A stretch of 56,794 nt of DNA, from assembly GCA_032718475.1 (NCBI GenBank), contig JAUCBJ010001911.1, positions 1-56,794 on the forward strand, read 5' to 3'. Both the position numbers and the translations under genes were made by a program. Below the pieces are notes generated by a model. The model searched no databases and was not told where the DNA came from. It was given only the letters and a program-made list of their open reading frames with translations. This document shows, one piece after another, positions 1 through 56,794 of this stretch. This stretch comes from Nemertoderma westbladi. Lineage: Eukaryota; Animalia; Xenacoelomorpha. Within the stretch, counting starts at the first letter, position 1; each line of letters opens with the position of its first letter.

Positions 1-44
1 TGTTGGACTGGACAGGGGGGGAAATCCCACAATTTCACAATAAT

Positions 45-495
45 TATGTGAAAATAGCAATAGTTTGTTTACGTCTTAATTTAGAAAGCTCAATTTAATT
101 TAATTGTTAAAAAAATGTAAAATATTAAAATATAATAAAGAAATACCTACATTGATCACAAAATAGTGTTTAAATAGAACCGTCACCGAATATTCTAAAA
201 ACGCGAAAATCGGAGTGGAGAGGAAGCGAGCAGAGTGGAGTAGGGGGGGCGGGCCGTACCTGAAATCGCGAAGGGCCTGAGCGCGTGGGCGCGAGGATTG
301 ATTCAAGGTAAGAACCCGGGCCTTAAATGTGCAGGAAATTACCACGAACAATACCTTGTGTACTAGTGAACGGAAAGTGAAGTACCGGCGCAGCGGTAAG
401 TCTCGTTTGCCTGACGTGAAATTCGGGCTCGGTTCAACCGTCTTCTTAAATCTTCAGCTCAGCAGCTCTCTTCATTTTTTTTCGATATTCTAGAA
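45..495. repeat. Dispersed GC-rich-core repeat family, copy 1 (unclassified)
   Basis: Core GAAGCGAGCAGAGTGGAGTAGGGGGGGCGGGCCGTACCTGAAATCGCGAAGGGCC...TTCAACCGTCTTC recurs in the same orientation at ~21520, ~23950, ~37140 and ~56350; boundaries approximate. Confidence 0.85.
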
Positions 496-654
496 CGCAT
501 TCCACGTCCGCTCCAAACAACCCAAGAATAAAATGCTTTGAAATTGTACCAAACTTATAGCTTTTCTAGGCTGGTGCACTGAATATAAAATTAATTGATT
601 TAAAATATTTATTTTATTTTATATTTATTTAATTTGATAAGTCACAAGTATTTT

Positions 655-1019
655 TACATTTATTATAGGAAGGGATCTAGGGGTCTTAACCTCGAATGAT
701 AAGTTTATTTTACCGAAAATAACTTATCTTTTATTGGCTGGTTGTAGTCTCGGCTTCCGCCTCGAGGTCCCAGGTTCGAATCCGACACCACGCTGATGAG
801 ACCCAGTAAGGTCGAAACGCGTACGTGGTTTGGAGAGATATGAGATATTAATTTCAAGAAAAATTACGCGATTCCTAAATTTGTACACTACCCGGTTAAA
901 AAGTACGCATGTGATGGGATTAGTCCCACAATTGCGCCAATAAAAGATAAGTTATTTTCGGTAAAATAAACTTATCATTCGAGGTTAAGACCCCTAGATC
1001 CCTTCCTATAATAAATGTA
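655..1019 (+). mobile_element. Putative non-autonomous Penelope-like/SINE unit: 84-bp perfect inverted repeats (655-738, 936-1019) around a tRNA-like head and a hammerhead ribozyme
   Basis: Arms are exact reverse complements; interior has B-box GGTTCGAATCC (773-783) followed directly by a hammerhead core. Confidence 0.7.
787..829 (+). ncRNA. Minimal type I hammerhead ribozyme
   Basis: Helix I ACCACG/CGTGGT, core CTGATGA (793-799), helix II GACC/GGTC with loop CAGTAA, GAAA (814-817), helix III reduced to palindrome ACGCGT, cleavage triplet GUA (821-823). Confidence 0.9.
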
Positions 1020-2687
1020 TAATAACAAACACCTCGAAAAATACAGCTTGCCAACACATTGTTACTATCAACAAGTATTTTTGCAATCTACAATAGTTTG
1101 TCTATCTACAATTGTTCGTCTAAAAACTTATGGGCCGACATTTTATTAACAGTGCGGTTGTTGCTACAGTGTAACAGACCAAGGAGAAGCACCACGGTTG
1201 GTATTGTGTATAGTTGCTAGGAAACACAGCATGGATGGCGGATTATCTTTCTATATAACTTATTGTTGTGGTATTCGTAGCATAGTAATAGTTACCAGGA
1301 AAGAGAGGTTTATGGGATATTCGGTAATTATAGAAAACTCTAATATTCTTTTTTTTCAAAGAGTTGTTATCTATGATTATTCTAGAATTGTAACAAACAT
1401 AATAAATATCAATAATTAATGAAAACTTAATATATTATGAAGACAATCTTATATAATTATAATTACGAAATTAAAATGAAATAACTACAAACATGTTTTT
1501 GTTACAATTATGTCAAATTAATAGAGCGATCCTAAATATCAACACCAAATAAAACACTCATCTCTTAGAAACAATTGACTTCTAGAATACGTCTTGAGTA
1601 TTCTACATTTCTCTAGCATGGATGATAGCCATTGCATTCCATGTGTAAGTAGCGTAAGTGTTGGTTGTAGTTCAATAAAAGGATCAATAATCTTTTCTGT
1701 AACATTAAACATTACAATTAAATTATTAAAGTGATTAATTAAATGTTCAGATCGCTGATAAGTTGACATATTCTAACAAAATTAGGTAAAAATACATAAA
1801 TGTCTGAAAAGGGCCAGTATTGAGAGTTTATGAACCATTTCTTATATTTATGTAAGTCCCCTTGATTCACCAGCGCGGTACATAAATACGTTTTGTGTCA
1901 CCGCAGCGCTCAAAGGTGATTTATCATTTTCAATTCCCTCTGGTGCAGATTTTTATGTGAATTGTAATGTTAACCTTACTCTGTTAATTAACTCCATGAT
2001 TAATTATATTACATTTACATATTGTTTGATCTTCTACAGTAGGTATGTTAGACCCTTCAGCTTTCTATGTGTTACCATATTTCACATCATGAGATATAGA
2101 CAAGATACATTTTTTTCATGCAATTTAATGATATTTATCTAGAGATTAATTACAGATTATCTTATCATATAGGAATGTTTGTTAAAAAGTTAACAAAATT
2201 AACTTGTTAAAGAATGTGAAAATTTATTTGACAAAATATCTGATCATATAATATTCAGGTAACTAGCCAATAGGATTAGCTCTTTCATAATCGACAACGC
2301 CGTAACTTAAATGGATATAATTTCTGCTTGTGGGTAGTTTTGTATTTTTTATTACTTTATGGGACTAACTTAGGGTAAAAAATTGGATTAAAAATAAATG
2401 TTAAAATTTCGTCGCCCTCTATCTGCCACAACCGTAAAATGTTAATTCACTATAAACATTTGGACATAATCTATAAATTTTGTTACAATGTAATAATTTT
2501 TATCAGTTAGATTCAATTGGATTCTTTACATTATTCATCTTATGGCGCGAATCTTTACTTATTATTTTTGAGATTCCAGATAATTAGTAATTTTTAGTTG
2601 TTAATTATATTACAAAAAATATGCAAATAACGCCAATCAGCCAATAATAATAAGCCAATCATATTTCATTCTCATCTAATAAATTCT

Positions 2688-3377
2688 TTATAATACAATA
2701 ACCAATAGGATGAGAGTAAGTAATATACTAGGGGTTACATTGGGTGAGATGGAGGTTGGGCCGTTCGGTTTAACTACATCTTCTCTAACACCAGTGGTTG
2801 TTATATCGGGTGCGATGGAGGTTGAGCCGTTAGGTTCAACTATATCTTTCCCTTCTTCAGGTGTTTGTTGTTGGTCCGATTCCGTATTAACCGCGCACTT
2901 GTGTATTTGTATTAATGGTTTCAGGCGTGTCCACTCATCATCGCCCTGCTTCTCTATCCGTATATACATCCAGTGTTTCCCAACCTCCCGTTTTATATAC
3001 TCCCCTTCCACTCTCTCACTAGTAACATGGACGTTAGTATAAGTAACTCTGATTACTACAGGTCGTCCCGAAACTGAAACTATTACACTAATATTAGTAT
3101 AACCGTCGGCTCGGTCCACGTTGTTTAATGTTCCTTCCTCGAAGTCCAACACAAATACAATATAATCGCCAATCCCGCCATGGAGCACTCTTATATCGTT
3201 GATGACTATATCGCTTGTGAGTTGATAACTTAATGTTAAGTTATCTCCCTCCTCCACACAGTTCTTACCAATAGGATCTTCTATGGTAAGTTTGGTAGAA
3301 TCGTAGGTGTAATTTATTCCGTGGCATAAAGATATCAGATGGATCAAAAGTAAGGCAGATATGTAAATCATTAACAT
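2688..3377 (-). CDS. Cell-surface protein, 229 aa: signal peptide, single Ig-like beta domain, Pro/Thr/Ser stalk, C-terminal GPI-type hydrophobic tail
   Basis: Hydrophobic leader ending LCHG; VEEGDNLTLSY resembles the Ig A'-B strand motif; two Cys bracket the domain; stalk repeat VxPNGxTSIxP twice; terminal SILLTLILLVIVL with no cytoplasmic tail; intact paralogue with frame-preserving indels. Confidence 0.85.
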   Translation of the reverse strand: MLMIYISALLLIHLISLCHGINYTYDSTKLTIEDPIGKNCVEEGDNLTLSYQLTSDIVINDIRVLHGGIGDYIVFVLDFEEGTLNNVDRADGYTNISVIVSVSGRPVVIRVTYTNVHVTSERVEGEYIKREVGKHWMYIRIEKQGDDEWTRLKPLIQIHKCAVNTESDQQQTPEEGKDIVEPNGSTSIAPDITTTGVREDVVKPNGPTSISPNVTPSILLTLILLVIVL

Positions 3378-3659
3378 GGTTGATTCTATTAAATATTAAT
3401 TATTTATATAAAAATTCAACTTTAAACTTCAAACAAATAAAATAATATAGGGTTCTGAAATAATAAAAATTTATAATCAAAAATATGTAATATTAATGAG
3501 ATAACAAATAATTATGTTTGGTTAAAAATATTATACGATCTTTATGGGCCCACTTAGTTACTATGGTTACCGCTAAGGGTTGCTGATAAATAATAGTGTA
3601 TATTAACAACCATGAACCATCACGACCACTATTATTAATTAACCATATTAGTAAAGGGC

Positions 3660-5181
3660 TATAAAATGTTGTACAAATACCGGGGAGGGGGGGGGGGGGG
3701 GGTCATATTGACACCCACCCCCCCAAAAAAAAGTATAAATTTGAGATGTCCAGTGAGCTGTTTTTATTGATTCCATCGGATTCAGGACCCTCATAAACCC
3801 GTTAACGCAATAGAAACAAGATGATACTAATCTATTGATATATTTGCAAAAAAAAATAAAAAAATATGAATTTTAAAAAATTTAGTGCTGTGACAAAACT
3901 TTTCAGCCACCGCTGAAAAATACAAGTTTGAGATGTCTTGTTAGATAATTATATATTCCATGAACGGATGAAGTTGTAGGCATTCACCATTTTTCTATCA
4001 TCTTTACACTATATATTCCATTGAATTAAAACCCCCATGAACCTATGAGATGCGAGCAAAAATTATTAGTCACAATCAATTGAACTGAATGGATTTTCAA
4101 AATTTCGCGCTTCACCAAATTTTGCACCGAGCACCGAAAAATACATTTTTGTTATGCCTGGTGCAACTCGTATATATTTCTTCGAAAACATAATCCCAAA
4201 AACCCTATTGCGCAAAAAATAAGTTCAACTCATTTTTAAAAATTTGGTGCTAGCTCCAAAATTTGGAATCCGCCGAAAAAATTATATGAATTTTTATATG
4301 AATTCCATCTAATTGCGAACATCAAAACCCGGTCTAAATAAAAAATATAGATGTTAGAAATCATATTTCATGAAATGTAATTTTGAAAAAAACGTCTCGA
4401 AAATGTGCCAAAAGTAGGGTTAAAAAATAGTGCTATACTCGAAAACTTATAATTCTCAACTGCGTTTGTTTTAGAGTTCGAACAAAAAACATTGAACACC
4501 CCCCCCCCCCTGTGTTTAACCCTTTCCATACCGCAGAACATAATATTGCATATGCCTGGTGGTCCATTCATTTTGATGTCCACCCTGGACAGTGGCTCAT
4601 ACGGGTGAGCCATCAATAAAACGAGAAATGTCAGCCTTAAATGACCAAGATTAGCATATCATTTTGATCAGAAGTAAAATAGAAATTTTCCAGGCTATCT
4701 AATTTGTACACCAGAATAACAGGACGAGCACTACGAGGCTTTTAAATGATACGAGTACTTATAGGGACAGAGCTAGTGAAGACATAACTAGTGAAATAAA
4801 AAGGCAGCATGATTGTCAAATTCACTAATCAAGCATAATAAACCGTGAAATGCTGCAGTTGGCGCTATTTATTAGTGTATACTACTGCTGTACAGTTAGT
4901 TAGTCTATACATTCTTCAATACTGCAGTGCTACTGAATTATATAGAAATGCATGACATCTTTCACTATTGGTAGGGACTGTCAGACAGCTGCTGAGTATA
5001 GGGATACTCATTTTACTTGTCCCAAATACCTAATGGGAGCATAGTAACACTTATCTGGCATCCCAGTCATACATAGGAAACCATAGAACATAATATAATA
5101 TCATGGCTCATACGGGTTTGCCACGGGAGGGTAGGTTGTGGTTCATACGGGTGTGCCCCGGTATGGAAAGGGTTAATAGGG
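3660..5181. mobile_element. piggyBac-type non-autonomous element (outer), right end ...TTAATAGGG followed by TTAA
   Basis: Same terminus seen inverted at 51877 (TTAA|CCCTATTAAAC-polyG) and a variant at ~7160-7176; left boundary uncertain. Confidence 0.55.
4520..5172. mobile_element. piggyBac-type MITE (inner), TIR CCCTTTCCATACCG, TTAA TSD
   Basis: TTAA(4516-4519)|CCCTTTCCATACCG ... CGGTATGGAAAGGG|TTAA(5173-5176). Confidence 0.85.
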
Positions 5182-5396
5182 TTAAGAACTAACTACTACC
5201 GGTCCGGGTATGGTTCATTACTTCATGGTTAATATAAACTACCCTTTCATTGTAGCGAGTGGTTAAAGACGGCCTAGTACTGTAAGGTTGAGTACAGCAG
5301 TGGTAGCAGATGGTGGTAATGGCAGATGGGACTTAATAAGGACGTAAATTGGGACATACAAGGTATCAGGTAGTATTTCCATGTCTTTTACCTGAG

Positions 5397-5570
5397 CCGC
5401 TACCGGTAGTTGAATGGTTAGAGCGTCAGTCTTCCATACGGAGGTCACCAGTTCGATCCCACCTGGACGTCAATGCCGACTATGTAAAACTGTGCCCAAC
5501 AAAACTTTATAATAATAAGAAACCACTCATTCACCCAAAACACTAACAATAAATTATAAAAACACTAATT
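5397..5570 (+). mobile_element. tRNA-derived SINE
   Basis: A-box-like TAGTTGAATGGTTAGAGC and B-box-like GTTCGATCCC, no acceptor stem, shared 3' body; copies at 18397 and 53657, inverted partial at ~19350-19460. Confidence 0.7.
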
Positions 5571-6269
5571 TACTTTTTTAACAATTAATCGTGCTTTAAT
5601 TTATATGATCGTTATTTACTTATTTTACAGGTGCCATAATGTTGGCTTAATAATGTTGGTTCAATACCAACTTGCCAGTTTGAGAATCTAAACTAAAAAA
5701 ATTAGAGTAACAGAAACTATTTCTAACTTAGATTAATGTGAATACAGACGATCCATAATAAATAGCCCATTTATAAAGGATTCCTGGAAGGATTGGTTGA
5801 ATTCAACCAGAACCCAACATTTATTTGAGTCCGACACACATCAAAACGACTTCTAAAAATAAACTGTCTAGACAGCCATCGCCCCATGACATTACTGTAT
5901 AAATTACGACATCTGGTGGCCGCGTACAGACAGACGAATAGCAGCCAATACACCCGCTAAGATAATACTTATCAGTTACAGTTAGTCAACAGGGCACAAC
6001 AAATAATTTATAGTGCATTGAATCGAATGTGACGTAATTACGGTATATCACGTTCACCAAACATGAGTGAGACGTGACAGATACAGTACTGTAGCTTTAC
6101 CCAAATAGCTAAATCGTTATAGCCAACACGCAGTTTATTATATATTAACTTTAACTTTCAGTTTAGAAAATTTGCAACTTTTATGGAGAGGAGTTTATCT
6201 CATTTCACATTTATTAACCTCTCTTATTAAAAATAAAACACAACATATCAGAAACTCGAGCAGACTATC

Positions 6270-6760
6270 ATTGCATTGTGATGATAATAGGAAATGATAT
6301 ATTGAACGCACATCGCGTTTGGGAAACTAAAGCAACTAATTGGAGACTCTTATTCCAACAGTATGGTAGGCCTTCTCGGTTGGTATACTCGGTTCCCTGC
6401 AGGATGGTAATCCCGATACTAATGTTGGTTTACAGCCTTATAAATCTCGAAAGAGACGTGATGAGATCGAGAGGACGGGAGACGAGGGAGACCACGATAT
6501 ATATTCAACGACTATATTCTACACGTACGAGCGTAGCGAGGACAGAGATAGGTTGAGGGTGTTCTGTAACGGGACGACGTGTAGAATCAAACCGCGAATG
6601 TTGGATATTATTTAGCAGACGAACTGAGAGCCCAAGAAATAATAGAGCGAACCACTAAACAACTAGACAATGGTCACTATGAGATTGGAATGTTGTGGCG
6701 ACGCAAACCGAAACAATCTTAAAGAACGACTTCCAGCCCACCTTCAAAAGACTACTCACT
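6270..6760 (+). pseudogene. Degenerate BEL/Pao pol relic (protease end to pre-RT region)
   Basis: Translates to MIIGNDILNAHRVWETK and RAQEIIERTTKQLDNGHYEIGMLWR, matching MLIGTDQFNLHQVWETR and NGHYEVGMLWR in the 2035-aa ORF. Confidence 0.8.
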
Positions 6761-7545
6761 GTCAGATCACTTTTTTCACTTTGTTATTTTTAATTAAAAA
6801 ATAAAACTTGAGTTGCCTAAACTAATAGATACTCTGAATTTAAAGTTACTTTCTACAGATTTCAAACCCGCCCATGTTGCGGATTTTTCATTGGGTTAAT
6901 GTTAATTGTTAGATAAAAAATATAGTTGTTACAAATCATATTTCATGAAATGTAATTTTGAAAAAAACGTTTCGAAAATGTGCCAAAAGTTACAAAATAG
7001 TGCTATAACTCGAAAACTTCAAATATGTTTAAAAACCCTTTTTCACTAAACGAAGGCAATGGATCTTTAGGAAAAGTCATAAAATATCAGATCCCCAACT
7101 GTGTTTGTTTCAGAGTTCCAAAAAAAACCACAATATTGCCCCCCCCCCCCCCCCGTGTTTAATACAGTAGGGTTAAGAACAAACTACAGTAGGCCTACTA
7201 CCGGTATAGTTCATTTCTTCATGGTTAATATAAACTACCCTTTCATTGAGGCGAGTGGTTAAAGACGGCCAAGTACTGTAGGGCTGAGTACAACAGTGGC
7301 AGCAGGATGGTGGTAATGGCAGATGGGACTTAATGCGGACGTAAATTGCGGACATACAAGGTATCAGGTAGTATTTCTGTGATACATAAGGGTACTACCC
7401 TCCATGTTCACATATAAAGACAATGGAATTCCACCGCTGTCTCTATCTACAGTGAAGAGGATTACGAATGCACATACAGTAATACAAATACTAAATTACT
7501 AAAATACGGTAGGTCTATGTGGCGGCCAACAAAGGTCCCACATCT

Positions 7546-10500
7546 CTATTTACTAAGATTGGGTGGAGATTTGTAGTCTCCTGACTCGTTTCTAGTCTCC
7601 TCAAGGAGCACGAGACGTTGTACAGGTCTGTCTACGGTACGTCCGTTGATAGTCCTTACAGTAACTGTCCTCACTACACCAGATGTAGGGTGCGTGGTCA
7701 AAATGACTCCAGTCAGCCAAAACCGTCTTTTCAGATTGGCTTCAGCCAATAAAACGTGGTCACCGCGTCTCAAACATCGGGTATTAAGATACCAAGAGGT
7801 TCTGGTCGAAATAGAGGGCAAATAATATTTCTGCCATATTTCCCAGAATTTATTTGCAAGCAATTGAGTGATTTTCCAAGCTTTGTTGCCGTATCCGTCA
7901 CTATCAACGGGTACCGAAATGGGCAACAATGTCGTCGGCGCCTGCATAAGCAGGTGCGCTGGTGTCAAGGCAAACTGTGTGTCGTTATTGTCTGGGATCA
8001 AAGCGATCGGTCTAGTGTTCAAAATCGCTTCGATTTCTATTAACAACGTCGTCAGTTGGTCGTCTGTCAGTATGTGTTGCGTCGGTACGACTTTAGCCAT
8101 AGCTGTCTTAATTGAACCAATCAGCCTTTCCCAAACGCCGCCTCTCCACGGACTGTCTGGAGTATTAAAATACCAAACAATTCGGTGAGAACGTAGTTCC
8201 TCGGAAATCTGGTTTTGGTCCAACCTTTTCAAAGCTCTGGTTATCTCGTTCCGTGCACCCACAAAGTTTGTCCCTTGGTCACAGTAAATGGATTTGACCA
8301 ATCCACGTCTAGCGATAAATCGCCGTAAGGCTAGGATAAAGGAATTGGTGGTCAAATCTGTCACTCGCTCTATATGGACAGCTCTGCTGGCCATGCAAGT
8401 GAAGATCAATCCCCAACGTTTTACCTGTACCCTTCCGCGTTTCGCGATTATGGGTCCAAAACAGTCTATCCCTGTCTCAGTGAAAGGGGGTCTAAATGCC
8501 TGTAATCTCGCTAGTGGTAGTTCACTCATTTCTTGGTGTCCTATCCTCGCGTGCACCTTCTTACAAATCATACAGTTCCGTGTTACCGAACTCAGTGCCT
8601 TACTAGGTCTAATCAGTACAAACCTCGAGCGTAAGTGTGATAGACAGTGGTGTCTACCCACGTGTTTGAGTTGTACATGTGCGTCCAGTATCATAGCGCG
8701 CTGTAATTCATGGTGTTGCGGTATGATGATAGGATACCTAAAGTCAAGTGCAAAATCGATGTTTTGGAGTCTGGACTTGTGACAAAGTAAGCCCCGGTAA
8801 ATAATCGGACTCCAACTCAAAATCGGTGAAGACTTAATCTGTTTACCTTGGTTGATCGCTGTGAACTCTCGTGCGAAATATCGCAATTGATAATGTCTAA
8901 TGATATCAACTTCACAATGGCCAACTTCCTTTAAGGTAAGTCTTCTAGGAAAGTCGCGTTTGCCTCTGGCATATTGTCTCAATCGTTTGAGCCATGCTAA
9001 CTTGCGGCACGCGTCAGTCCATGATCTAGTTAGGTTTACTATCCGGTATACGTAAGTGTTAGTGACGTCATCAGGTAAGGTATAGTCGTATTGTGGATAC
9101 TTGTCTGGACTTGGTAGGCCCACGGGCCTTCCGGTAGGTTTGTCTGAGTCCCCAAGTACGTCAATCTTTACGGTCTTACCTTTACCGTCCGCACCTAATG
9201 TGTCGACTGGCAGTAACGGTTTCAACTCTACAGTACCAGTGTGTTCCTGTGAGCCTGTAAGCTTCCTAACCTTAGTCACACGTTTCACTGTAGGTGGTAA
9301 GTCAAGTACTTTCTTCGAGCGGAGTGTGATCGCTGTGGCCACACATTTGTCGTCCAAAGAAGTCAAATTCGGTAAGTCTCTAAATGTCCGCTCCAATGGG
9401 TCTTTTAATGGAGTGTCTAGTAGACAGTCTGGTGAAGCGTCCGGTGAACAGTCTGGCGAGACGTCTGGTGAGACATAGCGCGGAACTTCCAGCGAAATGT
9501 CTTGTCGTCGGTCCCAAGGTCTGTCTGGCGTAACTTCTAGCAGAAAGTCTGGTCCAAAGTCTGGTCTAAAGTCTGGTGGACAGTCTGTCGAGATGTCTGG
9601 TGGAAAGTCTGGTGAGACGTCCGGTAGAGATTCTGTCGAGAGTTCCATCAAACAGTCTGGCGAACAATCCGGAGAACAATCTGGTGTCGCTTCTGGTGAA
9701 TAATCTGGCGAGTAATCTGGTGAACAATCCGGCGAAACGTCTGGTGAAATCTCCCGCGGAACATCCGGCGAAGGATTCGTACAAGCGTCTGGTCGAGTGT
9801 CTGGTGAGACGTCTGGCGTAATGTCAGGTCTGGCGTCCAGGTCATCAGATTTCGTCCGTCCTTGTTTCCTCTTGACCTTGGCGTTGGCTTTCGCTTTGGA
9901 CTTGACAACCTTGTCGATTTTTATCTCGGCACCCTCTGGTATGGTGTTGGTTGTCGCGTCGAATAACTGTGGCCATTCGTCTGATGGTCGCTGTAGGAAG
10001 TCGGGTCCTCTAAACCAAAAGGATTTATTGTCCGGTTTACAAAAGTCAAGCGGTTGCATCCCCCGTGATGCGATGTCAGCTGGGTTCAGCTTCCCTGGAC
10101 AGTGACGCCAATCTTGTTTGAGCGACCGGTCTAGTATTTCAGCACGTCTGTTGGCTACGAAAGTCTTGAACTCAAACGCTTCGTTGTTTATGTACCAAAG
10201 TACCAACGTTGCATCCGTCCAATATGTGACCTTCAAGTTAGCCTCCAGCTCGCGTTGAACTAGACTGACAATATCTGTGGATATCGTCCCGGCTTGCAGC
10301 TCTCCATGAGGTACAGTCATATACTTCAATGGCATTGTTCTAGCCTTTGAAGTAACGAGAGACACATCATAGCTGTCCGATGTCACTTGTCGTCTAAGAT
10401 ATAAGGTAACCCCCAATCCATCCTTGCTAGCGTCACTAAAGCTGTGAAGCTCTAAATCAGCAGGAAAGGTGGTTTGCAAAGGAAAGTATACCCTCGGTAT

Positions 10501-13500
10501 GGTATAGTCTTGTAGGAACGTCAGTTGGGCTTCCCAGTCCCTCCATTGCTCAGCTAACTTTTCTGGGATGGGATCGTCCCATTCCAGTCCGGCTTGCCAA
10601 ATGCTGCGGAGTATGATCCTAGCATGTAGGATCACTGGACTAATGAAACACAATGAGTCATACAATCGACTCATGGTCGATAAGCAAGTCCTCTTAGTGA
10701 GAGGTCTAGTCTGGTCGTTGGACCTTACACGTACCCTAAAATTGTCGGTGTTAGGGTCCCAACTAAGTCCTAATACTTTGGTCGTCGGTAGAGGTTCTAG
10801 GTCTAAGTCCAAGTCACCTCCACTGCGATCCGTCGGGTCAAATGAGTTCACCAGCTCGGGTTCGTTGGAAGCGAACTTCGTCAGGTGGAATCCGCCCTCA
10901 GCGAGACAATCCTGGAGTTGGTGTGCTACGGTTGTAGCGCGCTCCAAGGTGTCACAACTCTTGAGGCCGTCATCCACATAGAAATCTCGTTCCACTGTCC
11001 GAACTACTTCTGGGTCAAATTGGTCTCGTCTGTCCAATGCGGTCTGCTTTAAGGCGTACATGGTGCAGTTGGGGCTGTCCCTGGCTCCAAAGACTCTTAC
11101 CTGCATTTGGTAAGTTTCTGGCGGAAGTTGTAAGTTTCCGTCCGGATACCAAAGAAACCTCAAGCTGTCCCTGTCCCGCTCCAAAGCCTTAACCTGGTGA
11201 AACATGGCCTCTACGTCACAGGTGAAAGCCACTTTGTGTTGTCTAAAACGCATTAGGACTCCCATGAGGTAATTGTTCATATTCGGCCCGTCCATCAGTT
11301 CGCTGTTCATAGACATCCCTTGGTAAAGCGCGGCGCAGTCGTTGACTACACGCACCTTGCCAGGTTTGTCCGGGTGTCGAACAAAATGATGTGGCAGGTA
11401 ATATGTCTGGTCTGTGGTTACCTTGGGATTTAGCATCCTAATGGCGTATCCCTTTTGGAGATACGTCTGAAGTTGTGCATTGTATTGCATATGGGCCGCC
11501 TCGTCTCGCAACAATCGCTGCCTTATTGATTTGAGTCGCCTCAAAGCAAGCGGGTAATTGTTAACGAGTTTAGGTTGTCCATTGCGCCACAACATACCAA
11601 CCTCATAGTGGCCATTCGCGGTCTGGCGAATGGTATCTCTCATAATATTTAATGACCGTTTTTCCTGTTCTGACATAGCGGTCTCGTAACTACTGGGTTC
11701 TGCTGAGACCTGTTCCAACCATTGAATGGTCCATTCAGTCAGCAGTCGGTCAAGCGCTGCTTGCACTGCGCCATGGTCCTCGTCCACGTCTTCATTCGCT
11801 GCGGTGGCTAGTGTCAATGTGTCTGGTAGGCTCGCAAGCCTTCTGGTGTCACTAGTCGGCGTTGAATCGTCGTGCGGCGGTTTGACAACTTCTTGATCTA
11901 TCGGTAGGCTCGCAAGCCTTCCAAGATCAACGACCAGTGTCGAAGCTTGGTGGGTGGGGTCAATGACCTTCGGATTTTTCGGTAGGCTCGCAAGCCTTCC
12001 AAAATCCTCGTTCATCGAGTCATCCACGGCAACAACCCTTTGGTCTTCAGTAGTCAATACAACCTGGTTTACTGCAAGTAGTTGTAAGTCAGAGGTCCGT
12101 GTGGTCGTGTCCAGATCAGTTACGTCAGTATCGGTGGCGTCTGCGTTAGCGACGCAAGTCTGTCGTAGTGCCGTCCGTACAATTGGACCACGGGAGTGTG
12201 AAGGAGAGTTATCTATTGTAGTAGTCAATAAACTACACGTACTCAAAACGTCGTCCTCCTGGTCACTTACCTCTAGTGAACGTATTGGTGCTCTAGTATA
12301 CCAACCTATGGGAGTTCTACATGCGTAGGGGTTGCCCGCTGTAATAACAGATGGGCGTGTCTCCCATACCTGATGTAAGTTAAACTGGTCTGTCCCAATT
12401 AACATCGCAATGGAACGATAATTAACAGGACATTCCGGTATTCCAAGGTGTCGGAAATACTTACGATCTTCCGGTGATTGCTCTGGCACAGGGCCGAGCA
12501 AGTTACTAAAGTCCTTCGTAGCTGCAAAGGTCAAATTTCTTACCGGAAGTAATGAGCGCTCCTCCTTGCTGTGTTCCGCTTTGCAAAGAAGAGTGTCTAA
12601 GGTTAGTTTTACTCTCGTCACAGGGATCGCTCTCTTACCATGCATGCTGCTTACAGTATACTGAGCAGTCTTACCTTGACTCATGTCCGTAACCACGTCG
12701 GCTACTTGTTCGTCGACATAGCTATGCGATGATGCAGAGTCTAAGATAGCGTATATACGCTTGCTCCCTCGGGTTCCGGTAATCTTTATAGGAATCACAC
12801 TAAACCCTTTCAATTGGTTCTGTGTGAGGAGTGTTACCGATGGCTGTTCCTCACCTGCATGCACGTAGAAAGTGTCGTCTTCCTCCTCGTCCTCGTCCGA
12901 TGATCCTGACTGATCCATACAGTCCGTATAAAAGGTACGGATCTCGCGCGGCGCACGCTCCTTATAAAGCGCGTCGCATCTAGCCGCTTTATCTGGATGC
13001 TCTCGTCGAAAGCGTTTGGTCGGAGTATGACTGGTGGTGTGGAGTAACGCGTCATGGTTACGTCCACACAGAGGACATGTATCGTCGCTCGGGCAATCCT
13101 TCCGGACGTGTCCTGGCTTCATACATCTCCAGCAGGAATCTAATGATCGAATTTGGAGTCTCCTCTCTTCGATTCCTAACTCCTTAAAAGCGCGACATCC
13201 ACGAAGTTTATGTCCGCTGTAGTTTCTGCCGTTCCGCTCGCAGTACGAGCATCCCACAAAGTCTGCCGGCAACTGTTGTCGTGGCTGCGTGGTGTCGATA
13301 GGCGTCAGAACTTTAGAAGTCTCAGTAGGGGTGGCATAGGTAACGGCTTTCGTGTTCGTCGGAAATGGTTTAGTCCGATTTGGCGCAGAAATAGCTATCC
13401 CTTCTGCCGCGATATGATGATCGGTATAATTCGATCGAGTCTCGATCACGGCCTCCCGCGAAATCAGTTGATAGACGTCGGTGAGTTTTAAAAGCCCGCC

Positions 13501-13764
13501 GGCCTCTTCACGCTGGTACTCGATGCGTCGCCATTCTCGTCGGAGTCGATGATGAAGTCGACCGATTATCCTGATGAGAACCGTCAGTGCGTTAGCGTAC
13601 TCGAGTTGTCCAATGGACCGTAAAGTCCCTATAGCGTTTTTTATTTCGTCCACGAGTCGTAGAAGATCGATCGGTTTCGAAATGCTGCCTCCTCTACAGA
13701 GGTCTTCGATAATGGTTCCAACGGTTTCAACGTGGGTTTCTGTTGGGGTGTTTCTCGTGGAGGA
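7546..13764 (-). CDS. BEL/Pao polyprotein frame: capsid CTD, Cys-His knuckles, protease, RT, RNase H, integrase
   Basis: Three Cys-His knuckles; ILDSAS protease; YLPHH and FYVDD RT; FSDAS and NPADIASRG RNase H region; H-x4-H..CMIC, GIDCFGP, CDQG, GGVWE integrase. The frame is open from 13764, upstream of the GTG called at 13653. Confidence 0.95.
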   Translation of the reverse strand, partial: SSTRNTPTETHVETVGTIIEDLCRGGSISKPIDLLRLVDEIKNAIGTLRSIGQLEYANALTVLIRIIGRLHHRLRREWRRIEYQREEAGGLLKLTDVYQLISREAVIETRSNYTDHHIAAEGIAISAPNRTKPFPTNTKAVTYATPTETSKVLTPIDTTQPRQQLPADFVGCSYCERNGRNYSGHKLRGCRAFKELGIEERRLQIRSLDSCWRCMKPGHVRKDCPSDDTCPLCGRNHDALLHTTSHTPTKRFRREHPDKAARCDALYKERAPREIRTFYTDCMDQSGSSDEDEEEDDTFYVHAGEEQPSVTLLTQNQLKGFSVIPIKITGTRGSKRIYAILDSASSHSYVDEQVADVVTDMSQGKTAQYTVSSMHGKRAIPVTRVKLTLDTLLCKAEHSKEERSLLPVRNLTFAATKDFSNLLGPVPEQSPEDRKYFRHLGIPECPVNYRSIAMLIGTDQFNLHQVWETRPSVITAGNPYACRTPIGWYTRAPIRSLEVSDQEDDVLSTCSLLTTTIDNSPSHSRGPIVRTALRQTCVANADATDTDVTDLDTTTRTSDLQLLAVNQVVLTTEDQRVVAVDDSMNEDFGRLASLPKNPKVIDPTHQASTLVVDLGRLASLPIDQEVVKPPHDDSTPTSDTRRLASLPDTLTLATAANEDVDEDHGAVQAALDRLLTEWTIQWLEQVSAEPSSYETAMSEQEKRSLNIMRDTIRQTANGHYEVGMLWRNGQPKLVNNYPLALRRLKSIRQRLLRDEAAHMQYNAQLQTYLQKGYAIRMLNPKVTTDQTYYLPHHFVRHPDKPGKVRVVNDCAALYQGMSMNSELMDGPNMNNYLMGVLMRFRQHKVAFTCDVEAMFHQVKALERDRDSLRFLWYPDGNLQLPPETYQMQVRVFGARDSPNCTMYALKQTALDRRDQFDPEVVRTVERDFYVDDGLKSCDTLERATTVAHQLQDCLAEGGFHLTKFASNEPELVNSFDPTDRSGGDLDLDLEPLPTTKVLGLSWDPNTDNFRVRVRSNDQTRPLTKRTCLSTMSRLYDSLCFISPVILHARIILRSIWQAGLEWDDPIPEKLAEQWRDWEAQLTFLQDYTIPRVYFPLQTTFPADLELHSFSDASKDGLGVTLYLRRQVTSDSYDVSLVTSKARTMPLKYMTVPHGELQAGTISTDIVSLVQRELEANLKVTYWTDATLVLWYINNEAFEFKTFVANRRAEILDRSLKQDWRHCPGKLNPADIASRGMQPLDFCKPDNKSFWFRGPDFLQRPSDEWPQLFDATTNTIPEGAEIKIDKVVKSKAKANAKVKRKQGRTKSDDLDARPDITPDVSPDTRPDACTNPSPDVPREISPDVSPDCSPDYSPDYSPEATPDCSPDCSPDCLMELSTESLPDVSPDFPPDISTDCPPDFRPDFGPDFLLEVTPDRPWDRRQDISLEVPRYVSPDVSPDCSPDASPDCLLDTPLKDPLERTFRDLPNLTSLDDKCVATAITLRSKKVLDLPPTVKRVTKVRKLTGSQEHTGTVELKPLLPVDTLGADGKGKTVKIDVLGDSDKPTGRPVGLPSPDKYPQYDYTLPDDVTNTYVYRIVNLTRSWTDACRKLAWLKRLRQYARGKRDFPRRLTLKEVGHCEVDIIRHYQLRYFAREFTAINQGKQIKSSPILSWSPIIYRGLLCHKSRLQNIDFALDFRYPIIIPQHHELQRAMILDAHVQLKHVGRHHCLSHLRSRFVLIRPSKALSSVTRNCMICKKVHARIGHQEMSELPLARLQAFRPPFTETGIDCFGPIIAKRGRVQVKRWGLIFTCMASRAVHIERVTDLTTNSFILALRRFIARRGLVKSIYCDQGTNFVGARNEITRALKRLDQNQISEELRSHRIVWYFNTPDSPWRGGVWERLIGSIKTAMAKVVPTQHILTDDQLTTLLIEIEAILNTRPIALIPDNNDTQFALTPAHLLMQAPTTLLPISVPVDSDGYGNKAWKITQLLANKFWEIWQKYYLPSISTRTSWYLNTRCLRRGDHVLLAEANLKRRFWLTGVILTTHPTSGVVRTVTVRTINGRTVDRPVQRLVLLEETRNESGDYKSPPNLSK
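9420..9840 (-). repeat. 12-nt minisatellite encoding (S/P/R)PDx tetrapeptide repeats inside pol
   Basis: Repeated AGTCTGG/GTCTGGTGA units; peptide SPDVSPDCSPDYSPDY... Confidence 0.9.
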
Positions 13765-15980
13765 TTATCGATATAGGTGTTCGTCGATCGTTCCTCTCGT
13801 TTGTAATCCGCTGTCTCCACCGCTCCAGTACGGAATATTTCCCGTTCCGTCGACTCCAAATCGCTGGATGAATCGCTGTCGTCTGGATAAGGTGGTTGGC
13901 GGGTTCGCGTACGGCGTATTACTCTTGGTCGAGTTCGTTGTGGTCTGGGATCTACGACTCTCCGTTGTTCGGTAGGCTCGCAAGCCTTCCACGAAGTCGT
14001 AGGTCTCGTTGAACTCGGTTCGATCCTGTGGGTATTACCCACATCCATCGTCCTTCGTTGTTCGGTAGGCTCGCAAGCCTTCCACGAAGTCGTAGGTCTC
14101 GATAAACATTGGGTGAGAGGTCTAGTAAAAACATCGGAGTTAAGTGCTACTGTAGGTTTATAAATGACTGGGTTCGCGCAGCACGTCACAGGTTTAACTT
14201 GTAATGGTTTACTCACCAGTTTTACTGTCATAAACGCAGGTTCGTCTCTCTCTACAAGTAAACTACGGCTTACAGTAGGTGGACTACTTATCTTACCTGC
14301 GAGAATCGGCGATGAAGTCGCTCGTGGCTGCTGAATTGATTCCGACATAACAAACCTGCTACCTTGCGTCGAGCGCACAGGCGTTATTTCCTTAGGTTTC
14401 GTAACAAAGACCGGTTTTATCAGAGTCGTGGGTTTGAGCATAGGAATAACTTGGGGAAAACGTTTACAGTAATCCTCGACGAACTCCTCTCCTCGGTCTA
14501 TCGCTCCCACACTTCCTTCCTCGATTCGCTTCTGAATTCCGCGATATCGAGTCTCCATGCGATCCAGGGCAGACAAGTCGTGCCCAGCTCGAGACCTTAT
14601 AGATCTATCTCTCGCGTCGAGTTCGAGGTCCTCTTGCGCGTTCGCCGCCTCACGCGATCTGCGATTTAGTTCAAACTGTAGTTGCATCTCCCTTTCGCGT
14701 TGATCTGCTTCCTGTTGTTGTACCGCTAACTCCGCTTCCTGTATAGCTAAACGAGCGTTTATTTGTCGCGCCTCCAACTTGGCACGAGCGTCGGATGCTG
14801 CTTTCTTCCGTGCTAACTCAGCTGCATTTACCGCCGCAACTCGTGCTAGCTCGTCAGCCGCTGCCTGTCGTGCTAGCTCGTCAGCTGCCGCCTGTCGTGC
14901 TAACTCATCGGCTGCTGCCTGTCGTGCTAACTCGTCGGCTGCTGCCGCCGCGGCCGCTTCTCGCGCTAAGTCCTCCTCCAGTCTCCGCATCTCTGATGCT
15001 TCGAACTCAGCCTGTGCTTGAAGTTTCGCAAGTTTCGCTACATCCTCTCTGCGCTGTTTTTCTCCTTCGATGGCGATCTGCGCCATCTGTCGTTGCGCTT
15101 CTTCCTCGATGACTTGTTGTCGGCGTGCGACCTCCTGTTGTTGTCGAATAATTCCAGACGCTGTTCTACTAATGTCGCCAACGTCGCCAACGTCGCTCCG
15201 TACGCTAACGAACTATCTATCCAGTGGTGGAATTTGGTAGGCTCGCGAGCCTTCCGTAGATAGAACTTCCGTCGTCCCTCTCGGTACAACTTCCGGTTCT
15301 TCGATCGGTACTCCGCATCTACAAAGAAAATTGGTGAGCGTCCCTAACCTCCCGTCCAGGCAGTATAGTTCTTCTTCCTCTTCGGGTTGTAACAACGCGT
15401 CCGAAACTGACTCACCTAACAGTTGGTCGAGTTGTTCTTGCTGAGTCGATCCTACAACCGACTTAAACTGAATGAGGCTTTCCCTCGCACTTAACAACTT
15501 GTCTATTATCTTTACCTGAGTAAAGTTGTCGCCACACAACTCTGCGAGTTCGTGTAAACCTTTAAGTTTATCTACGGAGGCATGTACCCTACTTTTTATT
15601 CTTACCTGTAAGGTGTAGAACTCGTATCTCGACATCGGGGCGGTTAACTCGTGTAAAACGCGAAAACCTTCTCCGAGGTTCCGAGTAATCTGGGCCATGT
15701 GTCCTCCTATACTCCTAATAACGTTCTCCTGGCTTCCAGTCGAACTTACCATGTCCGGTTCCCGCGATCTGGTCTGCGGGACGGTAAGGAAATCTTCGAT
15801 TCTGCCGTCGCCACACGTTGCGGCTTCCGGTATTTCCGTTCGGGGTACCGGCGACGCATGCGGTGTGACATCGGTGGAATCTCGGGTTCTCCTTCTCGGT
15901 TCGTCTACTGTCGATCTGTCCGGGTCACACGAGTCATAGTCGGTAGGTGGGTATCGAGTCGAATGGTGTGTGTCACTCAT
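13641..15980 (-). CDS. gag N-terminal region of element 1: 255-aa ORF plus 481-aa coiled-coil ORF, same frame, separated only by one TAG at 15213-15215
   Basis: The 42 codons 15087-15212 are stop-free (FVSVRSDVGDVGD...EEEAQRQ); AAADELARQ 27-nt repeats. Confidence 0.8.
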
Positions 15981-18396
15981 GTCTTATTATATACGTCAAG
16001 TACGGGTAATAAAATGTCAAAGTATCAGAATGTCGAAATGTCAAAATGTCGAAATGTCAAACTTACCTTGGTATATATATACACTATATATATATACCCT
16101 AACCGGTACAAATAAAACTAACAAAGTATAATAAAATAAGTAATAATCTAGCCTACCGGCTAAATTTGTACGAATAAGTGAGATAACGGTATAAGTTACC
16201 AAAATGTAGATCAACAAGTACAAATAATAGGTAAAACAGCAACGTCTAATGGGAAAATAAGTACCAACAACACTACTAATAGACAGTGAAACCCACAAAT
16301 TTTGAGTACTACTGTGCTTTCTTAAGTTTGAACGACACGAGTCGTAAAACTTACGTTCCTTTGATCTTCCAGTCGTGCAAATTCCCAAATACAAACCGGA
16401 CGTGGGTCGTTCCGTTTTTCGGCGGCGCGGACGAATTTATTGTCTCCCAAACTTTGCGAAAAGCGGTCTAATCCTCGAAGCGGTCCAGAAATGAGTCCTT
16501 GAGTCCTGAATGGTCGAAGGTGAGAGTTTTACTTCTACGCTACGAAAAATTCTTCCTAGGTACCGATACAACTTGGTCTTTAAACCCTATGTACCTTTTC
16601 AAGTACCGAAAAGTAACACCGCACACACACGGCGTAAAACAAAATGCTACAAACTAACTATTAGCTAGTCAAATATTAAATACGAAAGTACTAGCTACCC
16701 TAAAAGCCTACTGAAGCAGGGGACGTTCTACAAATTACTAAATTTACTAACCTTAATTTTTAAATATCTCCTACTTACAATAGCTAACAGTATGTGAGAG
16801 ACCTCACGGTTGGGATATATGTTTCCTACTTTCGTAAGAATAAATATACCTCACTGTTGTGTCCTCTACGGTAGGGACTACCCTACAGCCTACAAATCTA
16901 CCAATACGAAGCTATAGAATATCTCTATCCGTAAAGTCCAGTAGTATACCGCTTAACAGATCCTAGTAACGATGTATCTTACTATGAGACTCTAGTAATG
17001 AAACGGGCTCGTACAGTATCTGACAACAAATCCCAGTCCAGGATATCTAAACAAACAGATACAATACACAAACTACTACTGGCGAGGAGCAGAGCCTGGT
17101 GTCTATTCTGTGTACGTGGGCGGGGCTAATGCCTACGAACTAGACAAAAGGATACCTGTCCTCTAACCGGTATGGCAGATGTACAGTTACGGTAACAGAC
17201 CAAACTCAAGGGAAAACAATCCCCGCGCAGCGAATCCTAACTATCGCTGACAGTCCTAAATACAGTAACTTGCCACGGTGTGATTTATATGGTTTATATA
17301 CGAGCTAGGTGGGTTACAGCCCTAGCGTAACAATGCTGATCTCAGTCCTTAATCAGTCTAAAGGGGGTCGTGCCTAATGTAACAATACTATTGAGCAGAA
17401 AACAATAGTTTAATAACGAAAATGAAATACTCCTTCTTGCCGTAACTAAATATCTGATCGTAATTTTACAAATACCGAAAGTACGATAAATATACTTTGC
17501 CTAAAGTGATCTAAAGTACGCTATAACTAGTAGGAACTCTAAGGGTAAATATGTTTTAGGGTGTGTGTGTGTGGGTGTGTTACAAATAAAACAATTTTGG
17601 TGTATATCTTTTCACTAGGTTTTAGTGATTTTCTGACTGAAATAATACCGTGCGCTAGCTACTAAAATAAGCTAGTCGCGTTTTGTAGAACTTTATACTC
17701 ACAAATGACATCAAAGCTCTCTCCTTCTTATCCACAACTCAAATGGGCAACCACGGTGTTAGTAACTACACCCGTGATCGGCACAAATACCAGATTCTGG
17801 TTGTAAGATAAGAAATAGGGATTAATTGCTACCGTACGTTAGCTGATCTGGTATACGAATTTGATTCTAGAACTTTGTTGCCACGGTAGTTAGCAGCAAA
17901 TACCTATCAGTACGTGGCAAGGCGCGGTAGGATATTAATAAAAACCTCCCTAGGCCAAGCGGTGTGCCAGTAGCAGAAATGCTCCTTGCCTGATCAAATA
18001 ACCAACTTCAGGCAAGGGGGGGGGGGGTGTACTAATGTATGCTCTACAGAGCGAACCGGTACCAAACAGTCAGTACTACAAATCACTAAATTATGGAACG
18101 TATGCTGTCCGTACCTAATATGTACTTGCGTACTGACGAACGGCAATAGCTCGCTATACCTGTGAGGCATACAGGTAACCCAGGGGTTTGCAGGACTGAC
18201 AAAGGGGGTTCTGCTTAAATATAGTTATTTGATCCTAAATTTGCGGCGTCCCAGGACGACATCACGCTTACCCTGATCTATAGGTCTTACGGCGGGCAAG
18301 GGCGTCAAACAAAGTCTTACCTTCCTCATAAAGCGGGCGCTGCATGGCGTGTGGAGTGGCGTGGGGGTGCGCGGTCTAATCTAATGTTCTAATGAA

Positions 18397-18570
18397 CCGC
18401 TACCGGTAGCTGAATGGTTAGAGCGTCAGTCTTCCATCCGGAGGTCACCAGTTCGATCCCACCTGGACGTCATTGCCGACTATGTAAAACTGTGCCCAAC
18501 AAAACGTTCTAATAATAAGAAACCACTCATTCACCCAAAACACTAATAATAGATTATAAAAACACTAAAA
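18397..18570 (+). mobile_element. tRNA-derived SINE copy
   Basis: TAGCTGAATGGTTAGAGC ... GTTCGATCCC; matches the 5397 copy. Confidence 0.7.
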
Positions 18571-19019
18571 ATAGTTTTTAATATCAGCTATTGTTAAAAA
18601 AAACGCAGTTCAATACCAACTTGCCAGTTTGAGAATCTAAACTAAAAAATAGAGTAACAGAAACAATTTCTAACTTAGATTAATGTGAATGGAGACGATC
18701 CATAATAAACAGCCCATTTATAAAGGATTCCTGGAAGGAGTGGTTGAATTCAACCAGAACCCAACATTTATTTGAGTCCAACACAGTTCAAGGGGACTTC
18801 TAAAAATAAACTGTCTAGACAGTCATGACATTACTGTCAAAAATTATGACATCCAGAGAAGAAAGTCACACCAAGCGCTATACGCTATTCAACAGATCGG
18901 TCCATGTCATAAATTAAAACACCTTTAATATCCCCGATAAAATAAAGAAAATCACACGTTAAACCGGCAAAACCCCGTAATGTATCATTTATATACTATG
19001 GTTTGTATTCAGCCAGGAC

Positions 19020-19105
19020 ACAACATTAATGAGGGACTCAAATATTAATCAGGGACACTAACATTAATGAGGGACACAGATATTAATGAGGGACACAAAT
19101 ATAAA
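19020..19105. repeat. Short tandem repeat, ~20-nt unit ATTAATGAGGGACAC, about 4 copies
   Basis: Direct inspection. Confidence 0.8.
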
Positions 19106-20371
19106 TCATTCGCTAAAAATTGGTTTCAGAAAATTTCACCTAAAATTTAATCATCATCTCCGGCCTTAAAATTGAACTCGACAGAACAACAGAACGACAG
19201 ACACACCGATTGAGTTAGTGGTATGCTAAGCTCGCCTACTTTCGTGGCTCGCCCCAAACACCAAGGAGAAGCACTACGGTCTGCATTGTGTATAGTTGCT
19301 AGGAAACACAGCATGGATGGCGGATGATCTTTCACTACAACTCATTGTTTTTATTTGGTTCATTGGTGTTATGGGTGAATAAGTGGTTTCATATTATTAT
19401 AACGTCTACTTGGACGTCATTGCCGACTTTGCAAAAGCTCTGCTCAACAAAAAGTTATAATAATATTCAGTAAAATATGGCATTCAATATTATAGTTTAT
19501 CTATGTCGGGAAGGGAAGGGGGGGGGGGGGATATGGTCCCTAGCCCTCCTTGCGTTGGGGACCAATCAATGACTTACTTTTGGTCGAACGGTTGTTAGGC
19601 AGTAAGTGGTAATAATTAATAATAGCCCATATTTATTTTAAGACTAATTTAACAGCCCATCAAATATCTACCCCTGTAAATGCTCTTACAGCAAGTTTGT
19701 TACAGTATCTTTAAAGTCACAGTGTTTACTAGTCTCTTACAGCGTGTTCGTAGTAAGCAGAATGTGTAGTAAATGAGAATTGGAAGGCCCATAGATAACA
19801 AACATTAATTTAGTCGCCCAGTTTTAGTCCCTGTCTTAACATTATTAATTAAACTAATAAATAAAAATATATTATCATAAACTATTTATCGTAAGTGATT
19901 AAACGGAACAATGGATGGGGAGAAAATAGAAAAAACTGTTTGTTTTTTGCAATATTTCGGACTCCTTACGGAAGACCGTCGTCAGGCAGTATTGAATTGA
20001 CCAGAATACAGAAAGGCGAATATTATAGTAAAAACAAACTGATTTGTCCTTTTTTTCCCCATCCATTGTTGCGTGTAATCTCACGATAATTTGAAATTGA
20101 AGTTGCAGGATGTGAGACCAATTAAATCTAAACTAATATTTATTATATTAAAAATTACTCAAACATTATATTTTACTCTTTATCCAAATATATTCAATAG
20201 TAATAAATACAGTGCGATCCTACATTTATTTGTAATACAATAACACTAACACTATGACACTTTGCAAAACAATAACGTTTATTGTTTTGGTTGCCCCAAT
20301 ACGCCTCTGAAACCTGCTCCTTTACTAACCTGCTCCTTTACTAACCTGCTCCTTTACTAACTAGGAGTAGG

Positions 20372-20891
20372 GGGTCACCGATAATTAATCGGAAACATAA
20401 GATCCGATTATTTAGAGCAGCAGTAGTTCCAGTACTCCTCTATGGGAGTCCATGCTGGGCTCTAACTGCTGAGGACACCAAATCTCTGGATGGCACATAC
20501 ACAAGAATGCTACGCCGGGTTCATTGTGTCAAGTACAATGCACACATCTCCAACCAGACACTATATAACATTGGAGGTGTCTCATTGGTTCCCCCAAGCT
20601 TGACACTAGAACAAAATCGCCTCCGCTTTGCAGGACATTGCTTTCGCCGTGAGGACCAGCCAGTGCATAATCTTGTACTTTGGCAGCCTCATGGAGTGAA
20701 TAAGCATGGTGGACAGCCCATGACTTTCTTGAGACGCATCTTAAAGGACACTGGCCTTGAAGATGCGGATGATCTAGCAAATGTCATGGGTGATAGGGAG
20801 TTGTGGCGGCGCAATTTTGTCCTCAAGCCGGCACAGCATTCTTAAAAATGCAGCTGCAATGCAGCATGCCGATCCTAGTAGTAGTAGTAGT
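20372..20891 (+). mobile_element. RTE-like LINE 3' fragment with (TAG)n tail
   Basis: VLLYGSPCWALT, RLRFAGHCFR and WR motifs; ends GATCCTAGTAGTAGTAGTAG; near-identical to 48245-48754. Confidence 0.85.
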
Positions 20892-21519
20892 ATATTTACA
20901 TATTGTTTGCACTTCTACAGTAGGTATGTTAGACCCTTCAGCTTTCTATGTGTAACGATATTTCACATCATGAGATATATAGACAAGATTCATTTTTTTC
21001 ATGTAATTACTAGATTAATTACAGTAACTACACGATTTATCCAGTAGTGACAATCTTCGTGTTTCTTATTATTGTTGTTCCCAACATTATACTGTCATCA
21101 GAACCCAACAATCTCCGATGTAATTTTTCAATTTAGAAAAAAACCTACAATGTCTGTCTAACGGTTATCCAAAAAACAGACACTCGACTACTAAGTATGA
21201 ATACCTACTATCAATGCACTTTAACGAATTTACAACAATATTTCCGTTATTAACAATTAACAATATTAACAATTAATAATACCGATAACTTCATAAGCGA
21301 ACCAATCTTAATATCATTTTCATTCACATTCATCAATTTAATTATTATAGCTTCACCAGTTACTAGCCAATGAGAGGCCAGGATTTCAAATTACATTGAA
21401 GTGTCTGTTGTCATATCTCAATCAAGACAAAGGCCTACGTGCGTTAGTTATTATTGCTTACTTTAACCTGCGTTTCAGACATGTCTGGTGTTTTAAACTG
21501 CAAAAAATAAGTTCTGTAA

Positions 21520-22000
21520 TGCAAAGAAATTAAAGCTGTTAATTAAGTGAAAATAGCAAATGTTTGTTTACCTCTTAAATTAGAAAGTTTAATTTAGTAA
21601 ATTTGATAAAAAATGTCAAATATTAAAATATAATAAAGAAATATCCGCATTGATCACAGAATAGTGTTTAAATAGAACCGTCACCGAATATTCTAAAAAC
21701 GCGAAAATCGGAGTGGAGAGGAAGCGAGCAGAGTGGAGTAGGGGGGGCGGGCCGTACCTGAAATCGCGAAGGGCCTGAGCGCGTGGGCGCGAGGATTGAT
21801 TCAAGGTAAGAACCCGGGCCTTAAATGTGCAGGAAATTACCACGAACAATACCTTGGGTACTAGTGAACGGAAAGTGAAGTACCGGCGCAGCGGTAAGTC
21901 TCGTTTGCCTGACGTGAAATTCGGGCTCGGTTCAACCGTCTTCTTAAATCTTCAGCTCGGCAGCTCTCTTCATTTTTTTTCGTTATTCTAGAACATATAA
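21520..22000. repeat. Dispersed GC-rich-core repeat, copy 2
   Basis: Match to 45-495. Confidence 0.85.
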
Positions 22001-23561
22001 CCTGAGCTTTCTGTTTGTTCTAATATTTATTTTTTATCACAAACCGTTTCCATTTATAATCAATATAATGTCTACTTTTCTTTGTAAAATAATTGTTATA
22101 ATTTTCTTTAATTTTCTAGTTTAACTGCAGATTGTTTGTAAACATGCAGCTTGCATTAAGTATACTATGCCAATTTATCAACAAAATTGCTCCACCACAA
22201 CTCCTTAACCTCAATGACTTAGGATCGATATGACACTCAGTGACAGGCAGACAAATGCTACGATATAAAATATTTAATATAATAATAATATGTATATTTA
22301 TAATAATGTAATAGAGATATAAATAGGATCGATAAGACATACAGTGACAGGCAGACAAATGCGACAAGAGTGGGCATCTACTACTAGGATCGGCATGCTG
22401 CATTGCAGCTGCATTTTTAAGAATGCTGTGCCGGCTTGTCGACAAAATTTCCCCGCCACAACTCCCTATCAACCAATGACATGGAAAGCGAGACTAAATA
22501 CTTTTTAAACTTTTTTAGACTAAATAATATTAAAAGATTAAATAATATAATTATTTGTTTCGATTTACTTACACCTCTGTTGCAGTTTAACTTTACGCGG
22601 CTATTCATTCAGCCATTGTCTCCAACTAATATATTGAATGTTCTTATTGGTAGTTCAGTACCGTAGCCGTAGAAGCATTTTATTATTAATTGAATGCCGG
22701 CCTGTAGGTCGGCTATTATTCAAAGACTTGGGGTCATTCCCCCCTCCAGACATATAATTACTTTGTATTGCGATGTCAATAACAATACTCTTGTGTCTCC
22801 ATATTAATATAATATGCTTTCAACCAACCGGCTTTGTATTATATTCATTCATTATATTCATTCAACCTTGACTTTCTAGTTAAGTTATTATTTAGTGTTT
22901 AGTTTTGTATTCCAGTATTGTTATAGTTTGTTTATTCATAGGCCTAAATATTATCTGCTTTATTATAGAGACGTCGCATTATCCATAATTAATGGCCGTT
23001 CGCAATCAAATATATTAAAGTGTTTCGGGATCAGGGACGATTACAAGAAAGGTAATTTATTTATTATAATCCCGTATATAATTACTACGTAGCTAGACTT
23101 ACTATAAGAAGGCTTAACTTATGAATTAACTTATTATTTAAATTCATTTACTCAGGTTTACTCAAGAGGAACCGCGGCCGGCGGGTATGGTATCCGAGAG
23201 GGTATGGTTCGGTTGGGTGCAACCGAACAGATGCAAAAATTATTGCAGCAATCAGATCAGTATACGATGGTTCGACAACATTTGTCTCTACTGTTGATGG
23301 TGACACAGAACCATTTGAAGTGTTATGGGGCGTCCTCCAGGGAAACACACTTGCACCATTCTTGTTCATTATTGTGGTTGACTATGTTCTACGCATGTCC
23401 TTAGATCATCATAATGATGATGGGGTGATGGTAACTCCACCTACTGGCTCCAGAAGTCGAGGAAATCCTGCCAAGTACCTAACTGATCTAGACTTTGCTG
23501 ATGACTTAGGAGTACTCTCAGAATCACTAGAGAGGGAGCCCAACGGCTCCTCAGCTCATTA
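21960..23561 (+). repeat. Duplicated block (paralogue of ~46404-47998), including an inverted LINE 3' tip at 22378-22470
   Basis: Near-identical sequence and matching short ORFs in the track. Confidence 0.85.
23228..23561 (+). pseudogene. RTE-like LINE RT fragment
   Basis: GVLQGNTLAPFLF and YLTDLDFADD motifs. Confidence 0.85.
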
Positions 23562-23949
23562 TCAATATACTTATTGAATTAAAACCAATTATATCACAAT
23601 GTTGTAGTTTCACAGTTTTTAGTAAGGTTTGTTTTCCTTCACTCGGGGAGAAATTACATATTTCTATCCCCCCGTGGCACGATATTGTAACCAAAGCAAT
23701 AAACGAAAGGATGATAGAACATGTTACAGTTTTTGTTTTTTTAAAAGTAATCGGATTTTGTTTGCTTCGATTTTCCCCTATAGTGTGACACCACCATGCA
23801 ATCCATAATCAGCATTCAGCTTGCATTAAGTATACTATGCCAATTTATCAACAAAATTGCTCCGCCACAACTCCCTAACCTCAATGACTTAGATAGGATC
23901 GATAAGACACTCAGTGACAGGCTGGCAAATGCTAAAAGAGTGGGGGGTC

Positions 23950-24220
23950 AGACAGAGTGGAGTAGGGGGGGGCGGGCCGTACCTGAAATCGCGAAGGGCC
24001 GAAGCGCGTGGGCGCGAGGATTGATTCAAGGTAAGAACCCGCGCTTTAAATGTGCAGGAAATTACCACGAACAATACCTTGGGTACTAGTGAATGGAAAG
24101 TGAAGTACCGGCGCAGCGGTAAGTCTCGTTTGCCTGACGTGAAATTCGGGCTCGGTTCAACCGTCTTCTTAAACCTTCAGCTCAGCAGCTCTCTTCATTT
24201 TTTTTCGTTATTCTAGAACA
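23950..24220. repeat. Dispersed GC-rich-core repeat, copy 3 (5'-truncated)
   Basis: Match to 230-495. Confidence 0.8.
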
Positions 24221-24610
24221 TATAACCTGAGCTTTCTGTTTGTTCTAATATTTATTTTTTATCACAAACCGTTTCCATTTATAATCAATATAATTTCTAC
24301 TTTTCTTTGTAAAATAATTGTTATAATTTTCTTTAATTTTCTAGTTTAACTGCAGATTGTTTGTAAACATGCAGCTTGCATTAAGTATACTATGCCAACT
24401 TATCAATAAAATTGCTCCGCCACAACTCCCTAAACTCAATGACTTAGATAGGATCGATATGACACTCAGTGAAAGGCTGACAAATGCTACGATATAATAT
24501 ATTTAATATAATAATAATAGATATATTTATAATAATATAATAGAGATATAAATAGGATCGATAAGACCCCCGTAATTTCGAGAAAACCCCCGTAATTTCT
24601 TAATACTGTA

Positions 24611-25152
24611 TGTGACGGGATCCGAGAGGATCCCGGTTTATCCGGTGTTGGTTACGTACGCGTCAGCCACACCGTGTGATGGAAAAGGTGATAAGTTTGT
24701 TGTTCCAGTATTACTGATAAGGTATAATATAGTTGATAGCATATACAGATATAATAACAGATAACACGGTAATATACTATGGGTGACGGCGGTGACGGTC
24801 CTAACTGTCACCGTACTACCTGACTGTACTGACAGACTGAGATAACTGAGTGAAAGCCGCATCGACCGGTAATATATATCGCACAGTTGGCCATATTGCT
24901 ACTCTACCTAATCGATGCCTTTCCCCCCTCTGATTGGTTGATACCCTTGTTGGCGCCCTTCGGAGTGTTCCCGTTCACTCCTCCTGTTCTCTCTGGGTTA
25001 GGGGTTTGGCCCCTGACCCCTATTGTGTGTTTCTCTCCTTCCCACTCTATTGGGGTGACACGAGGTTGATATTGGTAATCAACCTCGTGCTCCCAATATT
25101 GCCTTATCGCTCACTCTATGGGTTTGTGTTAGCGGAATTTGATAAGCTAACA
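24611..25152 (-). repeat. 3' LTR of element 2 (542 bp)
   Basis: Adjacent to PPT; six substitutions and one 20-bp indel versus the 5' LTR. Confidence 0.95.
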
Positions 25153-25739
25153 CTCCCCCCATGCTATCTTCCCGGTGAGAAGATAGCATCCAACTAAAGT
25201 GCGCTACAATTCCGCTGGATCCCGATCTAGCATCGGGTGTGGGGTGGGTATATTTTTTTCGGAGTCGGCTTTCCAGGCCGCTCCCTATGGGTATGATGTC
25301 ACTACCCTCTGGCATCTCGTGTCAGGCCGATCGTGCGCTTCTCTCACACAATTTTTGTTTCCCCAACACTCTCACCACTCTACTCCAACTCTCGCATACT
25401 CCCGGACCTCCTCGTCCCACACTCTTCCTCTCACTTCTCCTCCCCCACACTTGAATTGCGCCCACACTCTCTTCGCACTCCGCACTATTACTCCATCCCT
25501 CCTTGACTACCTTATCCCTTCTGACGAATCTCACCCCCCCTCCGTGCCGTCGCACTCAGGAAATGTGAAATCGTCTGGCGTCTTGTCCCTAGTGCCATAG
25601 TCAGTTAGCCCCCCAGTCCCAGTAGCTAATTGAGAAAGGTTGTATGACTATAGTACTTACACCACTCTCTCCGCACTCCGCACTGTCACCTCTCCACTCT
25701 CTTGTCACTCCCTAAGGCTTTAATCTCTAATGCTACCCC

Positions 25740-26400
25740 TGTGCTATCATACTATCTACCTACTGCTTACTAACTCTAACTAACTCTGCTAACTACTAAC
25801 TCTTACTACTTCTAGCTCTAACTGAGAGCCTCTAACTTTCTACTGACTCTAACTCTCTACTAAGTCTAACTAACTCCTACTAACTTTCTACTTCTACTAA
25901 CTCTACTTGACTCCTCTGAGTCTACCAACTCTGCTAACTAGCTCTACTAACTCTACTCCACTAGCTCTGCTAACTCTACTCCACTAGCTCTGCTAACTCT
26001 ACTAACTAGCTCTACTAACTCTACTCCACTCTTCTAACTACGTGGCGCTTGCGGTGCCCACAACCCCTTTACTACTACTTCCTTCTACGTGGCGCTTGCG
26101 GTGCCCACAACCACTCTACTATCTGGCACCCTTTGTGCCCTTCTACTACTCAACTACCTCTCTAACACTCTAACCCTACTACTTGGCACCCTATGTGCCC
26201 TCTCTACTACTCCACTCTCTGGCACCCTATGTGCCCTCTCTACTACCTCTAGCACTCTAACTCTACTACCTGGCACCCTATGTGCCCTCTCTACTACCTC
26301 TGACACTCTAACTCTACTACTTGGCACCCTATGTGCCCTCTCTACTCTTCTACTACCTGGCACCCAATGTGCCCGTCTCTACTCCTCTACTCCCCCTTTA
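25740..26400 (-). repeat. Low-complexity CTAACT/CTACT region with six GGCAC-N5-GTGCC hairpins
   Basis: Hairpins start at 26125, 26185, 26221, 26272, 26323 and 26359. Confidence 0.85.
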
Positions 26401-26406
26401 CGTCTC

Positions 26407-29400
26407 ATTGGTCTCGTCTGTCCAATGCGGTCTGCTTTAAGGCGTACATGGTGCAGTTGGGGCTGTCCCTGGCTCCAAAGACTCTTACCTGCATTTGGTA
26501 AGTTTCTGGCGGAAGTTGTAAGTTTCCGTCCGGATACCAAAGAAACCTCAAGCTGTCCCTGTCCCGCTCCAAAGCCTTAACCTGGTGAAACATGGCCTCT
26601 ACGTCACAGGTGAAAGCCACTTTGTGTTGTCTAAAACGCATTAGGACTCCCATGAGGTAATTGTTCATATTCGGCCCGTCCATCAGTTCGCTGTTCATAG
26701 ACATCCCTTGGTAAAGCGCGGCGCAGTCGTTGACTACACGCACCTTGCCAGGTTTGTCCGGGTGTCGAACAAAATGATGTGGCAGGTAATATGTCTGGTC
26801 TGTGGTTACCTTGGGATTTAGCATCCTAATGGCGTATCCCTTTTGGAGATACGTCTGAAGTTGTGCATTGTATTGCATATGGGCCGCCTCGTCTCGCAAC
26901 AATCGCTGCCTTATTGATTTGAGTCGCCTCAAAGCAAGCGGGTAATTGTTAACGAGTTTAGGTTGTCCATTGCGCCACAACATACCAACCTCATAGTGGC
27001 CATTCGCGGTCTGGCGAATGGTATCTCTCATAATATTTAATGACCGTTTTTCCTGTTCTGACATAGCGGTCTCGTAACTACTGGGTTCTGCTGAGACCTG
27101 TTCCAACCATTGAATGGTCCATTCAGTCAGCAGTCGGTCAAGCGCTGCTTGCACTGCGCCATGGTCCTCGTCCACGTCTTCATTCGCTGCGGTGGCTAGT
27201 GTCAATGTGTCTGGTAGGCTCGCAAGCCTTCTGGTGTCACTAGTCGGCGTTGAATCGTCGTGCGGCGGTTTGACAACTTCTTGATCTATCGGTAGGCTCG
27301 CAAGCCTTCCAAGATCAACGACCAGTGTCGAAGCTTGGTGGGTGGGGTCAATGACCTTCGGATTTTTCGGTAGGCTCGCAAGCCTTCCAAAATCCTCGTT
27401 CATCGAGTCATCCACGGCAACAACCCTTTGGTCTTCAGTAGTCAATACAACCTGGTTTACTGCAAGTAGTTGTAAGTCAGAGGTCCGTGTGGTCGTGTCC
27501 AGATCAGTTACGTCAGTATCGGTGGCGTCTGCGTTAGCGACGCAAGTCTGTCGTAGTGCCGTCCGTACAATTGGACCACGGGAGTGTGAAGGAGAGTTAT
27601 CTATTGTAGTAGTCAATAAACTACACGTACTCAAAACGTCGTCCTCCTGGTCACTTACCTCTAGTGAACGTATTGGTGCTCTAGTATACCAACCTATGGG
27701 AGTTCTACATGCGTAGGGGTTGCCCGCTGTAATAACAGATGGGCGTGTCTCCCATACCTGATGTAAGTTAAACTGGTCTGTCCCAATTAACATCGCAATG
27801 GAACGATAATTAACAGGACATTCCGGTATTCCAAGGTGTCGGAAATACTTACGATCTTCCGGTGATTGCTCTGGCACAGGGCCGAGCAAGTTACTAAAGT
27901 CCTTCGTAGCTGCAAAGGTCAAATTTCTTACCGGAAGTAATGAGCGCTCCTCCTTGCTGTGTTCCGCTTTGCAAAGAAGAGTGTCTAAGGTTAGTTTTAC
28001 TCTCGTCACAGGGATCGCTCTCTTACCATGCATGCTGCTTACAGTATACTGAGCAGTCTTACCTTGACTCATGTCCGTAACCACGTCGGCTACTTGTTCG
28101 TCGACATAGCTATGCGATGATGCAGAGTCTAAGATAGCGTATATACGCTTGCTCCCTCGGGTTCCGGTAATCTTTATAGGAATCACACTAAACCCTTTCA
28201 ATTGGTTCTGTGTGAGGAGTGTTACCGATGGCTGTTCCTCACCTGCATGCACGTAGAAAGTGTCGTCTTCCTCCTCGTCCTCGTCCGATGATCCTGACTG
28301 ATCCATACAGTCCGTATAAAAGGTACGGATCTCGCGCGGCGCACGCTCCTTATAAAGCGCGTCGCATCTAGCCGCTTTATCTGGATGCTCTCGTCGAAAG
28401 CGTTTGGTCGGAGTATGACTGGTGGTGTGGAGTAACGCGTCATGGTTACGTCCACACAGAGGACATGTATCGTCGCTCGGGCAATCCTTCCGGACGTGTC
28501 CTGGCTTCATACATCTCCAGCAGGAATCTAATGATCGAATTTGGAGTCTCCTCTCTTCGATTCCTAACTCCTTAAAAGCGCGACATCCACGAAGTTTATG
28601 TCCGCTGTAGTTTCTGCCGTTCCGCTCGCAGTACGAGCATCCCACAAAGTCTGCCGGCAACTGTTGTCGTGGCTGCGTGGTGTCGATAGGCGTCAGAACT
28701 TTAGAAGTCTCAGTAGGGGTGGCATAGGTAACGGCTTTCGTGTTCGTCGGAAATGGTTTAGTCCGATTTGGCGCAGAAATAGCTATCCCTTCTGCCGCGA
28801 TATGATGATCGGTATAATTCGATCGAGTCTCGATCACGGCCTCCCGCGAAATCAGTTGATAGACGTCGGTGAGTTTTAAAAGCCCGCCGGCCTCTTCACG
28901 CTGGTACTCGATGCGTCGCCATTCTCGTCGGAGTCGATGATGAAGTCGACCGATTATCCTGATGAGAACCGTCAGTGCGTTAGCGTACTCGAGTTGTCCA
29001 ATGGACCGTAAAGTCCCTATAGCGTTTTTTATTTCGTCCACGAGTCGTAGAAGATCGATCGGTTTCGAAATGCTGCCTCCTCTACAGAGGTCTTCGATAA
29101 TGGTTCCAACGGTTTCAACGTGGGTTTCTGTTGGGGTGTTTCTCGTGGAGGATTATCGATATAGGTGTTCGTCGATCGTTCCTCTCGTTTGTAATCCGCT
29201 GTCTCCACCGCTCCAGTACGGAATATTTCCCGTTCCGTCGACTCCGAATCGCTGGATGAATCGCTGTCGTCTGGATAAGGTGGTTGGCGGGTTCGCGTAC
29301 GGCGTATTACTCTTGGTCGAGTTCGTTGTGGTCTGGGATCTACGACTCTCCGTTGTTCGGTAGGCTCGCAAGCCTTCCACGAAGTCGTAGGTCTCGTTGA

Positions 29401-31791
29401 ACTCGGTTCGATCCTGTGGGTATTACCCACATCCATCGTCCTTCGTTGTTCGGTAGGCTCGCAAGCCTTCCACGAAGTCGTAGGTCTCGATAAACATTGG
29501 GTGAGAGGTCTAGTAAAAACATCGGAGTTAAGTGCTACTGTAGGTTTATAAATGACTGGGTTCGCGCAGCACGTCACAGGTTTAACTTGTAATGGTTTAC
29601 TCACCAGTTTTACTGTCATAAACGCAGGTTCGTCTCTCTCTACAAGTAAACTACGGCTTACAGTAGGTGGACTACTTATCTTACCTGCGAGAATCGGCGA
29701 TGAAGTCGCTCGTGGCTGCTGAATTGATTCCGACATAACAAACCTGCTACCTTGCGTCGAGCGCACAGGCGTTATTTCCTTAGGTTTCGTAACAAAGACC
29801 GGTTTTATCAGAGTCGTGGGTTTGAGCATAGGAATAACTTGGGGAAAACGTTTACAGTAATCCTCGACGAACTCCTCTCCTCGGTCTATCGCTCCCACAC
29901 TTCCTTCCTCGATTCGCTTCTGAATTCCGCGATATCGAGTCTCCATGCGATCCAGGGCAGACAAGTCGTGCCCAGCTCGAGACCTTATAGATCTATCTCT
30001 CGCGTCGAGTTCGAGGTCCTCTTGCGCGTTCGCCGCCTCACGCGATCTGCGATTTAGTTCAAACTGTAGTTGCATCTCCCTTTCGCGTTGATCTGCTTCC
30101 TGTTGTTGTACCGCTAACTCCGCTTCCTGTATAGCTAAACGAGCGTTTATTTGTCGCGCCTCCAACTTGGCACGAGCGTCGGATGCTGCTTTCTTCCGTG
30201 CTAACTCAGCTGCATTTACCGCCGCAACTCGTGCTAGCTCGTCAGCCGCTGCCTGTCGTGCTAGCTCGTCAGCTGCCGCCTGTCGTGCTAACTCATCGGC
30301 TGCTGCCTGTCGTGCTAACTCGTCGGCTGCTGCCGCCGCGGCCGCTTCTCGCGCTAAGTCCTCCTCCAGTCTCCGCATCTCTGATGCTTCGAACTCAGCC
30401 TGTGCTTGAAGTTTCGCAAGTTTCACTACATCCTCTCTGCGCTGTTTTTTTCCTTCGATGGCGATCTGCGCCATCTGTCGTTGCGCTTCTTCCTCGATGA
30501 CTTGTTGTCGGCGTGCGACCTCCTGTTGTTGTCGAATAATTCCAGACGCTGTTCTACTAATGTCGCCAACGTCGCCAACGTCGCTCCGTACGCTAACGAA
30601 CTATCTATCCAGTGGTGGAATTTGGTAGGCTCGCGAGCCTTCCGTAGATAGAACTTCCGTCGTCCCTCTCGGTACAACTTCTGGTTCTTCGATCGGTACT
30701 CCGCATCTACAAAGAAAATTGGTGAGCGTCCCTAACCTCCCGTCCAGGCAGTATAGTTCTTCTTCCTCTTCGGGTTGTAACAACGCGTCCGAAACTGACT
30801 CACCTAACAGTTGGTCGAGTTGTTCTTGCTGAGTCGATCCTACAACCGACTTAAACTGAATGAGGCTTTCCCTCGCACTTACCAACTTGTCTATTATCTT
30901 TACCTGAGTAAAGTTGTCGCCACACAACTCTGCGAGTTCGTGTAAACCTTTAAGTTTATCTACGGAGGCATGTACCCTACTTTTTATTCTTACCTGTAAG
31001 GTGTAGAACTCGTATCTCGACATCGGGGCGGTTAACTCGTGTAAAACGCGAAAACCTTCTCCGAGGTTCCGAGTAATCTGGGCCATGTGTCCTCCTATAC
31101 TCCTAATAACGTTCTCCTGGCTTCCAGTCGAACTTACCATGTCCGGTTCCCGCGATCTGGTCTGCGGGACGGTAAGGAAATCTTCGATTCTGCCGTCGCC
31201 ACACGTTGCGGCTTCCGGTATTTCCGTTCGGGGTACCGGCGACGCATGCGGTGTGACATCGGTGGAATCTCGGGTTCTCCTTCTCGGTTCGTCTACTGTC
31301 GATCTGTCCGGGTCACACGAGTCATAGTCGGTAGGTGGGTATCGAGTCGAATGGTGTGTGTCACTCATGTCTTATTATATACGTCAAGTACGGGTAATAA
31401 AATGTCAAAGTATCAGAATGTCGAAATGTCAAAATGTCGAAATGTCAAACTTACCTTGGTATATATATACACTATATATATATACCCTAACCGGTACAAA
31501 TAAAACTAACAAAGTATAATAAAATAAGTAATAATCTAGCCTACCGGCTAAATTTGTACGAATAAGTGAGATAACGGTATAAGTTACCAAAATGTAGATC
31601 AACAAGTACAAATAATAGGTAAAACAGCAACGTCTAATGGGAAAATAAGTACCAACAACACTACTAATAGACAGTGAAACCCACAAATTTTGAGTACTAC
31701 TGTGCTTTCTTAAGTTTGAACGACACGAGTCGTAAAACTTACGTTCCTTTGATCTTCCAGTCGTGCAAATTCCCAAATACAAACCGGACGT
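26407..31791 (-). mobile_element. 5.4-kb copy of element 1 (11019-16403) nested in element 2, truncated within RT
   Basis: Constant offset 15388; about five substitutions seen; ORFs 26405-29041, 29029-30474 and 30601-31368 duplicate those of element 1. Confidence 0.95.
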
Positions 31792-32460
31792 ACTAACTCT
31801 ACTAACTCTCTACTAACTCTTACTAACTCTTTTTGTGCACGGCACCTCTTGTGCCCGGCACCTTCTAACTCTACTAACTCTTTTTGTGCCCGGCACCTCT
31901 TGTGCCCGGCACCTTCTAACTCTACTAACTCCTTTTGTGCCCGGCACCTCTTGTGCCCGGCACCCACCCTAATTAACATACCCTGCTCTTACATCAAACA
32001 CCTCATCACGCCCGTGTCCCACTTAGTTCAGTGCATTCCCTACTAACTCTAACTACGTGGCGCTTGCGGTGCCCACAACCCTCTACTGCCACTACTTTCT
32101 CTCTAACTAACGGTACTACGTACCCTCTCACTCTCTAACTAACGGTACTGCGTACCCTCTTACTCTCCTAACTTTGCTAACGGTACTACGTACCCTCTCA
32201 CTAACTCTAGCTCCACTTACTAACGGTACTACGTACCCTCTTAATACTCTCTAACTAACGGTACCACGTACCCTCTGACTCTTACTCTAACTAGCGGTAC
32301 TACGTACCCTCTAACTACTTCTGACTAACTCCACAACTAACAGTACTACGTACCCTCCAACTAACTTCTCTAACACTAACTATCGGTACTAACTGACTAA
32401 CTAACTAACTCTGACTCTAGGTACTATGTACCTCCTAACTAACTACCTAACTTCTACCTA
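31792..32460 (-). repeat. Low-complexity region with three 51-nt GGCAC/GTGCC repeats and about eight GGTAC-N3-GTACC hairpins
   Basis: Direct inspection. Confidence 0.85.
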
Positions 32461-32485
32461 CTTTATTATTTAATTATTTATTTAA

Positions 32486-33460
32486 TTAAATAATTATTTT
32501 ATATTTTGTGCGTGGGAAGGGCGTCTCGCCCTCATTCCCACCCCCCTCAGTCCAAAACTTTGGACGACTAAAAACTCTCACGTGCCCGTTCTTCCGGTAG
32601 GCACTCTCATGCTGCCCTCCTATACGTCCTCTAACTCTTCGCCACACTCTCTTTGGTGCTACCTTTGCTGGCCTCCCCCTTCGTATGTGCGCTGGCATTA
32701 AAGCCCTCAACGACCCCTGCTCGTCAATCGGTATACACGACGCCCGTCCATGTAATGCCCCCTTGCACCGTGCCAGCCCCGTGTGCGTATGCAACACGCC
32801 TCCTTCTACTTTCCCGACTCCTTTGCTCATGGACTTCTCTACCCCTGGTTTAGTCCTTTCACATCCTCTCCCTTCCCAATACTCTCCGGATCTGTGTCCT
32901 TTTACCACACATCGATGACATAGTCCGTTTGCGTCTGTGTAGGCTACACGATCTCGTTTGGGCAACGCTTGCCAGTACTTGCAACTCCTGGTCTTATGGG
33001 TTCCATCCCGATGTAATTGACATTGGAATCCTGGATTATAGCGTTTCCTGTATAGTCCTTCACGTATCGCGCTTAGGTTTATATGTACCGATTTAATGTT
33101 TCGATTGTCTAGACTCGGCCTACTGGGTATATTGGGATTGTGTTTATTTTTGGTGTTATTTTCTTCCTGTCCCCGCCACGGTGTGGCCCTGCTACCAGCT
33201 AACTGTGGACTAGCAGTCCCCTGTACGGCCGCGTGTGGTGGTGACTGTCCGCACGACCTGTTCTCGTCCAGGGAGTTCGACGTTCTTGCTCCTATCGGGG
33301 TATATTGTCGATATTGTGATGGGGGAATGTCACCCTGTCCCCCCCCAGCCGGTATGTTTGGTACTGGGGTTGATGTTAATACCATTGGGGCCCATACGTC
33401 TATCTCCAATAACTCTCCCCTCCCCTGGATATATGTTATGTCCCTGTGTATTATAGTCAT
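32486..33460 (-). pseudogene. Degenerate gag Cys-His knuckle region of element 2
   Basis: CQLHRDGTHKTRSC..W..LP..DR......GLCHRCVVKGH matches BEL knuckle spacing; third knuckle decayed. Confidence 0.6.
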
Positions 33461-34169
33461 GCTGCTGTACCGATATAGGCCTACCCACTTCTCGCCTACC
33501 TACCGGTATGTACTCCGCGACTTCCGGGTTTAATCCCGTCGTTCGCGCTACCCCATCGCCTACTCTATCTCTCCCAGCATGGCCTATAATAGTATGTGCA
33601 GTAAGTCCTACAGTATGTCCTGCAGTCTGCATGTGCCCTTCCGAACCGAAGTTTATTCTTCGCGAATCTCTAATCTCCCGGCGACTACCGTACTCTCGAT
33701 CGGCAGCTATATCCCGTCGGGAAGCTTCTCTCCGATCCCCTCTCCTGTTCTCGACTCTGTATTGGTACGTCTTGTACCCCTCTCTTGGCGTGCGGTGCGT
33801 TTCTCCGGGGCGACGGCAATCTCCCAAAGTTCGACCCCACTGGCTCCCTGACTCCATCTCTACTATCGACGGTTCGTTATCCGTCCTCGCACTCCTATCG
33901 TTCGTGGCGACACCTTTTCTACTATCTCCTCTTCTTCTCTTTTCAGTTCAGTATTCCGGCTCATGAGATCTCTCGTCGACCTCCCGGTTAAACTCCACTC
34001 TTCTTCTTCCCTCTTCTAATCGGGCTCGATGCTTCGTCTGCCCTCTCGCGACGTCAACCTGCCTCTCTCTACTCGATCGCACGCCGCTGGGGATACTCGC
34101 AATCCCCCTATTACTCTCCGTCGCCGGGTGTTGCGGTTTACCTAGCTCGGCCCGCGCATTATCCGCTGA

Positions 34170-34625
34170 CGGCTGTGGGACACTCTCTGCCCCCCCTCTC
34201 TCTCTACTAATCTCTCGCGGTGGGGTGCCCATAGCCCCCCCCCCCCCACCCGCCACTTCTAACTTCACTACCTCTTACTAAACTTCTACACCCCTCTTGT
34301 GGGGCATTCTCTGCCCCCCCTCTCTCGCCACTAATCTTATGTGGTGGGGCGCTCGTAGCCCCCCCCCCCCCACTCGCCACATCTAACTTCACTATCTCTT
34401 ACTTCGTCTCTACACCCCTCTCTAGTCGATGCACTGTCTCTACTACGGCTGGGTCTATTCACCCCCGCCTCTCTCTCTACTACTGCGTGGCCCATCAGGC
34501 CCACCTCGGGTTGGCTCAACCCCGCTACCTCCTGCCTACCAACTACGTGGCCTACCAGGCCGCCATCGGGTTGGCTCAACCCTGCCACCTCCTGCCTACC
34601 AAGTACGTGGCCCACCAGGCCCCGG
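34170..34625. repeat. Tandem repeats in element 2: ~124-nt unit x2 and 60-nt unit x2-3
   Basis: Repeated peptides KLxVAxGGGGA and GLVGHVVGRQEVAGLSQP in the ORF track. Confidence 0.8.
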
Positions 34626-35016
34626 TCTGCCGGGTTATGTACGTCCGACACGCTCATATTAATAGCACCATTCCCAATATTATTCGTTAAATCAATTAAA
34701 TTGTTAGAATTTGAAATGGGACTGTTATTAAAATTATTTAAATTAGGATTATTATTATTTTCAAAATTTAAATTATTGTTCGAATTATTTGAATTATTCT
34801 GAATATTTGAATTAACATTATTATTTGAGTTTAAATTTAAATTACTACTACCAGGTAAAATATTATTTCCTGTAATAAAGGTTTGGTTATTTACTACGGT
34901 ACTATTAACATTAACATTTCCTAACGTACTACTATTACCCCCCCGCCCGTACGGCTACACCAGTTCTGGTTCTCTCGCCCGGTGCCTGTAAGTGGGGTCT
35001 CACTCTCTGACAGTTC

Positions 35017-36207
35017 CTACCGCGCCAGTTCTAGTCGGCGCTGATTCAGTTTGGCTTGATATTGCGCAAGCCTCCCTAGCACGGCATGCAAATCATCCCG
35101 CCTGCACTCACCCTCTACCCCCCTCTCTCGCATATTCTGCTCGGCCAACTCTGCCTCTCTCGCAACCATCTCAAGCCGCCTCACCGGCTCGCTCTCTACT
35201 CCCATCTCTCGCTCTCTACACTCCTTGGCTCTCTCTCTACACTCCTCGGCCCTCTCTCTACACTCCCTCTCCAACTCTCCTAACTTCTCTGAGAATGCGG
35301 TTTCCTCTCTCAATTGTCTCTCTAACTCATTCTGCTCTGTCGCAACCATTTCTAATTTATACGCCATGCGTTCACTCTCTCGCACCCGTCTTTCTTTTGT
35401 GGAGGATGTAGCAGACTTATCGGTTGCGACGGACTCCCGCCGCTCCTCCATCCTACTAACTTTCCCCCGCCTCCCGGAACTTCCTCCGACCGACGAGACC
35501 GAATCCTCGGAGTTAACCTCGGATTCGCCCTCCTCAGGTCTCTTCCAACCCACTAATTTTACTCCCCGGGCATCGACTAAGTACGGCCCTACGTACACTA
35601 ACACTACGCTAGGTTCCATACCCCCACATTCCCATAGTTCAAACAGTTCGCTGGCAACCCCTCTTGCTCTCTCCTCGGCTAGTTCTCTCTGCCCAAAACG
35701 CATTAGGTAACTAAAATGTCTGTCCGACTCACCTAGTCGTTTCATCAATCTCACCTCGTCTATCTTCGCCCCTCCTTTGGCCTCCTTTAGTAGTTCCCGG
35801 GTCGCGTTGTAGGCCCGTCGAAGTCGATCAGAAACCCCAACGTCCTCGTCGCCGACCCCTCCTCCATCTCTCCGGGTCCGACGTCGTGCCGGCGGCCCCA
35901 CCGTCGCCGTTCCGGTGGACCGTCCGTCATCCTCGGCCTGTGGCTGACCGGTGACATCGGTATGTCGACCCTCGCTCCGCGTCGACTCGTCTTTCTCTTC
36001 TCCTCTCGACTCGATCTCTCTTTCTAGACGATCCCCCACATCTTGGTTCGCCGGGTCGCTCGTTATCGATGTGGCGTCAACGTGCGTCGACCTGGTCGGC
36101 GTAGCATCGACCGGCGTCGTGGGTTCGTATCGTCTCGCCGTGGCCTCTCGGATCGTTAGATCGTCATCCGGGGTCTGCAGCGGTGTCGTTCCTATCTCTC
36201 GACTCAT
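35017..36207 (-). CDS. gag N-terminal-like charged coiled-coil ORF of element 2 (396 aa)
   Basis: First ATG 55 nt after the 5' LTR; disordered-helical-coiled-coil layout like element 1 gag. Confidence 0.6.
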   Translation of the reverse strand: MSREIGTTPLQTPDDDLTIREATARRYEPTTPVDATPTRSTHVDATSITSDPANQDVGDRLEREIESRGEEKDESTRSEGRHTDVTGQPQAEDDGRSTGTATVGPPARRRTRRDGGGVGDEDVGVSDRLRRAYNATRELLKEAKGGAKIDEVRLMKRLGESDRHFSYLMRFGQRELAEERARGVASELFELWECGGMEPSVVLVYVGPYLVDARGVKLVGWKRPEEGESEVNSEDSVSSVGGSSGRRGKVSRMEERRESVATDKSATSSTKERRVRESERMAYKLEMVATEQNELERQLREETAFSEKLGELERECRERAEECRERAKECREREMGVESEPVRRLEMVAREAELAEQNMRERGVEGECRRDDLHAVLGRLAQYQAKLNQRRLELAR

Positions 36208-36262
36208 CTCCGTCTTTGGTCTGTGTCTGGCAGTTACAGTTCGGCAGGCCTAAAGTTAGGAC

Positions 36263-36784
36263 TGTGATGGGATCCGAGAGGATCCTGGTTTATCCGGTGT
36301 TGGTTACGTACGCGTCAGCCGCACCGTGTGATGGAAAAGGTGATAAGTTTGTTGTTCCAGTATTACTGATAAGGTATAATATAGTTGATAGCATATACAG
36401 ATATAATAACAGATAACACGGTAATATACTATGGGTGACGGCGGTGACGGTCCTAACTGTCACCGTACTACCTGACTGTACTGACAGACTGAGATAACTG
36501 AGTGAAAGCCGCATCGACCGGTAATATATATTGCACAGTTGGCCATATTGCTACTCTACCTAATCGATGCCTTTCCCCCCTCTGATTGGTTGATACCCTT
36601 GTTGGCGCCCTTCGGAGTGTTCCCGTTCACTCCTCCTGTTCTCTCTGACCCCTATTGTGTGTTTCTCTCCTTCCCACTCTATTGGGGTGACACGAGGTTG
36701 ATATTGGTAATCAACCTCGTGCTCCCAATATTGCCTTATGGCTCACTCTATGGGTTTGTGTTAGCGGAATTGGATAAGCTAACA
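36263..36784 (-). repeat. 5' LTR of element 2 (522 bp)
   Basis: TG...CA, followed by the TSD. Confidence 0.95.
36496..36531 (-). promoter_or_regulatory. LTR core promoter: TATA (TATATATTA) and initiator TCAGTT, predicted TSS 36499
   Basis: 31-nt spacing from TATA to the Inr A on the element sense strand. Confidence 0.6.
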
Positions 36785-37139
36785 CTGTATATAATATGGT
36801 TTGTTTGCCATAGAAAGAGTTTGTTGCTCGTTTGCCTGACGTGAAATTCGGGCTCGGTTCAACTGTCTTCTTAAACCTTCAGCTCAGCAGCTCTCTTCAT
36901 TTTTTTTCGTTATTCTAGAACATATAACCTGAGCTTTCTGTTTGTTCTAATATTTATTTTTTATCACAAACCGTAAATCCTCGGCGAATTAATTTCGCCA
37001 AGGATACCCAGATACAATGCTTCTCTACCTATATTCTACTACATTGTGAGCTTTAGCTGTTTTTATGAGGCCAAAGTGCGATAGTTATTATGGGTTACTT
37101 TAATCTGCCTTTCAGGTGTTACAAACACCTAAAAATAAT

Positions 37140-37503
37140 TACTGCAATGCAAAGAAATTAAAGCTGTTAATTAAGTGAAAATAGCAAATGTTTGTTTACC
37201 TCTTAAATTAGAAAGCTAAATTTAATAAATTTGATAAAAAAATGACAAATATTGAAATATAATAAAGAAACATCTCCATTGATCACAAAATAGTGTTTAA
37301 ATAGAACCGTCACCGAATATTCTAAAAACACGAAAATCGGAGTGGAGAGGAAGCGAGCAGAGTGGAGTAGGGGGGGCGGGCCGTACCTGAAATCGCGAAG
37401 GGCCTGAGCGCGTGGGCGCGAGGATTGATTCAAGGTAAGAACCTGGGCCTTAAATGTGCAGGAAATTACCACGAACAATACCTTGGGTACTAGTGAACGG
37501 AAA
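37140..37503. repeat. Dispersed GC-rich-core repeat, copy 4 (3'-truncated)
   Basis: Match to copy 2. Confidence 0.85.
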
Positions 37504-38007
37504 CTGTTTTTATGTCATATAGAAGAAGGATTTTATAAGGATCTTATAGAACAGGTTACAGATTTTGTTTTTTTAAGAGTAATCGGATTTTATTTGCGTC
37601 GATTTTCCCGTATAGTGTGACACCACCATGCAATCCATAATCATATGTAATATAATCCATAATATCGAAATATCATACAGATACAGTTACGCTATAGTTT
37701 ATGGGCGGGGTAGCCAATACGTCAAGCCCTTGACATACTCATCATCTCATTCGGGCTTGCTTACGTGAGTGACCGTGGCCTATTTGTTTCGATTTACATA
37801 CACCTCTGTTGCAGTTTAACTTTACAGGGCTATTCATTCAGCCATTGCCTCCAACTAATATATTGAATGTTCTTATTGGTAGTTCTGTACAGTAGCCGTA
37901 GAAGCATTTTATTATTAATTAAATGCCGGTCGGTGGGTCGGCTTTTATTCAAAGACTTGAGGTCATTCCACCCTCCAGACATATAATTCCTTTGTATTGC
38001 GTTGTCA

Positions 38008-38918
38008 ATAACAATACTCTTGTGTCTCCATATTAATATAATATGCTTTCAACCAACCGGCTTTGTATTATATTCATTCGGTATAGTTTGACTTTCTAGT
38101 TAAGTTATTATTTAGTGTTTAGTTTTGTATTCCAGTATTGTTATAGTTTGTTTATTCATAGGCCTAAATATTATCGATGAAATCTCGCTTGCTATAGCTC
38201 GTTAGAAAGGTCTCGCCCTAACTCGTTGCAACGTAATACTCAGAGCCGTCTGAAGTTCGCCCGTCTGCCGCTAGAGGGCGATTTTCGTGATTTTCGGGCG
38301 AAATTTATCAAATTAATAATTACTTTGTATTGCGATGTCAATAACAATACCCTTATTGATATTAATATAATATTGTTAATTAAGTGAAAATAGCAATTGT
38401 TTGTGTACGTCTTAATTTAGCAAGGTGAATTTAGGTGGCCCTGTGGGTTTAGGTGGGGCCCAGCTTATAAACAGGGGTCTGGGTGCTTGACAGCCAGCAG
38501 CAACGTGGCGCTAAATTGGTACCTATTAATTTAGACATTGGTCAACCCAATGTCCCTAGGCTATACATATTACTCCACTTGGTTGACCCCCCCCCCCCCC
38601 CACCTTCTAATCATTTCGATAAGGATTAATAAATCCTATACTACTATTACTACTACTATACTAATAAATACAATACTCTTGTGTCTCCATATTAATATAA
38701 TATGCTTTCAACCAACCGGCTTTGTATTATATTCATTCGGTATAGTTTGACTTTCTAGTTAAGTTATTATTTAGTGTTTAGTTTTGTATTCCAGTATAGT
38801 TATAGTTTGTTTATTCATAGGCCTAAATATTATCGATGAAATCTCGCTTGCTATAGCTCGTTAGAAAGGTCTCGCCCTAACTCGTTGCAACGTAATTCTC
38901 AGAGCCGTCTGAAGTTCA
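38008..38918. repeat. Local direct duplication (~38008-38258 and ~38668-38918)
   Basis: Near-identical ~250-bp blocks. Confidence 0.8.
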
Positions 38919-39170
38919 TGCGTCACAAATGCTACGATATAATATATTTAATATAATAATAATAGATATATTTATAATAATATAATAGAGATATAAATAG
39001 GATCGATAAGACCCCCGTAATTTCGAGAAAACCCCCGTAATTTATTAATACTGTATATAATATGGTTTATTTGCCATAGAAAGAGTTTGTTGCTCGTTTG
39101 CCTGACGTGAAATTCGGGCTCGGTTCAACTGTCTTCTGTTCAACTGTTCAACTCGATATTAAATAATACG

Positions 39171-41474
39171 ATGGCCCAAGAAAGTTTTACGCGTCAAATG
39201 GCTAGAACCGAAGCCCGTCAAGCGGTAAAGATGGGAGAGATCATCAAGTTCAATGGAGATGAGATGAAATGGTTACCTTTTAATGAATATTACAAAGATA
39301 ACATACAGAACTCCGTGTTATCTAACGGAGAAAAGCTTAGATTCCTAATCGAGTGCTTGGAAGGATCTCCCAAGTTAATGGCGTTAAAGTTTATTGGACA
39401 TCCAGATGGATTAAGACAAGTTTGGGATACAATAAACATCAGGTATGGTAATAGGACTAACATAGCTAGGTATTTGTATGCAAAATTAATGGCGCCCCGA
39501 AAGTTTCTTAGCAGCGGGATTATAGAGTTTTCCGACGAAATTCAGGAGATCTGTAGACAGCTAGATTGGTTAGGTAAGTCTCATGAATACCAGAATTCTA
39601 TGGTTGTAGGAGCCTTAGCATCAACTCTGCCAAAGGGTGGAGTAGGTACACGCTGGGACAAGACAGTGTTATATATGATGGAACAACAACGACGAGACCC
39701 TACCATGGCTGATCTCATGTCATTCTTGGATGGCGAAGTGAAATTACAGCTCATAAAGCAGTCCAGAGAGAAGACACCGGAAAACAAGGTAAGTGAGAAA
39801 CCCATCTCTAGGAGAAAGGTAACACCAGTGTGTTATACAGACGACGGCGAAAGCCAGACTTCTCAAGGAGAGGATAGCGGGAAAGACACTGAAAGATCTT
39901 ACTATGACAACAAAGCGACTAAGGACGTAAGTAAATTCAAGTCTCGAACCAATGACAGGAGAGAACAGGTAAGAAAAACTCCTCCTACGTCTCCTAAGAG
40001 AATTCAAGTGAGAAAGCCCGAGGAAAGAACGAGCGTGCACCACATAGCACATGTTAAAGTAAGTAACATCAAACCAAAATGTGTGCTGTGCGACGGGCCC
40101 CACCGTTTGAATATGTGTGATAAATTCCTAAAGAAATCATTAAAGGACAGACGTGAAGTCATGTGGGATAAGCGGTTGTGTTATAATTGCCTCAGACGAG
40201 GACACCAACGGCGAACCTGTTACTCCGACGCAAGGTGTGCAAAGTGCGGTGCGAAACATCATATCTTGTTGCACACTGAATTCGAGCGAAATAGTCCGAG
40301 TCAGGTGAGTGATTCCGAACTACATGTCCAATTCAGTGATGTGAACGACACTGATCAATCTGAGATGGAAGGATTCTATACGGACGAGTTCTCCGACGAA
40401 AACGAATCCTGTTACATGATAAATACCTCAGTGTATCGAGCACTCACTTATGAAAAAGATACAGAAAGTGACCTCACTCTAACTACTTCTGATCGACAAC
40501 CATACTGGAAAGCGCCACCTTCCAATGTAGGAATCCGAGAATTTCCTGTAGTCCAGGTAAGGGTCCACGGACCTAAAAGGAGTTATGTAGTGAACACCCT
40601 CCTTGACTCCGGTAGTACAGGAACATTCATCGACAAAGAACTAGCCGAAGACATCTTTGCTGGACAACCCAAGTTCCGAACTAAGCTAAACATGTCAGGA
40701 ATTATGCAGGTTTGGAAATCTACCGTAATAGCGGATTATTATGTAGGCGCGTTGTCCACCCCCCAGGATGAACTAGGAGAACACAGCATAAGGTCAGTAA
40801 AAATGTTAGCGATAAAGAACTTCGCGACCAGCCAAGTGGAACCTTATAACTGGGATGAGGACGATTTCACCCAGCAGTTTGAAATACCTAGATTCAACAC
40901 CGATTACCCTGGAGTCCAAATACTCATCGGTCAAAATGCGCATGAAGCGCTCGAGACATTGGAGAAACGGCCTGCTCAACCGCAACCTCTACAAGTTTAT
41001 GCGGGAAGAACTAGAGTAGGTTGGTACTTTACTGGCCCTTCTCGTAGAACCCTTATGGAAAGATTACCAAAAGAACAGGTATATCAATTAAGTGAACGGG
41101 AAGTGGAGAGCAGTGAAGTTGACGACCCAACTGAGGGAACACCATACTCCTCAGATAATGACGACATCAACTCCAATGTAGATCAATGGAGACATTGCCC
41201 CGAGACGATCAATCTAGCCGACATCGCCTCCAGAGGAGCAACTCCTCAAGAACTGGCAGATACTCCAGACTGGTTAGGTGAACCCGACTTCCTAAGTAAA
41301 GAAGATGAATGGCCTCCCCATCTTAACCCGGCGAAGATTAGACAGGCCAAGGGAGTGGAGAAAGTAACACAACCACTCAATCGCCCAGCTGGTCGTTTAT
41401 GTTTACTAGAAAGAGACCGAAAACTGTCCGGAAACTATGGAAGGCAAGATACTCTCCCACGACCACCTCCCTAA
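39171..41474 (+). CDS. Internally deleted BEL/Pao polyprotein, element 3: DUF1759-type capsid, three knuckles, protease, fused to post-RNase H and C-terminal remnants
   Basis: KFNGD..KW..F, EKLRFL...LEG, RYG; three CCHC-type knuckles; LLDSGS; then QWRHCP..NLADIASRG and RPAGRLCLLE; no RT or DDE motifs. Confidence 0.9.
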   Translation: MAQESFTRQMARTEARQAVKMGEIIKFNGDEMKWLPFNEYYKDNIQNSVLSNGEKLRFLIECLEGSPKLMALKFIGHPDGLRQVWDTINIRYGNRTNIARYLYAKLMAPRKFLSSGIIEFSDEIQEICRQLDWLGKSHEYQNSMVVGALASTLPKGGVGTRWDKTVLYMMEQQRRDPTMADLMSFLDGEVKLQLIKQSREKTPENKVSEKPISRRKVTPVCYTDDGESQTSQGEDSGKDTERSYYDNKATKDVSKFKSRTNDRREQVRKTPPTSPKRIQVRKPEERTSVHHIAHVKVSNIKPKCVLCDGPHRLNMCDKFLKKSLKDRREVMWDKRLCYNCLRRGHQRRTCYSDARCAKCGAKHHILLHTEFERNSPSQVSDSELHVQFSDVNDTDQSEMEGFYTDEFSDENESCYMINTSVYRALTYEKDTESDLTLTTSDRQPYWKAPPSNVGIREFPVVQVRVHGPKRSYVVNTLLDSGSTGTFIDKELAEDIFAGQPKFRTKLNMSGIMQVWKSTVIADYYVGALSTPQDELGEHSIRSVKMLAIKNFATSQVEPYNWDEDDFTQQFEIPRFNTDYPGVQILIGQNAHEALETLEKRPAQPQPLQVYAGRTRVGWYFTGPSRRTLMERLPKEQVYQLSEREVESSEVDDPTEGTPYSSDNDDINSNVDQWRHCPETINLADIASRGATPQELADTPDWLGEPDFLSKEDEWPPHLNPAKIRQAKGVEKVTQPLNRPAGRLCLLERDRKLSGNYGRQDTLPRPPP

Positions 41475-41514
41475 TCCAACAAATATCTAGGGACTCCATA
41501 ACGTAACAACATAC

Positions 41515-41930
41515 GGAGTGGGTGTGTGACTATATTATTTTATATTTATTTTTATTATTTTATATTATGTATGTATTATTATGTAATTTTATTATAATCG
41601 TTTTATTTAATTTTATTTAGTAGCATGTTATTTTAGCGATTATTTAGTAGATTAGTGTAATATATTCTCGTTTATTACTTAATTACGTATATATTATATT
41701 TAGTGCGACGGCGAGAAATAATTCTTTTTCTCCTTCCTTACTGTCCGTATTACATTACAAATACGTAACTACAGTAAGATGAAATGTCCGTACTTATTAA
41801 AGTACAATAAAGCCACTACTATATTCAAGTATTATTGGTAGGCAGAGTATTAGGAATGCAAAGTTCAGATCCTCGTGTCTCGGCTAAACCAAGCTCTGGG
41901 TAGACCTTGGAAACGACTTGCCTCTTCACA
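41515..41930 (+). repeat. Probable PPT and 3' LTR of element 3
   Basis: GGAGTGGG followed by TGTG just after the stop; AATAAA near 41805; right end (TTCACA at 41930) is a guess. Confidence 0.4.
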
Positions 41931-42055
41931 CTGACATTGCTTCGTGCGATATTGCTCTCATACCGTATATTAAATAATACATATAGTAGCGTGATGTCCC
42001 TTTTAACAGTAGCGTAAAACGCAAAAATAAATCTGTTAAACCCTTTGACCATCTG

Positions 42056-42345
42056 CAATTCTAGTCGATTAAGATATCGCGGCACCCACCAATATACTTG
42101 AAAGACAAAATTCTAGAATCAGTGGTTAACGTCCCCAGACAAGTTCTGGAATAAATTGGTGCCCATCTCAAATATTAATTATTTAATATTTACAAATCTA
42201 TAAATCAAAATCTGTAAAATTCAGATCCTTTAACAATTCTAGTCGATTAAGATATCGTAGCACTTACCGATACTCTTAAAAGACAATTTTCATAGAATTA
42301 AGGATCCTATGTCCCCAGACCTGCTCTGGAATCAAATTGTGTCAA
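42056..42345. repeat. Degenerate ~179-bp tandem duplication
   Basis: AATTCTAGTCGATTAAGATATCG ... GTCCCCAGAC occurs twice. Confidence 0.7.
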
Positions 42346-43013
42346 TTTAACTATCAAATAATAAAATTTCAGGGAATAAATTTAAATTCATAATTTAATG
42401 GATTTAATAAATTGCAATTTTATACAATTTATAACATTCCCAAAATTCCATTAATTAATAGATCATGGGAGCGGAGATTCACTATATTAAGTGTATTTGT
42501 GTGTGAGAATCTCCAATGTATAGTCAATAGCCGATAAAATTCATAAAATCATATATAGAGAGGATATTGACAATTAAAGAATTACTATTAAATAGCATCC
42601 CAGATCTGTATGCATGAGAATTACCCTAATTCTACCGCTAGCTTTCCATAATGTCACCATGGCAACAACCACGCTAGAATTAGAAGTGAGTTAAAAGAAC
42701 AATAAAGGGCTTGCGTATTGAATAGCATACGGAATAAATAGCACACCGCTAGTATCCAAGGATACATAATAACAACGTGACATTCTGGAAGGCACTTGAC
42801 TAACGGACAAATGACCCGAATGTGTGATAGAATGTGTACCATTTGTGACTGTTACGTGGAATTTGTGCGTTTGTAGGCGTATTTGCACATCGGCGAAAGT
42901 ACACCAGCGCTGAGGATCTCGCACTGTCCGGGGGCAGAGAGGGGTAGGCAGCGACGCCCGCTCGCCTAAATATAAACTCATTATAATATGGATAAACTTA
43001 TATAGCAGATATG

Positions 43014-44510
43014 ATTGAGTTGATAGAAGATGATCTTGGTATCAGGGAACGATATACTCTACCTTTACAAGCGTTTGTTGATAGCTTGATACGCGGCGAC
43101 GCTGGTCCAACTACTACGGAGGACGATGGTCGTTATATCTAACCGCCAATGTCCCGGGAGCAACTTGCGCGTGGGTTAGACTGTAGAAAATTCACCGCTC
43201 GCTATACGCATCGTAATGGTACGTATATGGACTTCTTAACTACTGGTCATCCTATCGACCTACACGATACGAACGATATAGACACCAAAGGGAAATGGTT
43301 TATTTAAATATCATACCCAGCGGAAGCGGAACGATAAACTGAGACTCGAACACGAAAATTCTATTCGAAACCGACTCGAAAGTGCAGATGTCGAAGAGCC
43401 GGATAAATGCAGCGACTCCACCAAATACCTGGAATTCTTGAGAGAAACCTATCTCGATATTACCAGTCAACAGAATCTAGAAACTCGATATCCTCAAGGT
43501 ATACATCATGACCGCATGGTAGAACTCAAACGGCTCTATTCCACTATGATGTATCTTACCGCCGATCGATCGCTACCTGTTGTACCGGATAGCTTCGAAC
43601 GGATGGAGGAATATTGTAAGCTGGCGAAAGATCACTCGCGTTTCCCCTACAAGACGTGCGTTTTTGGTATTATTGCGATGAATGCCCAAGACCCAACCAA
43701 CAAACGGAAAGACATAAACATCCGCGGAGACGTTGCTTTAAACACGGTTTTACTCGCTATACTTACGGGAGTTTCGAGCAAAACTTGTTCGATGTATCAC
43801 CTACGCTCATTCGACTCAGACGATCCTTAAATAAACCAATGATCAGAGTTTCGGAATACTCGATCAGAACTCCTCATTCCCTAGTGAGACTTCAGACTCT
43901 TGATCCTATTAGTATGACGGATCCTCCCGAGCTGTACTCACTGCTCAAAGATCTAGTGTTACCTGAACAATTAGTCGGTGGCACCCCAGTTGTGGGCTTC
44001 CTAGATATTAGCCCATTCTACCTAGCCGGATTGGGACGCGGACATTTAATATCGCCGTTTAACCCTTACCATCGTCCCGTCCCGGCTTAACACGATATAA
44101 CCTGTCACCAAAGTGGCGGAGAATGTTGTACCAAACGAGTTAAACGCTATTCTACAAAGATCAGAAAGGAAACCTGCGTTTGTTCAGATAAACGTAAGTT
44201 GTAACAGCAAGTCCAAGCGATAAATGAATTGTCTTTATCTCAGTTCGATTGTGAAATCCAGAATCTCTAAGAAGATATCGAACTTAGACAACCCCATTCT
44301 CTGCGAGAGTTTTTGGATGAACGTATCCAGCTACGAGCGGAGGAAAATCAGCTCGAAGAGAAGCATATCGAAATGGCGGATACCCCGACCATAATCCTAC
44401 ACCTTCTGATGCAATCATATTGCACCCTTCACCCAGGATTTATAGCCCTCCTAGTAAAGTGGCTCGCCCCAAAGAGAAAAGGACTCTTGCTAGCCTCAAA
44501 AAACTGCATA
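43014..44510 (+). pseudogene. Decayed, apparently intronless long ORF of unknown family
   Basis: Consecutive coding-like segments (including ORFs 43438, 43656, 44313) broken by isolated stops and frameshifts; higher GC than flanks. Confidence 0.45.
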
Positions 44511-45779
44511 AACGCCGTCTGTGTAAGAAAGACTAACTGTTTAGAGTATCTTTATATTTTAGAAACTGTGATTTGTTATATTTTATAGACTTAAATCCCA
44601 TTTTCTGGGAGCGGTGTAAAAGCTTTTGCGTAATTAGCCGGTTATTTTCCCCGTAAAGTACTCTGTAGTTGGTTTACTGGGCATAAAAAGGCCGTGTCCT
44701 TACTGTACTGGTGTTTTAGAGGACATAAAAGCCATTTCTTCTGTATTTGTACTTTAGAGGACATAATCCGCAATTTCGGGACGCAATAAGCTCGATACTC
44801 TTGAAAACAGTGTCGCTACCATGACGACGGCTAACAGCTGATATTGCCACGTCGACATTTCTTTGTTTCTTTGTTCTCTCGTTGTTCGGTCGACCAATCA
44901 GAGCGTTTTTTGTCTCTGTGTTGGAGGTGGATACAGAAACTCAGGAATTCAGTGTTATGTTTTTGCCCAGAGCCTAAGAACACCGGCTTTTGGCACCTCC
45001 GTGTTTCAGTCTTTAGTCTTACATTAGTAGGCTTAATTATAGAACGTATATCTGTTATCGAGTTACCTTATCAATGCAATTCAATGCTTACTAAACATAT
45101 CATGCATATCTTACTTAACATTACTGCTTTTGCTGTCGGTTATTCATTATATTTGTTGATGGAAGATTATATTTGGAATACTGATCAATAGTCAGACACC
45201 CAACCTTCTTGATATACTAAAGGTTAGAGAGACCGGTTACAGATAAACGATTGCGACCTATGTTAAGTGGTTTGAAGTGAATCTAATGCTATTTTATAGG
45301 CCCTACATGTATTGTCTGTTATTCTCTTTGTATGTGACTAAAATTAGTGAAGGTCGGCAGATTGGTGTGCAGCATTGTGCAGCATTGTGTATGATTGTGA
45401 CTGATAACAAAGCATCTCCTAAAGAATGCGCCATATACGTGAATCTATAGCCTTTTCATTGTGTCTAGTTTAAGTCATAACTCTGTTTACATATTTAGAG
45501 CGCCACGTCCTAAAGGAACTGTTAATATTTCCCGAAAGTGAATAATATTTGTCAGAGATTATATATTACGATCAGTCGAATAATACGGTAGGCTTACACC
45601 ATCAATCATTAAGCTTCCGAATTCAGTCTCCCGGGTATATCCAGCGGGTGAATGATTGCGCATAGACTGGCTTCGGCTAATGTAGTGTATCAAATACTCG
45701 TCATAGGCTAAAGACTATATATCATCCAAAAGACATCCTAATTTGGCAGGTTAAACTGTCAAAGGTCTTAAAAGCGCAA

Positions 45780-47212
45780 ACAGCTTGCATTAAGTACACT
45801 ATGCCAATTTATCAACAAAATTGCTCCGCCACAACTCCCTAACCTCAATGACTTAGGATCGATATGACACTCAGTGACAGGCAGACAAATGCTACGATAT
45901 AAAATATTTAATATAATAATAATATGTATATTTATAATAATGTAATAGAGATATAAATAGGATCGATAAGACATTCAGTGACAGGCAGACAAATGCGACA
46001 AGAGTGGGCATCTACTACTAGGATCGGCATGCTGCATTGCAGCTGCATTTTTAAGAATGCTGTGCCGGCTTGTCGACAAAATTTCCCCGCCACAACTCCC
46101 TATCAACCAATGACATGGAAAGCGAGACTAAATACTTTTTAAACTTTTTTAGACTAAATAATATTAAAAGATTAAATAATATAATTATTTGTTTCGATTT
46201 ACTTACACCTCTGTTGCAGTTTAACTTTACGGGGCTATTCATTCAGCCATTGTTTCCAACTATTATATTGAATGTTCTTATTGGTAGTTCAGTACCGTAG
46301 CCGTAGAAGCATTTTATTATTAATTGAATGCCGGTCTGTAGGTCGGCTATTATTCAAAGGCTTGGGGTCATTCCCCCCTCCAGACATATAATTACTTTGT
46401 ATCAGCAGCTCTCTTCATTTTTTTTCGTTATTCTAGAACATATAACCTGAGCTTTATGTTTGTTCTAATATTTATTTTTTATCACAAACCGTTTCCATTT
46501 ATAATCAATATAATTTCTACTTTTCTTTGTAAAATAATTGTTATAATTTTCTTTAATTTTCTAGTTTAACTGCAGATTGTTTGTAAACATGCAGCTTGCA
46601 TTAAGTATACTATGCCAATTTATCAACAAAATTGCTCCGCCACAACTCCCTAACCTCAATGACTTAGGATCGATATGACACTCAGTGACAGGCAGACAAA
46701 TGCTACGATATAAAATATTTAATATAATAATAATATGTATATTTATAATAATGTAATAGAGATATAAATAGGATCGATAAGACATTCAGTGACAGGCAGA
46801 CAAATGCGACAAGAGTGGGCATCTACTACTAGGATCGGCATGCTGCATTGCAGCTGCATTTTTAAGAATGCTGTGCCGGCTTGTCGACAAAATTTCCCCG
46901 CCACAACTCCCTATCAACCAATGACATGGAAAGCGAGACTAAATACTTTTTAAACTTTTTTAGACTAAATAATATTAAAAGATTAAATAATATAATTATT
47001 TGTTTCGATTTACTTACACCTCTGTTGCAGTTTAACTTTACGCGGCTATTCATTCAGCCTTTGTTTCCAACTATTATATTGAATGTTCTTATTGGTAGTT
47101 CAGTACCGTAGCCGTAGAAGCATTTTATTATTAATTGAATGCCGGTCTGTAGGTCGGCTATTATTCAAAGGCTTGAGGTCATTCCTCCCTCCAGACATAT
47201 AATTACTTTGTA
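45780..47212. repeat. Tandem duplication, period 811 bp, each unit with an inverted LINE 3' tip
   Basis: ORFs 46051/46862 and 46070/46881 are offset by 811. Confidence 0.9.
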
Positions 47213-47669
47213 TTGCGATGTCAATAACAATACTCTTGTGTCTCCATATTAATATAATATGCTTTCAACCAACCGGCTTTGTATTATATTCATTCGGTTT
47301 GGTATAACCTTGACTTTCTAGTTAAGTTATTATTTTAGTGTTTAGTTTTGTATTCCAGTATTGTTATAGTTTGTTTATTCATAGGCCTAAATATTATCTG
47401 CTTTATTATAGAGACGTCGCATTATCCATAATTAATGGCCGTTCGCAATCAAATATATTAAAGTGTTTCGGGATCAGGGACGATTACAAGAAAGGTAATT
47501 TATTTATTATAATCCCGTATATAATTACTACGTAGCTAGACTTACTATAAGAAGGCTTAACTTATGAATTAACTTATTATTTAAATTCATTTACTCAGGT
47601 TTACTCAAGAGGAACCGCGGCCGGCGGGTATGGTATCCGAGAGGGTATGGTTCGGTTGGGTGCAACCGA

Positions 47670-48754
47670 ACGGATGCAAAAATTATTGCAGCAATCAGAT
47701 CAGTATACGATGGTTCGACAACATTTGTCTCTACTGTTGATGGTGACACAGAACCATTTGAAGTGTTATGGGGCGTCCTCCAAGGAGACACACTTGCACC
47801 ATTCTTGTTCATAATTCTGGTTGACTATGTTCTACGCATGTCCTTAGATCATCATAATGATTGGTGATGATAACTCCACCTACTGGCTCCAGAAGTCGAG
47901 GAAATCCTGCCAAGTACCTAACTGATCTAGACTTTGCTGATGACTTAGGAGTACTCTCAGAATCATTAGAGGGAGCCCAACGGCTCCTCAGCTCATTAGA
48001 ACATGCTGCTTCTAGTGTTGGTGTTTTTATTAACTCGAGAAAGACCGAAATTTTGACAGTTTACTTTGAAAGTCCTCAGCAAGTCTCTGATCGGATGAGA
48101 TGGTATGCATGAAAAGGTGGTATGCTTGAGCATGTGGACGACTTCTGTTACCTGGGATCATGGATCCGGAAGTCAGGTGAGGACATTCGAATACGTAAGG
48201 GAAAGGCATGGGCAGCCTTGAATAAGCTTTCCAGGATTTGGAAGTCACCTAGAATTAATCGGAAACTTAAGGTCCGATTATTTAGAGCAGCAGTAGTTCC
48301 AGTACTCCTCTACGGGAGTCCATGCTGGGCTCTAACTGCTGAGGACACCAAATCTCTGGATGGCACATTCACAAGAATGCTACGCCGGGTTCATTGTGTC
48401 AAGTACAATGCACACATCTCCAACCAGACACTATATAACATTGGAGGTGTCTCATTGGTTCCCCCAAGCTTGACACTAGAACAAATCCGCCTCCGCTTTG
48501 CAGGACATTGCTTTCGCCGTGAGGACCAGCCAGTGCATAATCTTGTACTTTGGCAGCCTCATGGAGTGAATAAGCATGGTGACAGCCCATGACTTTCTTG
48601 AGACTCATCTTAAAGGACACTGGCCTTGAAGATGTGGATGATCTAGCAAATGTCATGGGTGATAGGGAGTTGTGGCGGCGCAATTTTGTCGACAAGCCGG
48701 CACATCATTCTTAAAAATGCAGCTGCAATGCAGCATGCCGATCCTAGTAGTAGT
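47670..48754 (+). mobile_element. 5'-truncated RTE-like LINE (RT domain to (TAG)n tail), frameshifted
   Basis: GVLQGDTLAPFLF, DFADD, FCYLGSWI, LYGS and LRFAGH motifs. Confidence 0.9.
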
Positions 48755-50102
48755 ATATTTACATATTATAGTGTTTGCACTTTTACAGTAGGTATGTTAG
48801 ACCCTTCAGCTTTCTATGTGTAACAATATTTCACGTCATGAGATATAGACAAGATACATTTTTTCATGCAATTTAAATTAAGTGGCGTAGTATTGGGGCA
48901 GAGGATGGTGCTGGAATCCCCTTATGTTTACGTATCGGAGACTGTATGGTGTAATGCCAAGTAACAGGGAAGGAGTGGAAATAATAACTCAAACGGTATA
49001 TAAACTCTTCATGGTATTATTTGTTAGTTTTAATTCTTGTTTTTGAAAGTTTGTAATTGTAATACTAGTATACTATTACGTAGCTATGCAATGCCTCTAT
49101 TTAATGATATTTATCTAGAGATTAATTACAGTAACTAAACGACTTATTATAATATTCCATACTTATTGACAATCGTCATGTTTTTCTTATTTTTGTTGTT
49201 CCCAACATTATACTGTCTTCAAAACCCAACAATCTACGATGTAATTTTTCAATTTAGAAAAAAACCTACAATGTCTGTCTAACGGTTATCCAAAAAACCG
49301 ACACTCGACCGTCTGTCGACTAGAAAATTAAAATTTCTCAAATTTTTTATTGAAATATTTTGTATATTATTTTTTAATAATATATTTATATGAAATATCG
49401 TCGCCCTATGACATTAATTTTTCACCTATTGTATACAAGTAGGCTAAACAGCAATTAGTTTGGATAAAATCCAGTCTCCTAAATGACGGGTTAGAAATTT
49501 CTAGTCAATTACTGAACTCCCCTTATTAAAGAGATTGTCAAAGTGGTAAATATGAAATATTCATCAAGATCATCTTATCATATAGGAATGTTTGTTAAAA
49601 AATTAATAAAATTAATTTGTTAAATAATGTGAATATTTATTTGACAAAATATCTGATCATATAATATTCAGGTAACTAGCCAATAGGATTAGCTCTTTCA
49701 TAATCGACAACGCCGTAACTTAAATGGATATAATTTCTGCTTGTGGGTAGTTTTGTATGTTTTATGACTTTATGGGACTAACTTGGGGTAAAAAATTGGA
49801 TTAAAAATAAATGTTAAAATTTCGTCGCCCTCTATCTGCCACAAGCGTAAATGTTAATTCACTAAAAACATTTGGACATAATCTATAAATTTTGTTACAA
49901 GACAACGTAATAATTATTATCAGTTAGATTCAATTGGATTCTTTACATTATTCATCTTATGGCGCGAATCTTTACATATTATTTTGGAGATTCCAGATAA
50001 TTAGTAATTTTTAGTTGTTAATTATATTACAAAAAAATATGCAAATAACGCCAATCAGCCAATAATAATAAGCAAATTAGATTTCATTCTCATCTAATTC
50101 CT

Positions 50103-50789
50103 TCATAATACAATAACCAATAGGATGAGAGTGAGTAATATACTAGGGGTTACATTGAGTGCGATGGAGGTTGGGCCGTTAGGTTTAACTACATCTTCTA
50201 TAACACCAGTGGTTGTTATATCGGGTGCGATGGAGGTTGAGCCGTTAGGTTCAACTATATCTTTCCCTTCTTCAGTTGGTTGTTGGTCCGATTCCGTATT
50301 AACCGCGCACTCGTGTATTTCTATTGATGGTTCCAGTGCTGACCTCTCGCCCTGCTTCTCTAACGCTATATGCATCCAGTGTTTCCCAACCTCCCGTTTT
50401 ATATACTCCCCTTCCTCTCTCTCACTTGTAACATGGACGTTAGTATAAGTAACTCTGATTACTACAGGCCGTCCCGAAACTGAAACTATTACACTATTAT
50501 TAGTATAACCGTCGTAGTATCGCTCCACGTTTATTTCCCCATCCTCGTAGTCCAACACAAATACAGGATAACCGTCAATAAATCCATCGATCAATATTAT
50601 ATCCTTAACGGTTTTATTGCTTGTGAGTTGATAACTTAACGTTAAGTTATCTCCCTCCTCCACACAGTTCTTACCAATAGGATCTTCTATGGTGAGTTTG
50701 AGTTTGGTAGGATCGTAGGTGTCATCTATTCCGTGGCATAAAGATATCAGATGGATCAAAAGTAAGGCAGATATGTAAATCATTAACAT
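50103..50789 (-). CDS. Paralogous Ig-like, probably GPI-anchored surface protein, 228 aa
   Basis: Identical signal peptide and tail to 2688-3377; divergent domain loops. Confidence 0.85.
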   Translation of the reverse strand: MLMIYISALLLIHLISLCHGIDDTYDPTKLKLTIEDPIGKNCVEEGDNLTLSYQLTSNKTVKDIILIDGFIDGYPVFVLDYEDGEINVERYYDGYTNNSVIVSVSGRPVVIRVTYTNVHVTSEREEGEYIKREVGKHWMHIALEKQGERSALEPSIEIHECAVNTESDQQPTEEGKDIVEPNGSTSIAPDITTTGVIEDVVKPNGPTSIALNVTPSILLTLILLVIVL

Positions 50790-51880
50790 GGTTGATTCTA
50801 TTAAATATTAATTATTTATATAAAAATTCAACTTTAAACTTCAAACAAATAAAATAAAATATGGTTCTGAAATAATAAAAATTTATAAACAAAATAAATA
50901 ATATTAATGAGTTAAGAAATTATTATTATTGGTGATGGTACATGTTTGGATAAAAATATTATACGATCTTTATGGGCCCACTTAGTTACTATGGTTACCG
51001 CTAAGGGTTGCTGATAAATAGTAGTGTATATTAAAAACCATGAACCATAACCAACCCCCCCCCCCTCGCCACCAAAAAAAGCGTTGAGATGAAAAAAGTT
51101 AGAGATGTCCGGTGCGATTTTTATTGATTCCATCGGATTCAGGACCCTCACAATCCCGAATAACGCAAAAAACAAGATGATACATATATCTATTGATCAA
51201 TTTGCTTATTTTCAAAATTAATTTTGGTGCTGGCACAAAACTTTTCACACACCGCCGAAAAATACAAGTTTGAGAACTCTTCTGCATTTTTAATTTTACC
51301 ATTGAATTTAGAACCCTCACCAACCCGTATAACGCAAGAAACGTTCGTGGGGCCTTCGTGCAGGGCGAGGCTCATTTATTAGATACAGATTTAAATTGAG
51401 CAATTCTATCCCAAAATCGGTACTTAAGAAATTTAAATAAATAATTAAGAAATTTAACCCAACCGCTAATAAGAATGAATCAAAGAAGAGAGGTTCCCCC
51501 CTTGCTTCAACCGCCCTCTTAACTTACACCACCCCAACCCAAAGGAGCACAGAGGATAAATGAAAGGCAGGATAAAGCAAGCTGGCTTATTTATTAGTTA
51601 CACTCTAGTAGTGCCCTGCCTTTATGTCCTATATAGATGTAATTACCCATAGCCAAGTAGTAGGCAATAGCCAGCTAGTATGACAAGGAATGAGGGAGGT
51701 ATAGAGTGGCGAGGGCATTTTGATACTTAATTACGTTTAGATCAATTAAAAATACATTTTTTAAAGCAAATCACTTGAACTAATTAAAAACTTTAATGGA
51801 ATGGGGAATGTGAATTACAGCTGTATAACTTTTATGTTTAATTATTTATATCTTACTCTAAAATAATTAATTTCCATTAA

Positions 51881-52900
51881 CCCTATTAAACCCGGGGGGG
51901 GGGGGGGTCAATATGACCCCCCCGTGGTTTTTTCATTATAATTCTGAAACAATCACAGTTGGGAATCTGAAATTTTATGACTTTTCCTAAAAATCTATTG
52001 TCTTCCTAGTAGTGAAAACCGTTTTCAAAAATATTGGGTAGTTTTCGAGTTATAGCACCATTTTTTAACCCTACTTTTGGCACTTTTTTGAGACGTTTTT
52101 TGAAAATTACATTTCATTAAATATGAATTGTAACATCTCTATTTTTGATTTACACCGGTTTTTTAGTGTTAGAAATTTGATGGAATTCATATAAATTTAT
52201 TTAGAAATTTCAAACTTGTTTTTTCGGCGGGTGCCAATTTTTGGTGCCAGCACCAAATTTTGAAATATGTCAATTTTGTAAATTGATTGTTTGAAACTTG
52301 TTTTTTACGCAATTGGGGTTTTTTGGGTTTCTGGATTCGAAGAAATATATACGAGTTTCACCAAGCGTATCTAACTTGTATTTTTCGGTGCTGTGTGCAA
52401 ATTTTGGTGCTAGCACGAAATTTTGAAAATCCATTCAATAGATAAAATTGCTTGTGACAATTTATTTCTTGCGTTTTGGAGGTTTATAGCTGTTCTGAAT
52501 TCAATGGAATATATAATTATCGAACTAGACATCACAAACTTGTATTTTTCGGAAGTGGGTGCAAAATGTGGTGCTAGCACCAAATTTTAAAAACCATCAA
52601 ATATATAAATTGATTGTGTCACCTTGTTTCTTGCGTTATACGGGTTTGTGAGGGTTCTGAATTCAATGGAATCAGTAAAAATTTCATAAGAATTTTCAAA
52701 CTTGTATTTTTCGCCAGTGGGTGAAAATTGTTGTGCCAGCACCAAATTTTGGAAAATAAGCAAATTGATCAATAGATAGTATCATCTTGTTTCTTGCGAT
52801 ATACGGGTTTATGAGGGTCCTGAATCCGATGGAATCAATAAAAACAGCACTGGACATTTTTGGTAATGGGTACGAAATTTGGTGCTTGCACCAAAATTTG
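51881..52900. mobile_element. piggyBac-type non-autonomous element, inverted relative to 3660-4515
   Basis: TTAA|CCCTATTAAAC-polyG terminus; internal GTGCTAGCACCAAATTTT-like repeats. Confidence 0.6.
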
Positions 52901-53656
52901 CCAAATTACGCCGAAAAATATAAAATATAATATAATATAAATAAAATATAAATTTTCCAGGCTATCTAATTTGGCCACCAGAATAACAGGACGAGCACAA
53001 CGAGGCTTTTAAATGATACGAGTACTGATATGGACAGAGTTATAACTAGTGAAATACAGTCAGCATGATTTTCAAATTTACTAATCAATCATAATAAACC
53101 GTGAAATGCTGCAGCAGTTGGCGCTATTTATTAGTGTATACTACAACTGTACAGTTAGTTAGACTATACATTCTTCAATACTGCAGTGCTTCTGAATTAT
53201 ACAGAAATGCATGACATCTTTCACTATTGGTTGGGACTGTCAAGCAGCTGCTGAGTATAGGGATACTCATTTTACTTGTCCCAAATAATGGGAGCATAGT
53301 AACACTTATCTGACATCCCAGTCATACATAGGAAACCATAGAACATAATATAATATCATGGCTCATACGGGTTTGCCACGGGAGGGTAGGTTGTGGCTCA
53401 TACGGGTGTGCCCCGGTATGGAAAGGGTTAATAGGGTTAAGAACTAACTACTACCGGTCCGGGTATGGTTCATTACTTCATGGTTAATATAAACTACCCT
53501 TTCATTGTAGCGAGTGGTTAAAGACGGCCAAGTACTGTAGGGCTGAGTACAACATTGGTAGCAGATGGTGGTAATGGCAGATGGGTCTTAACTTAATAAG
53601 AACGTAAATTGGGACATACAAGGTATCAGGTAGTATATCCATGTCTTTTACCTGAG

Positions 53657-53830
53657 CCGCTACCGGTAGCTGAATGGTTAGAGCGTCAGTCTTCTATCCG
53701 GAGGTCACCAGTTCGATCCCACCTGGACGTCATTGCCGACTATGTAAAACTGTGCCCACCAAAACGTTATATATTGATAAGAAACCACTCATTCACCCAA
53801 AACACTAATAATAAATTATAAAAACACTAA
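53657..53830 (+). mobile_element. tRNA-derived SINE copy
   Basis: Match to the 5397 and 18397 copies. Confidence 0.7.
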
Positions 53831-54599
53831 AAATAGTTTTTAATATCAGCTATTGTTAAAAAAAAACCCAGTTCAATACCAACTTGCCAGTTAAAGAATC
53901 TAAACTAAAAAATAGAGTAACAGAAACTATTTCTAACTTAGATTAATGTGAATGCAAACGATCCATAATAAACAGCCCATTTATAAAGGATTCCTGGAAG
54001 GATTGGTTGAATTCAACCAGAACCCAACATTTATTTGAGTCCAACACAGTTCAAAGCGACTTCTAAAAATAAACTGTCTAGACAGTCATCGCCCCATGAC
54101 ATTACTGTATAAATTACGACATCTGGTGGCCGCAGTTTATCTGAGTTAGTGAGCTCTGAGCCAATGGGAGCTGCTATTGGTGTGCGCTGCTGTAATATTA
54201 ATGGAACTATTATTCCGCACTGCATCGCTCAGCCATACACTGCCGATCATAGATAAAATACAGATTAACGCAATACAGACAGACGAATAGCGGCCAATAC
54301 ACCGGCTCAGATAATACTTATCAGTTACAGTTAGTCAACAGGGCACAACAAATAATTTATAGTGCATTGAATCGAATGTGACGTAATTACGGTATATCAC
54401 GTTCACCAAACATGAGTGAGACGTGACAGATAGCTTTACCCAAATAGCTAAATCGTTATAGCCAACACGCAGTTTATTATATTAACTTTCAGTTTGGAAA
54501 ATTTGCAACTTTTTTGGAGAGGAGATTATCTCATTTCACATTTATTAACCTATCTTATTAAAAATAAAACACGACATATCCGAAACTCGAGCAGACTAT

Positions 54600-55090
54600 C
54601 ATTGCATTGCGATGATAATATGAAATGATATATTGAACGCACATCGCGTTTGGGAAACTAAAGCAACTAATTGGAGACTCTTATTCCAACAGTATGGTAG
54701 GCCTATTACTCGGTTGGTATACTCGGTTCCCTGCAGGATGGTAATCCCGATACTAATGTTGGTGTACAGCCTTATAAACCTCGAAAGAGACGTGATGAGA
54801 TCGAGAGGACGGGATACGAGGGAGACCACGATATTATATTCAACGACTATTCTACACGTATGAGCGTAGCGAGGACAGAGATAGGTTAATGGTGTTCTGT
54901 AATGGGATGACGTGTAGAATCAAACCGCGAATGTTGGATATTATTTAGCAGACGAACTGAGAGCCCAAGAAATAATAGAGCGAATCACTAAACAAATAGA
55001 CAATGGTCACTATGAGATTGGAATGTTGTGGCGACGCAAACCGAAACAATCTTAAAGATCAACTTTCAGCTCCCCTTCAAAAGAACACTG
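54600..55090 (+). pseudogene. BEL pol relic, duplicate of 6270-6760
   Basis: NAHRVWETK and NGHYEIGMLWR. Confidence 0.75.
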
Positions 55091-55280
55091 ACTTTCTGAT
55101 CACTTGTTTTCACTTTGTTATTAATTAATTAAAAAATATAAAACTTGAGTTGCCTAAACCAATAGATAATCTGAATTTAAAGTTACTTTCTACAGATTTC
55201 AAACCCGCCCGGCGGGGTGCGGATTTATCACTGAGTTAAGGTTAATTGTTAGTTAATCCAATAGGCAAGGCAGGTTGGGT

Positions 55281-55482
55281 GAATTCTTAGCCCGCGAGTA
55301 TTCTTAGTCCGCGGGTATTCTTTGCCCGTGAGTATTCTTAATGCGCGAGTTAGTAAAGGACCAGGTTAGTAAAGGAGAAGGTTTCACAGGCGTATTGGGC
55401 GAACCAAAACAATAAACGTTATTGTATTGCGGGCTAAAAATACCCAACCCACGGGCTAAGAATACTCGCGGGCTGAGAATTC
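55281..55482. mobile_element. Small MITE-like foldback with 18-nt subterminal repeats
   Basis: GAATTCTTAGCCCGCGAGTATTCTTAG... pairs with ...CTAAGAATACTCGCGGGCTGAGAATTC. Confidence 0.65.
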
Positions 55483-56349
55483 CTGAGACCGCAAGGCATA
55501 GCATATAGGCCCGATCACACTCACCCGTGCGAGAGCGATACTACTACTACTATAGTTAACAGGTAGTTTGGCGGTCTCAATAATGGTTAGTCTTGGCCGG
55601 TACAATAAATATTCATTTCAGAACATTAATTTATGTAATATGAGATGAACCAGTACGGTAAAATGTAATTATAATACCTGTAGACTCATAATAAATATCA
55701 ATAATTAATGAAAACTTAATATATTATGAAGACAATCTTATATAATTATAATTACGACATTAAAATGAAATAACTACAAACATGTTTCACTCAGGGAGAA
55801 ATTACATATTTCTATCCCCCCGTGGCACGATATTGTATCCAAAACAATAAACGAAAGGATGATAGAACAGGTTACAGATTTTGTTTTTTTAAGAGTCATC
55901 GGATTTTATTTGTGTCGATTTTCCCGTATAGTGTGACACCACCATGCAATCCATAATCCAATTTCAATAATTCCAATTTCTCTCCTATTTTTCTCCCATT
56001 TTTGTATACTTTTTATCTCACCTTTGTTAATCATACAACAGTTGTGATAGTGAGTGACGGCCCAAGTTTAGTTTTGGATCTGGATTTTCAGGTCCAATAC
56101 GACCCTTTGACTTCTGACGCGGCTAACCTCCACCCCCCCCCCCCCCCCCCCCCCCTTCCCTTCATCCGTAGGATAGGCAGGTGCTACACTAGCTCTGCTT
56201 ATAGACATGTCAGACATGAGAATTAATAATAACTGCAATGACAAGAAATTAAAGCTGTTAATCATGTGAAAATAGCAATTGCTTGTTTACGTCTTAATTT
56301 AGAAAGCTCAGTTTAATTTAATTATTAAAAAAATTGCAATAAAACAATT

Positions 56350-56794
56350 ACTACAATGCAAAGAAATTAAAGCTGTTAATTAAGTGAAAATAGCAAATGT
56401 TTGTTTACCTCTTAAATTAGAAAGCTTAACTTAATACATTTGATAAAAAAATGTCAAATATTGAAATATAATAAAGAAACATCTCCATTGATCACAGAAT
56501 AGTGTTTAAATAGAACCGTCACCGAATATTCTAAAAACGCGAAAATCGGAGTGGAGAGGAAGCGAGCAGAGTGGAGTAGGGGGGGCGGGCCGTACCTGAA
56601 ATCGCGAAGGGCCTGAGCGCGTGGGCGCGAGGATTGATTCAAGGTAAGAACCCGGGCCTTAAATGTGCAGGAAATTACCACGAACAATACCTTGGGTACT
56701 AGTGAACGGAAAGTGAAGTACCGGCGCAGCGGTAAGTCTCGTTTGCCTGACGTGAAATTCGGGCTCGGTTCAACCGTCTTCTTAAATCTTCAGC
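56350..56794. repeat. Dispersed GC-rich-core repeat, copy 5 (runs off the window)
   Basis: Match to copies 1 and 2. Confidence 0.85.

What the first reader, a model, noticed from the sequence alone, without database searches (positions are those of the whole stretch)
655..1019. tRNA-headed element fused to a Penelope-type minimal hammerhead ribozyme, framed by perfect 84-bp inverted repeats
Seen: a truncated tRNA-like segment (739-786, B-box GGTTCGAATCC) runs straight into a complete hammerhead core (787-829) whose helix III is only the palindrome ACGCGU. The last 84 bp of the unit are copied in inverted orientation at its 5' side with no mismatch. Established: minimal type I hammerheads with a palindromic helix III, which cleave as dimers, and inverted 5' terminal segments are hallmarks of Penelope-like elements, while tRNA heads define Pol III SINEs that normally depend on LINEs. 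Inference: this is a recently inserted Pol III-driven, self-cleaving SINE/retrozyme mobilised by a Penelope-like element, a combination I do not recognise as a standard class.
Basis: partly seen in the sequence, partly recalled or inferred. Interest (0 to 1): 0.82.

Follow-up and report, generated by a model that had tools for sequence, protein, structure and literature searches.

The report
tRNA-headed retrozyme with Penelope insertion signature
This 415-base insert is a truncated copy of an abundant non-coding repeat (unit likely 411 bases) that carries a hammerhead ribozyme motif behind tRNA-type promoter motifs, a design known from blood flukes; its inverted arm, one-sided tail and 12-base target duplication suggest it was likely pasted in by a Penelope-type enzyme rather than by the LINE enzymes that ordinary SINEs use.

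Summary
The 84-bp perfect inverted repeat, B-box and hammerhead are real, but the element is larger than reported. It spans 656-1070, has a 51-nt tail beyond the right arm, and sits between copies of a 12-bp target duplication. Public contigs show a young, very abundant family. Other copies have a complete A-box, and their inverted arms and 5' truncations vary, so this is neither a MITE nor a chance fusion. One contig closes head to tail as a 411-nt unit with no room for a gene. The ribozyme is the canonical retrozyme type, not the Penelope 'minimal' type, and is predicted to cleave as a dimer. Best reading (0.65): an Sm-alpha-like, tRNA-headed non-LTR retrozyme inserted by a Penelope enzyme. 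Promoter plus hammerhead is published (Schistosoma), and Penelope mobilisation of retrozymes has been proposed; I found no paper showing arm, tail and duplication on such an element (10 searches). Transcription, cleavage and the partner enzyme are untested. The scan noted 411/412-base units elsewhere in this genome and similar elements in other genomes.

The parts
644..655 (+). Left copy of the 12-bp target-site duplication (T655 also fits the inverted arm)
   Evidence: Exact repeat of 1071-1082
655..738 (-). Inverted, truncated second copy of the unit (936-1019 reversed), lacking the tail
   Evidence: 84/84 complementary; other copies have arms of other lengths
739..786 (+). Remnant of the tRNA-like head: last 3 nt of the A-box, spacer, and B-box at 773-783; the first 8 nt of the family A-box are missing in this copy
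   Evidence: B-box; consensus of 18 X1 contigs before 739 completes an A-box 31 nt before the B-box (read by eye)
781..834 (+). Canonical type I hammerhead: distal stem 781-785/830-834 (overlapping the B-box end), helix I 6 bp, helix II 4 bp with a 6-nt loop, palindromic helix III 817-822; predicted cut after 823
   Evidence: dimer fold -42.7 vs two monomers -34.4 kcal/mol
835..844 (+). 10-nt segment whose exact complement lies just upstream of the tRNA-like head in other copies; predicted to close head plus ribozyme into one domain
   Evidence: Reverse complement printed, compared by eye with the X1 loose end before 739
845..1019 (+). Non-coding body; the only T4 run of the unit's visible sense strand is at 955-958; 936-1019 is the source of the inverted arm
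   Evidence: Stops in all three sense frames, T-run scan
1020..1070 (+). One-sided 51-nt A+C-rich tail beyond the inverted repeat, ending at the family's main terminus
   Evidence: A+C 0.69 vs 0.53 in the body; loose ends at 1070/1071 and 1064-1073
1071..1082 (+). Right copy of the target-site duplication (A1071 also fits the family sequence)
   Evidence: X4 contig matches through 1071

Best explanation
This is a 5'-truncated, recently inserted copy of an abundant protein-free repeat (unit likely 411 nt) with tRNA-type promoter boxes directly before a hammerhead motif, likely a non-autonomous retrozyme that is likely copied into DNA by a Penelope-like element's reverse transcriptase and endonuclease. 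Steps: (1, inferred) Pol III starts at the A/B boxes of a unit in a tandem source array and reads through the T4 run into the next unit. (2, predicted) Two hammerheads pair through the 6-nt palindrome and cut after A823, giving permuted monomers with the promoter at their 3' end, which RtcB-type ligase may circularise. (3, inferred) A PLE protein nicks both strands of AT-rich DNA about 12 bp apart and primes one cDNA from each end, starting internally at two sites, about 1070 and about 1019. (4, shown as anatomy) The two cDNAs stop early and are joined head to head, giving duplication, inverted arm without tail, forward copy with tail, duplication. This copy lost its A-box and has one hammerhead, so it is probably inactive.
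For: Anatomy: perfect arm, 51-nt one-sided tail and 12-bp duplication match the PLE pattern of an inverted 5'-truncated copy, a tail at one end and an 8-10 bp duplication (PMC3846280 passages; PMC8557442 passages). PAc extends both strands and starts at two internal AC-rich sites that delimit the tail (PMC11167929 main text); our tail is 69% A+C. Family: 3394 contigs laid in X1 and 1409 in X3, most 95% or more alike; main terminus at 1070/1071 and a weaker one at 1013-1024. Arm-to-forward junctions of other copies: 684>1035, 685>1040, 711>781, 730>1010 (4 of 15 joints shown, 41 not shown), 709>824 (table 5c) and one X5 contig joining the arm to 1029. Non-coding unit: the 441-nt X4 contig reads 987-1071, then 78 other nt, then 739-1016, with a 30-nt end overlap, so 411 nt head to tail. 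Its first 10 letters after 1071 equal the X1 and X3 majority loose ends there. Promoter: A-box complete in 18 X1 contigs, agreement 0.81; the box matches expected by chance are 0.66 (B) and 2.49 (A) per window, so both at tRNA spacing beside a hammerhead is unlikely by chance.
Against: No Penelope reverse transcriptase or GIY-YIG was found in the window (125 ORFs scanned), and no genome is held, so no partner was seen. The hammerhead is the canonical type, not the PLE minimal type. The tail is longer than the 30-40 bp reported. A T4 run at 955-958 could stop Pol III before both proposed start sites. The head-to-tail unit rests on one contig of depth 13.8 in a run labelled as another organism, whose RNA status is a guess; 18 of its 78 extra nt were not seen. 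The arm junction rows have short sides (20-31 nt), which the tool flags as weak. The outer arm end of other copies is only loosely placed. Three of the seven junctions (forward part starting at 1029-1040) also fit LINE twin priming. An unchecked note on this genome (e1-10596620) reports 412-base units joined to a LINE tail.
Confidence: 0.65

Rival explanations
1. Same tRNA-headed retrozyme, but copied by a LINE enzyme; the inverted arm arises by twin priming on a multimeric RNA.
For: Decayed LINE-type RT pieces lie in the window (RVT_1, DUF6451). Three junctions with the forward part starting just past the arm's source (1029-1040) fit twin-priming geometry (recalled). A 12-bp duplication is also normal for LINEs. 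The family continues after 1071 with a short A-rich stretch. Unchecked note e1-10596620 reports a join to a LINE tail.
Against: In this copy and three other junctions (forward part from 781, 824 and about 999) the forward part repeats the arm's span, which twin priming on one unit does not give. A second terminus near 1013-1024 recurs in three runs. There is no poly(A) at the insertion end and no similarity of the unit to the window's LINE pieces.
Confidence: 0.14
2. The unit is the pseudo-LTR of an autonomous Penelope element that carries its own tRNA-type promoter; short copies are its truncation products.
For: The anatomy is that of PLE ends. A 19-codon ATG-started frame (1015-1071) runs through the tail, as the ORF start does in Pen2a and PAc (PMC3846280, PMC11167929). 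Unchecked notes on other genomes reached this reading (e1-8796959, e1-9598556, e1-8669850).
Against: The X4 contig closes back on the head after 78 nt, and the next codon after 1071 in that continuation is a stop. X1 and X3 majority loose ends start the same way. An open 19-codon frame is common by chance. The hammerhead is not the PLE minimal type.
Confidence: 0.13
3. A DNA MITE with 84-bp terminal inverted repeats that captured a tRNA-hammerhead fragment.
For: Perfect 84-bp inverted repeats next to a target duplication.
Against: The right repeat is 51 nt inside the duplication; depth and loose ends put the family end at 1070/1071; arm lengths vary from about 30 to 84 nt between copies; the unit also exists head to tail without arms.
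Confidence: 0.03
4. Chance neighbourhood of a SINE fragment and a PLE or hammerhead fragment at this locus only.
For: The B-box alone is not rare, and no second copy lies in the window.
Against: Single contigs in other runs bridge head and ribozyme (X4 739-1016 with 2 differences; X6 767-836 with 0 differences at depth 1811); summed depth is continuous across 753-1071; the B-box end is part of the ribozyme's distal stem.
Confidence: 0.01

Closest known systems
Schistosoma Sm-alpha / Sj-alpha SINE-like hammerhead retroposons (passages of PMC6765202, PMC2770079, PMC8490949; Ferbeyre 1998 and Laha 2000 not seen)
   Same: tRNA-type promoter followed by a type I hammerhead in a repeated non-coding unit; cleavage leaves the promoter at the 3' end of the monomer, so single copies are dead ends; very high copy number.
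   Different: Not tested for sequence homology. The passages I saw name no partner enzyme and no inverted arm or tail; here the insertion has a Penelope-type anatomy. Sm-alpha is linked to tRNA-Gln; the source tRNA here was not identified.
Metazoan non-LTR retrozymes (PMC7229834 passages; bioRxiv 10.64898/2026.07.22.740005 parts 1-3 of 5)
   Same: Canonical type I hammerhead, small non-coding head-to-tail unit, target duplication longer than 4 bp, PLEs proposed as the mobiliser.
   Different: Neither text describes a tRNA/Pol III head (preprint: 0 hits for tRNA, Pol III, tail; PMC7229834: 0 hits for Pol III, SINE, inverted). Their PLE link rests on shared features, co-occurrence and pLTR homology; here it rests on insertion anatomy.
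EN+ Penelope-like elements, Penelope/Poseidon type (PAc, PMC11167929; Pen2a, PMC3846280) and non-autonomous PLEs such as MRC1 (PMC8557442)
   Same: Inverted 5'-truncated copy, one-sided tail, short target duplication in AT-rich DNA, hammerhead with a palindromic helix III, AC-rich tail.
   Different: No RT-GIY-YIG ORF; canonical rather than minimal hammerhead; tail of 51 nt vs 30-40; tRNA-type boxes instead of the TATA/Inr-like motifs described for Pen2a.
tRNA-derived SINEs (own knowledge)
   Same: A and B boxes at tRNA spacing at the head of a short, high-copy, non-coding retroposon.
   Different: No poly(A) or LINE-like tail at the insertion end; head-to-tail units with a ribozyme; inverted arm; circularly permuted life cycle predicted.

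Membership tests
Non-LTR retrozyme | Canonical type I hammerhead (helix I 6 bp, II 4 bp, III 1-2 bp with palindromic loop) | tested here: met
   definition in PMC4209133 Results
Non-LTR retrozyme | Small unit without protein-coding capacity, LTRs, PBS or PPT | tested here: met
   411-nt unit; stops in all three sense frames of 739-1071; no Pfam hit on its open frames. PBS and PPT were not searched for specifically.
Non-LTR retrozyme | Head-to-tail tandem arrays in the genome | tested here: inconclusive
   One closed head-to-tail contig in X4 (tandem DNA or circle); matching first 10 letters after 1071 in X1 and X3 majority loose ends; no array in the window
Non-LTR retrozyme | Target duplication longer than 4 bp | tested here: met
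   12 bp exact, 10 bp if the ambiguous base at each junction is given to the element
Non-LTR retrozyme | Self-cleavage and circular RNA in cells | not testable with these tools
   Only contigs were available; no listed holder is on record as RNA
Sm-alpha-type element / tRNA SINE | A and B boxes at tRNA spacing upstream of the hammerhead | tested here: met
   Met in the family; the window copy lacks the A-box
Sm-alpha-type element / tRNA SINE | Recognisable descent from a tRNA gene | tested here: inconclusive
   No ARAGORN or Rfam tRNA match on the truncated head; the full head was not available as a stored sequence
Sm-alpha-type element / tRNA SINE | Pol III transcription | not testable with these tools
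   No raw RNA reads; T4 at 955-958 is a possible early terminator
LINE-dependent SINE | Poly(A), simple-repeat or LINE-derived 3' tail | tested here: not met
   Insertion ends at 1070 without such a tail; no match to the LINE pieces in the window. LINEs elsewhere in the genome could not be searched.
Autonomous EN+ PLE | ORF with RT and GIY-YIG endonuclease | tested here: not met
   None in the unit or among 125 window ORFs
PLE (insertion signature) | Inverted 5'-truncated copy adjacent to the 5' end, of variable length | tested here: met
PLE (insertion signature) | Tail extension at one end only | tested here: met
   1020-1070, 51 nt, longer than the 30-40 bp reported
PLE | Minimal hammerhead (helix II 7-8 bp, helix I 4-5 bp, extra base before helix II) | tested here: not met
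   Helix II 4 bp, helix I 6 bp, no extra base (vs PMC4209133)
Non-autonomous PLE derivative | Sequence shared with the pLTR of an autonomous PLE of the same genome | not testable with these tools
   No genome held
MITE | Constant inverted repeats at both termini, next to the target duplication | tested here: not met
   Right arm is 51 nt inside the end; arm lengths vary

The most novel reading that the evidence does not exclude
A 'Penelope SINE': a Pol III-driven, self-cleaving RNA circle that is retroposed by a PLE enzyme starting internally at two fixed sites, so that it needs no RNA 3' end. This would extend the SINE-partner rule from LINEs to PLEs and name the enzyme that moves Sm-alpha-type retrozymes.
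Probability: 0.45. Interest if true: 0.7.

Novelty: new variant of a known kind. Interest (0 to 1): 0.5.

Why it matters
Which enzyme moves animal retrozymes is an open question; the papers I saw argue for PLEs from shared ribozymes, co-occurrence and pLTR homology. This family is young and abundant and shows the PLE insertion signature (inverted arm, one-sided tail, target duplication) on an element with its own tRNA-type promoter boxes. That makes the question testable by counting ends in one genome and by an in vitro assay like the published PAc one. PLE internal priming would also explain how an RNA circle, which has no 3' end, can be retroposed. The promoter-plus-hammerhead design itself is known from schistosomes, which caps the novelty.

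Tried and rejected
Whole genome: none held, so no copy count, empty-site test or partner search. Second copy in the window: none. Exact 25-nt family pattern: 0 hits in metagenome, viral and genome contigs. A B-box-plus-hammerhead pattern gave 8 metagenome loci; 6 of the 7 scanned with ARAGORN hold intact tRNA genes, all 8 lack the family sequence (best local match 24 nt), and none was kept as a relative. tRNA identity: no ARAGORN or Rfam match. No RNA holder listed; this says nothing on expression. Run X7 (share 0.17) had nothing laid on 1017-1110, which is no evidence either way. Empty allele: not seen, but 615-637 had no cover. Copy number: summed depth is not a copy number, so none is given. 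Conservation of the catalytic core is uninformative because the whole family is homogeneous. A hand-written pair list was one base out of register; it was discarded and redone. Look-up of earlier findings by sequence and by place 'near' returned nothing. Host: the Pao/BEL protein's named relatives are mostly marine invertebrates at about 40-44% identity, which suggests an animal but does not place it. Ferbeyre 1998 and Lunse 2017 were not held; Laha 2000 was not looked up. Supplements of the papers were not read and may bear on whether tRNA heads or inverted arms were reported for retrozymes. Twin priming is recalled; the search for it was seen as a listing only.

Full report
Observation. The arms 655-738 and 936-1019 are a perfect 84-nt inverted repeat. 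The B-box is at 773-783. The hammerhead is real: Rfam HH9 matches 777-844 (E=0.001 on 3 kb, below gathering), and a helix-checking descriptor finds only this site in the window and 0 sites in 40 shuffles. An exact 12-bp direct repeat, 644-655 = 1071-1082, frames the element (chance about 2e-5). The insertion is therefore 656-1070, with 51 nt (1020-1070) lying beyond the right arm and absent from the left arm. The surroundings are repeat-rich animal-like DNA with Pao/BEL and decayed LINE pieces and no Penelope ORF among 125 frames scanned. No genome is held.

The family. Six of 12 listed runs hold half or more of the sampled words, in four studies; one may be the window's own source. On 500-1180, 3394 contigs were laid in X1 and 1409 in X3, most 95% or more alike. 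Summed depth is 1e5 to 8e5 over the unit in X1 against 24-114 in the covered flank bins; the tool warns that this is no copy number, but it marks a young, abundant repeat. Loose ends pile up behind 1070/1071 (42 contigs in X1, 33 in X3; consensus agreement about 0.5, as expected of many different flanks), with a weaker group behind 1013-1024 in three runs; 500 loose-end rows were not shown. Before 739, 18 X1 contigs agree (0.81) on a common upstream sequence. Read by eye against 739-741, it completes a full match to the recalled A-box consensus, 31 nt before the B-box. Chance expectations are 2.49 A-box and 0.66 B-box matches per window, so the pair at tRNA spacing beside a hammerhead is unlikely by chance. 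That upstream sequence also holds the exact complement of 835-844, which would close head and ribozyme into one domain; this is a prediction. The window copy keeps only 8 of 11 A-box positions.

Unit size. Run X4 holds one 441-nt contig reading 987-1071, 78 other nt, then 739-1016, with a 30-nt overlap of its ends. That is how a 411-nt head-to-tail unit assembles, whether from tandem DNA or from an RNA circle. The first 10 letters after 1071 in this contig equal the majority loose ends of X1 and X3, so the continuation exists in DNA runs. All three sense frames of 739-1071 have stops, and 78 nt cannot hold an RT. Caveats: it is one contig at depth 13.8, X4 is labelled as another organism, its RNA status is a guess, and 18 of the 78 nt were not seen.

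Other insertions. Joints from the arm into the forward unit occur at 684>1035, 685>1040, 711>781 and 730>1010 (4 of 15 joints shown, 41 not shown), at 709>824 (table 5c) and in an X5 contig joining arm sequence to 1029. Arms thus run from about 30 to 84 nt and the forward part is truncated at many places. These rows have short sides and are individually weak, but together they exclude constant terminal repeats.

Ribozyme type. Helix I has 6 bp plus a 5-bp distal stem that uses the end of the B-box; helix II has 4 bp and a 6-nt loop; helix III has 2 bp and a 2-nt loop. PMC4209133 (Results read) calls this the canonical animal type I form and defines the PLE minimal form by a 7-8 bp helix II, a 4-5 bp helix I and an extra base.

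Mechanism. The anatomy matches PLE insertions: an inverted truncated copy at the 5' side, a tail at one end and an 8-10 bp duplication (PMC3846280 passages; PMC8557442 passages). Purified PAc cuts and extends both strands in AT-rich DNA and starts reverse transcription at two internal AC-rich sites whose interval is the tail (PMC11167929 main text). Here the two termini are about 1019 and 1070 and the interval is 69% A+C. I infer that one cDNA began at 1070 and ran to 739, the other began at 1019 and ran to 936, and the two were joined head to head. The forward cDNA crosses the predicted cut site, so its template was uncleaved or re-ligated RNA; PAc also prefers unprocessed RNA. Pol III transcription from tandem source arrays, dimer cleavage and circularisation are inferred by analogy with Sm-alpha (PMC6765202 passages) and retrozymes (PMC7229834 passages). 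Against this reading: no partner enzyme was seen, a T4 run at 955-958 must be read through, the tail is longer than reported, and three junctions also fit LINE twin priming (recalled).

Comparison and novelty. Promoter plus hammerhead in tandem units, with the promoter left at the 3' end of the cleaved monomer, is described for Schistosoma, and Sm-alpha is tRNA-Gln-related (PMC2770079 passages; PMC8490949 passages). PLE mobilisation of animal retrozymes was proposed in 2020 and argued from co-occurrence and pLTR homology in a 2026 preprint (parts 1-3 of 5 read), which does not mention tRNA, Pol III or tails. Ten searches showed no paper joining a tRNA head, a hammerhead and PLE insertion anatomy; the library lacks most subscription papers, and Ferbeyre 1998, Laha 2000 and Lunse 2017 were not seen. 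It works like a non-autonomous PLE passenger, is best filed as an Sm-alpha-type non-LTR retrozyme with the tandem criterion only indirectly met, and is not an autonomous PLE, a LINE-tailed SINE or a MITE on the features tested.

Earlier notes. The scan's unchecked notes describe 411/412-base tRNA-hammerhead units in tandem or mirror layout elsewhere in this genome and similar elements in other genomes. I derived the 411-nt size before seeing the same-genome notes, could not compare sequences, and do not count them as support. They supplied paper leads and two rivals.

Verdict. Real element, boundaries corrected to 656-1070; new variant of a known kind; interest 0.5.

Noticed in passing
window 942-1066, run X6 contig 24: A 600-nt contig at depth 512 differs from the window at 11 places, 9 of them T>C (A>G on the minus strand). 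This resembles A-to-I hyperedited antisense RNA copied back into DNA; one contig only.
   Followed up: no
window 748-856, run X6 contig 18: An 1831-nt contig at depth 401 carries a copy with changes in the hammerhead core (795, 815, 822), probably a dead copy amplified inside another repeat.
   Followed up: no
window 19886-20089: Imperfect self-inverted 200-bp element with a hammerhead-like motif at 19985 on the minus strand; it fails the helix test and folds weakly.
   Followed up: partly
window 7546-13764 (-), 11019-16403 and 26407-31791: Pao/BEL retrotransposon with an unbroken 2072-aa frame; a 5.4-kb part is duplicated at 99.9% identity.
   Followed up: partly
window 23125-23577, 47861-48109, 48113-48592: Decayed LINE-type RT fragments (RVT_1, DUF6451) within a family repeated several times in the window.
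   Followed up: no
L002:1437-1546, L004:1005-1114, L005:1143-1253, L008:1240-1349 (L003 is near-identical to L002): Intact tRNA-Glu genes followed within about 10 nt by a hammerhead-like core with a conserved helix II in metagenome contigs; unrelated to this family.
   Followed up: partly
window 709>824 junction, run X1 (table 5c): In one other copy the forward part resumes exactly at the predicted cleavage product's first base, a weak hint of a cleaved template.
   Followed up: no
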